A stretch of 32,000 nucleotides of DNA, from assembly GCA_035631875.1 (NCBI GenBank), contig DASQHX010000009.1:137558-169557 (forward strand), in the 5' to 3' direction. The stretch's first letter is position 1; every line of letters begins with the position of its first letter. Position numbers and translations under genes: made by a program. Positions 1 through 32,000 of this stretch are shown here, one piece after another. The stretch is from Nitrosopumilaceae archaeon (lineage in GTDB: Archaea; Thermoproteota; Nitrososphaeria; Nitrososphaerales; Nitrosopumilaceae). Below the pieces are notes generated by a model that saw only the letters and a list, made by a program, of their open reading frames with translations, did not search any database and had not been told where the DNA came from.

Positions 1-217
1 TTTTTGGATCAACAAAATATACAAGCGGTGAATGTACACCAAATGACTTGATATCAGAAATTATTTCAGATTCTCGTACTGTCCTTTGCATCCGTATTCT
101 TTTGTCAAGGATTTCATTGCGATAATCTTTTTTTTGTCTAATTTTTAAAATTGCTTTTTTTCCATCCCATATTGTGAGATAAATGTCAGCTTCTGCGCCT
201 TTTTTTAACAGTTTCAA
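1..217 (-). CDS. bud32: Bud32-type Kae1-associated kinase (KEOPS subunit), 5' part only; CDS continues beyond window start
   Basis: Absent from the ORF track because it is truncated. Own translation of the minus strand from TTG (215-217): LKLLKKGAEADIYLTIWDGKKAILKIRQKKDYRNEILDKRIRMQRTVRESEIISDIKSFGVHSPLVYFVDPK. The KGAEADI glycine-loop variant, the Lys in ILKIR and the YR..LD..IR..RT.RE block match archaeal Bud32/PRPK. It lies beside kae1. Confidence 0.75.
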   Translation of the reverse strand, partial: MKLLKKGAEADIYLTIWDGKKAILKIRQKKDYRNEILDKRIRMQRTVRESEIISDIKSFGVHSPLVYFVDPK

Positions 218-312
218 TAGCGTGTATACTAACTTAAAACGTAATTTAAATGACAATCCTTTCTATTTAACAGAAAATAGAGTTATAACATGTAGACGGA
301 GATCATACCATC

Positions 313-636
313 ATGGAAGATTCTGAAAAGAGGATAATGCAAGAAGACTGTTCCGAGGATTCATTAGGTATTGGAGTTTTGACACTAACAAATATGCGAA
401 TTGCCTTTGATAAGACAAAAGGTAGAATAGCAGATTTCTCAAAAAAAATTGGTGAGACGGTTCTTGATGTCAAGCTAAACCAGATTGTTGAGGCCGGTAA
501 AGAGGGCTGGTTAATAACAAAAGTCAGAATCAAAGTAAAAACAGATGATGATGAAAAGACGTACAAATTTGGTGTATTTAACACAGGCAAATGGCTCAAA
601 GCAATAGAAGAAGCCATATCAGCACAAAAAAACTAG
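313..636 (+). CDS. small cytosolic protein, PH/GRAM-like fold suspected
   Basis: 107-aa ORF with balanced composition. GVLTLTNMRIAF followed by beta-strand-like segments and a C-terminal helix (KWLKAIEEAI) resembles bacterial/archaeal PH-GRAM-like domains. The mirror ORF 303..617(-) is Ser/Leu-rich and looks like a shadow. Overlaps the kae1 3' end by 4 nt. Confidence 0.55.
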   Translation: MEDSEKRIMQEDCSEDSLGIGVLTLTNMRIAFDKTKGRIADFSKKIGETVLDVKLNQIVEAGKEGWLITKVRIKVKTDDDEKTYKFGVFNTGKWLKAIEEAISAQKN

Positions 637-1616
637 TACATTACCTCTACAGAATCTAGTCTCCAAGATTGTCTTACAAAAGTTTCCTCTAAAGGAACAC
701 CTTGTTTTTTGGAAGATTCCAGTAAACCTGTCCAAGAGATTTGAGAACCACAGTCACCTGCATATTGTCTTGGAGAAACAAAAAATTTGCAGTTGTGTCT
801 TTTGCAGACGCTTTGTAGAATTTCTGATAGTCTTTTGTTTGCAGCAACACCACCCACTATCAGTAATTCCTTTTTACCTGTAAATGAAAGCGCGCGTTCT
901 GTAGCTTCGCCAATCATTGCAAACGCAGTTTCTTGTAATGAAAAACAAGCATCCTCTAAACCCTTTGGCATTATTTGCTTTGTTGCAGAAAGAAGACCTG
1001 AAAATGAAACGTCATTTCCTTTTACTACATATGGGAGGTTAACATAATTGGTTGACTTTGACGCAAGCTCTTCAATTTTCGTTCCACATGGAGATGCAAA
1101 TCCAGCTGATCTTCCAATTTGATCTAAGAGTTGTCCTAGTGTAATGTCCAAGGTTTCTCCAAAGACTCTCCACTTTTTTGATAAAAATGCCAGGATCATG
1201 GTGTGGCCGCCAGAAACAAGCAATACCAAAGGATCTTTTGCTCCAGTTAGCATCTTTCCAAGCTCAATGTGGCCCAATGCATGGTTCACTGGATATACTG
1301 GAATTTTATAATATGATGCCAAAGATCTTGCAACAACTGCACCAATTCTCAGACAAGGTCCTAGCCCCGGTCCTGCAGCATATGAAATAATATCAAGATC
1401 GTTCATTTTTACGCCAGCTTTTTGTAGGCATTCTGAGAGAACTTCTGGTGAGTTTTCAGCATGATGTCTAGAAGCTTCACGTGGATGAATTCCCTCACCA
1501 TCAGGGGGTCGATAGATCTTTCTAATATCTGAAAGAATTTTTCCCTTCTTTCCTTTTTTTTCTAATATTGCACACGAAAATGTATGTGCAGTGCTTTCAA
1601 TTCCAAGGCCTAACAT
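633..1616 (-). CDS. kae1: tRNA N6-adenosine threonylcarbamoyltransferase Kae1 (KEOPS catalytic subunit)
   Basis: 327 aa. N-terminal LGIESTAHTFSCAI, HPREASRHH, AGPGLGPCLRIG, NHALGHIE and LLVSGGHT are the ASKHA-fold Kae1/OSGEP/TsaD signature blocks. ATG start at 1616. Confidence 0.92.
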   Translation of the reverse strand: MLGLGIESTAHTFSCAILEKKGKKGKILSDIRKIYRPPDGEGIHPREASRHHAENSPEVLSECLQKAGVKMNDLDIISYAAGPGLGPCLRIGAVVARSLASYYKIPVYPVNHALGHIELGKMLTGAKDPLVLLVSGGHTMILAFLSKKWRVFGETLDITLGQLLDQIGRSAGFASPCGTKIEELASKSTNYVNLPYVVKGNDVSFSGLLSATKQIMPKGLEDACFSLQETAFAMIGEATERALSFTGKKELLIVGGVAANKRLSEILQSVCKRHNCKFFVSPRQYAGDCGSQISWTGLLESSKKQGVPLEETFVRQSWRLDSVEVMY

Positions 1617-1617
1617 T

Positions 1618-2811
1618 TTATCCCCTGCTCAAAGTTGACACTATTTTGATAACATCCCCGTTTTTTAATTGATGCTGTGCCCCTATCCTCTGTTTTGTTT
1701 TAGCATCTACTGCATGCAAAAATCCCTTTGCCAAGTCAGCATGCACTGTCTGGGCCAAGTCTTTTGCTGTAGAACCTGGAAACAACAATCTTGCATCTGG
1801 CAATACTTCACCATCCTTGTTTGAAAGCTTGGTTTCATCTTCAACAGGATACACAGTGATTAGTTTGAGAAGATCAAAACATGCAGAATTTAAGATCTGC
1901 TGCACTCCTGTTGTTCCAATTTTAGTAATTACCTTGTTTGCAAGATCAAGAGCCTTTTGTTGTTGTGGGTTTAGATTTATTCCATCTTTTATCTTGAAGC
2001 TTTTTTCTCCTGGAGAATAATCAACGATACCACTCTTTGATGCCTTTCGTAAAAGCAGTTCTGTTTCTGCACTGCATGCAATTACTGGTCCATGTGCTTT
2101 TAGCTTATCAATTACAGACATATCATGACACAGATCTGCCTTGTTTGCAGCGATTATCATCGGTCTTGTTTTTTTTCTTAATTCTTTTACAAAGGTGTAC
2201 AGATCATTTTCAGTCCAATCTACAGGTTTTTTCATTTGCAGGTTTAGATGCTGAATTAAAATTTCAATGTCATATTCTTTTATGCCAAGTCCACTGAATC
2301 TTTGAGCTATTCCTTGCACAAGCTTTGCACCTTTGCTTTCCATTTCTCGCGTTAGCTTTTGCCATTCACGCTGCAGGATTTGTTTCATCCACTGATCAAA
2401 CTCTTCTTCAACAAATTTTGCATCCTCAAGTGGATCATGCGTTCCTGCGGGAATAGAGTGACCTAGAATATCAGTGGAACCGGAAGCATCAACTACATGA
2501 ATTAAAACTTCGGCTTGTCTTGCATCATCTAAAAATTTGTTGCCCAATCCCTTGCCCTCATGTGCACCAGGAACAAGACCTGCTACATCAATTAGTTTAA
2601 CAGGGATAAATCTAGTTCCTCCTACACAGAGAGGATGTTTGTGATTAATTCTAAAATGTTTGCATGCACATTCTGTCTTTACATATGCAATTCCTACATT
2701 TGGCTCAATTGTAGTAAACGGATAATTTCCAATTTGAGCAGTAGTCTCTGTTGCAGCTGAAAAAAAGGTAGATTTACCAACGTTTGTTTTGCCCAGCAGT
2801 CCTATTTGCAT
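1618..2811 (-). CDS. ychF: Obg-family P-loop NTPase, YchF/OLA1-like, with C-terminal TGS domain
   Basis: 397 aa. G1 [10 protein letters not shown]2 FTTIEP, G3 DVAGLV, NKAD (G4), C-terminal TGS-like GDVIKIVS. Its stop lies 1 nt from the kae1 start, so the two are probably co-transcribed. Confidence 0.85.
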
Positions 2812-2884
2812 GGGAATCTTTCTAATGGTTACTCTTATTAGTATTGCAGAAATCGTTTAATCCAATTTGATTTGATGGTATGTA

Positions 2885-3439
2885 TTGTCTAAAGTAATAA
2901 CTGGAAACCCCGGAGTGGGAAAACACACTGTAGCAAAACAGATTGCAAAGAATCTAGACCTTGACCTTATCGACATAAACGAGGTAGTTATAGAAAGCGG
3001 CATATTTGTGCGAAGGAAAGAAACACTAGATGTAGATACAAAAGATTTGCAAAAAATTCTAGAGAAAAAAATTACAACCCATTCTCTCATAGTAGGACAC
3101 TTGGCTCCATATGTAATACCAAGAAATAAAATCAAGACAGCAATAGTTCTAAGAAAAAGTCCATATAAGTTGATTTCTGTTTATAAAAAAAGAAAATACT
3201 CTAAACAAAAAACAATAGAAAATTTGGGAAGCGAGATTTTAGGAATAACATTTTATGATACTTTGAAAAAATTTGGTTCAGCAAAGACTCATCAAATTGA
3301 TACTAGTCTTAGTTCAGTTTCCAAAGTTGTTAAAAGAATCGAAGTGATTTTTGAAAAAAGTAAATTTCAAGAAGACCGAGTCGATTGGCTTGGATTAATT
3401 TCAAAAAAAGGAGATTTGAAGAGGTTCTTTCCCTACTAA
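2885..3439 (+). CDS. putative adenylate kinase / nucleoside-triphosphatase (AK6/Fap7-like)
   Basis: 184 aa, TTG start. The Walker A motif ITGNPGVGKHT sits at the extreme N terminus, and size and layout are typical of archaeal Fap7-type kinases. Confidence 0.7.
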   Translation: MSKVITGNPGVGKHTVAKQIAKNLDLDLIDINEVVIESGIFVRRKETLDVDTKDLQKILEKKITTHSLIVGHLAPYVIPRNKIKTAIVLRKSPYKLISVYKKRKYSKQKTIENLGSEILGITFYDTLKKFGSAKTHQIDTSLSSVSKVVKRIEVIFEKSKFQEDRVDWLGLISKKGDLKRFFPY

Positions 3440-3471
3440 CTTCAAATAATGCTCCACAGATGATATAAGAA

Positions 3472-4989
3472 ATGTTTGAGATTAAAAAGAGCGATCTTGC
3501 TGCCAGAATAGGAATATTACACACAAATCATGGCAAAATTGAGACGCCAGCCTATGTACCAGTGATTCATCCCGTAAAACAGACAATTCCTCCAAAAAAA
3601 ATTAGAGAGATGGGTTTTGATCTTGTCATAACAAATGCTTACATCACAATGAACAACTATGGAGATGAGGCAGCAAGACGTGGAATTCATGACATCATAA
3701 ATTATGATGGTGCAATAATGACAGATTCTGGTGGTTATCAAGTACTAGAATATGGAAAAGTTGACGTCGATCCCAAAGACATGGCGTTATTTGAACAAAA
3801 AATAAGAACTGATTTTGCAATTCCACTTGATAGACCAACTGGATATGGTCTTTCAAAAAAAAGAGCAAAGTCCTACGTCGATCACACGCTCAGAGTTTCC
3901 AAAGAAACTCTTGACAATTCTGAAGAAAACGGTCAGATCTGGCTAGGTCCAATTCAAGGTGGTGAGCACTTTGATCTAGTAAAGAGATCAACAAAAGCTT
4001 TGGTAGAATACGGGTTTAAGATGTTAGCTCTTGGCAGTCCAGTTGAATTCATGGAATCATATGAATACAAACTTCTTGCAAATATGATAATAACAGCTAA
4101 AAAACAAATACCTGATTCTATTCCTTTACATCTTTTTGGTGCAGGCCATCCATTAACAATTCCATTTGCCGTTGCTCTTGGATGTGACACATTTGATTCT
4201 GCATCATACATGCTCTATGCAAAACATGGCAGGTACATTATGGAAGATAGCACCATGAGACTAGAGGACATGGCATATTTTTCTTGTAATTGTGAAGTGT
4301 GTTCAAAACATACTCCAAGAGAAATCCAGTCACTTGAAAATGTAGAAAGGATAAACCAGGTTGCACTACACAACCTGTACGCAATAAAAGCTGAAGTGGA
4401 TAGGGTAAAAGAGGCCATTCATGAGGGAAGGTTGTGGGAATATGTTCTTAAAAAGGCCAGATCACATCCCAAGCTTTTCGAAACTATAGATGTCTTTACT
4501 GAAAATCATCAGTATTTTATGAATACCACTCCAAGATTCAAGGAAAAAGCCATCTTTTTGTACTTAAAGGAAGACCAGTACCGCCCAGAAATAGCAGCAT
4601 TTCATAATACGGTTCGTAATTTCAAGTCAACCAAGGATACTGTAATAATAATACCTGATGGGACAATGCGACCGTTTTATCTTTCAGAAGAATATAACAA
4701 ACTAAGAAAAAAATTTGCCAAAAATTATGATGACATTCAATTCTGTCAATTCAATCCCTTCCTTGGAATAATTCCACTTGAAATATCTGACATGTATCCA
4801 GCTGCACACTATGTTATGCCAAGAACATCATTTAGTGAAAATGAATTTCCAGAGTTTACAGATACTTGGAAGAAATTCTTTACAAACAATGGCTTTAAAA
4901 CCGCATACATTGCAAATGATAAATTTCTAAAACATTATGCAAAAATGCTTCCAAAAAAGATCAAAATAAAATTTCTTAATCGAATTTAA
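3472..4989 (+). CDS. tgtA: tRNA-guanine(15) transglycosylase (archaeosine tRNA-ribosyltransferase, ArcTGT)
   Basis: 505 aa. FEIKKSDLAARIG...HGKIETPAYVPV, TNAY, catalytic DSGGYQ, Zn site CNCEVCSKH; colinear with characterised ArcTGT catalytic domains. Confidence 0.88.
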   Translation: MFEIKKSDLAARIGILHTNHGKIETPAYVPVIHPVKQTIPPKKIREMGFDLVITNAYITMNNYGDEAARRGIHDIINYDGAIMTDSGGYQVLEYGKVDVDPKDMALFEQKIRTDFAIPLDRPTGYGLSKKRAKSYVDHTLRVSKETLDNSEENGQIWLGPIQGGEHFDLVKRSTKALVEYGFKMLALGSPVEFMESYEYKLLANMIITAKKQIPDSIPLHLFGAGHPLTIPFAVALGCDTFDSASYMLYAKHGRYIMEDSTMRLEDMAYFSCNCEVCSKHTPREIQSLENVERINQVALHNLYAIKAEVDRVKEAIHEGRLWEYVLKKARSHPKLFETIDVFTENHQYFMNTTPRFKEKAIFLYLKEDQYRPEIAAFHNTVRNFKSTKDTVIIIPDGTMRPFYLSEEYNKLRKKFAKNYDDIQFCQFNPFLGIIPLEISDMYPAAHYVMPRTSFSENEFPEFTDTWKKFFTNNGFKTAYIANDKFLKHYAKMLPKKIKIKFLNRI

Positions 4990-5023
4990 AAATAATAAAA
5001 AAGAGTGCGAGAACAGATTCCGC

Positions 5024-5344
5024 TTATAGTGCGGCGTCTTCTGCCCAGCCTTTTACGAATACTCCGTTCTTGTGGAGAGGAACTGGTTGACCAGCAGTGT
5101 AATTCATTGGTCTCATCCAAAAGATTGCTTTTGTTGGGCAAACTCCGATGCATGCACCGTCTGAGATGCATCTTTCTGGATAAAAGACAAATGCTTTACC
5201 TCTCTTCCAACCCTCAACGGGCTTGACACGAAGTACGTCTGGACCAAGAGAAGTACAGATCTCTACGCAAAGCGCACAGCCTATACATCTTTGTTCATCT
5301 ATGTCTGGAATGATTGCTATTGGCATTCTGTTTTTGATCTTCAC
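5024..5344 (-). CDS. 2x[4Fe-4S] ferredoxin-type protein
   Basis: 106 aa with two cluster motifs, CIGCALCVEIC and CISDGACIGVCP. GTG at 5344; alternative ATG at 5326 (MPIAII). Confidence 0.8.
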   Translation of the reverse strand: MKIKNRMPIAIIPDIDEQRCIGCALCVEICTSLGPDVLRVKPVEGWKRGKAFVFYPERCISDGACIGVCPTKAIFWMRPMNYTAGQPVPLHKNGVFVKGWAEDAAL

Positions 5345-5448
5345 CGTTTGCTATTTAAACCATCTGCAAAATCCATAACAGAGTTATAGAAATTTTTCAC
5401 AATAGAATATAGAAAATAAAAAACAAAAAAGAAAGTATAATGATTATT

Positions 5449-5670
5449 TTACTTCTTGGTTTGACGCATTGCGTCTATTTGTCCGCTCGTTACCCAATCA
5501 AGTAATTCAGCGGCAGAAGGATTTAGATCACCCTTTTGATTCATCATATTATGAACCCAAATCCAATTTATCTGGTTTAGTAATGGTTTGTTTCCCTCAT
5601 CGCCCTTTCGAACTTTGTCTCGAAGGTCTTTTGGGATGGTATTCCACCATTGTTCAAAGGTTCTACCCAT
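5449..5670 (-). CDS. small hypothetical protein (73 aa)
   Basis: ORF with balanced, Trp-rich soluble composition (FEQWWNTIPKDLRDK...). The overlapping plus-strand ORFs look like shadows. No function recognised. Confidence 0.45.
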   Translation of the reverse strand: MGRTFEQWWNTIPKDLRDKVRKGDEGNKPLLNQINWIWVHNMMNQKGDLNPSAAELLDWVTSGQIDAMRQTKK

Positions 5671-5785
5671 GGTCAGATCATCTTTATTTGATCTAATTAA
5701 GTCTTTTGTAAATTATAAAGATATTATAATTGACGGATTGAAAAACGCTAAAGGTTTAAAGGTCCTTTGAGAAGACTTTGAATTC

Positions 5786-7042
5786 TTGCAAGTAAAAGTA
5801 CTTGGGGCTGCCCAAGAGGTAGGTAGATCGGCATTTCAAGTTAATTGTGATGGCGCTAATTTTCTTTTGGACTATGGTGTTTCACTGGGAAAAGAACCAG
5901 CATATCCAATTCATGTAAGGCCCAAAGATATCAATGCAGTAATTATCACACATGCGCACCTTGACCACTCTGGTAACGTGCCGTCACTTTTTGTAAATGG
6001 CGGCACAGACGTTTATGCCACCGCACCAACACTTGATCTCTCTAGACTTTTGATCGAAGATATGTTAAGACTAGGAAAGAATTCTCTTCCTTTTGAATTT
6101 CCTGAAGTTACCAATATGATCATGCATTCTAAAGAGATAGAGTTCAAGCAAAAAATTACTCGCGGCAATGCCTCCTTTGAACTCCACGAGTCAGGACATG
6201 TTGTTGGTGGAGGTTCAGTCATAGTAGAATCTGGAGATAAGAGACTCTTCTATACTGGTGATATAAATCCACGAGGATCTAGAATGCTACGAGAAGCTGA
6301 TCTTGACTTTGGCGAAATTGATTTAATGATTACAGAAAGTACGTATTCCCAGACTGATCAGATGCCACGAGAAGAATCTGAGGAGAAATTCATTGAGTTT
6401 GCTTACGAGGTTTTAGACAGAAAAGGTTCTCTTTTCGTACCTTCGTTTTCTGTAGAAAGATCACAAGAAATTGCATGTGTCCTAAAAAACGCCAAATTCA
6501 AGCACAAAGTGATCATGGATGGAATGGCAGTCAAGGTTAATGAAATAATGCTTCGATATCCAGAATATTTACGTGATTCAAAGGTATTTGCAGATTCAAT
6601 CAACCATGCTGAATGGATAAGAGGAGAGCAGGAAAGAAAACGCGCTCTAAAAGAACCATGTGTAGTAATCTCCCCTGCTGGAATGTTAGTTGGCGGTTCT
6701 GCGGTTTATTATTTACAACAGCTAGCACTTGACAAAAAAAATGGGATAGCTCTTGTATCATATCAGGGTGAAGGCACACCTGGCAGAAAATTATTGGAGA
6801 CTGGCAAGGCGAACATTAGAGGAAACGATGTCAAAGCAGAAGCTGAAGTAAGACAATTCGAATTTTCTGGGCATGTTGATAGAACTGGTCTTTTTGACAT
6901 GATGAAACGAATCAAAGGAAATCCAAAAGTTCTGACGGTTCATGGAGACAGTGATTCATGTACTAAATTTGCAGAAGAGATTCATGAGAAGTTTGGGTTT
7001 GACGCCATAGCGCCAAAATTGGGCGATGAGATTACCGTTTAA
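5786..7042 (+). CDS. beta-CASP family metallo-beta-lactamase ribonuclease (aCPSF2-like)
   Basis: 418 aa, TTG start. HAHLDHSG (motif 2), ESTY, a later H and the C-terminal VHGD are typical of beta-CASP RNases. The length matches the short archaeal aCPSF2 group, which lacks KH domains. Confidence 0.85.
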   Translation: MQVKVLGAAQEVGRSAFQVNCDGANFLLDYGVSLGKEPAYPIHVRPKDINAVIITHAHLDHSGNVPSLFVNGGTDVYATAPTLDLSRLLIEDMLRLGKNSLPFEFPEVTNMIMHSKEIEFKQKITRGNASFELHESGHVVGGGSVIVESGDKRLFYTGDINPRGSRMLREADLDFGEIDLMITESTYSQTDQMPREESEEKFIEFAYEVLDRKGSLFVPSFSVERSQEIACVLKNAKFKHKVIMDGMAVKVNEIMLRYPEYLRDSKVFADSINHAEWIRGEQERKRALKEPCVVISPAGMLVGGSAVYYLQQLALDKKNGIALVSYQGEGTPGRKLLETGKANIRGNDVKAEAEVRQFEFSGHVDRTGLFDMMKRIKGNPKVLTVHGDSDSCTKFAEEIHEKFGFDAIAPKLGDEITV

Positions 7043-7043
7043 A

Positions 7044-7892
7044 ATGCAAGAATTTTCAAAAATAAATATAGATAGTACTATCAATAGCGGTCAAGTTTTT
7101 CTCTGGGACAAAATTGATGGAATATGGCATGGGATAAATGGTACAGAGGTTTTAAGAGTAGAACAAAATCCTTTTGATATAACTTCATCACAAAAAAAGG
7201 TCAGTAATTTTTTCAGACAAGATGACAATATGAAAAAAATTCTAAAAGAGATAAACAAAGACAGTCTTGTAAGATCTGCCGTAAAACACTTTCCAGGTCT
7301 AAGATTACTCAGACAAGATCCATTTCAATGCTATATCTCTTTTATTTGTTCATCAAATTCATCTATACAAAACATTAAACAAATGTTAAAACGACTTTGC
7401 CGAAAATTTGGTAAGAAAACAGATTTTGACGGTCATGAATTTTTTACTTTTCCTGATGTCGATAAGCTTGCAAAGGCCAGCCTGAATGATTTGCTTTCAT
7501 GCGGTCTTGGATTTAGAGCAAAATACGTAAAGAATGCGGCAATAACTGTTAATTCTGGTACCATAGAGTTTAATTTGTTAAAAAAAACAGATTATAATTC
7601 AGCAAAACAAGAATTAAAAGAGATTTACGGTATTGGGAATAAAGTTGCAGATTGCATACTCTTATTCTCACTTGAAAAATTAGAGGCATTTCCAATTGAT
7701 AGGTGGACACAAAGAATTCTCCAGAAATATTATTCAAAGAAATTTTCTGGTTTGATAGAAAAATCCCTCACGGAAAAAAATTATGAGTGTATCCATGAAA
7801 AAATCATAGAGTATTTTGGAGCATATGCAGGATATTCACAACAGTTTCTTTTCAAAATGGAAAGAGACCTAAACAAAAAAAGTTGGTTGTGA
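7044..7892 (+). CDS. ogg: 8-oxoguanine DNA glycosylase / AP lyase (HhH-GPD, Ogg family)
   Basis: SGQVFLW N-terminal motif, FICSSNSSI, helix-hairpin-helix GIGNKVADCILLF followed by PIDRW (catalytic Asp region). The ORF track starts at 7026, overlapping the upstream stop; the ATG at 7044 is equally possible. Confidence 0.8.
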   Translation: MQEFSKINIDSTINSGQVFLWDKIDGIWHGINGTEVLRVEQNPFDITSSQKKVSNFFRQDDNMKKILKEINKDSLVRSAVKHFPGLRLLRQDPFQCYISFICSSNSSIQNIKQMLKRLCRKFGKKTDFDGHEFFTFPDVDKLAKASLNDLLSCGLGFRAKYVKNAAITVNSGTIEFNLLKKTDYNSAKQELKEIYGIGNKVADCILLFSLEKLEAFPIDRWTQRILQKYYSKKFSGLIEKSLTEKNYECIHEKIIEYFGAYAGYSQQFLFKMERDLNKKSWL

Positions 7893-7899
7893 AAAACCC

Positions 7900-7906
7900 T
7901 TAATAT
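7900..7906 (+). promoter_or_regulatory. TATA-like box upstream of tRNA-Arg(TCT)
   Basis: ttaatat is centred about 25 nt upstream of the tRNA 5' end (7928), the usual archaeal TATA-to-start spacing. Sequence pattern only. Confidence 0.3.
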
Positions 7907-7927
7907 GGTAACCCAGTGCCCAATCTT

Positions 7928-8002
7928 GGGCCCGTAGCTCAGCTTGGACAGAGCACTGGACTTCTAATCCAGTGGTCAAGGGATCGAAGCCCTTCGGGCC
8001 CG
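7928..8002 (+). tRNA. tRNA-Arg (anticodon TCT)
   Basis: Hand-folded cloverleaf: acceptor gggcccg/cgggccc, D arm gctc-agcttggaca-gagc, anticodon arm ctgga-cttctaa-tccag (TCT at 7963-7965), variable loop tggtc, T arm aaggg-atcgaag-ccctt, discriminator g. No encoded CCA. Confidence 0.85.
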
Positions 8003-8003
8003 C
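7991..8003. repeat. attL core (tRNA 3' end) ccttcgggcccgc
   Basis: Recurs as ccttcgggtccgc at 15447-15459 (12/13). The extended alignment 7984-8003 vs 15440-15459 is 15/20. Confidence 0.65.
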
Positions 8004-8010
8004 TTTATCA

Positions 8011-8024
8011 GTTTTAGCGCGTCA
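8011..8024. repeat. left sub-terminal inverted repeat gttttagcgcgtca
   Basis: Perfect reverse complement of 15419-15432 (tgacgcgctaaaac), 14/14. Confidence 0.8.
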
Positions 8025-8081
8025 TGTGACTTTGTCAACTATTTTCCGTTCGAAATAGACAACATTTTGATTCTGTGTTAT

Positions 8082-9452
8082 TTATTCTGTTTTCTTGTCG
8101 CCAATTTTCTGCAACAATTTTTGCAACAGCTCCATTTCTTCTTGTGTTAGACTTCCAAGTTTTTCTTTTGTTTCTTCTTTTTGTTTTTCAAGTGGAGGAA
8201 CTTCACCTTTTTCCAGATCAAGAAATTCTTCACATCGACTAAATGCATTTCTCATTTCATCAATGAGCGAGTCTGGAAGAATTCCTTTGTTGGTTGTGTA
8301 CTTGGCTTCCATGTTTCCCTTGTGTCCCATAAAGAATACGCGAAAGTCATGTGCTATTTTTCCGCGAGATTCAGCGATGAGTAGTTGCGTGTCAAAGAAA
8401 GCTCTTAGCACATACGGTCTCCACAGAAATCTTGGTCGCATTGTTTTGTGAATTTCCCTGCGAATTGTCAATGTCTCCACGAATCTTTTGCCGATGTTTT
8501 CTCCTCTATGTCTGCCATACCTTGTGAAGGGCGCTATGACTGGAGATTCAGGCAGTAAAGATTCTCCCGAAATTAGCCTCTCATTTAGATAGGCTAACAG
8601 CCTCTTTGTTCCAAAGTCTGTCAGGAAGGTATAGTATTCGTGATCTGCTTTTGAGAGTGTCTTTCTTACCACGATTCTTGGCTGTTTACTTGCAAATGTA
8701 GCCAGACCTTCTTTTATGACAAGTTCAGGTAGATCCTTTATCATCAGCCCGTCTGTCGCGTTGTAGTTTCCCATCACTTCAGGTCTTAGACCAGCTTTGC
8801 CAATCAGTGACATTATGGCACCAGCCCTGAGATTTGCCCTGCTGAAAAGTTCTGCAAGTTCGTTTCCTTGTGGCACTCTCTCTTTTTCTAAAGTTGGCGT
8901 CGAGTCTACATTTGCTATCTTGATTCTTCTTTTTACGAAGACATCAAAATGATGCAGCCATGACTTTACCGCAGTTATGGTTCCCTTGATGTATTGTGGA
9001 GCATTGCCTCTGCTTTCCATCCATGATATGTGGTCTTGTAGAAGATCAGTTACTTCCCTGACGTCTTTGATTCCCAATTCTGCAACTTGCATCGGTGTGA
9101 TCTGATGATCCTCGCAGAATTTGCTCAGCCTTCTAAGATTTATCTCGGCTGAATTTGGACTACCTCTTGCTACATTTTTGTACCATCGTCTTACGTCTGG
9201 ATCGGCTAGCAGTCTTTCTTTCTTTGTTGGACTCTTTCGAACGGTTTGTGTCTTGTGTATTGTCTCGTTGTATGTCAATTTTTTTCCCACATCAGACCGC
9301 ACGGCTCTGCGGTCCTCATCAGAGAAAGCAAGTGAGTTTGTAGTATTTACCTTTTTTATGATCTGCTCACAATTTTTCAATACAACATTATTGAATTTAT
9401 AGCAGTGAAGGTACACTATATTATTGGGCAGAAAACCAAAAAACCAATTCAT
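8082..9452 (-). CDS. tyrosine recombinase / integrase
   Basis: Box I AGLRPEV; box II HDFRVFFMGHKGNMEAKY (H-x-x-R, H, catalytic Y). The gene reads toward the tRNA. The start is uncertain: TTG 9473 in the ORF track, ATG 9452, or an internal TTG near 9380 behind a tataaa at about 9392-9401. About 70 aa of acidic coiled-coil-like sequence follows the catalytic Tyr. Confidence 0.85.
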   Translation of the reverse strand: MNWFFGFLPNNIVYLHCYKFNNVVLKNCEQIIKKVNTTNSLAFSDEDRRAVRSDVGKKLTYNETIHKTQTVRKSPTKKERLLADPDVRRWYKNVARGSPNSAEINLRRLSKFCEDHQITPMQVAELGIKDVREVTDLLQDHISWMESRGNAPQYIKGTITAVKSWLHHFDVFVKRRIKIANVDSTPTLEKERVPQGNELAELFSRANLRAGAIMSLIGKAGLRPEVMGNYNATDGLMIKDLPELVIKEGLATFASKQPRIVVRKTLSKADHEYYTFLTDFGTKRLLAYLNERLISGESLLPESPVIAPFTRYGRHRGENIGKRFVETLTIRREIHKTMRPRFLWRPYVLRAFFDTQLLIAESRGKIAHDFRVFFMGHKGNMEAKYTTNKGILPDSLIDEMRNAFSRCEEFLDLEKGEVPPLEKQKEETKEKLGSLTQEEMELLQKLLQKIGDKKTE

Positions 9453-9507
9453 CGAAGCTAGTCTAGCGTTCAAGGAAGACTCGAAAATTAAAAGATATGA
9501 TGTAAAA

Positions 9508-9987
9508 ATGCCTTTTTGCTATGCCATAACGGTAGAAACCAACGATCCCAATAATGCGATAATGCAGACTACATGGGAATATTTTCTTAAAGATGATTCC
9601 AAATTAGACGAATTGATAAAAGAAATAGAAAGCCAGACCTTCAAGGTCAAAGTTATCAAAATCGAGCCAGCCGTGAGACAACTTATAGATCTATGTCCTA
9701 GATGTCATAAGCGAGGAGTGCCAAAAATTGAGAAGAAGAATACTAATGACAACAGGGAACGATCAGGAAGATACAAAGAAAAAACATCATCACAAAAGAA
9801 ACGAGAGCCAGAGTTTTGGCTGACTTATGTCCACACAAAAACAAAAAAATGCAGAATTTGTCAATATACGAATACTCCCTATCCTACGTACAAACATAAC
9901 AAAATCGATATTGAAAAATACTTTTTTCCTCAAATTATAGGAAATATGAAAAGAGGATCTCTCTGGTATTCTGATCAATCACAGTAA
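9508..9987 (+). CDS. hypothetical protein with split zinc-ribbon (CPRC ... CRIC)
   Basis: ORF 9424..9987 in the track. The ATG at 9508 (MPFCYAIT) avoids overlap with the integrase 5' end. CPRCHKRG and KCRICQY cysteine pairs are separated by a Lys/Arg-rich linker. Confidence 0.5.
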   Translation: MPFCYAITVETNDPNNAIMQTTWEYFLKDDSKLDELIKEIESQTFKVKVIKIEPAVRQLIDLCPRCHKRGVPKIEKKNTNDNRERSGRYKEKTSSQKKREPEFWLTYVHTKTKKCRICQYTNTPYPTYKHNKIDIEKYFFPQIIGNMKRGSLWYSDQSQ

Positions 9988-10244
9988 GGACATTCTACAG
10001 TTTCTTTTGGATTACGTACAAACGCAATTAACTTTTGACCACATCGAATGCAAATGTATCTCCTTTTGTGATGTTTTTGTGATTTGTACCATAATACCTC
10101 CGACCAATGGATCCGTTTTGTGCGAAATCTGTACTCTTCATCAAAGTAAAAGACAAACCATCGCTTCTTTGCACCGTTTTTTCCGTGTTGTCTTACCTCT
10201 GATCTTGGATGATACCAGCGTTTTGATACTGAAATTACAATCAT
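9975..10244 (-). CDS. small basic protein with C-terminal zinc ribbon
   Basis: 89 aa, very basic, with CIRCGQK...ECPYCD (CxxC-x17-CxxC). Candidate DNA-binding or regulatory protein of the element. ATG at 10244. Confidence 0.5.
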   Translation of the reverse strand: MIVISVSKRWYHPRSEVRQHGKNGAKKRWFVFYFDEEYRFRTKRIHWSEVLWYKSQKHHKRRYICIRCGQKLIAFVRNPKETVECPYCD

Positions 10245-10394
10245 TTCTGGATACTAATAGGATACTTCTTTTTGTCTATAAACTGGTGAAGGTACGAAAT
10301 TCTAATTATTCCAGAAAATTCATTGATTTTTTGTTACATTATGTGACATAATCCGAAAAGAATCCGTTAAATCCTTGACTTAAGTATGTGAGTC

Positions 10395-10976
10395 ATGGCT
10401 CTGACTAATGTAAACTTCCAAGATGAATTTGTAAAAGACTATTTCAAAAACCCATTCCTTTGGTGGAACTTTATCATATTCATATTTACTACATTCAACA
10501 CACAGCCTACTTTTAACACCATTTTGCAAAATATTATTATCAATTCTTACTATGTTCAAGTTCTATTTGCTTGTCTTGGTATTGCTCTTTTTCTTATGTT
10601 TTATCCCATAAGAAGAAGTCTAAAAAAATTAAACAAGAAAAAATATTATGTACATGCATCGCTTTTAGTTGGCGTTTTATTCGTACATGTTGCCTTTTTT
10701 ATGTCTGATCCTCCAGTAATTTTGGGCAAACTTTGGTCCGAAGTCATTATCAAGCCAGATTTATTCGACCAATCAGTATACACGTTGATTTTAGTCGGAT
10801 ATCTCGGAGTTCCTTTTTTGTATGCGTTTGCAACTACCACAGTTAAAAAATCATTGTTAGAAGCAAACCTCCCAATAGATGACAAACCCTCAAAGAATCT
10901 GGCATTTGGAGGAATGACAGCGTTGGTTACTGTAGTAATGTATTTTCTTTATACTTTCAGTACGAGTTTTCATTAG
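10395..10976 (+). CDS. hypothetical multi-pass membrane protein
   Basis: 193 aa with about 5 hydrophobic segments. No recognised motif. Confidence 0.5.
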   Translation: MALTNVNFQDEFVKDYFKNPFLWWNFIIFIFTTFNTQPTFNTILQNIIINSYYVQVLFACLGIALFLMFYPIRRSLKKLNKKKYYVHASLLVGVLFVHVAFFMSDPPVILGKLWSEVIIKPDLFDQSVYTLILVGYLGVPFLYAFATTTVKKSLLEANLPIDDKPSKNLAFGGMTALVTVVMYFLYTFSTSFH

Positions 10977-11024
10977 ATTGAATTAAGATCGAAGGAAATA
11001 ACAAGTGGATGACCATAATTCAAA

Positions 11025-11675
11025 ATGCAAGAAAAAATGATCTTCAAAGATGACATTGAAAAAATGTATAAACTTTACCTAGATACTGAAAGACAATTTG
11101 TTGAATTAAGCCGAATAATTCCGTTAGACAACAAACCTGAAACTTATTCTCCAAGATTGTATAGCATATTTCATACTGCTTGCGGTCAAGTAGAAAATAT
11201 GCTTAGATTAATCTGTGATAAATTAGAACTCAAATATCTTAACAATGATTTTCCAAGCTATTATGAACAACTTAATGTTCATGGCATGCTTGAAAGACAC
11301 AAAGTTATCTTGAAGGAAGCAAACGAACCAATTCAACCATTTATCATAAAGGATGGAAAATCTCCAGATTGGTGGAAAGGATATAACAAGGCAAAACATG
11401 CTTTACCAGAAGGTATTGTTGAAGGAAATATTGGAAACACAATAAATGCACTGGCGGGGATTTGTGTACTACACCAAATTTCATATTTTGCTGTTCATCC
11501 TCCTGAAAATGTACTAACGAAGGAAAATTGGTTTGAAATGGAAATTGACCTAAACAATATTGAAACCCCCGCATATGTTGTATCACCAAGTAATCGAGCT
11601 GATGAAAATACTATGTTTTATGCAATCACTACGTATAGTGGAATACATGAGAAACATAATCAAAATAAGTTATGA
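11025..11675 (+). CDS. hypothetical cytosolic helical protein, possible HEPN-like (DUF4145-like) domain
   Basis: 216 aa. YSPRLYSIFHTACGQVENMLRLI followed later by WWKGYNKAKHA resembles the helix-1 acidic residue plus the (R/N)xxxH motif layout of HEPN-type domains. Pattern-level only. Confidence 0.55.
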   Translation: MQEKMIFKDDIEKMYKLYLDTERQFVELSRIIPLDNKPETYSPRLYSIFHTACGQVENMLRLICDKLELKYLNNDFPSYYEQLNVHGMLERHKVILKEANEPIQPFIIKDGKSPDWWKGYNKAKHALPEGIVEGNIGNTINALAGICVLHQISYFAVHPPENVLTKENWFEMEIDLNNIETPAYVVSPSNRADENTMFYAITTYSGIHEKHNQNKL

Positions 11676-11720
11676 GTCTACAGTTGACAGTGATAAAAAT
11701 TCAAGGGATGTGGTATTAAA

Positions 11721-12473
11721 TTGACAGAACCTAACAGCAATCGAAAGATACGATGGAATCATCTTTTGATTTGTCTAATAGTGATAGTAAATATTTTCAT
11801 TTTTTCTTCTATTGCAATTGTAATTTTTGACGTACCGTTTCCGTTTATTAATCCTCATAATCCGCCTATACCTCTTCGATTTAGTTTATCGTATCCACCT
11901 CCAAAAGGCGTTGTGCTTCAAGATCCAAATATTTACGTTGATGTTACTTTACAATCTAATGATACCATTGCGGAAGGCACTCCTGTTCTTCTTACTGCCG
12001 TTGGAAGTCTTAGTGAAAGATTCTCCCAGAATGTTAGTCAGGTGATGGTAGGATTTGAAGGTTCATTGCCTACCTATACTACTTCTAATCCAACAGATGT
12101 TGTAACAATAAATCCTATTGGACCAGCATTTGGTAGTGTAGTCCTTACTCCATATTACGGAAAAGAGAATCATGCAAAATCTTCTTTTGGGATGGGTGGA
12201 CCTGACTTGTTAGAGAAATCACAAATCATTGAATGGAATGTTCAAGGAGATTATTCTCCAACTCTTGTGATATTATTCAATAGCCCTCTAAACCTAACAC
12301 AGCAAAAGGATACAAATATTCGTGTTCATGTCAGCCCTGCTAGTGTTTTACAAGATGAAAGATTAGGTCGTGAAAATATTGTGATCTCACTTGCACTTGT
12401 AGGATTTGAATTTGGTGCAAGTATTATGATCATGAGAGAATTGATAAAATCTATTCAATCCCGAACGAATTGA
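11721..12473 (+). CDS. hypothetical exported/bitopic protein (N- and C-terminal TM segments)
   Basis: 250 aa, TTG start. It has an N-terminal TM (LLICLIVIVNIFIFSSIAIVIF), a beta-rich middle with N-x-S/T sites, and a C-terminal hydrophobic segment. Confidence 0.5.
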   Translation: MTEPNSNRKIRWNHLLICLIVIVNIFIFSSIAIVIFDVPFPFINPHNPPIPLRFSLSYPPPKGVVLQDPNIYVDVTLQSNDTIAEGTPVLLTAVGSLSERFSQNVSQVMVGFEGSLPTYTTSNPTDVVTINPIGPAFGSVVLTPYYGKENHAKSSFGMGGPDLLEKSQIIEWNVQGDYSPTLVILFNSPLNLTQQKDTNIRVHVSPASVLQDERLGRENIVISLALVGFEFGASIMIMRELIKSIQSRTN

Positions 12474-12505
12474 AGTAGTAATAATGAGAATAACGTGAGG
12501 GAAGG

Positions 12506-12572
12506 AGTTTTGTAGCGAACCTTACAGGACTCGATTCTAAAATTATGAATGAGTCAATTCCTATTTCGATGA
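12506..12572. repeat. junction F: att-arm-like segment (12506-12523) fused to cassette 3' module (12516-12572)
   Basis: 12506-12523 is 17/18 identical to 15433-15450. 12516-12572 is 51/57 identical, ungapped, to 14610-14666. Confidence 0.8.
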
Positions 12573-13055
12573 ATTATTTTGAGATTTTATAGGTTCTACT
12601 AAACCATATCCAAAGCATTTAGTGTCGTAATCAGCATACATCCACGAATACTGCATTGGCTTGCTACAATCTATGGTCGGCACCAAATAGGCATAATAAT
12701 ATATCAAAAATCCTCCCATACTGCCAAAAGTTATTACAACTACAATAAGGGAGAGAAGGACTTTCCTACCAAGTATATTCACTCTTTTTTTAATTATGGG
12801 ATACTGTTTTTCAAGTTCTTCTTGTTTTGCCAAAACCTCTTCTTTTGACGGAATCAAAAAAAACCAAGCAACCGGAACTTTAAACCCATATTTCCACAGA
12901 AGGATTCCTAGCGCGTACATTACTATAAAAACTACAACGAAAAAAGCGAAATAGTTTGCTAAAGAGAAGTAGGCTGTTCTAAGATAAATGTACGACAAAA
13001 AAGAACCGATTATTAAAAATGTCATGCTGAAAATAAATCTGATTTGTGGGCGCAT
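12561..13055 (-). CDS. small membrane protein, cassette gene g1
   Basis: The ORF track gives 12561..13103 with TTG; the ATG at 13055 (MRPQIRF) is more likely. 4 hydrophobic segments with a charged KEEVLAKQEELEKQ linker. Ends NNSSK-stop inside the conserved 3' module. Confidence 0.55.
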   Translation of the reverse strand: MRPQIRFIFSMTFLIIGSFLSYIYLRTAYFSLANYFAFFVVVFIVMYALGILLWKYGFKVPVAWFFLIPSKEEVLAKQEELEKQYPIIKKRVNILGRKVLLSLIVVVITFGSMGGFLIYYYAYLVPTIDCSKPMQYSWMYADYDTKCFGYGLVEPIKSQNNSSK

Positions 13056-13104
13056 ATTGTTTGATTTGATACCAATCTTAAAGAATAAAGTATGTCTGTG
13101 CAAG

Positions 13105-13143
13105 ATACAAACTTGTCATCTCATCTCTCCAACAAATCATAAC
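13105..13143. repeat. junction A: cassette leader module
   Basis: atacaaacttgtcatctcat (13105-13124) is identical 20/20 to 15214-15233. tctccaacaaatcataac (13126-13143) is identical 18/18 to 13494-13511. Confidence 0.85.
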
Positions 13144-13214
13144 TCAGAAGTCATGTAAGTTGTCTTTTATTACATACTACCTGATTTTAGCAGAGTCAAG
13201 GATCAAGATGCTAA

Positions 13215-13493
13215 ATGGCAAATGAAAAACAAGTCAAATTGTGGGAACAAATCTTACTTGCCATTGTTGATCCTCTTTGGATATATGGGTTTTATCGAAT
13301 CCACAAACTAAGAAAAGGAGCTATAGTAGGGGGTGTGAGCTTAGCCACCTCTTGGATAATTTCAGATAAAATAGCAGTATGGAGTTGGTGGTATGTCATG
13401 CTGTGGATAGCAACATCAAGTTTCATAATTTATTATATGATAAAATGGTCCAAAGAATGGAATAAAAAACTAGATAGTGCTCCTAAACTTTGA
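13215..13493 (+). CDS. small membrane protein (92 aa), opposite orientation, inside an insertion in junction A/B
   Basis: ATG start, 2-3 hydrophobic segments, Trp-rich. The segment is bracketed by the 18-bp perfect direct repeat. Confidence 0.5.
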   Translation: MANEKQVKLWEQILLAIVDPLWIYGFYRIHKLRKGAIVGGVSLATSWIISDKIAVWSWWYVMLWIATSSFIIYYMIKWSKEWNKKLDSAPKL

Positions 13494-13538
13494 TCTCCAA
13501 CAAATCATAACGTAACTTCGCGTCTATTTCGATGAATT
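13494..13538. repeat. junction B: partial leader, short att-like stretch and a 15-nt remnant of the 3' module
   Basis: 13494-13511 = 13126-13143. gtaacttcgcgtc lies at 13512-13524. ctatttcgatgaatt (13524-13538) = 12561-12575. Confidence 0.75.
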
Positions 13539-13548
13539 TTTTTAAAAA

Positions 13549-13968
13549 TCAAGATATGTTAGAAGGCGTTTGTGTAGATTGATCGTACTTTCTTTTTCTG
13601 GAGATAAATGCTGGTACAGTAAATATTAGTCCTGCTATGAACAAATAAAGTAAGTTAGGACTACCAAATTTAATATACGCTAGTACACTTAGTACCAAAA
13701 AAATTGATTCACCAATAATGAATACTTTAAGGTTTGGTTTTTTCATTGGTTTAGAAGACTCTTTTCTCTCAACACCTTGAAAGAATTTTATCATGACAAA
13801 AAATAAGAGACCTATTCCCGCAAAAGATGATAACAACTCTATGCCCATGATATAATACCGTGTATCTCCGATTACAGGAGAGTCCTTTAGTCCATAGAGA
13901 ACTAAGAAACCTTGAATTATTAATACAAATCCAACAATCAATAAGACGTGATTTCTTTTCAATACCAT
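13549..13968 (-). CDS. small membrane protein, cassette gene g3
   Basis: The track gives 13549..13998 (TTG); the ATG at 13968 (MVLKRNH) is likely. 4 hydrophobic segments with a basic linker. Its upstream 40 nt are 34/40 identical to those of g1. Confidence 0.5.
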   Translation of the reverse strand: MVLKRNHVLLIVGFVLIIQGFLVLYGLKDSPVIGDTRYYIMGIELLSSFAGIGLLFFVMIKFFQGVERKESSKPMKKPNLKVFIIGESIFLVLSVLAYIKFGSPNLLYLFIAGLIFTVPAFISRKRKYDQSTQTPSNIS

Positions 13969-14014
13969 AACAATTTGGTATGATCTCTTAAAGAACAATG
14001 TATGTCATTGAAAG

Positions 14015-14058
14015 ATACAAACTTATTGTCTCATGGTATCTTTCCAATAAATCATGGC
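14015..14058. repeat. junction C: cassette leader module (diverged); contains the stop codon of g4
   Basis: atacaaacttattgtctcat is 17/20 to the consensus. aataaatcatggc corresponds to aacaaatcataac. No 3' module is present here. Confidence 0.7.
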
Positions 14059-14522
14059 ACTGTAGTTGGAGTACCTATACCAAAGTAAGATTTGACACGA
14101 GGTCTGTAAAAATAATAAATAATCAGTGCATCAATACATGCTCCAAAAACAATACCTCCAATATTTGATGAAATTGGATCTTCCCAGAAATTTAAGATAG
14201 TGTCAATAGCCAGTCCTAGTAGAATAAAGACAATTTCACCCTTCCATGCCCACTTACTACCTCTGAGCATTCCAATTGAAATAATGAAGGAAGTCACACC
14301 CCCCGCTACAAGAAAGCCTCCATATGCATATGAGAAGGGCCCTGAAAATAATGTTGAATTCCCGCCCAAGTTATTATTTAGATTTGCTATGAATGGTAAG
14401 AGTACCACTAACAATAAACCAATTAAGGAAGCAGAGATTCCTCCAATTATGCCAAGCACCCCAAGCACTGAGATCCCAAGAGGTCTTTCTAGTTTAGTTA
14501 TTGAAGGTTGTCCAGATTCCAT
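14052..14522 (-). CDS. small membrane protein, cassette gene g4
   Basis: 156 aa, ATG start, 4 Gly-rich hydrophobic segments, GMLRGSKWAW loop. Its first codons ATGGAATCTG are shared with g5. Confidence 0.55.
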   Translation of the reverse strand: MESGQPSITKLERPLGISVLGVLGIIGGISASLIGLLLVVLLPFIANLNNNLGGNSTLFSGPFSYAYGGFLVAGGVTSFIISIGMLRGSKWAWKGEIVFILLGLAIDTILNFWEDPISSNIGGIVFGACIDALIIYYFYRPRVKSYFGIGTPTTVP

Positions 14523-14570
14523 ATTTATGATTAGACTTGAAGACTAATAATCAGAGTGTGTTCTAATTTA

Positions 14571-14666
14571 GTACAAACCCGTCACTCAACTTTCTAACAA
14601 ATTATAACACGAGCCTTACAGGACTCAATTCAAAAATTATTAATGATTCAATGCCTATTTCGATGA
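14571..14666. repeat. junction D: complete junction (leader 14571-14608 plus 3' module 14610-14666)
   Basis: gtacaaacccgtcactcaac and aacaaattataac are leader homologues. The 3' module is 51/57 identical to 12516-12572. Confidence 0.8.
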
Positions 14667-15179
14667 GTCATTTTGGTTGTTGATTTTTGGTTGGTTATTA
14701 TTCCAATCTGTTTGCTTTCTTGCTTTTAGGAGGATAGGAAACATCGCGATTACTGAAACCAAGCCAATAGTAGAGAGAACAATAGGTGTCGTAGAATCAC
14801 CTGCGAAAAGAGAGTTAGACATAACGCCACTCTTAAAGAAGATTGAAGATGGAAATATGAATAATGAAAGTACCAACGATATTGCTGACAAACGCAAACC
14901 AGACCTTCGTTTACGAAATAGCAAGACAGAAGATATTATTGGAATCGATCCTATTGATGCAAGTATTATTGCGGGTAATCCAAACAATAGTAGAGCTTCT
15001 TTAGAATCTACGGTATATGGCAAGTCATAAGTAGCTAAAGTAAAAACGTACAAGGATATTACCACCATTATCGTACCTGAAAATAGTTGGAATACTGCCA
15101 AAATTGTCACATATAGATTAGGTCTGTGCCATCTAGATTCTTTAATGGGACTTTCAGATTCCATATTTTGTGATTCCAT
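14655..15179 (-). CDS. small membrane protein, cassette gene g5
   Basis: 174 aa, 4 hydrophobic segments, ends NDSSK-stop inside the 3' module. The second ATG at 15164 (MESESP) aligns with the g4 start and may be the true start. Confidence 0.55.
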   Translation of the reverse strand: MESQNMESESPIKESRWHRPNLYVTILAVFQLFSGTIMVVISLYVFTLATYDLPYTVDSKEALLLFGLPAIILASIGSIPIISSVLLFRKRRSGLRLSAISLVLSLFIFPSSIFFKSGVMSNSLFAGDSTTPIVLSTIGLVSVIAMFPILLKARKQTDWNNNQPKINNQNDSSK

Positions 15180-15213
15180 CTGGAGACTAATACGGTGAGT
15201 ATGTTCTATTGCA

Positions 15214-15253
15214 ATACAAACTTGTCATCTCATGATACTAAAAAAATCATAAC
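15214..15253. repeat. junction E: cassette leader module
   Basis: 20/20 identical to 13105-13124, followed by aaaaaatcataac. Confidence 0.85.
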
Positions 15254-15418
15254 GTACGATATTATCTAATCATCGGGAGTTTTTGGCTTTGGGCGGGGGC
15301 TCTCCCTTTTTACTCTTTTTTGATAAACTCGTTTGCTGTTTATTAAAATAAAAAATCAAAAAATTTGGATTATTAACAAATCTTCAATAAATTAATAAAA
15401 ATCAAAAAAAATTGGGGT

Positions 15419-15432
15419 TGACGCGCTAAAAC
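15419..15432. repeat. right sub-terminal inverted repeat tgacgcgctaaaac
   Basis: Perfect reverse complement of 8011-8024. Confidence 0.8.
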
Positions 15433-15446
15433 AGTTTTGTCGCGAA

Positions 15447-15459
15447 CCTTCGGGTCCGC
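15447..15459. repeat. attR core ccttcgggtccgc (degenerate copy of the tRNA-Arg 3' end)
   Basis: 12/13 to 7991-8003. It is a GC-rich string in an AT-rich intergenic region and is embedded in a potential hairpin cgcgaacc-ttcg-ggtccgcg (15441-15460). Confidence 0.65.
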
Positions 15460-15549
15460 GTCATTTTTAATTCAAAAACATTAACATGGTTTTCAAATTT
15501 GTTCATTTTTCTCACAAGTTATTTATCTTCATTATTTTACGCATATACT

Positions 15550-15900
15550 ATGAAAGATGTAGAAATAAAGATGGAAAGTTTGAACATAAAGCCTCATACT
15601 GAGATCAAAGGTAAGATTCAAGTGAATTATTCTGGTCGATACGACGGTGTTGTTGTGAACACACAGATATTAAATTCAAATCAACTCATAGTTTACAAAT
15701 CATATAACGGTAAAATTATTTCTCAAAATCTATCACGATTATTCATTAACAAAAACGATATGCCGCAAAACATGGTAGAATTTACAGCAATGATAGAATT
15801 TGAACCAAATCAAACTCATGATGTAAAATTTCGTGTATCCATAATACAAGAACATAAAGAGATTGAAAGTGACATTGTCTTTGCTAAGTTAATGCCCTAA
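15550..15900 (+). CDS. hypothetical beta-sandwich protein (arrestin-N/Spo0M-like pattern)
   Basis: The track ORF 15499..15900 starts at TTG; the ATG at 15550 (MKDVEIK) is likely. IKPHTEIKGKIQVNYSG...VVVNTQI alternation suggests an all-beta fold. Function unknown. Confidence 0.5.
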   Translation: MKDVEIKMESLNIKPHTEIKGKIQVNYSGRYDGVVVNTQILNSNQLIVYKSYNGKIISQNLSRLFINKNDMPQNMVEFTAMIEFEPNQTHDVKFRVSIIQEHKEIESDIVFAKLMP

Positions 15901-15943
15901 GAGCTGTTGATAATTCAAATTGTGAATCTAAATAGAAAGATGA

Positions 15944-16423
15944 TTAAGAAGTTGTAGCACCATGCACAACGTCAATCTCGCCTGTCATCCATGGATGTGG
16001 GTCACAATGATACTTTATTGTTGCCTCTTGAGTAAATAGAAATTGATATGTCGTTCCTGCCTTGATTATTCCAGGAGAGCCGAATTGACCACTATACGCA
16101 TCTTTGAATACACTACCTTGATCTGGTGTGACTGTGTGACCAGTGTCAGGACTGGTGTTTTTCCAAATAACTAGATTGTTTACACCAAGCTGAGACTCTA
16201 TTTTCTTCGGTACAAAATTTTGTTCTTGTTGTTGGTTTTCAGCACCTGGCACTATAGTTATAGTAGTTGCTTCACCAGGGTGCAATACTTTTTCAGGAAT
16301 TATTGGTTTTGCATTAAATTCAGGGACGAAATATAATTGATAATATGAAACTCCAACAGCAGCCCCAATTATGACTGCGATTAATCCTATACCATAAGCG
16401 TGACTTGAACTTGGAAGGCTCAA
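15944..16423 (-). CDS. membrane-anchored type-1 (blue) copper protein, plastocyanin-like
   Basis: 159 aa with an N-terminal TM anchor. Cupredoxin ligands: His in TGHTVTPD and C-x2-H-x3-M in HCDPHPWM. TTG start. Confidence 0.85.
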   Translation of the reverse strand: MSLPSSSHAYGIGLIAVIIGAAVGVSYYQLYFVPEFNAKPIIPEKVLHPGEATTITIVPGAENQQQEQNFVPKKIESQLGVNNLVIWKNTSPDTGHTVTPDQGSVFKDAYSGQFGSPGIIKAGTTYQFLFTQEATIKYHCDPHPWMTGEIDVVHGATTS

Positions 16424-16485
16424 CTGATAATAATTTTTTTGTTTGTCATATAAAGTTATTCGATCGTATGTATTAGAAAAATAAT

Positions 16486-18048
16486 TTATGGCTTTTTAAG
16501 ATCAGATGTTCCAACCGTTGGTTCTCTAATATTTTCTAGATTTGCCGTTTTTATTTCAGGAGCTGGTACAGTGTTAGGGGCTGTTATTGACTGTGAATTT
16601 TCTTTTCCAGGAAGTGTTACGGCAGAATCTGATGAAGCGCCTATTGGTTTTGGAATTTCATCAGATGCTTGTGGTGGAGGAGTTGGAATTTTCTTTGCTT
16701 CACTTAGTCCGTGTCTGTAAAGATGGAACATGCCAGCAAATACCATTAAAATCAATCCTACTAGAAAGAGTGAAAAGTTTTTCATTCCAGACAGTGCTGC
16801 ATTGTATGCTGCAATGTTAAGATACACTTGGAATGCTAAGAGTGCAACAATAAGCCAATTGATCCATTTTCCTGACAGGTTTATTTGAGCTACTTTATGT
16901 GGTCCTTTTGATGCTGCAAGCTTTGCTTTTCTTTCAGCTTCTTTGGCAAGCTTAATCATCATATATGAGAATCCAAATCCAATTGGAACCAGCAATAACA
17001 TTACTGTATAAAAGAATACAGGGTCTATGACAAGTCTAGCTACAAGCGCCTTTGTTGCATCTGGTGAAATATAGAACCCCCAATACGTTGTCACCATAAC
17101 CTGAGCTATTCCCGTTATTCCAAATGCAGTAATTATGGGCCTATCCTTCCAAGAGAATTTCTTGTACCTATCAATAAACGGAGTCAAAGCAAGAGCTATG
17201 ATAAACATTGCAGGCCAAGCTACTCCAGTTACAAATTTATCATATTGTGTTCTAAGAAACGCGTAAATTCCTGTAAGATACCATTCTGGTACAGTAATAC
17301 CAGGAGGCACTGTGGGTTCAAATTTGGAACCTAGATCAACTGGAAAGACTCCACCTGTGATAAATATTGCACCAGAAATTGCCATTACCATCGGAATATC
17401 AAAAACCAAAAATCGTGGCATGTGAACTGCCATTAATCCAAGCATTACTATTGGTAAGACAAACACGTGTTGAGTATAGAACCGCAGAACAAAGTCTGCA
17501 AATCCTGAACCAAACATGGCATCACGTATAGTTGGCCCTGCAATAGGTATAGAGTTTGTGAGCGATGCTGCGATGCTTATTGCTAGCTCAGCTCGTTCAC
17601 TGAATATTATATCATAACCTGTAAAAGCTTCTAGGATTGTCACTGTACCAAGAATGACTCCAGTAAACCAGATGAGTTCATTTCTTATCTTGTATCTTCC
17701 ACTAAAGTATTGATAATACATGTGTAATACTGCTAAGAGAACCATTGCATTAGATGCATGATAATGAATATTTCTTATCATAAAACCAAATGGAACTGTA
17801 TTGTTTATTTTTGCAACACTGTCCCATGCTCTATCTAGTATTGGTTCATAGTAAAACATCAAAAGTGCGCCAGAAATTCCTAAGATTATAAAAGTCACAA
17901 ATGTAAGCATTCCAAGGAATCCAAATGGACTTACAAATCTTGCTGGAAATGAAAATTTAGTACCAATGAATACTGTTCTTTCAAATCCATCCCAAACCCA
18001 GTAGAAGAAATCTACTAGACCGTTTCTACGTTTTAAGGATGCGACCAT
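16486..18048 (-). CDS. cytochrome b (complex III / b6f-type) with C-terminal extension
   Basis: 520 aa. Bis-His haem pairs in NIHYHASNAMVLLAVLHMYY and YTQHVFVLPIVMLGLMAVHMP. About 10 or more TM segments. The C-terminal part has 2 extra TMs and a Pro/Ser/Thr-rich tail of about 70 aa. Confidence 0.88.
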   Translation of the reverse strand: MVASLKRRNGLVDFFYWVWDGFERTVFIGTKFSFPARFVSPFGFLGMLTFVTFIILGISGALLMFYYEPILDRAWDSVAKINNTVPFGFMIRNIHYHASNAMVLLAVLHMYYQYFSGRYKIRNELIWFTGVILGTVTILEAFTGYDIIFSERAELAISIAASLTNSIPIAGPTIRDAMFGSGFADFVLRFYTQHVFVLPIVMLGLMAVHMPRFLVFDIPMVMAISGAIFITGGVFPVDLGSKFEPTVPPGITVPEWYLTGIYAFLRTQYDKFVTGVAWPAMFIIALALTPFIDRYKKFSWKDRPIITAFGITGIAQVMVTTYWGFYISPDATKALVARLVIDPVFFYTVMLLLVPIGFGFSYMMIKLAKEAERKAKLAASKGPHKVAQINLSGKWINWLIVALLAFQVYLNIAAYNAALSGMKNFSLFLVGLILMVFAGMFHLYRHGLSEAKKIPTPPPQASDEIPKPIGASSDSAVTLPGKENSQSITAPNTVPAPEIKTANLENIREPTVGTSDLKKP

Positions 18049-18637
18049 ATCCTACAATTCCATTAGCGTTTATATCCCATTTAGCTGGTTGAATCCATAA
18101 ATTCCCATCATTATCTGCCTCAAGGTATAATGTTGCAAGAACATTTGAAGGTGGAGCTTGGAGTGAAGCCGGTCCTGCAAAAGCTTTGCCGGTAAGTGGA
18201 TTGTACATGCTTCCATGACATGGACATTCTCCTCTTTTTCTTCCTTCTTGAGGCCAGTATTTCCAAAGACACCATAAATGTAAACATACCATACTATACA
18301 CACGAAAAGCACTAGCATCTTCTACGTCTCCACCAAGTTCTGATGGAAGTCGGATAAATTGCCATTTTTTGAATGCTTCTTGATCAAGAACTGAATCTCC
18401 TGATAACGGATAAGTAATTACTTCAGAGGTATTTTTTGGGAAAGTTTTAGCGTTTGCTTGGGTACCGTCTGGTAGTATTACTTTGGCTTTTGCAGGTGCA
18501 AGATTTGATGGATTTGGCATGAATTTTCCCCAAGGAACAAAAGGAGTAAACGTAAGAGCAGTTCCTGCAGCTGCCAATAACTTTAGAAAATCACGTCTAG
18601 ACAGAACATTCCTAACGCTAGAATCCTGTTCAGACAT
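18026..18637 (-). CDS. Rieske [2Fe-2S] protein with Tat signal
   Basis: 203 aa. Twin-arginine signal SRRDFLKLLAAAG; cluster boxes CLHLWC and CPCHGS. The 3' end overlaps the cytochrome b start by 23 nt. Confidence 0.9.
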   Translation of the reverse strand: MSEQDSSVRNVLSRRDFLKLLAAAGTALTFTPFVPWGKFMPNPSNLAPAKAKVILPDGTQANAKTFPKNTSEVITYPLSGDSVLDQEAFKKWQFIRLPSELGGDVEDASAFRVYSMVCLHLWCLWKYWPQEGRKRGECPCHGSMYNPLTGKAFAGPASLQAPPSNVLATLYLEADNDGNLWIQPAKWDINANGIVGYGRILKT

Positions 18638-18676
18638 CTAGCTTTCGTTTTTGAAAAAATTGCATATAAACCTTGT

Positions 18677-21600
18677 CTAACTTCGCTTCGAAATTTTGAA
18701 TTTTTTGAAAGTAATTATAATTATGACAATTGCTGCAGCAATCCCAATTATTATTTCCGTTAATGTATAATAAATTTCATTAGACGATTCTTTTCTCTCT
18801 GGAGAGAACATTTTACTTATAGCATTATTATCAATATTTACCACAATTGTCTGTGATGCTTCATTTCCAGCCTTGTCTATTGCTAAAACCGTGATGTCAT
18901 ATTTTCCATTTTCTAATGTTCTTGTATCAAACGGTACAGAACTCTTATCCAATATTTTTTGGTGTGGTAGAATGACTGTGATTCCACCATGATCTAAAAG
19001 ATTCTGTTCATTTATTTGAAGATCTATTGTGGATATGTTCGAGATGGTTGAACCATTTGTTAAAGATTTGAAAATAATTTCAGGTGCAGTATTATCAATA
19101 GTAAATAGAGCTTCCTTTGATATTGTGTGTCCAACTGTATCTGTTACAACTAATCTAATAGTATGTGTACCTTCAGTTAGTTGTTGAGATATGATCGAGA
19201 ATATGGTTTCATTAAATTTTTGTGGCCCAATTCCATCAAGATAATATCTTATACTGTCAATATCCTCTCCTATTATTTTTGGTTTAATTTTGAATGTACT
19301 ATTAATAAAATCAGGAATACCAAATTGTATTTTTGGACCATTTTCATCAGGTAGAATGGTAGAAAATTTTGCAGTTACTGTTAATGGTTCAGCTACAGAT
19401 TGTCCCCCAAACAAAGTTGAGTGCATTAAAATGGAATATGTTCCAGTTTGATTAATTGGAGCATACAATATAGTTGATGTTGCATCTTTGTTTTTTATAG
19501 GATAAAATCCTCCACCTTCACTAAATGGAGAGCTAGTACCAAGCCAATCGCCAGTTGGCCAACCCTGAAATTGTCCTAATATTCCTGCTGGAACATTTGT
19601 TTGTACAATTCTTCCTTGAGGATCTACTACAAACACAGATAGATTTGTGTCCTTGTTTTCCCACGAGATATTTAATGAAGCTGCATTTATTGTTCTGTCT
19701 TGAACATCAAAATAATATTGTCTCCAATCACCCGCATTATACCTATTTGCCATGTCAAACGCACCACCAATGTATCCATTACCGTATAACACGTCACCAT
19801 TTTGCGTACCTTGTATAACAGTAGGCAAATCTTTTGGTTGAAGTTTCTTTAAGACTCCAAAGGAAACTGGGACATTAACTTCATGTAAGCTATCTTTGAA
19901 TGAAAGAAATCCTTGATGAACACCGGGCATAGAATCTGATGGTACGATAAGTGTTGCTACCACTTGAGTGGAACTGTACGGTGCAACTTGTATATCATCA
20001 GAGTTTACCCATATATCACTCCAGTTTTGTTTTTTGTAATAACTAGCAGTAATTGTATAATCCATTGAGGTAGAGTTTTTCTTTGTATCTCCCTGCCAGT
20101 AAGAAAATCTTGTTGGGACAGGATATACACCAACTAGTGGGATATGTTTGATTTTTAAATTGGGATCTGAGACTTGTAGTTGTTGAACTGTTCCCCATGA
20201 CCCTCCTCTGTTTACCATGGAAAGTTCTGTATAGTCAGGTTTACCGTCTTTATTTTTGTCGTTCCAATCATATAGATAAAGAGATGAAATTTTGATATCG
20301 TCTGCATACATCTTAGATGACGCATTCAAAAAATCTGAAAATGGAAAGTTGAGATCAAGGATCATCAATGATGCATCATTTGGAATAGGTCTTGATTTCT
20401 TGAAGAAAGAAAGCAGATCAAAATGATCTTTTACATTTTCAAGAGGTATGTAATTTGGTCTATAGACTCCAGGTTTATTCAATAGAGAATCTTGTAGATT
20501 TACAGTAGTAGTATCATCGTATTGCGATTTCTTGATCAATTCAAGAACTTGTGGCGTTATTTTAATTTCAAGCGTTTTGTTTGTTGGGTTTTCAATAGTA
20601 AAGGTGGCAGATGTTCTATCACCAGGAAGTAATCTACCTCCAAACCATGAAGTTTGTGGAAAAGAATTATTGTTTAATTGGAATCTTTCTAATCCCATTG
20701 AAGATGAATTCAATGCTTTAATTGGAACGTCTACGATCTTTTTTATGTTAGAGTATGATGCATTGTTATATACAATAAACATGTCATCTTTTCCTTTAAC
20801 AAAATTTACAGCATTTGTTACATTTACTAATCCTGATCCTTGTGTAAATGGATCATTTTTCAGATCAGTTGCGGTGGACATCAGAATATTTTCTATTTTA
20901 AATGTATCATATTGTTCGCCTTTCTGTTTTAGACTTTCCATCAATACAGCTGCTGAACCAGCAACAAGCGGAGCTGCCAAACTTGTTCCACCAAAAAGTA
21001 CGAATGGATCAGTTGCATTTTTGTTATATTTTGTAACACTTGTTGGAGTAAAACTATATTCACCAATTCCCATCAAATCAGGCTTTGGATCACCTACTAA
21101 GCTAGGTCCTCTACTTGAGAAACCCGCAATTTCACCTGAGAAATAAGTGCTATTTCCAAATCTTGGTTGATTCTTAAATGAACTAGAACCAATGTATACA
21201 TTGTTTGTTACAGCCCCTATTGTCAGGGCATATGGTGCAGCATCTGGAGTCCCCAAAGTTCCATATCCATGTCCTGCATTTCCTGCACTACTTACTACAA
21301 GTATACCGGGATAGTTTTTGTCAAGAGAACCTGGTACTTCAAGTGCACTTAACAATAACGACTGTATGTCAAGCCCTGGTACTGATTGTAAAATTGGAAA
21401 AGTAGAGATCCCCCAACTATTTGATAATATGTCAACTCTAGGTTTTCCGTCAAAGACCCAAGCATTTTTTTCTTGATTGAATCCAGCTGCCCACAGCCAA
21501 CCATACACTGCATCACCAAACCACAATGCTTTGATTGGAACGATTTTTGCCCCAGGTGCTACACCTCTTAGAGAATATTTTGTAGTGTTACCGTAAATAT

Positions 21601-22960
21601 CATACTTTTCAATTCCTTTTGACGCTATTGATGCAGCTGTAGAAGTTCCGTGACCTTGAAAATCATACATTACACCAAAGTAATTTCCTTTTGTATCGAT
21701 TGGGGTCAATAGAGTCCCATTGGTTGCGCCAATTTTTTTATCAATTATTGATGATTTTCCTATCACCCCATAAACATCAAGTACTCGTGCACCAACAGTA
21801 CCTGCACTATAATCTAATTTTCCATCATTGTTTGAATCATATACAAGAAATTCTTTTCCATTTCCCAAAGTAATTGGAGTCTCATCTGTGAAATCATAAT
21901 CATACTGTGGAGCACTGCCTAGAGATAGATCAAAACGAGTAAAATCTTTCCAAGAATCAGACATGTCAGGTATTATGGTATCATACAAACCCGCTATTTT
22001 GGAATCAACCACAAGTACCGGAACTAGTTGTAAGCGTGAAGATTGACCCTGTAAAACATTTTCATAAATCACACCAAAGTGGTATATGCCACTTTTTGAA
22101 ATTATGAAACTTTTACTATTTTTTCCAATTTTATAGTCGCTTGATGTAGTACCAGTAAGAACAGGACCACTACCACCTTTAGGATACATAGAGTTGAAAA
22201 CTTGAATGTCAGTACCATTCCCATTTTTGTTTAAGTTCAAAAATACTCCCTTAGAATTCACATAAATATTAGAAGTGATGTTTTTTGGAATTGTTGTAGT
22301 GTAGTTTTTTATTATTCCTTTATCATTTATGTTTGCGATGAAAGTTGCATTTGTTAAAACTAGTCCCTGGCCGTCAGCGTCAATCATAACTGGAGCGTTA
22401 TTTTTGTCACGTGCGACAGAATCTCGAACATCAGAGTTTGAAAAATCTGTTCCTGTATCTACGATTCCGATTGTTATTCCTTTTCCAGTATAGCCATATT
22501 TTTGATAAACATCTTCAGTACCAAGAATCTTTCCTATTCTAGATCCCTCTTGAACAATCACATTTGTATTAAATTGATTTAAAGAGTCAAACTCTAAAGG
22601 AAAATCTTCAATTACTGTATATCCTTTTAATTTAAGATTCAAGATATCGTTCTGAGAAAAAACTCCTACGGAAAAAAAACCATTGTTTGAGCTTGTGTCA
22701 TAGATTAAGTTGTGTGCAATTGATCTTACATCTGAGATAGGACCAGAACCAAATACTACATATCTTTTTACAGGATTTTCATATGACTCTGGCAAGAACG
22801 TTATAATGCCAGATTTTTCTACAAATGCAACAGACGGGTTTGTACTGATAAGATCAGCATCATAAAAAGCAGAAGCAGGTTTTGCAGCTGTAGAAAAGAG
22901 TAATGTAAAAATTAAAAAAATTGTTAATTCCTGAATGACAAAAAAGCCTTTTTTTGTCAT
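18677..22960 (-). CDS. membrane-anchored S8 subtilisin-like serine protease, 1427 aa
   Basis: Signal peptide. Catalytic motifs GIVDTGTD (Asp, about residue 168), QGHGTSTAAS (His, about 437), SAGNAG (oxyanion Asn), GGTSLAAPLVAG (Ser, about 660). About 700 aa of beta-rich C-terminal domains includes Ig-like repeats (TDTVGHT..., IDKAGNE...). C-terminal TM plus KKFKISKRS. Confidence 0.9.
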   Translation of the reverse strand: MTKKGFFVIQELTIFLIFTLLFSTAAKPASAFYDADLISTNPSVAFVEKSGIITFLPESYENPVKRYVVFGSGPISDVRSIAHNLIYDTSSNNGFFSVGVFSQNDILNLKLKGYTVIEDFPLEFDSLNQFNTNVIVQEGSRIGKILGTEDVYQKYGYTGKGITIGIVDTGTDFSNSDVRDSVARDKNNAPVMIDADGQGLVLTNATFIANINDKGIIKNYTTTIPKNITSNIYVNSKGVFLNLNKNGNGTDIQVFNSMYPKGGSGPVLTGTTSSDYKIGKNSKSFIISKSGIYHFGVIYENVLQGQSSRLQLVPVLVVDSKIAGLYDTIIPDMSDSWKDFTRFDLSLGSAPQYDYDFTDETPITLGNGKEFLVYDSNNDGKLDYSAGTVGARVLDVYGVIGKSSIIDKKIGATNGTLLTPIDTKGNYFGVMYDFQGHGTSTAASIASKGIEKYDIYGNTTKYSLRGVAPGAKIVPIKALWFGDAVYGWLWAAGFNQEKNAWVFDGKPRVDILSNSWGISTFPILQSVPGLDIQSLLLSALEVPGSLDKNYPGILVVSSAGNAGHGYGTLGTPDAAPYALTIGAVTNNVYIGSSSFKNQPRFGNSTYFSGEIAGFSSRGPSLVGDPKPDLMGIGEYSFTPTSVTKYNKNATDPFVLFGGTSLAAPLVAGSAAVLMESLKQKGEQYDTFKIENILMSTATDLKNDPFTQGSGLVNVTNAVNFVKGKDDMFIVYNNASYSNIKKIVDVPIKALNSSSMGLERFQLNNNSFPQTSWFGGRLLPGDRTSATFTIENPTNKTLEIKITPQVLELIKKSQYDDTTTVNLQDSLLNKPGVYRPNYIPLENVKDHFDLLSFFKKSRPIPNDASLMILDLNFPFSDFLNASSKMYADDIKISSLYLYDWNDKNKDGKPDYTELSMVNRGGSWGTVQQLQVSDPNLKIKHIPLVGVYPVPTRFSYWQGDTKKNSTSMDYTITASYYKKQNWSDIWVNSDDIQVAPYSSTQVVATLIVPSDSMPGVHQGFLSFKDSLHEVNVPVSFGVLKKLQPKDLPTVIQGTQNGDVLYGNGYIGGAFDMANRYNAGDWRQYYFDVQDRTINAASLNISWENKDTNLSVFVVDPQGRIVQTNVPAGILGQFQGWPTGDWLGTSSPFSEGGGFYPIKNKDATSTILYAPINQTGTYSILMHSTLFGGQSVAEPLTVTAKFSTILPDENGPKIQFGIPDFINSTFKIKPKIIGEDIDSIRYYLDGIGPQKFNETIFSIISQQLTEGTHTIRLVVTDTVGHTISKEALFTIDNTAPEIIFKSLTNGSTISNISTIDLQINEQNLLDHGGITVILPHQKILDKSSVPFDTRTLENGKYDITVLAIDKAGNEASQTIVVNIDNNAISKMFSPERKESSNEIYYTLTEIIIGIAAAIVIIIITFKKFKISKRS

Positions 22961-22965
22961 TATTG

Positions 22966-23973
22966 TTATCTTCGCCTAGCAAGAATTGTTATTTGCAATG
23001 CAATAATTATTGCTATCAATGCTACAACCGGAAGAAACAACGAATTAAATTGTCCTGACGCTGCCTCGAGATTGCTAACAGATATGGACATGGAACTTAC
23101 ACTTTGGTTTATGTGTTGGTTTGCTTGAGTTACTGATTGTTGACTACTGTTTAATACTTGACCAAAACTTCCAATTTCTGATTTTAGCTTATCTAGTTCT
23201 TGTGATGTAGAATCCAAGACAGAGTTTAGTTTTATTATTTGATTAGATATTCCCTCAATGTTCTGTTTGAGTACAACTGTAACTCCAGACCCTTGAGAGA
23301 TACTTCCTTGATCAAAGGCAGTTATATGAAATACATAGGTTCCTTCCTCAGGCGGTGTATAATCAACATAGTAAATTCCCTGATGAAGTGTTTGGAATGA
23401 ATCACCTAGGCTTACTACTGTACCATCAGGCAGATGCACATGCGAAGTACCCAGAAGTTTTGATGCAGAACCTGCAACCAAAAGTCCATCGTTTGTTACT
23501 TGGACAAATACTCTAATGGGTTGATTTACTGCCGCTGTTTGTGGTGCAAAGACTAGTGTGTCTAGAGTTCCTTGTATGACTGAGGCTGGCACAGATATGG
23601 TTGATGATGATTGAACAAATTTGACATCGATTTTTTGTGAGGTGCCTTTTTCTGCAGTTGCTATTGCTTCTACAGAATATGTACCGTATGCAAAATTTGT
23701 AGTGGCATTAGGCCATCGTATTAGAATGTGATCAAAACCACCGTTGTTATCTGCAGTAATTTGATCAAATTTTGCAATCGTACCATCAGGAGCAAAAAGT
23801 CTTATAATTAATGGTTCATTTGGCAGTGCTGTTCCATACACCAAAAGAGGTTGACCATCTGAATACACCTGCTTATCAGTGGACATTTGTAATGCAAAGG
23901 CTTGCACCATAGATAAATTGGTGATAAGTATCAAAAAGAAGAAAAGTATAGTTGCTGTTTTCAACCTATTCAT
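22966..23973 (-). CDS. secreted, C-terminally anchored surface protein with Ig/MG2-like repeats and a coiled-coil stalk
   Basis: Signal peptide (ATILFFFLILITNLSMVQA). Two beta-sandwich-like repeats (YSDGQPLLVYG...APDGT; HLPDGTVV...GTYVFHITAFD). A Gln/Ser-rich heptad region. C-terminal TM plus RRR. Its stop lies 5 nt upstream of the protease start. GTG 23979 or ATG 23973. Confidence 0.7.
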   Translation of the reverse strand: MNRLKTATILFFFLILITNLSMVQAFALQMSTDKQVYSDGQPLLVYGTALPNEPLIIRLFAPDGTIAKFDQITADNNGGFDHILIRWPNATTNFAYGTYSVEAIATAEKGTSQKIDVKFVQSSSTISVPASVIQGTLDTLVFAPQTAAVNQPIRVFVQVTNDGLLVAGSASKLLGTSHVHLPDGTVVSLGDSFQTLHQGIYYVDYTPPEEGTYVFHITAFDQGSISQGSGVTVVLKQNIEGISNQIIKLNSVLDSTSQELDKLKSEIGSFGQVLNSSQQSVTQANQHINQSVSSMSISVSNLEAASGQFNSLFLPVVALIAIIIALQITILARRR

Positions 23974-24077
23974 GATCACTCCATCCCATAGATATTAGTT
24001 CTGTTAAATATGAACAATTCATTCATCTAAATTATAATCAATAAAAGATTTTATCTTTATTGCAAAACATCATTCTT

Positions 24078-24698
24078 TTAATCAATGTTATATCTATCAG
24101 AGCTCATTGAATTTATAGCAACCATAGAAAAGTTGAATTGTTCTTTTTTCATTATTGTAACAGATGCATTTCTAATGACTAATTCGTATAAAGATTCTGG
24201 TTTTAGCTGCAAAACTGTTGAGATCATTGCTTTGATTGGATCCATATGAGTTACAAGTAAAATATTTTCATTGTCATGTTTCTGAGAACAATAGTTAACC
24301 ATATCAAGAATTCTTTTTTTCACACTAGAGAACGGTTCAACTCCATTTTGTTCTATTATAGGATTATCTTGATAAAATTTTAAAAAAATATTACCATGTT
24401 TAGCAAACATTTCTTCATATAACATTCCTGAGAAGCTTCCCATCTCAATCTCTGTTAATCGCGGATCTATTTCATACTGAAGATTTAGTTTATCAGAAAC
24501 GATTGTTGCGGTATGTGTAGCACGTTCAATAGGACTAGAATAAATTGCAGAAATTTTGAGTGGTTGTAGAAAAGTTGCTATTTTTTCTGCCTGTTGTAAT
24601 CCAAGTTCTGTTAATGGAATTCCTTCAGATCGTCCAGCAAGAACTCTTTCGACATTGTTTGTAGCTTGCGCATGGCGTAAAAAAATAATCAAGGACAA
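24078..24698 (-). CDS. histidine phosphatase family protein (phosphoglycerate mutase / cobC-like)
   Basis: 206 aa. N-terminal IIFLRHAQA (RHG-type catalytic His), ERATHT, and a late THMDP His motif. TTG start. Confidence 0.75.
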   Translation of the reverse strand: MSLIIFLRHAQATNNVERVLAGRSEGIPLTELGLQQAEKIATFLQPLKISAIYSSPIERATHTATIVSDKLNLQYEIDPRLTEIEMGSFSGMLYEEMFAKHGNIFLKFYQDNPIIEQNGVEPFSSVKKRILDMVNYCSQKHDNENILLVTHMDPIKAMISTVLQLKPESLYELVIRNASVTIMKKEQFNFSMVAINSMSSDRYNID

Positions 24699-24752
24699 TA
24701 TTACAAACGATATTGAATAGAGATAATAATAACATTACCAGTGCATGATTTT

Positions 24753-25424
24753 ATGAAGATTGGAATTATAGGCGGAACCGGGGGAATGGGAAAAGGTTTT
24801 GCTATCAGATGGTGCAAAAATCATGATATTTTAATTGGTTCAAGAGATGCTGTGAGAGCAACAGAGTCAGCTCTTGAATATTCTAAAAATGCTTCCGAAC
24901 AATATGGAACATTTAATGGTATCATAACAGGAAAAGACAATCTTTCTGTTGCAAAAGAAAGTGATGTGTTGGTTTTATCAATTCCGTATGAGAATATTGA
25001 TTCAATTTGTTCTCAATTGCTGCCATATGTAAAAGAGGGCTGTGTTGTCATATCACCTATTGTTCCATTGACAAAGACTGATGCAGGATTTGAATTTATT
25101 TCTTTTATAGAAAAAAAACCATCTGCATTTGAACTTGTACAAAAATATATGAAAAATAAATCAAAGCTTGTTGCCGCATTTCATACCATATCAGAAAAAA
25201 AATTGATAGATTCAAAACTAATCTTAGATTCTGACATTTTTGTATGTGGAGATGACCAAAATTCTATAAATACAGTAAATGAACTCATTAAAGAGATAAA
25301 GTCTCTAAGACCCATATTACTTGGTCCTGGTTCGCTTTCTTATCTTGCCGAAATAGCAACACCTATTCTTTTAAATGCCATGATTAAAAACAAGATGAGA
25401 AATCCTGGAATAAAGATAATTTAA
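24753..25424 (+). CDS. npdG: NADPH-dependent F420 reductase
   Basis: MKIGIIGGTGGMGKGFA Rossmann motif at the N terminus. Length and pattern are typical of Fno/NpdG. The track ORF starts at GTG 24741. Confidence 0.75.
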   Translation: MKIGIIGGTGGMGKGFAIRWCKNHDILIGSRDAVRATESALEYSKNASEQYGTFNGIITGKDNLSVAKESDVLVLSIPYENIDSICSQLLPYVKEGCVVISPIVPLTKTDAGFEFISFIEKKPSAFELVQKYMKNKSKLVAAFHTISEKKLIDSKLILDSDIFVCGDDQNSINTVNELIKEIKSLRPILLGPGSLSYLAEIATPILLNAMIKNKMRNPGIKII

Positions 25425-25486
25425 GCAAGAATAATCAATCAATATTAGATTTGCGTTATAGACGTAACAGAAATTGGTTTACTGCA

Positions 25487-25678
25487 ATGGGAGTTTTGTT
25501 TATAGTAATGGCCGGAATCATTCTTATTAGAAATTTGCTTATTTGGGGTCCAGAATTTGTTGCTGATTTTTTTACATCTCCTGAGATCACTAATGAAAAA
25601 ATATCGGTAGGCATGATTGGGATTGGATGTTTTTTGATCTTTATGGGTACCAGGAAGGAAGTAAATGAAAACATATGA
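25487..25678 (+). CDS. small two-TM membrane protein
   Basis: The track ORF 25451..25678 starts at TTG; ATG at 25487. Two clear hydrophobic helices. Overlaps the downstream start by 14 nt. A mirror ORF exists on the minus strand, so the call is tentative. Confidence 0.4.
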   Translation: MGVLFIVMAGIILIRNLLIWGPEFVADFFTSPEITNEKISVGMIGIGCFLIFMGTRKEVNENI

Positions 25679-26063
25679 CTTTTTAAAGTCTCAGAAAATT
25701 TTGAGGCTTGCTACAATTGACGGTAAAAATAATCCTCACATTGTTCCTGTATGGTATGAATTTAGAAATAAAAAATTCTATGTTGGAACTAACACAAGAA
25801 CAAAAAAGGCAAAAAACATCAAAAAGAATCCAAAAGTAAGCTTTTGTGTTGATGTAGGAGTAAAATCGCCAGACATTTTTGGCGTTATGGGGATTGGTAA
25901 AGCCAAATTGATTTTAGAAAAAAATCAAGTGTCGCTTATTGCAAAGAGAATTTTGAAGCGATATTTTAAAAGTTTGAAAGTAAAATCCTCACAGGAATTA
26001 TTAGACGATACGAATTGCATTATAGAGATATTACCAACAAAGACAACTGTTTGGAAATTTTAG
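25665..26063 (+). CDS. pyridoxamine 5'-phosphate oxidase-family (split beta-barrel, possibly F420/FMN-dependent) protein
   Basis: 132 aa. ILRLATIDGKNNPHIVPVWYEF...FYVGT matches the PPOX-class N-terminal pattern. Confidence 0.7.
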   Translation: MKTYDFLKSQKILRLATIDGKNNPHIVPVWYEFRNKKFYVGTNTRTKKAKNIKKNPKVSFCVDVGVKSPDIFGVMGIGKAKLILEKNQVSLIAKRILKRYFKSLKVKSSQELLDDTNCIIEILPTKTTVWKF

Positions 26064-27232
26064 GTCACAAATTCTTCTATTTTGTCAAGAGCTTTTTCCA
26101 ACACATTAATTTCAGGCAAAAATACCATCCTAAAATGACCACTACCATATTTTGTACCAAATCCTGAACCGTGAACCGTAAGAACTCCTGTTGATTTTAA
26201 AAGTTCAAGGACAAATTCTTTATCTGATTTGTATTTATTGTTCTCTATTTTTGGAAAGGCATAGAAAGCTCCTTTAGGAATTGGACAGCTAAGTCCATTC
26301 ATTCCGTTTATTCTTTTGATGACATAGTCTCTTCGTTTTTTTAGATCTGAAACAAATTTTGGAATATAATCTTGTGGACCTCGAAGTGATTCTAACGCAG
26401 CATATTGAACTGGTAGATTAGATGCAATTCTTACTCTAGCAAGTTTTGGAATGTTTTCACGAAGAATATCAAGTTTCTTGGAATCATTAAATGCTATATA
26501 ACCAATTCTCCAACCAGACATTAGATGTACTTTGGAAAATCCATTTAACAATATTACAGGAGAATCACTACTAACCTTTCCAATACCCACAAACTTTTCA
26601 TCAAAAACTATTTGATCGTATATTTCATCACAGATTATGTACAAATCATTCTTAATTGCGATATCAATCAAATCTTTAAGAGATTTTTCACTAAAAACCG
26701 CTCCGGTTGGATTGTTTGGGCTGATAAAGCATATTGCTACAGTTTTTGATGTAATCTTTGATTTTACATCGTCAAGATCCGGAGTAGAATTGTTAAGATC
26801 TACTCCAAACTCTACTGGAACTCCTCCAAACAATCTCACATACGAAGCATAAGGTGGATAATATGGGCCTGGTATCAAAACTTCATCTCCTGGTTCAACA
26901 ATAGATGCCATTAGCATCTCTAATCCTTCTGAAACTCCGTTTGTTACAATAATGTCATCTTCAGTTGTCAAGAGACCTTTTCTTTTTTCTTTTTCAGCAA
27001 TAGCTTGTCTTAGTTCTTGTATTCCTTCTGATGGAGCATAATAATTTTGATTGTTTTTAATTGCCTTGATTAAAGCGTCTTTAACATTTTCTGGTGGTTG
27101 AAATCCATATGCCACTGGATCTCCTATGTTAAGATATGTTATTTTCTGTCCTTGTTTTTCCAATATTTTTGCAGAAAGTGTAATATCTCGTATAGCATAT
27201 TCAACACCAGCTACTCTTTGTGATATTTTCAA
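26060..27232 (-). CDS. class I/II PLP-dependent aminotransferase (aspartate/alanine type)
   Basis: 390 aa. NPTG, DEIY, and SKVHLMSGWRIGY containing the PLP-binding Lys. TTG start. Confidence 0.85.
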   Translation of the reverse strand: MKISQRVAGVEYAIRDITLSAKILEKQGQKITYLNIGDPVAYGFQPPENVKDALIKAIKNNQNYYAPSEGIQELRQAIAEKEKRKGLLTTEDDIIVTNGVSEGLEMLMASIVEPGDEVLIPGPYYPPYASYVRLFGGVPVEFGVDLNNSTPDLDDVKSKITSKTVAICFISPNNPTGAVFSEKSLKDLIDIAIKNDLYIICDEIYDQIVFDEKFVGIGKVSSDSPVILLNGFSKVHLMSGWRIGYIAFNDSKKLDILRENIPKLARVRIASNLPVQYAALESLRGPQDYIPKFVSDLKKRRDYVIKRINGMNGLSCPIPKGAFYAFPKIENNKYKSDKEFVLELLKSTGVLTVHGSGFGTKYGSGHFRMVFLPEINVLEKALDKIEEFVT

Positions 27233-27275
27233 TTATCTAGACAGATATTTAGCCCTGTTAAAGTCTTACTTGATC

Positions 27276-27350
27276 GGACCCGTTGCATAGCCCGGATAGT
27301 GCGGGTGGCTTCGGACCACCAGGTCGTGGGTTCGAATCCCACCGGGCCCT
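27276..27350 (+). tRNA. tRNA-Arg (anticodon TCG)
   Basis: Hand-folded: acceptor ggacccg/cgggccc (A3:C70 mismatch), D arm gcat-agcccggata-gtgc, anticodon arm ggtgg-cttcgga-ccacc (TCG at 27311-27313), variable loop aggtc, T arm gtggg-ttcgaat-cccac, discriminator t. Confidence 0.8.
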
Positions 27351-27392
27351 TTATAGAGTGAATTTTAAGACAGGAAAATAAATGTCAGATGT

Positions 27393-27887
27393 ATGAGAAA
27401 GTTAACGCCTTTTAGAATTGGATTGTCATTGATGATTATTGGTTCAATTTGGATAACACTTGCATTTTCTATTGCAGAAAAAACATCACAAGATCTGAAT
27501 ATAGGTACAAAAGAAAGTGCCAGTGTTGATTTAGATTTAAAAAACAATGGACTTGGTTTTTATAAAATCACCATCCCAAATTATTCAAAAGAAACAATAT
27601 TAGTAAAAGTATTAGATCCTCAGGGAAATACAATGGATCTTAAACGAATAGGAACAAAAATGTCTGTAAATTATTTTGAATTTAGTTATACTGGAAAATA
27701 TACTCTTGAAATTACTAACCTTTCTGAAAACCCCATACAAATTGAAGCAGAGTTTGGAAATACAAAATCAACAGATTTTACATTTCCCTCGTTTATAGCA
27801 TTCATTGGAGCATGCCTAATTGTATGGTCTGGCTACAAAAGATTGCAAAATTACAGTACTGCGCACCCTGAAGAAAATAAATCATAA
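27393..27887 (+). CDS. bitopic membrane protein with central beta-sandwich (GOLD/emp24-like pattern)
   Basis: 164 aa with N-terminal and C-terminal TM segments. The middle reads ILVKVLDPQGN...NYFEFSYTGKYTLEITN. Confidence 0.55.
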   Translation: MRKLTPFRIGLSLMIIGSIWITLAFSIAEKTSQDLNIGTKESASVDLDLKNNGLGFYKITIPNYSKETILVKVLDPQGNTMDLKRIGTKMSVNYFEFSYTGKYTLEITNLSENPIQIEAEFGNTKSTDFTFPSFIAFIGACLIVWSGYKRLQNYSTAHPEENKS

Positions 27888-28444
27888 ATTGGTATACATA
27901 ATACCACTGCAGTAAAAAGTAGAATCAAGTTAAAACCTATCCATGATGCAGATAAAAGCACGGTCATAATAGCAATAGGCAAAACTTTTCTCGTTTTTCT
28001 TTTGTCAATTTGACAAAGAGTAATAAAACTACCAAGCGCACTTAGGAAAAGACCTGTTTCAATTGTAAGATGAGATGGAGTTACTAAACCGTCTACTCCG
28101 TATATTTCATGTGAAATAGAATCAGCATAACCCCCCACAAGTTGTAAAATTGAACCTAATAGTATAATCTTTATTCCTTTAAACAGAATTTTATTTTCAG
28201 AATGTAGTAATAAAATAATCATACCCAAAACTGATGAACTAACAATCATTCCAACACCAGCATAAATTGTAACATGTTGAATTGTCCAGAATTTTTCAGG
28301 TGCTCGCAGGGCATGTGTTGACGCATCCCATATTCCACCCAACAGCTCTGTAACTGTACCACAAATAGCCAGAATTGAGATAATAAAGAGAAGGGTTTTA
28401 GTTTTTGAAAGAAATGAAGTAGAAATTAGATGAGATAGACGCAT
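27851..28444 (-). CDS. hypothetical multi-pass membrane protein
   Basis: 197 aa with about 6 hydrophobic segments and several His residues at helix ends. ATG start. Its 3' end overlaps the previous gene by 37 nt (convergent). Confidence 0.55.
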   Translation of the reverse strand: MRLSHLISTSFLSKTKTLLFIISILAICGTVTELLGGIWDASTHALRAPEKFWTIQHVTIYAGVGMIVSSSVLGMIILLLHSENKILFKGIKIILLGSILQLVGGYADSISHEIYGVDGLVTPSHLTIETGLFLSALGSFITLCQIDKRKTRKVLPIAIMTVLLSASWIGFNLILLFTAVVLCIPIYDLFSSGCAVL

Positions 28445-28496
28445 TTTGAAATAACTTTGTTTTATACGTAATATATAGAATTTTGTTTGTTAAAAT

Positions 28497-28799
28497 TTAG
28501 CTTTTACTTTCTTGAGCTCGCACATATGCTATTGCCTTTTTCATTTCAAGTGCTCGCTCAAAAATTATCTTTCGCATTTCTTCTGTCTCTATAGATGTCA
28601 TACCACGCTTTTGTGATTCAAAGAATAATTCTGCAAACCCTCCAGTCACATATCCTACAAAAATTCCAAATGCCACTTCGGTGTCATCTTTTGTAAGTGG
28701 CTTCAAATCAGATGCCATGTTTCGCATATTCTGTGGATTTACCATTAAATTATCTATTAAGGAAACAAGTGCTTCCTTTAGCGGTAAGGCTAGACTCAT
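28497..28799 (-). CDS. hypothetical protein (100 aa)
   Basis: ATG-initiated ORF, helical, with one Gly-rich hydrophobic stretch. No motif recognised. Confidence 0.45.
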   Translation of the reverse strand: MSLALPLKEALVSLIDNLMVNPQNMRNMASDLKPLTKDDTEVAFGIFVGYVTGGFAELFFESQKRGMTSIETEEMRKIIFERALEMKKAIAYVRAQESKS

Positions 28800-28848
28800 T
28801 TGTGATCATGATACCACGTGACACAAGAACCTTACAAGATCAGATCTT

Positions 28849-29157
28849 ATGACAAATCTTAGATCTTTTTTGACTGACATAGTAACTATTATACCTCATA
28901 TCATGAGAAGGTTATCTATGAATCCAGGAATAGGACTAATGAAAAGAAGACTCCCTACTGAAAAAGAAGCCATTCCTCTAGCAGTATCAGGAATTATAAA
29001 AAAATATAATGTTACCGAAGATCAAATCAAAACCTTGGAAACTAAGTATGACAACGAAAGTGGGGATTGGTACGTTGCTTTAGGATTTAATGAAAAAAGA
29101 GCTATTGTTAAAATGGATTCTGTTTTGGGAACAATAATAGAGATTAATGAAATTTAA
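28849..29157 (+). CDS. hypothetical protein (102 aa), PepSY-like C-terminal pattern possible
   Basis: ATG-initiated ORF. GDWYVALGFNEKRAIVKMDSVLGTIIEI resembles PepSY-type beta-hairpin repeats. Weak evidence. Confidence 0.45.
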   Translation: MTNLRSFLTDIVTIIPHIMRRLSMNPGIGLMKRRLPTEKEAIPLAVSGIIKKYNVTEDQIKTLETKYDNESGDWYVALGFNEKRAIVKMDSVLGTIIEINEI

Positions 29158-29174
29158 TCAGTTTTGTGAAAAAT

Positions 29175-29804
29175 TTATTTTTTAAACTGAACATTTGAAA
29201 CTTCTGGTTCTGGTATAATTACTAGTCCTCCATCTCTTAATTGTTGTACAAGTTGTGTAACTTCTTTTTCTACTTGTCCACGTTGAAGACCAGTTATTTT
29301 TGCAAATGCATCTACAAGTTCAGTTATTTTTCTTTGTCCATTACACAATTTCCAAAAGTCAATTATTGCCTGATTTACCATAAATCCTTGTTCATGATCA
29401 TTCATCAAAACTAATGCTCCATCTTCTTGTTTTACTACAGAGCCAACACCTTGTGGCATTGCAGTTTCATAATCTATTGGAGTGATTCTTTTCTGTTTTC
29501 CATAATTGATTAGTTTCTTGCCTTCCTCGGACATTTTTTCTGGTGTCCATGCAGGTTCCCATACTATTTCTACATTAACTCCATTAACACCAGGAACTTT
29601 GTTAACATACCTTTTTACATCACTAACAAGTGTTTCATGTAAAGGACAACCACGTGTTGTCATGGTCATTTTGACATCTACTTTATTGTCATCATTTACT
29701 TTGACTCCATAAATAAGACCCATATCCACAATATTAATTGGGATTTCAGGATCCATGCATTGTTTTAATGAATCTAATACTTGTTGTGATGTTACTTGTG
29801 CCAT
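29175..29804 (-). CDS. DUF59/MIP18 (SufT-like Fe-S assembly) domain fused to a PqqD-like (RRE-type) domain
   Basis: N-terminal half: VLDSLKQCMDPEIPINIVDMGLIYGV...TTRGCPL is the DUF59 signature. C-terminal half: FMVNQAIIDFWKLCNGQRKITELVDAFAKITG...VEKEVTQLVQQLRDGGLV matches the PqqD winged-helix pattern. ATG 29804 or TTG 29819. Confidence 0.7.
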   Translation of the reverse strand: MAQVTSQQVLDSLKQCMDPEIPINIVDMGLIYGVKVNDDNKVDVKMTMTTRGCPLHETLVSDVKRYVNKVPGVNGVNVEIVWEPAWTPEKMSEEGKKLINYGKQKRITPIDYETAMPQGVGSVVKQEDGALVLMNDHEQGFMVNQAIIDFWKLCNGQRKITELVDAFAKITGLQRGQVEKEVTQLVQQLRDGGLVIIPEPEVSNVQFKK

Positions 29805-29837
29805 GAACAATTTCTTCAATCCATGAAAATAAATACC

Positions 29838-30902
29838 TTACATCTTTGATTTGAACAATTTTTTTATAGATTCTTCAAAAGGTGATTTGGCAACTCCTGC
29901 TTCTGTAATTATACCTGTTATGAGTTCTGGCGGAGTCATATCAAAGGCAGGATTTATCACATTAATGTCATCTGGAGCAGTTTTTTTGCCCGCAATTCCA
30001 GTAACTTCGCTTGCTTTTCGTTGTTCTATAATAACATCCTGAGGATTGCTTTGTAGATCAAAGGTAGAAAGTGGGGCTGCTACATAAAATGGTATTTTGT
30101 GCTGTTTGGCCATTGTCGCCACTTGATATGTACCAATTTTGTTATAGACATGACCGGTTCGTAGAATCCTGTCTGCTCCTACTATCACTTTAGTCACTAA
30201 TCCTTTTGACATGGCATATCCTACTGCAGTGTCAGGAATGAGACTAACGTCAATATCATCATGTTTTAGCTCAAATGCGGTAAGCCTAGAACCCTGCATT
30301 ACTGGTCTTGTCTCTGTTGCTATAACTTTGATCTTCTTACCACTTTCTTTTGTTGCACGAATAACTCCCAATGCTGTACCGTATCCAACTGTAGCTAATG
30401 CTCCTGCATTACAATGAGTCATGATAATATCATTGTTATCAAATAATTTGGCACCATGTTTTCCCATTATCATATTAGTTTGTATATCATCTTCTGCCAT
30501 TTTTTTTGCAGTTTGAATTATTAATTCTTTAATATTAGAAACATCTTTGCCGTTTTTTGCAACATTCATTATTTTGTTTAGTCCCCATACTAGATTAACA
30601 GCAGTAGGTCTTGTTTCAAAGAGAATTTTTTTCGCCTTTTCTAGATCTGTTAATATTTTTTCTTTTGTTTTTGCTTTACTTTGTAATGCTGCTAAAGCTA
30701 GACCAAATGCGCCAGATACCCCAATAGCGGGAGCACCTCTTATCACAAGGGTTCTGATTGCGTTTGCTACATCTTTGTAATCAGTGTATTTTACATAAAC
30801 AAGCTTGTTTGGAAGCTTGGTTTGATCTATCATAACGACGGTATTGTTTTTCCACTCTATGGTTTTGAGACTAGAATGAATTTTTGTTGTGAGTTTTGCC
30901 AA
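29838..30902 (-). CDS. mtnA: methylthioribose-1-phosphate isomerase-like protein (eIF-2B alpha/beta/delta family)
   Basis: 354 aa. IEWKNNTVVMIDQTKLP, VIRGAPAIGVSGAFGLALA, THCNAGALAT, TETRP..QG, VGADRI are MtnA/e2b2 family blocks. TTG start. Confidence 0.8.
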   Translation of the reverse strand: MAKLTTKIHSSLKTIEWKNNTVVMIDQTKLPNKLVYVKYTDYKDVANAIRTLVIRGAPAIGVSGAFGLALAALQSKAKTKEKILTDLEKAKKILFETRPTAVNLVWGLNKIMNVAKNGKDVSNIKELIIQTAKKMAEDDIQTNMIMGKHGAKLFDNNDIIMTHCNAGALATVGYGTALGVIRATKESGKKIKVIATETRPVMQGSRLTAFELKHDDIDVSLIPDTAVGYAMSKGLVTKVIVGADRILRTGHVYNKIGTYQVATMAKQHKIPFYVAAPLSTFDLQSNPQDVIIEQRKASEVTGIAGKKTAPDDINVINPAFDMTPPELITGIITEAGVAKSPFEESIKKLFKSKM

Positions 30903-31060
30903 TTTTGATATATTTAACTAAAATCCCATATTTATAATGAAAGCAATTTCAAAAATAATACCTTGTAATTATTAAATAAGATTAAGTATTATATTGTAAT
31001 CATTCTTAACATCAATAGTTGCTTAATCTCACTACTTTAAACAGATACGACCCACAAGGC

Positions 31061-32000
31061 ATGCATAAGATCTATGACAGATGGCCAGAGATTGCTAAAG
31101 AGGCATATGCTTCTAAACAGGATCCAGTTGATTTTAACAATATTGAACACATAGTATTTGTAGGAATGGGTGGATCAGGAGCACTTGCGGATATTTTTTC
31201 TTCCATACTTTCTAAGACAAAGGTTCATGTTGACATAGTAAAGGGATACCATTTACCTAGTACTGTAGATTCAAACAGTCTAGTTGTTGCCTCCAGCATA
31301 TCAGGTAATACAGTTGAAACACTTTCCGTTTTAGATTCTGCATACAAATCAAGATGTAATATAATTGCCTTTTCTGGAGGCGGAAAAATGAAAGAATATT
31401 GCGTTAGAAATAAAATAGAGCATAGAATAATTCCACAAATTCATTCACCTCGAGCCTCCTTTACAGGATTTTTATATGTCATCTTGAAAATTTTAAGCCC
31501 AATAATTCAAGTAAAAAAAGAAGATGTTCTAGATTCAATTAAAGAATTAGAAAAATTAAGAAATCAAATCTCCTCACAGAGTTTAAATAAAAAAAATCCA
31601 TCATTAAGTCTGGCTGAGTGGGTGTCTGGTATGCCCATGATATATTATCCATTTGGTCTACAAGCAGCAGCAATAAGATTCAAAAACTCGCTTCAAGAAA
31701 ACACGAAAATTCATGCAATGGCAGAAGATGTATTAGAAGCTAGCCACAATGGAATTGTTGCCTGGGAAAAAAAATCTATTGTACAACCAATCCTGCTTGA
31801 AGGTGAAGATGATTATATCAAAACTAAGGAGAGATGGAAAATACTCAAAGAGTATTTTGAAATGAACCAAATTGATTACCAAGAAATCTTTTCTGTAGAG
31901 GGGAGCATTTTATCAAAAATAATTAATCTAATTTATCTTCTTGATTATTCCACAATATATCGTGCCGTTTTATCGGGAGTTGATCCTTCTCCTATAAAAT
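31061..32000 (+). CDS. bifunctional phosphoglucose/phosphomannose isomerase (SIS domains), 3'-truncated by window end
   Basis: Not in the ORF track (runs off the end). Own translation: MHKIYDRWPEIAKEAY...HIVFVGMGGSGALADIF...VVASSISGNTVETL...SPRASF...ENTKIHAMAEDVLEASHNGIVAWE. The SIS motif GMGGSG, the SGNT(V)ET motif and the E..HN block are typical of archaeal PGI/PMI. Confidence 0.75.
   Translation, partial: MHKIYDRWPEIAKEAYASKQDPVDFNNIEHIVFVGMGGSGALADIFSSILSKTKVHVDIVKGYHLPSTVDSNSLVVASSISGNTVETLSVLDSAYKSRCNIIAFSGGGKMKEYCVRNKIEHRIIPQIHSPRASFTGFLYVILKILSPIIQVKKEDVLDSIKELEKLRNQISSQSLNKKNPSLSLAEWVSGMPMIYYPFGLQAAAIRFKNSLQENTKIHAMAEDVLEASHNGIVAWEKKSIVQPILLEGEDDYIKTKERWKILKEYFEMNQIDYQEIFSVEGSILSKIINLIYLLDYSTIYRAVLSGVDPSPIK

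Follow-up and report, generated by a model that had tools for sequence, protein, structure and literature searches.

An array of five small membrane-protein genes (g1-g5) in the genome of a Nitrosopumilaceae archaeon, an ammonia oxidiser, looks like a recombination-built mosaic and not like an integron. The array sits at the right-hand end of an integrated island of ~7.5 kb whose insertion site is tRNA-Arg, and was analysed within a window, meaning the whole stretch of DNA, of 32 kb (Table 1). In the reading we prefer, which in our judgement stands about evenly poised between right and wrong, the array is a mosaic of portable cassettes, each a terminator plus a promoter, that derive from casposon ends (casposons are transposons related to CRISPR's Cas1), and its small genes were shuffled by recombination. 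The five genes would be self-contained transcription units, predicted from sequence, whose junctions apparently consist of short non-coding repeats scattered through the genomes of ammonia-oxidising archaea.

Table 1. Positions of the array genes, their junction modules and the island features within the window.
Feature	Position	Strand	Content
tRNA-Arg(TCT), island attL	7928-8003	+	att core CCTTCGGGCCCGC at 7991-8003
Putative tyrosine recombinase, island-encoded	8082-9473	-	463 aa
3' module, HP copy 1	12474-12581	-	g1 stop (..NSSK-stop), T4 run, GAGTCCTGTAAGGTTCG, CTACAAAACT
g1	12561-13055	-	164-aa membrane protein
g1 upstream module, type A	13056-13143	-	perfect 18-mer; ATGAGATGACAAGTTTGTAT at 13105-13124; GACATAC; predicted TATA box TTTAAGA in region 13076-13085
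g2	13215-13493	+	92-aa membrane protein, inverted
Truncated junction	13494-13543	-	perfect 18-mer at 13494-13511; 12-nt stretch; 20-nt remnant CTATTTCGATGAATTTTTTT
g3	13549-13968	-	139 aa, four TM segments, mosaic history
g3 upstream module, type A	13969-14058	-	18-mer variant GCCATGATTTATTGGAAA at 14041-14058; ATGAGACAATAAGTTTGTAT; GACATAC; predicted TATA box TTTAAGA in region 13986-13995
g4	14052-14522	-	156 aa, four TM segments, widespread family
g4 upstream module, type B	14523-14608	-	18-mer variant GTTATAATTTGTTAGAAA at 14591-14608; GGTTTGTAC; GAACACAC; TATA-like GATTATTAGTCT at 14541-14552
3' module, HP copy 2	14610-14675	-	g5 last codons (..DSSK-stop), T5 run, hairpin-like GAGTCCTGTAAGGCTCG
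g5	14655-15164	-	169 aa, four TM segments, ORFan; start at second ATG
g5 upstream module, type B	15165-15253	-	degenerate 18-mer; ATGAGATGACAAGTTTGTAT at 15214-15233; GAACATAC; TATA-like GTATTAGTCT at 15184-15193
Full casposon-end repeat (R), array head	15242-15332	-	pseudo-leader AACGAGTTT; TSD-like 13-mer ATCAAAAAAGAGT at 15312-15324; A5/C5-rich terminal-repeat-like stretch; box TTAGATAATATCGTAC; degenerate 18-mer at 15236-15253
Island right end	15419-15462	+	terminal inverted repeat TGACGCGCTAAAAC at 15419-15432 (partner 8011-8024); inner arm AGTTTTGTCGCGAACCTT; attR core CCTTCGGGTCCGC at 15447-15459

A first-pass annotation of this DNA had described three families of repeated modules around the genes, and the self-comparison of the array that it proposed found all three in place, each far above chance frequency. 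The leader ATACAAACTTGTCATCTCAT is identical at 13105-13124 and 15214-15233 (0 mismatches), a third copy at 14015-14034 differs at 3 positions, matching the 17 of 20 identities claimed, and the copy placed at 14571-14590 is visible in alignment only; shuffling the window gives 0.01 expected matches to the leader, and the 32 kb held no further copy. The reported 13-mer repeat belongs to a perfect 18-nt direct repeat, TCTCCAACAAATCATAAC, at 13126-13143 and 13494-13511, with variants at 14591-14608, 14041-14058 and 15236-15253. The 3' module is real, with its extent revised to 66 nt (12516-12581 versus 14610-14675, 88% identity), and its remnant is present at a length of 20 nt (13524-13543), not 15. 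A string at its start, cgaRcctt, had been matched to the att core region, and indeed AGTTTTGTAGCGAACCTT at 12506-12523 is one base off the attR inner arm at 15433-15450.

Upstream of g1, g3, g4 and g5, the entire ~110-nt region can be aligned across all four genes, its boxes keeping a fixed register with respect to the ATG, with the 18-mer at -86 to -90, GTTTGTAY at -55 to -58, ACAYAC at -38 to -41 and a TATA-like box at -24 to -29. With the box in this register just before the ATG, the mRNAs of the array genes are probably leaderless. The same register, together with a 169-aa gene call on record, places the start of g5 at the second ATG, so that the earlier interval of 14655-15179 shortens to 14655-15164. 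The contrast drawn between conserved flanks and unconserved coding interiors was borne out, with no DNA similarity between the interiors (blastn, word size 7) and no significant pairwise similarity among the g1, g3, g4 and g5 proteins (best g1-g3, E=0.02 in a tiny database).

Several modules recur outside the array. The g5 upstream module precedes a different gene, with identical boxes, in metagenome locus L033, and the g4 upstream module is kept with its gene in L006 and L010 (45-46 of 61 positions, proximal 60 nt). The 18-mer variant at 14041-14058 overlaps the g4 stop codon, as an 18-mer likewise does in the g4 orthologues of L006 and L010, and type-A proximal boxes are kept 5' of the g3 homologue in L129. 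The truncated junction at 13494-13543 matches a model of the wider repeat family (R, below; E=2.5e-7), and its intact form is found in L131 as a g2 homologue, a reverse 18-mer and a complete 3' (HP) module. The HP core is found again at 10 metagenome loci, with either orientation to the genes. HP copy 1 ends with a degenerate fragment, CCTTCCCTCACG..ATTATTACTAC, whose likeness to R was judged by eye; by eye, too, ~78 nt of the copy are ~80% identical to intergenic DNA of L090, where the matching stretch lies in the opposite orientation to its flanking genes. Because the module occurs in both orientations, the NxSSK-stop ends common to g1 and g5 are best attributed to the repeat, not to the proteins.

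The modules had been taken as private to the array. The metagenome search that the annotation proposed found them instead at many unrelated loci, an outcome near to the one (generic promoter or terminator sequences at unrelated loci) that it had named as refuting its reading; they are dispersed repeats linked to casposon ends and present in many contigs of ammonia oxidisers. More than 120 metagenome contigs contain the 18-mer GTTATGATTTGTTGGARA, a lower bound because the scan took exact 18-mers only, which makes every count a minimum biased towards conserved copies. At least 54 of the 129 exact 18-mers (120 loci) end a repeat of ~105 nt (range 100-115) whose 5' end, AACGAGTTT joined to ATCGACAAAGAGT, reproduces the 3' end of EF-2, and only ~7 of these are genuine EF-2 gene ends. 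EF-2 is the main target of thaumarchaeal family-1 casposons, with leader GTTT and TSD ATTGATAAAGAGT (PMC6563490, PMC8464041). In a Pfam census of 100 ORFs that flank the 18-mer and are 200 aa or longer, Cas1 headed the 25 commonest of 182 families (4 matches, best 1.6e-53), alongside 2 organelle/virus-type PolB, 2 purD and 2 EF-2 matches; single ORFs beside repeats were confirmed as Cas1 (3e-44 and 3.4e-47) and PolB (1.2e-24). The usual order, as in L105 and L116, is TSD, terminal repeat, 18-mer, small membrane ORF and casposase; in L097 the casposase starts 32 nt after the 18-mer, a spacing that is also modal between 18-mers and the start codons following them, and roughly half of the ORFs downstream encode one or more TM segments.

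The array head carries one such repeat, which aligns with the family along its whole length (15242-15332; 55.3 bits, E=1.7e-16, positions 2-93 of 103), scored against a sequence-only model of 40 metagenome copies that left the window out. Internal 18-mers give partial matches to this model, reaching ~30 nt upstream of two of them. An ORF elsewhere in the window (9975-10244) resembles an ORF of L116 (E=5e-22), a different one from that which g2 resembles. The window contains only one end of a casposon-like element, with no second TSD, inverted terminal repeat, or Cas1 or PolB remnant. The internal junctions are without the TSD and terminal-repeat parts, so for them a casposon-end origin is argued by resemblance.

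On the preferred reading, the complete repeat would represent the terminal region of a family-1 casposon, comprising the EF-2 3'-end target copy, the terminal repeat and the invariant 18-mer, after which an inward-facing predicted TATA promoter would drive a small membrane-protein gene or the casposase. Such an end would have seeded the array. Each full junction would then read as T-run/hairpin-like module, 18-mer, promoter-proximal block, TATA box (-24 to -29) and ATG, the first of these ending the upstream gene and supplying even its last codons and stop. Promoter and terminator activity is predicted from position, and the HP hairpin is thermodynamically ordinary (z -1.2 to -1.75). The cassettes would provide expression signals as well as short stretches of homology, the 18-mer may additionally be a protein-binding site, and recombination between cassettes could insert, remove, invert or swap small ORFs among casposons, integrated elements and chromosomal islands. 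As the ORFs are nearly neutral and mosaic, they would no longer align while the functional boxes still do.

Serial insertion by a casposase could also have brought casposon sequence to the array head: the units would be small non-autonomous casposons or arbitrary fragments, integrated in trans at the leader-proximal TSD, and later deletions of the internal TSDs and terminal repeats would have left only subterminal 18-mers. The TSD and terminal-repeat sequence at the head and the partial matches ~30 nt beyond two internal 18-mers agree with this, as do tandem casposons published at ef-2 (PMC6563490) and the ability of the Nitrosopumilus koreensis casposase to integrate substrates of widely differing length and sequence in vitro (PMC8464041). 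At EF-2 there are also small elements that carry nothing but small ORFs and have a TSD and terminal repeats at their boundaries (L083), with three in tandem in L078; the tandem elements of L078 and L083 measure 1.2-1.4 kb, and their small ORFs are of the same kinds. Serial insertion is the process envisaged for arrays such as L078. For the present array we nevertheless think it improbable: a single TSD is left, the inverted terminal repeat is absent, no casposase gene lies in the 32-kb window, and at least four independent, fairly precise deletions would be required. Moreover, at two internal junctions the HP module or an ORF stop codon abuts the 18-mer, and the recurrence of this arrangement in L014, L070, L120, L131 and L010 suggests a stable composite and not a decay product.

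The proteins bear on a further alternative. Those of g1, g3, g4 and g5 have a common layout of two TM segments, a basic loop, two TM segments and a polar tail. For g1, no relatives were detected in the material searched, of which large protein databases were not part. The g3 product is identical to an NCBI-annotated protein, VEU72_02910 (Nitrosopumilaceae archaeon), and had one homologue (50% identity); compared with L129 at the nucleotide level, the 3' half is 80-97% identical and the 5' half ~50%, and judged from these values g3 is an intragenic mosaic. The g4 family, with the motif RPxGVT..GLLKGKxWAW..YYLYRPHVKxYFG, has 289 cluster representatives at E<=1e-3, and members match DUF7144 (23/41) and DUF2127 (10/41) in Pfam. 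Among 5.8 billion clusters g5 found only itself. The profile comparison called for earlier gave a weak match of g5 to the g4 family (hhalign, P=5.7e-4; RP motif and basic loop aligned) and no relation for g1 and g3. The g1, g3 and g5 units have 3' ends in common, and the g5 tail is similar to the region 3' of the g3 homologue in L129. The fixed register, the weak g4-g5 match and these 3' ends also fit duplication of whole units.

The description of the genes as separate modular units with conserved junctions holds, and the same units occur with other neighbours in other Nitrosopumilaceae contigs: g4 in L006/L007/L008 and L010 (64-66% identity), g3 in L129/L130 and g2 in L131 (62% identical). 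The g4 block of L010 keeps HP module, 18-mer, type-B promoter, gene and downstream 18-mer; in L006 this gene stands between different neighbours. Inverted g2 sits in a 368-nt segment between the perfect 18-nt direct repeats and resembles the L116 ORF between 18-mer and casposase (30% identity over 101 aa, blastp, E=2.6e-6). Separate units, their recurrence elsewhere and the repeats around g2 make the label of a capture or shuffling architecture a fair one; with the g3 mosaic, those repeats are the signs of recombination in the array, which we take to be its assembling mechanism, and as any crossover point is hidden within 18 nt of homology, homologous and site-specific recombination would look the same. 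Units were compared across other contigs, no second strain of the source organism being on record. Orthologue dN/dS is 0.46-0.89, indicating almost neutral evolution of the array ORFs, and flank identity is 73% between paralogues and 74-75% between orthologues.

Tandem duplication of one unit (promoter, four-TM gene, terminator), also raised in the first-pass annotation, would have the proteins diverge near-neutrally or under diversifying selection while purifying selection, possibly with gene conversion, kept the boxes. The four-box register identical across all four genes, the common 2+2 TM architecture, the g5-g4 match and the shared 3' ends, including the L129 region, all speak for it; at dN/dS of 0.5-0.9 similarity decays in the proteins at roughly the rate of silent DNA, and the near-equal paralogue and orthologue flank identities are expected if constrained boxes alone survive. 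What it leaves unexplained is the separate occurrence of units and the casposon-linked repeats: g2, g3 and g4 orthologues stand alone elsewhere beside different neighbours, so these units predate the array or have moved, and the modules lie at many unrelated loci and casposon ends. The inversion of g2 between perfect repeats, the mosaic within g3 and the lack of relation of g1 and g3 to the g4 profile weigh further against duplication, which we hold to be unlikely.

The integron-like platform proposed at first, in which the 8082-9473 recombinase would capture cassettes at attC-like junctions, is largely refuted, and we give it very little credence. It drew on short, mostly co-oriented ORFs with conserved junctions between them, a recombinase-like ORF 3 kb from the array, the 18 nt common to the 3' module and the attR inner arm, g2 between perfect repeats, and the occurrence of integrons in archaea (PMC9668308). 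As single-stranded DNA, however, the junctions fold no better than shuffled sequence: no attC-type fold was found in them or in the wider repeat family (z -1.75 to +0.73), and a 41-sequence repeat alignment had zero consensus pairs. Every ORF has its own predicted TATA box in fixed register, and the junction repeats adjoin Cas1 casposases in the loci examined (25 commonest of 182 Pfam families), although integrase genes may lie beside other copies. The recombinase ORF belongs to the tRNA-Arg island, which has a separate att core of 13 nt and is bounded as a whole by terminal inverted repeats of 14 nt; the supposed link to the array finds no support. Its sole profile support is phrog_1 (integrase, E=0.014), with no integrase-family match in Pfam or NCBIfam and no indication of an IntI-specific domain in profile searches; catalytic-looking motifs (GLRPE..YVLR..MGH..AKY) were noted by eye, and a single-sequence AlphaFold2 model was unusable (pLDDT 36). 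The absence of attC-like folding, the per-gene TATA boxes and the separate tRNA-Arg att site together led us to reject an integron-like array.

Among the closest known systems are family-1 casposons (NitAR1-C1, NitNF5-C1/C2; PMC6563490, PMC8464041, PMC6614799): the array-head repeat begins with their EF-2 3'-end target and TSD, related metagenome copies directly adjoin genes for Cas1 casposase and protein-primed PolB, the loci show the published tandem ef-2 arrays and purD insertion, and g2 resembles a casposon-end ORF. Unlike them, the window has no casposase, PolB, second TSD or inverted terminal repeat, and the array repeats just the subterminal 18-mer and promoter, in direct orientation. 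In the literature searched we found no description of the invariant 18-mer or of a ~100-nt conserved casposon terminal region, nor of small casposase-less derivatives with membrane-protein genes. CALINs are clusters of attC sites without an integrase. Integron arrays and CALINs, archaeal ones included (PMC9668308), likewise have tandem short ORFs, mostly in one orientation, conserved non-coding sites and a tyrosine-recombinase-like gene nearby; the present array differs in having no attC single-strand fold or IntI, in units that bring their own predicted promoters and in junction repeats of a casposon-linked family. Repeated integration, as in tandem arrays of integrated elements at a single att or target site (reviewed in PMC6563490), is expected to leave such traces as the region shows, namely a copy of the EF-2 3'-end target and recurring pieces that resemble a tRNA 3' end. 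The array units, though, are only 0.4-0.7 kb with one gene each and no integrase, and most internal junctions have no recognisable target-site copy.

The PeSL cassettes of T4-like phages (PMC2839356, PMC4122927) are likewise short terminator-promoter composites between small, mostly ORFan, non-essential genes of variable regions, and there too one cassette joins otherwise unrelated sequences. PeSL recombination has been proposed to yield insertions, deletions, replacements and excised mini-circles, and experiments have demonstrated both the mini-circles and the activity of PeSLs as promoters and terminators (PMC2839356, PMC4122927), whereas the array is known from sequence alone. The sequences are unrelated, the array promoter being of archaeal type (TATA, apparently leaderless) and that of PeSLs of sigma-70 type, and the hosts differ, with cellular genomes, integrated elements and casposons on one side and a lytic phage on the other. 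We therefore regard the likeness to PeSLs as an analogy of mechanism and not as family membership.

The junction modules between the minus-strand membrane-protein genes of the array (g1, g3, g4 and g5) belong to dispersed repeat families. Chief among these is the terminal region of family-1 casposons, transposons with a Cas1-type casposase. Boxes stand in a fixed register before each ATG, and the units occur singly in other genomes. The 20-nt leader described in the first-pass annotation (ATACAAACTTGTCATCTCAT) was recovered as exact copies at 13105-13124 and 15214-15233, and a copy at 14015-14034 carries three mismatches; the expectation from shuffled sequence was 0.01, and no further copy was found across the 32 kb. 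The 13-nt motif described beside it is present and proved to be the core of a longer, perfect 18-nt direct repeat (the 18-mer, see table). The 3' module is likewise real and longer than first claimed, covering 66 nt at 88% identity (12516-12581 versus 14610-14675), with a remnant of 20 nt at 13524-13543. Upstream similarity also extends further than the earlier description had it, with ~110 nt alignable across all four genes. Counted from the ATG, the 18-mer lies at -86 to -90, a GTTTGTAY box at -55 to -58, an ACAYAC box at -38 to -41 and a TATA-like box at -24 to -29 in g1, g3, g4 and g5. The start of g5 had to be moved to the second ATG, giving a protein of 169 aa, because the box register and the recorded gene call agree on this codon. 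DNA similarity between units was confined to the flanks, in line with the earlier observation that these are better conserved than the coding interiors.

Archaeal TATA boxes 24-29 nt before the ATG have the spacing of transcripts that start at or beside the start codon, and from this spacing each gene appears to be transcribed from a promoter of its own, as a leaderless mRNA. A T4-T5 run 19 nt past the stop codons of g1 and g5 is followed by the hairpin-like GAGTCCTGTAAGGYTCG, which constitutes the 3' module (HP) and is a plausible candidate terminator; when its fold was compared with shuffles, the hairpin was thermodynamically not unusual. g4 has no HP module, and its stop codon sits within the 18-mer of the next unit. 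Judged by sequence, the junctions read in the order terminator-like module, 18-mer, promoter block and ATG. The composite of T4-T5 run and HP upstream of 18-mer and TATA box is present at two junctions of the window and recurs in five metagenome contigs (L010, L014, L070, L120 and L131).

Coordinates of the array and of the island that contains it
Feature	Position	Remark
g1	12561-13055 (-)	membrane-protein gene
g2	13215-13493 (+)	inverted
g3	13549-13968 (-)	membrane-protein gene
g4	14052-14522 (-)	membrane-protein gene
g5	14655-15164 (-)	membrane-protein gene, corrected start
Perfect 18-mer TCTCCAACAAATCATAAC	13126-13143 and 13494-13511	direct repeat
18-mer variants	14591-14608, 14041-14058, 15236-15253	
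Island at tRNA-Arg(TCT)	7928-15462	~7.5 kb; array within island
tRNA-Arg(TCT)	7928-8003	island boundary
att core, 13 nt	7991-8003 / 15447-15459	one mismatch
Perfect 14-nt inverted repeats TGACGCGCTAAAAC	8011-8024 / 15419-15432	just inside island ends
463-aa recombinase-like ORF	8082-9473 (-)	

Integron cassettes are mostly promoterless and expressed from a common promoter. The TATA-like box that precedes every gene of the array in conserved register is, at the sequence level, contrary to such an organization. Integrons, archaeal ones included, are recognized by attC sites that fold as single strands and by an IntI integrase whose extra domain is specific to it (PMC9668308). Folding of the head region and, on both strands, of the four internal junctions, nine folds in all, gave z-scores of -1.75 to +0.73 against shuffles for attC-like folding; RNAalifold on 41 copies of the repeat family returned 0 consensus pairs, and Rfam over 7500-16000 at E ≤ 1 returned tRNA only. 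On the shuffle z-scores and the RNAalifold result, we rejected the idea that the repeat family folds as a structured RNA or like an attC site. The 463-aa recombinase-like ORF had a marginal integrase match (phrog_1, E = 0.014) and no Pfam or NCBIfam integrase profile; no relative was confirmed in IMG/VR, and an AlphaFold2 single-sequence model was unusable (pLDDT 36). This ORF belongs to the island with its own tRNA-Arg att system, and the link that had been drawn between the array and its neighbouring recombinase is not supported. One earlier observation that does connect the two holds: on the plus strand, the first 18 nt of HP equal the attR inner arm apart from one base. On the minus strand, HP resembles a decayed tRNA 3' half, with a TTCGAGT T-loop, a G53-C61 pair and then the acceptor strand. 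Because of these two resemblances, the HP copies may be relic att sites. Such tRNA-like copies were seen in the window at 12506-12537 and 14610-14631 and in L010, L014, L090 and others. HP as part of a real tRNA gene was rejected, as ARAGORN found none in 14 HP-bearing loci. Despite the attR match, an integron-like platform run by the neighbouring recombinase, which the first-pass annotation had raised as one of two possibilities, is highly improbable given junctions without an attC-type fold, a TATA box for each gene and a separate att system of the island.

The proteins of g1, g3, g4 and g5 could not be aligned pairwise by blastp, as had been noted by eye. They have a common layout in which a basic loop separates two pairs of transmembrane segments and a polar tail follows the second pair. 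A search of 5.8 billion protein clusters gave no relative of g5 but itself. Single homologues were found for g3 (50% identity) and g2 (62% identity), and proteins identical to these two are recorded in NCBI as VEU72_02905 (g2) and VEU72_02910 (g3) of Nitrosopumilaceae archaeon (MAG TPA). g4 is a member of a large family (289 cluster representatives at E ≤ 1e-3) with the motif RPxGVT..GLLKGKxWAW..YYLYRPHVKxYFG; DUF7144 was assigned to 23/41 aligned members and DUF2127 to 10/41, while g4 itself falls below the Pfam threshold. A second strain of the same species was not found, and one Logan contig is the sole record of g5, of the blue-copper protein and of the OGG protein alike.

Plain tandem duplication with fast protein divergence would fit the homology of the units at both ends as well as the weak hhalign match of the g4 family profile to g5 (P = 5.7e-4, 29% probability), in which the RP motif and the basic loop are aligned; the same profile had no match to g1 and g3, and we regard this explanation as unlikely. 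The paralogues g4 and g5 share 73% identity in the flank, and their coding DNA is unalignable; in orthologues, the promoter-proximal 60 nt are 74-75% identical, much like coding DNA at 78%. This pattern would be expected if functional boxes alone were held constant. The orthologue pairs evolve almost neutrally (dN/dS 0.56 and 0.89 for g4, 0.81 for g3). g3 is an intragenic mosaic: nucleotide identity to its homologue on the soil contig L129 is 80-97% in the 3' half and ~50% in the 5' half. In this comparison (L129 1109-1555), the 80-97% stretch runs from the loop KPxKKPNLK to the stop, and the first two transmembrane segments are at ~50%.

Orthologues of g4 in the soil contigs L006, L007 and L008 (66% amino acid identity, 78.5% nucleotide identity over 549 nt) have different neighbour genes, and homology to the window is limited to the g4 unit. 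L006 has kept the boxes of the type-B promoter, the upstream module of g4 and g5, and the stop codon of its g4 orthologue falls within GTTATGATTTGTTGGAAAGA. In L010 an entire block is kept (long HP form, 18-mer, type-B promoter, g4 and a second 18-mer), again with different neighbours. The g3 homologue of L129 retains the boxes of type A, the upstream module of g1 and g3; an inverted 18-mer-like sequence lies upstream of it, and a non-coding stretch resembling the g5 tail plus 3' module lies downstream. On L131, a g2 homologue is followed by a reverse 18-mer and then a complete HP module, and because this arrangement is intact, the window junction at 13494-13543 is a deleted version of it. HP together with CTACAAAACT recurs on L090 (judged by eye, ~80% over ~78 nt), where it is oppositely oriented and flanked by two large genes for surface proteins. 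Since the same stretch stands reversed between unrelated genes, the NxSSK* ends of g1 and g5 are supplied by the repeat, and protein homology of these shared ends was rejected. Homology between the window and L006, L010, L129 and L131, contigs of other species, stops at the modules or within a few nucleotides of them, and one 18-mer sequence is joined to many different left and right partners.

Beyond these units, the 18-mer (GTTATGATTTGTTGGARA) occurred in more than 120 metagenome contigs among the matches listed, several of them with 2-4 copies. The scan required an exact 18-mer and yielded 129 copies in 120 loci, counts that are lower bounds; the six copies in high-GC contigs are probably due to chance. 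Upstream context is conserved in most of the remaining copies, and at least 54 form a 100-115-nt repeat (repeat classes were assigned by simple patterns and ORFs are mechanical calls). Its consensus consists of AACGAGTTT, ATCGACAAAGAGT and AAAAAGGCAAwCCCCCCC, followed after a variable stretch by ACTAGrTAAT..CGTAC and the 18-mer. The first 24 nt of the repeat correspond to the final codons and stop of elongation factor 2 (EF-2; ..NEFIDKE*), yet only ~7/54 copies are real EF-2 gene ends, the rest being non-coding. Non-coding copies of the last ~24 nt of EF-2 (AACGAGTTTATCGACAAAGAGTAA) stand to real ends at ~7 to 1 (L009-L128, 54 copies). EF-2 is the main target of thaumarchaeal family-1 casposons; the target in N. 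koreensis comprises a GTTT leader and a TSD (target-site duplication) of 13 bp, ATTGATAAAGAGT, and tandem casposons at ef-2 as well as purD insertion have been described (PMC6563490, PMC8464041, PMC6614799). A plain TSD is insufficient to explain the EF-2-end copies, because ~24 nt exceed the 13 bp of the casposon TSD.

Judged by how the EF-2 and Cas1 proteins encoded there are named, these loci come from Nitrosopumilaceae, Nitrosotalea and "Thaumarchaeota archaeon" metagenome-derived genomes. Cas1 was the commonest Pfam family among 100 ORFs of at least 200 aa from the 18-mer loci (4 hits, best 1.6e-53), and the same census gave two PolB (organelle/virus type), two purD and two EF-2 matches; individual scans confirmed Cas1, PolB and a ParB-N protein. 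Two geometries were found. L105 and L116 show TSD, terminal repeat, 18-mer, small membrane ORF and casposase in this order, and in L097 the casposase follows 32 nt after the 18-mer. Inverted repeat-TSD-repeat junctions are present in L116, L013, L044 and others. On L044 (1921-3203), purD (the GARS gene) has a terminal-repeat-like sequence directly at its 3' end, and the contig also carries a Cas1/PolB casposon, an arrangement that agrees with the purD insertion published for Nitrosotalea devanaterra.

Smaller elements occur at the same target. A 1.2-kb element at the EF-2 3' end of L083 (4555-5830) has two TSD copies and imperfect terminal repeats, encodes small ORFs only and has a predicted inward-facing promoter at each end; three similar elements stand in tandem on L078 (2078-4769), with sizes of 1.2-1.4 kb overall. 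They look like non-autonomous casposon derivatives. The elements of both contigs are without casposase and carry small secreted, Cys-rich or membrane ORFs. One small Cys-rich ORF (..CADCGCFPEDCKRSKSNGECPNC..) recurs (L078 1901-2053, L083 4626-4799, also L056, L124 and L010) and converges on the 18-mer, its 3' end running antisense into the repeat. Over all copies, the next start codon most often lies 32 nt from the 18-mer, and one or more transmembrane segments are present in about half of the downstream ORFs. Four contigs (L053, L086, L094 and L117) show a second upstream context of the 18-mer, TTGTAAAGTGATTTAGCGAAATTGGATA, without the EF-2/terminal-repeat part, which suggests another repeat subfamily. 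On the 208-kb contig L033 (1204-1746), a complete copy of the ~105-nt casposon-end repeat (R) and a type-B promoter block precede a 123-aa non-membrane ORF, with the housekeeping genes for succinyl-CoA ligase and Ile-tRNA synthetase as neighbours; solo R copies may thus also drive ordinary-looking chromosomal genes. In the papers searched, the 18-mer had only unrelated chance matches, and IMG/VR gave one chance match to it in a high-GC tailed-phage contig and no match to the 20-mer. Across 185,579 species genomes, ATGAGAYRAYAAGTTTGTAT (exact or degenerate) gave four chance bacterial matches and no relative, the motif being too narrow.

The window itself carries this casposon repeat. A sequence-only model of R, trained on 40 metagenome copies and not on the window, identified a full copy at 15242-15332 (-) (55.3 bits, E = 1.7e-16), which forms the head of the array directly upstream of the g5 promoter block. 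It reads AACGAGTTT, ATCAAAAAAGAGT, AAAAAGGGAGAGCCCCC.. (15242-15333) and has a single copy of the EF-2-type TSD beside the terminal repeat. Partial copies were found at the internal 18-mers (E = 2.5e-7, 1.7e-5 and 0.04). A further weak match at 28010-28032, within a coding region, was discarded as chance. g2 has a homologue on L116, the small membrane ORF that separates 18-mer and casposase (E = 2.6e-6), and an island ORF at 9975-10244 (-) (89 aa, Zn-ribbon-like) is 41% identical to an ORF beside the casposon of L116 (855-1169, E = 5e-22), so that at least two genes are common to the island and the surroundings of a casposon. Serial casposase-mediated insertion with later decay, a history in keeping with such an end and such genes, is nevertheless improbable, since the window has one TSD only, no inverted terminal repeat and no Cas1 or PolB remnant. 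We found no second, flanking TSD in the window, no inverted partner for the terminal repeat in 7900-15500 and no plus-strand match to the R model, and tblastn searches of the window with four casposases from related loci and with the PolB of L044 returned nothing. The window therefore contains a casposon-type end and small genes of casposon type, but not a casposon.

We hypothesize that dispersed casposon-linked repeats act as terminator-promoter cassettes and that the array was assembled and remodelled by recombination at them, a composite to which we give an even chance. We are highly confident in the casposon-linked dispersed repeats; a regulatory function of the junctions is likely, and recombination at the cassettes as the assembling process is more tentative, a little short of an even chance. 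Under this hypothesis, a casposon end would seed the array, the junctions would serve as terminator-plus-promoter cassettes, recombination at these would build and then remodel the array, and a protein would bind the 18-mer, keeping this candidate site invariant. Binding is proposed because more than 100 copies would not have stayed identical through short homology alone while both flanks of the 18-mer vary right at its borders. A gene-capture platform of ammonia-oxidising archaea made of the 18-mer and the EF-2-type target, at which a casposase or an 18-mer-binding protein serially inserts gene-sized, promoter-bearing units, seems very doubtful. If true, its products would be CRISPR-like arrays with genes as spacers; it would stand as a living intermediate on the way from casposon integration to spacer acquisition and, based on Cas1 chemistry, would parallel integrons in archaea.

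The CRISPR adaptation machinery is presumed to descend from casposons; to our knowledge, little is known of how casposons are regulated, what their accessory genes do or whether non-autonomous derivatives of them exist. Those of soil and sediment Nitrosopumilaceae have a strongly conserved ~100-nt terminal region ending in an invariant 18-mer which, just upstream of a predicted inward-facing promoter, may be bound by a regulator or the casposase. Casposase-less small elements bounded by TSDs pile up in tandem at EF-2, and the same putative terminator-promoter pieces, scattered over genomes and integrated elements, enclose small membrane-protein genes that evolve fast. An integron-looking array can thus have a quite different origin. 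Ammonia oxidisers are of global importance for nitrification; if the pieces mediate shuffling, they would offer these organisms a route to try out and spread new small membrane proteins, for which exclusion or a surface function are conceivable roles, and would be an archaeal counterpart of the PeSL cassettes of phages. In T4-like phages, PeSL terminator/promoter cassettes shuffle ORFan genes and can excise as mini-circles (PMC2839356, PMC4122927), and they appear to be the closest functional analogy to the junctions of the window. As with PeSL cassettes, the modules mark homology breakpoints between the window and its relatives, and integration of such a circle would leave direct repeats like the perfect 18-nt pair that flanks the inverted g2.

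Follow-up and report, generated by a model that had tools for sequence, protein, structure and literature searches.

A conserved repeat unit at module boundaries in integrated elements of soil ammonia-oxidising archaea

Much of the variable DNA in ammonia-oxidising archaea consists of integrated elements, and we know of no account of the route by which their cargo is assembled. The 32,000-nt stretch of Nitrosopumilaceae DNA analysed here (the whole of it is called ‘the window’) carries one such island, at 8004-15459, and the island poses the question in a concrete form. Within it, a short site at 12504-12532 separates the integrase and its companion genes, the ‘backbone’, from an array of unrelated small genes that have 5' and 3' modules in common, and this site looks like part of the island's own right end. 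Is it a joint peculiar to this island, or one copy of something more general? A sequence-only reading of the window had taken it for a chimera, formed in place from an attR arm and a cassette junction.

The island, its target and its integrase

The island is a homologue of the Nitrosotalea devanaterra element NitDev-E1 and lies at a tRNA-Arg(TCT) gene, its integration target (7928..8003, plus strand; ARAGORN and the Rfam tRNA family). A core scan finds a 13-nt direct repeat, CCTTCGGGYCCGC, 12/13 identical, at the two borders: the attL core, CCTTCGGGCCCGC, occupies 7991-8003 inside the tRNA gene, and the attR core, CCTTCGGGTCCGC, occupies 15447..15459 on the plus strand, with host DNA resuming beyond it. 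The att repeat begins at an identical point of the tRNA in all 10 family loci whose repeats are clear: it takes in the last two bases of the T-stem and everything from there to the end of the tRNA. (A second tRNA gene, tRNA-Arg(TCG), lies farther along the window, at 27276-27350.) The P' arm, tttatcAGTTTTAGCGCGTCATGTGAC (8004..8035, plus strand), follows attL and contains the arm motif CGCGTCATGTGA. The P arm, at the opposite end (15275..15446, plus strand), opens with a distal palindromic sequence, GGGAGTTTTTGGC...CTCTCCC (15275-15306), similar to the distal motif in the P arm of another family locus, L021. An A-rich tract comes next, then an inverted repeat (15419-15432), and the arm ends with what we call the left arm, AGTTTTGTCG (15433-15442), and a spacer, CGAACC (15443-15448). 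The inverted repeat is a perfect one of 14 nt, GTTTTAGCGCGTCA, whose two copies, 8011-8024 and 15419-15432, lie just within both ends of the island. The P arm whose inverted repeat matches the integrase side is the distal one, and this places the gene array inside the element, not beside it. In a circular form of the island, the two copies would flank the att core by ~36 bp; a comparable pair (11/14) is present in NitDev-E1.

Outside the island, the flanks on both sides are collinear with N. devanaterra, on the right over window positions 15360-16459. The counterpart there (LN890280; our locus L007) is NitDev-E1 (Krupovic et al. 2019; PMC6563490 supplement), described there as an ‘integrated element’ of 5,468 bp whose target is tRNA-Arg(TCT) and whose att repeat reads CGGGCCCGAAGG; the source gives, in the parts at hand, coordinates, att repeats and gene content for thaumarchaeal integrated elements. 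NitDev-E1 shares with the window an orthologous integrase, two conserved adjacent genes and the same flanking host genes. With its integrase beside a tRNA gene, its border repeats and host synteny outside, the island is a member of this described class of thaumarchaeal cryptic integrated elements.

The integrase, identified by its fold and its homologues, is a divergent tyrosine recombinase of 463 aa, encoded on the minus strand (8082..9473), 79 nt from the tRNA gene. It has more than 1,100 thaumarchaeal homologues, some of which are named site-specific integrase, and it is 78% identical to the N. devanaterra orthologue, assigned to arCOG01245, XerC/XerD (PMC6563490). A lookup of the exact protein matched the source contig alone. 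Searches by sequence, with the single protein and with a profile, found nothing meaningful in Pfam, PHROGs, NCBIfam or the PDB; only a fold search succeeded. An AlphaFold (AF2) model built from 31 homologues (mean pLDDT 70) was searched with Foldseek and matched XerA (5hxy, the best), Cre, VchIntIA and lambda Int, with E values from 3.5e-6; VchIntIA (2a3v) ranked below XerA and Cre, with similar scores. As modelled, the integrase has a XerA/Cre-like tyrosine-recombinase fold. R230, H375, R378, H384 and Y392, residues expected of the catalytic set, are invariant among the homologues. Residues 106-135 gave a weak PDB match to TAL-effector repeats (E = 1e-4), without a significant stretch, and this match of the N-terminal domain is probably a chance resemblance between helical repeats.

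The other backbone genes occupy 9424..12473. Two of them, at 9424-9987 (plus strand) and 9975-10244 (minus strand), are conserved with NitDev-E1 and with loci L008, L013 and L059; three more, at 10395-10976, 11025-11675 and 11721-12473, all on the plus strand, are variable. The backbone operon is divergent from the integrase and ends 30 nt before the site at 12504-12532. The site does border both the integrase backbone and a cassette-like array, as had been proposed.

The site at 12504-12532 and the cassette array

The site resembles attR. Positions 12506-12523, AGTTTTGTAGCGAACCTT, and 15433-15450, AGTTTTGTCGCGAACCTT, are identical at 17 of 18 positions, and the identity ends right after CCTT; direct reading bears out the sequence-only reading on both counts. 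Sequences within three mismatches of AGTTTTGTMGCGAACCTT occur at just two places in the 32-kb window, against an expectation of 0.05, and two matches were obtained in 0 of 100 shuffles. The relation to att is thus upheld: attR shares its left arm and spacer (AGTTTTGTCG-CGAACC) with the site, and continues with the tRNA end in place of a right arm. From 12516 onward, the sequence matches 14610-14675 (repeat D2) at 88% identity across 66 nt, so that the sequence to the right of the apparent crossover follows that module, again as claimed; the left side of the 14610 copy differs.

The site also has an architecture of its own. It is a canonical unit of what we call class A, on the plus strand (12504..12532), with a left arm, GAGTTTTGTAG (12505-12515), a spacer, CGAACC (12516-12521), and a right arm, TTACAGGACTC (12522-12532). 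In its full form the unit is 28 bp long, GAGTTTTGTAG-CGARYC-TTACAGGACTC, and comprises two 11-bp inverted arms around a 6-bp spacer; the range of lengths is 21-28 bp. In class A, GAGTTTTGTAG and CTTACAGGACTC form 11 pairs, of which three are G.T. The arms are related to the attachment arms of the element itself. Reverse-complemented, the right arm reads CGAGTCCTGTAA and agrees with the P' arm motif CGCGTCCTGTGA at 10 of 12 positions. This motif stands in the P' arm adjoining the integrase gene in L003-L005, and L002 and L007 carry CGCGTCCTGTCG; P' arms across L002-L007 carry CGCGTCCTGTGA/CG, and MAFFT aligns the units against P' arms. Four nucleotides, CCTT, are all that the unit and the tRNA core have in common at the putative overlap, and this counts against a role of the unit in recombination.

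How, then, was the joint at 12504-12532 made? The sequence-only reading derived it from recombination in this island, between an attR-type arm and a cassette-junction pseudo-att, at cgaRcctt. The 17/18 identity up to CCTT and the right side taken from the 14610 module fit such an event, the left flanks of units are replaced in other contigs (classes B-F), and exchange in the cgaRcctt region has a parallel in NitDev-E1, where a duplicated P arm also loses its identity to attR right after CCTT. But the same two halves, AAGGAGTTTTGTAGCGAG and YCTTACAGGACTC, make up the commonest class of unit in unrelated contigs, and they co-occur, near base-for-base, in many other elements and contigs as an 11-6-11 inverted repeat. 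Moreover, only ~20 nt of P arm are present at 12504, and the inverted repeat on the integrase side has its match in the P arm at 15419-15446. The two halves complement each other as arms and were therefore not joined in the window island, and we hold a unique local chimera to be very unlikely. Because the halves recur together elsewhere and form an inverted repeat, we read 12504-12532 as a canonical unit; attR, in turn, is better seen as the left arm and spacer joined to a tRNA end.

To the right of the unit lies the array. Cassette 1 (12533..13143, minus strand; repeats D1, D2, D5 and D8) comprises a 3' module (12533-12581), a gene for a small hydrophobic protein (12561-13103), and a 5' module (13076-13143) that ends in tctccaacaaatcataac. 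These 18 nt form a perfect direct repeat, at 13126-13143 and 13494-13511, that bounds a 368-nt insert on the plus strand (13144..13511; repeat D8) with a gene for 92 aa (13215-13493, plus strand); the segment has the look of a cassette that entered where the 5' module ends. Adjoining it on the plus strand (13512..13543; repeat D5) are sequences that, from their position, appear to be remnants of a unit, gtaaCTTcgcgt, and of a 3' module, ctatttcgatgaattttttt. The string at 13511 had been stacked by the sequence-only reading with four others, from the tRNA, attR, 12513 and 14608, as five related sites. The tRNA/attR direct repeat stands as it was stacked; the 13511 string, in contrast, has no profile support, as the unit profile does not detect it even at E <= 10. 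It occupies precisely the place expected of a unit, with the end of a 5' module (13494-13511) on one side and what remains of a 3' module (13524-13543) on the other, and is apparently a copy of the unit from which ~30 nt have been deleted. Cassettes 2 and 3 (13549..14609, minus strand; repeats D1, D3 and D8) follow, with genes at 13549-13998 and 14052-14522, and 5' modules at 13986-14051 and 14524-14609. A second unit, of class B (14598..14630, plus strand; core 14610-14626), joins the end of a 5' module, AACAAATTATAACA, to CGAGCCTTACAGGACTC. Cassette 4 (14627..15256, minus strand; repeats D1, D2 and D9) completes the array, with a 3' module at 14627-14675, a gene at 14655-15179, and a 5' module at 15185-15256.

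The proteins of the four minus-strand cassettes show no similarity to one another, yet the modules that flank them are 61-100% identical, and tandem duplication of a paralogous gene family was rejected on these grounds as the origin of the cassettes. The shared upstream module (...ATACAAACTTGTCATCTCAT...CCAACAAATCATAAC; ~70-100 nt, at the four 5' positions given above) is a candidate promoter plus leader. A downstream module is common to two of the cassette genes, their last six codons included, and in L096 and L119, too, units have the module of cassette 4 beside them. At 14598, the unit directly adjoins the end of the 5' module, and the same joint, between CCAACAAATCATAAC(GTA)+GCGAG and YCTTACAGGACTC, occurs in at least 10 other contigs.

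Units in relatives and metagenomes

The unit is a conserved repeat in integrated mobile elements of soil ammonia-oxidising archaea, and marks points at which modules are swapped, inserted and lost. The 29-mer GGAGTTTTGTAGCGAACCTTACAGGACTC, in which both halves are together, is present as three long copies in L002, and also in L008, L013, L016, L036, L049 and L059; the core, CGAGYCTTACAGGACTC, has five copies in L002 and two in the window. One copy in L002 is preceded by DNA homologous to window positions 15304-15356. A profile search finds units in 11 of 79 integrase-anchored loci, plus the window. In the pooled integrase-anchored set (units at E <= 0.01), all 19 units fall within the 518,651 nt on the cargo side of the integrase and none within the 559,183 nt on the opposite side; relative to the integrase, they all share one strand. 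When a metagenome collection was scanned with GTARCGNRYCTTACAGGACTC alone, 42 stretches were found, all with a GC content of 0.30-0.41, and many with several co-oriented units. The gene neighbours of these units encode Fn3/NHL/beta-propeller surface proteins, TPR, CAP and MFS proteins, and ORFans. The consensus of 61 non-redundant copies is (aaaataaaaaatttgga)AAGGAGTTTTGTAGCGAG-YCTTACAGGACTC-rAAcctt, and the 12-mer CTTACAGGACTC is near-invariant. Loci with more than one unit have them co-oriented, except L112 and the palindromic assembly L123. The latter has, at 1070-1214 and 3230-3374, a tRNA-Arg(TCT) gene from which 13 nt of P' arm lead to an A-rich tract and on to a class-A unit, and no integrase intervenes; this arrangement is present twice as a mirror image, and may be an assembly artefact.

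Other searches define the unit further. The 17-mer core, scanned against IMG/VR, gave one chance match, in GC-rich coding DNA; hence, the unit is no known viral feature. A literature search for the 12-mer returned unrelated primer sequences only, and neither a text search nor the relevant literature on such elements, in the parts at hand, yielded a description of the unit. Across 229 kb of unit-selected metagenome loci, no integrase homologue was found beyond L002's own contig; most of these loci are short, with the integrase expected several kb to the left, and so the link between unit and integrase rests on the genome loci. Degenerate repeats of ~16 nt, CCTTCAGTGGGTTCAga and CCTGTGAGAGTC, which resemble the right arm, occur after units in L083 (204-287), in L024 (locus positions 1008-1051) and in many right flanks; they could serve as additional binding sites.

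The unit is conserved across elements with integrases 55-95% identical and with different tRNAs, more strongly than the integrases and their tRNA cores are, which could mean that a shared host factor, and not each integrase, is its reader. Host XerA might be that factor: the unit would then be a dif-like site, and its modules would resemble those bounded by pdif sites in Acinetobacter, or elements that exploit Xer. Conservation across islands with different integrases agrees with this, as do the shuffling of the flanks and a layout, 11-6-11 (28 bp), equal to that of archaeal dif (PMC2958812). In the loci and metagenome stretches covered, however, the units are seen in island cargo only, where they are co-oriented and do not alternate like pdif, and their arms match the element's own att arms. 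We regard a XerA/dif site as quite improbable.

A second possibility concerns RNA. All units lie between genes, often 20-60 nt beyond gene ends and usually 20-100 nt beyond the stop codon of a plus-strand gene on the left and/or of a minus-strand gene on the right, and as RNA the class-A unit folds well (-15 kcal/mol, z = -3.4); given this position and this folding, the unit may have a role at transcript ends, alone or additional. The minus strand of class-A units continues into a T-run, TTTTTTATTTT, and T-runs are typical archaeal termination signals. Most transitions in the left arm, too, preserve G.U pairing on the minus strand. The unit might thus be mainly a transcription element, a 3'-end hairpin or terminator between cassette genes, with ordinary homologous recombination shuffling the genes around it; if it were only that, the finding would be an ordinary one. 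But variation in the stem is one-sided: among the 61 copies the right arm is fixed and the left arm varies (position 0/9 is T-A in 30 and C.A in 29), and compensatory changes are absent. For this reason, a hairpin maintained in RNA by covariation was rejected, and the lack of covariation favours a protein-DNA site over a structured RNA. The orientation of the units is, besides, fixed with respect to the integrase, regardless of how the neighbouring genes are oriented; their sequence is homologous to att arms; and an integrase-bearing element has inserted precisely in one of them, its P and P' arms intact (in L059, described below). Rfam has no match to the unit either: at E <= 1, positions 7800-15700 gave, besides the tRNA, a single weak hit (E = 0.54), to a family of lncRNAs that is unrelated. 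A mainly transcriptional role seems to us unlikely.

What happens at units can be read from their flanks. For 58 units whose two flanks each extend for at least 100 nt, clustered by local alignment (a gapless pairwise version was too strict, with 9 and 4 informative pairs), 39 pairs share the left flank only, 47 the right flank only, and 3 share both. Left and right flanks assort almost independently. Homology on the left extends to position -1, the base before Y, and homology on the right begins at about +13. One left flank (..ccgtaccgtacaacGACAAAAATAGTAACGAG), for example, is joined to four different right flanks, and the 3' module of the window stands behind four different left flanks (at 12504 and 14598 in the window, and in L096 and L119). 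L013 and L016 have 2 kb in common, at 85% identity, that start exactly at a unit, after unrelated DNA. That the two parts of the window island would be met separately in relatives, as the sequence-only reading expected, has turned out to be so: in L002, L007, L013 and L059, what is shared with the window is confined to the integrase-proximal part, and the cassette 3' module recurs beside a unit in L096 and L119 with other left neighbours.

Insertions and deletions at units include one whole element. Nested within a class-A unit of the tRNA-Arg(TCT) island in L059 is a second family element (2146-7579, locus coordinates; ~5.4 kb), which is of the tRNA-Val type, lies inverted and has its own integrase. 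At the left junction, ...GCGAGTCTTACAG is followed by ttttt..., and then by ~80% identity to a P arm in L021, that of its tRNA-Val element; this homology ends at CTGT. At the right junction, the C-terminus of the integrase and the P' arm are ~92% identical to those of L021, stop exactly at the first base of P', and give way to CAAACCTTACAGGACTC. The same unit, in L013 (8165-5718), holds a 21-nt scar only. The sequence gaactaacagatagt, beside the units in L013 and L059, was considered as a P arm and rejected, as the alignment is to the reverse complement of the inverted element's P' arm. A cassette-sized difference is seen between L104 and L103, which are ~96% identical on both sides and differ by a 268-nt segment inserted directly after the unit core; the segment is closed by a degenerate second unit, GAAACG--GACTCGG. 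In NitDev-E1 (L007, 6046-6735), a 75-nt duplication of the P arm, with two mismatches, flanks the CheY-like gene NDEV.0249. The first copy ends in CCTT and is followed by a one-gene insert that starts with a degenerate unit; the second carries the true tRNA core. The 2019 catalogue (PMC6563490), in the parts at hand, makes no mention of this duplication. The apparent points of crossover vary, from CCTT (the window and L007) to ACAG (L059) and GGACTCG (L104), and on this evidence short-homology recombination fits as well as site-specific exchange.

Tandem integration is a further source of att-like sequences inside islands. Tandem arrays are frequent in the family, with complete cores at the internal junctions (L008, L013, L016, L017, L021, L023, L031 and L036). 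In five of these loci (L008, L013, L016, L017 and L036), ~150 nt 3' of the integrase stop codon, the P' arm is preceded by a tRNA-Arg(GCG) core without a tRNA, from which it follows that these integrases belong to inner members of the arrays. Might the site at 12504-12532 be a decayed junction of this ordinary kind, a fossil attP-like site without function? The frequency of tandem arrays speaks for it, as do L031 and L095, where a unit stands directly after a tRNA-type core, in the position of P'. The true junctions of the family, though, retain the full core of 12-15 nt, and 12504-12532 has CCTT alone; the tandem integration suggested by the sequence-only reading does not account for the site. 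The near-invariance of the 12-mer in 61 copies of diverse context, moreover, argues for selection or ongoing spread, and not for decay. We consider a functionless fossil highly improbable.

Cargo turnover and comparison with known systems

The reading that we prefer, and to which we give somewhat better than even chances, is that 12504-12532 is one copy of a conserved recombination-site-like unit, found in the cargo of NitDev-E1-type tRNA-integrating elements of Nitrosotalea-like archaea, and that segments are inserted, deleted and swapped at such units by a tyrosine recombinase. The architecture of the unit, its homology to the att arms, and natural before/after comparisons together suggest which enzyme acts, and where it cuts. 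The family integrase would bind the units, each of which would serve as a core-type site with copies of the P' arm motif for arms, and strands would be exchanged in or beside the spacer and CCTT. The integrase of a relative might act instead or, less likely, host XerA. DNA segments, cassettes and whole sister elements would enter, leave or swap places at units, and the unit in the window would be the joint between a backbone, composed of the integrase and the divergent operon, and an array of four or five cassettes, with candidate promoters of their own, for unrelated small hydrophobic proteins. More tentatively, and with some doubt, we can imagine that Nitrosotalea-type archaea carry an integron-like form of gene capture on their tRNA-integrating elements. 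A Xer/Cre-like integrase, together with a portable 28-bp site made of inverted copies of its att arm, would insert, excise and reshuffle cassettes and sister elements, and so yield variable islands of small membrane and surface proteins beside tRNA genes.

The unit is short, conserved and directional; it mimics an att site, bounds modules that assort independently, and has served as the landing site of a sister element. Such a unit would supply a concrete mechanism for the turnover of cargo in archaeal islands, comparable to the attC sites of bacterial integrons or the pdif sites of plasmids, but built on an integrase that targets tRNA genes. For practical purposes, GTAGCGAGYCTTACAGGACTC is a simple sequence tag with which to locate islands of this kind in metagenomes.

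The closest known relative of the island is NitDev-E1, which has the same target, tRNA-Arg(TCT), and an att repeat of 12-13 nt at the same position in the tRNA; the cargo of the window island differs, apart from the backbone. Internal repeated units, a duplicated P arm and cassette-like arrays find no mention in the parts of PMC6563490 at hand.

A second comparison is with integrons. As in integrons, short, unrelated genes form an array next to a tyrosine recombinase, and between them a conserved, imperfectly palindromic site occurs in one orientation; the first site adjoins the backbone, and a cassette-sized insertion or deletion is seen at a site between L104 and L103. There are also differences. 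The site is 21-28 bp long here, whereas the attC sites of integrons, one after each cassette, are long imperfect palindromes of 57-141 bp with R''/L''-L'/R' boxes, and Rfam detects no attC. The cassettes of the window have conserved 5' modules of their own and lie in both orientations, whereas integron cassettes are promoterless and lie in one. Integrases of the window type, finally, also integrate the whole element into a tRNA gene, and ours is, by fold search, no closer to IntI than it is to Cre or XerA.

The plasmids of Acinetobacter carry discrete gene modules that are bounded by pdif sites in many combinations, with the sites in alternating orientation. Gene modules bounded by units also occur in many combinations, and in layout the unit, with its 11-bp inverted arms and 6-bp spacer, is like archaeal dif; but units are co-oriented, are found in tRNA-linked islands, and have arms like the att arms of the island integrase. 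A last point of comparison is with the secondary attachment sites and tandem arrays of archaeal integrative elements, reviewed in PMC8371274. As at such sites, an element of the family has integrated in a unit (L059), elements accumulate at one tRNA gene, and neighbours exchange modules. Secondary attachment sites, however, are normally chance look-alikes in the chromosome, whereas the unit is a conserved sequence that the elements themselves carry, in several copies.
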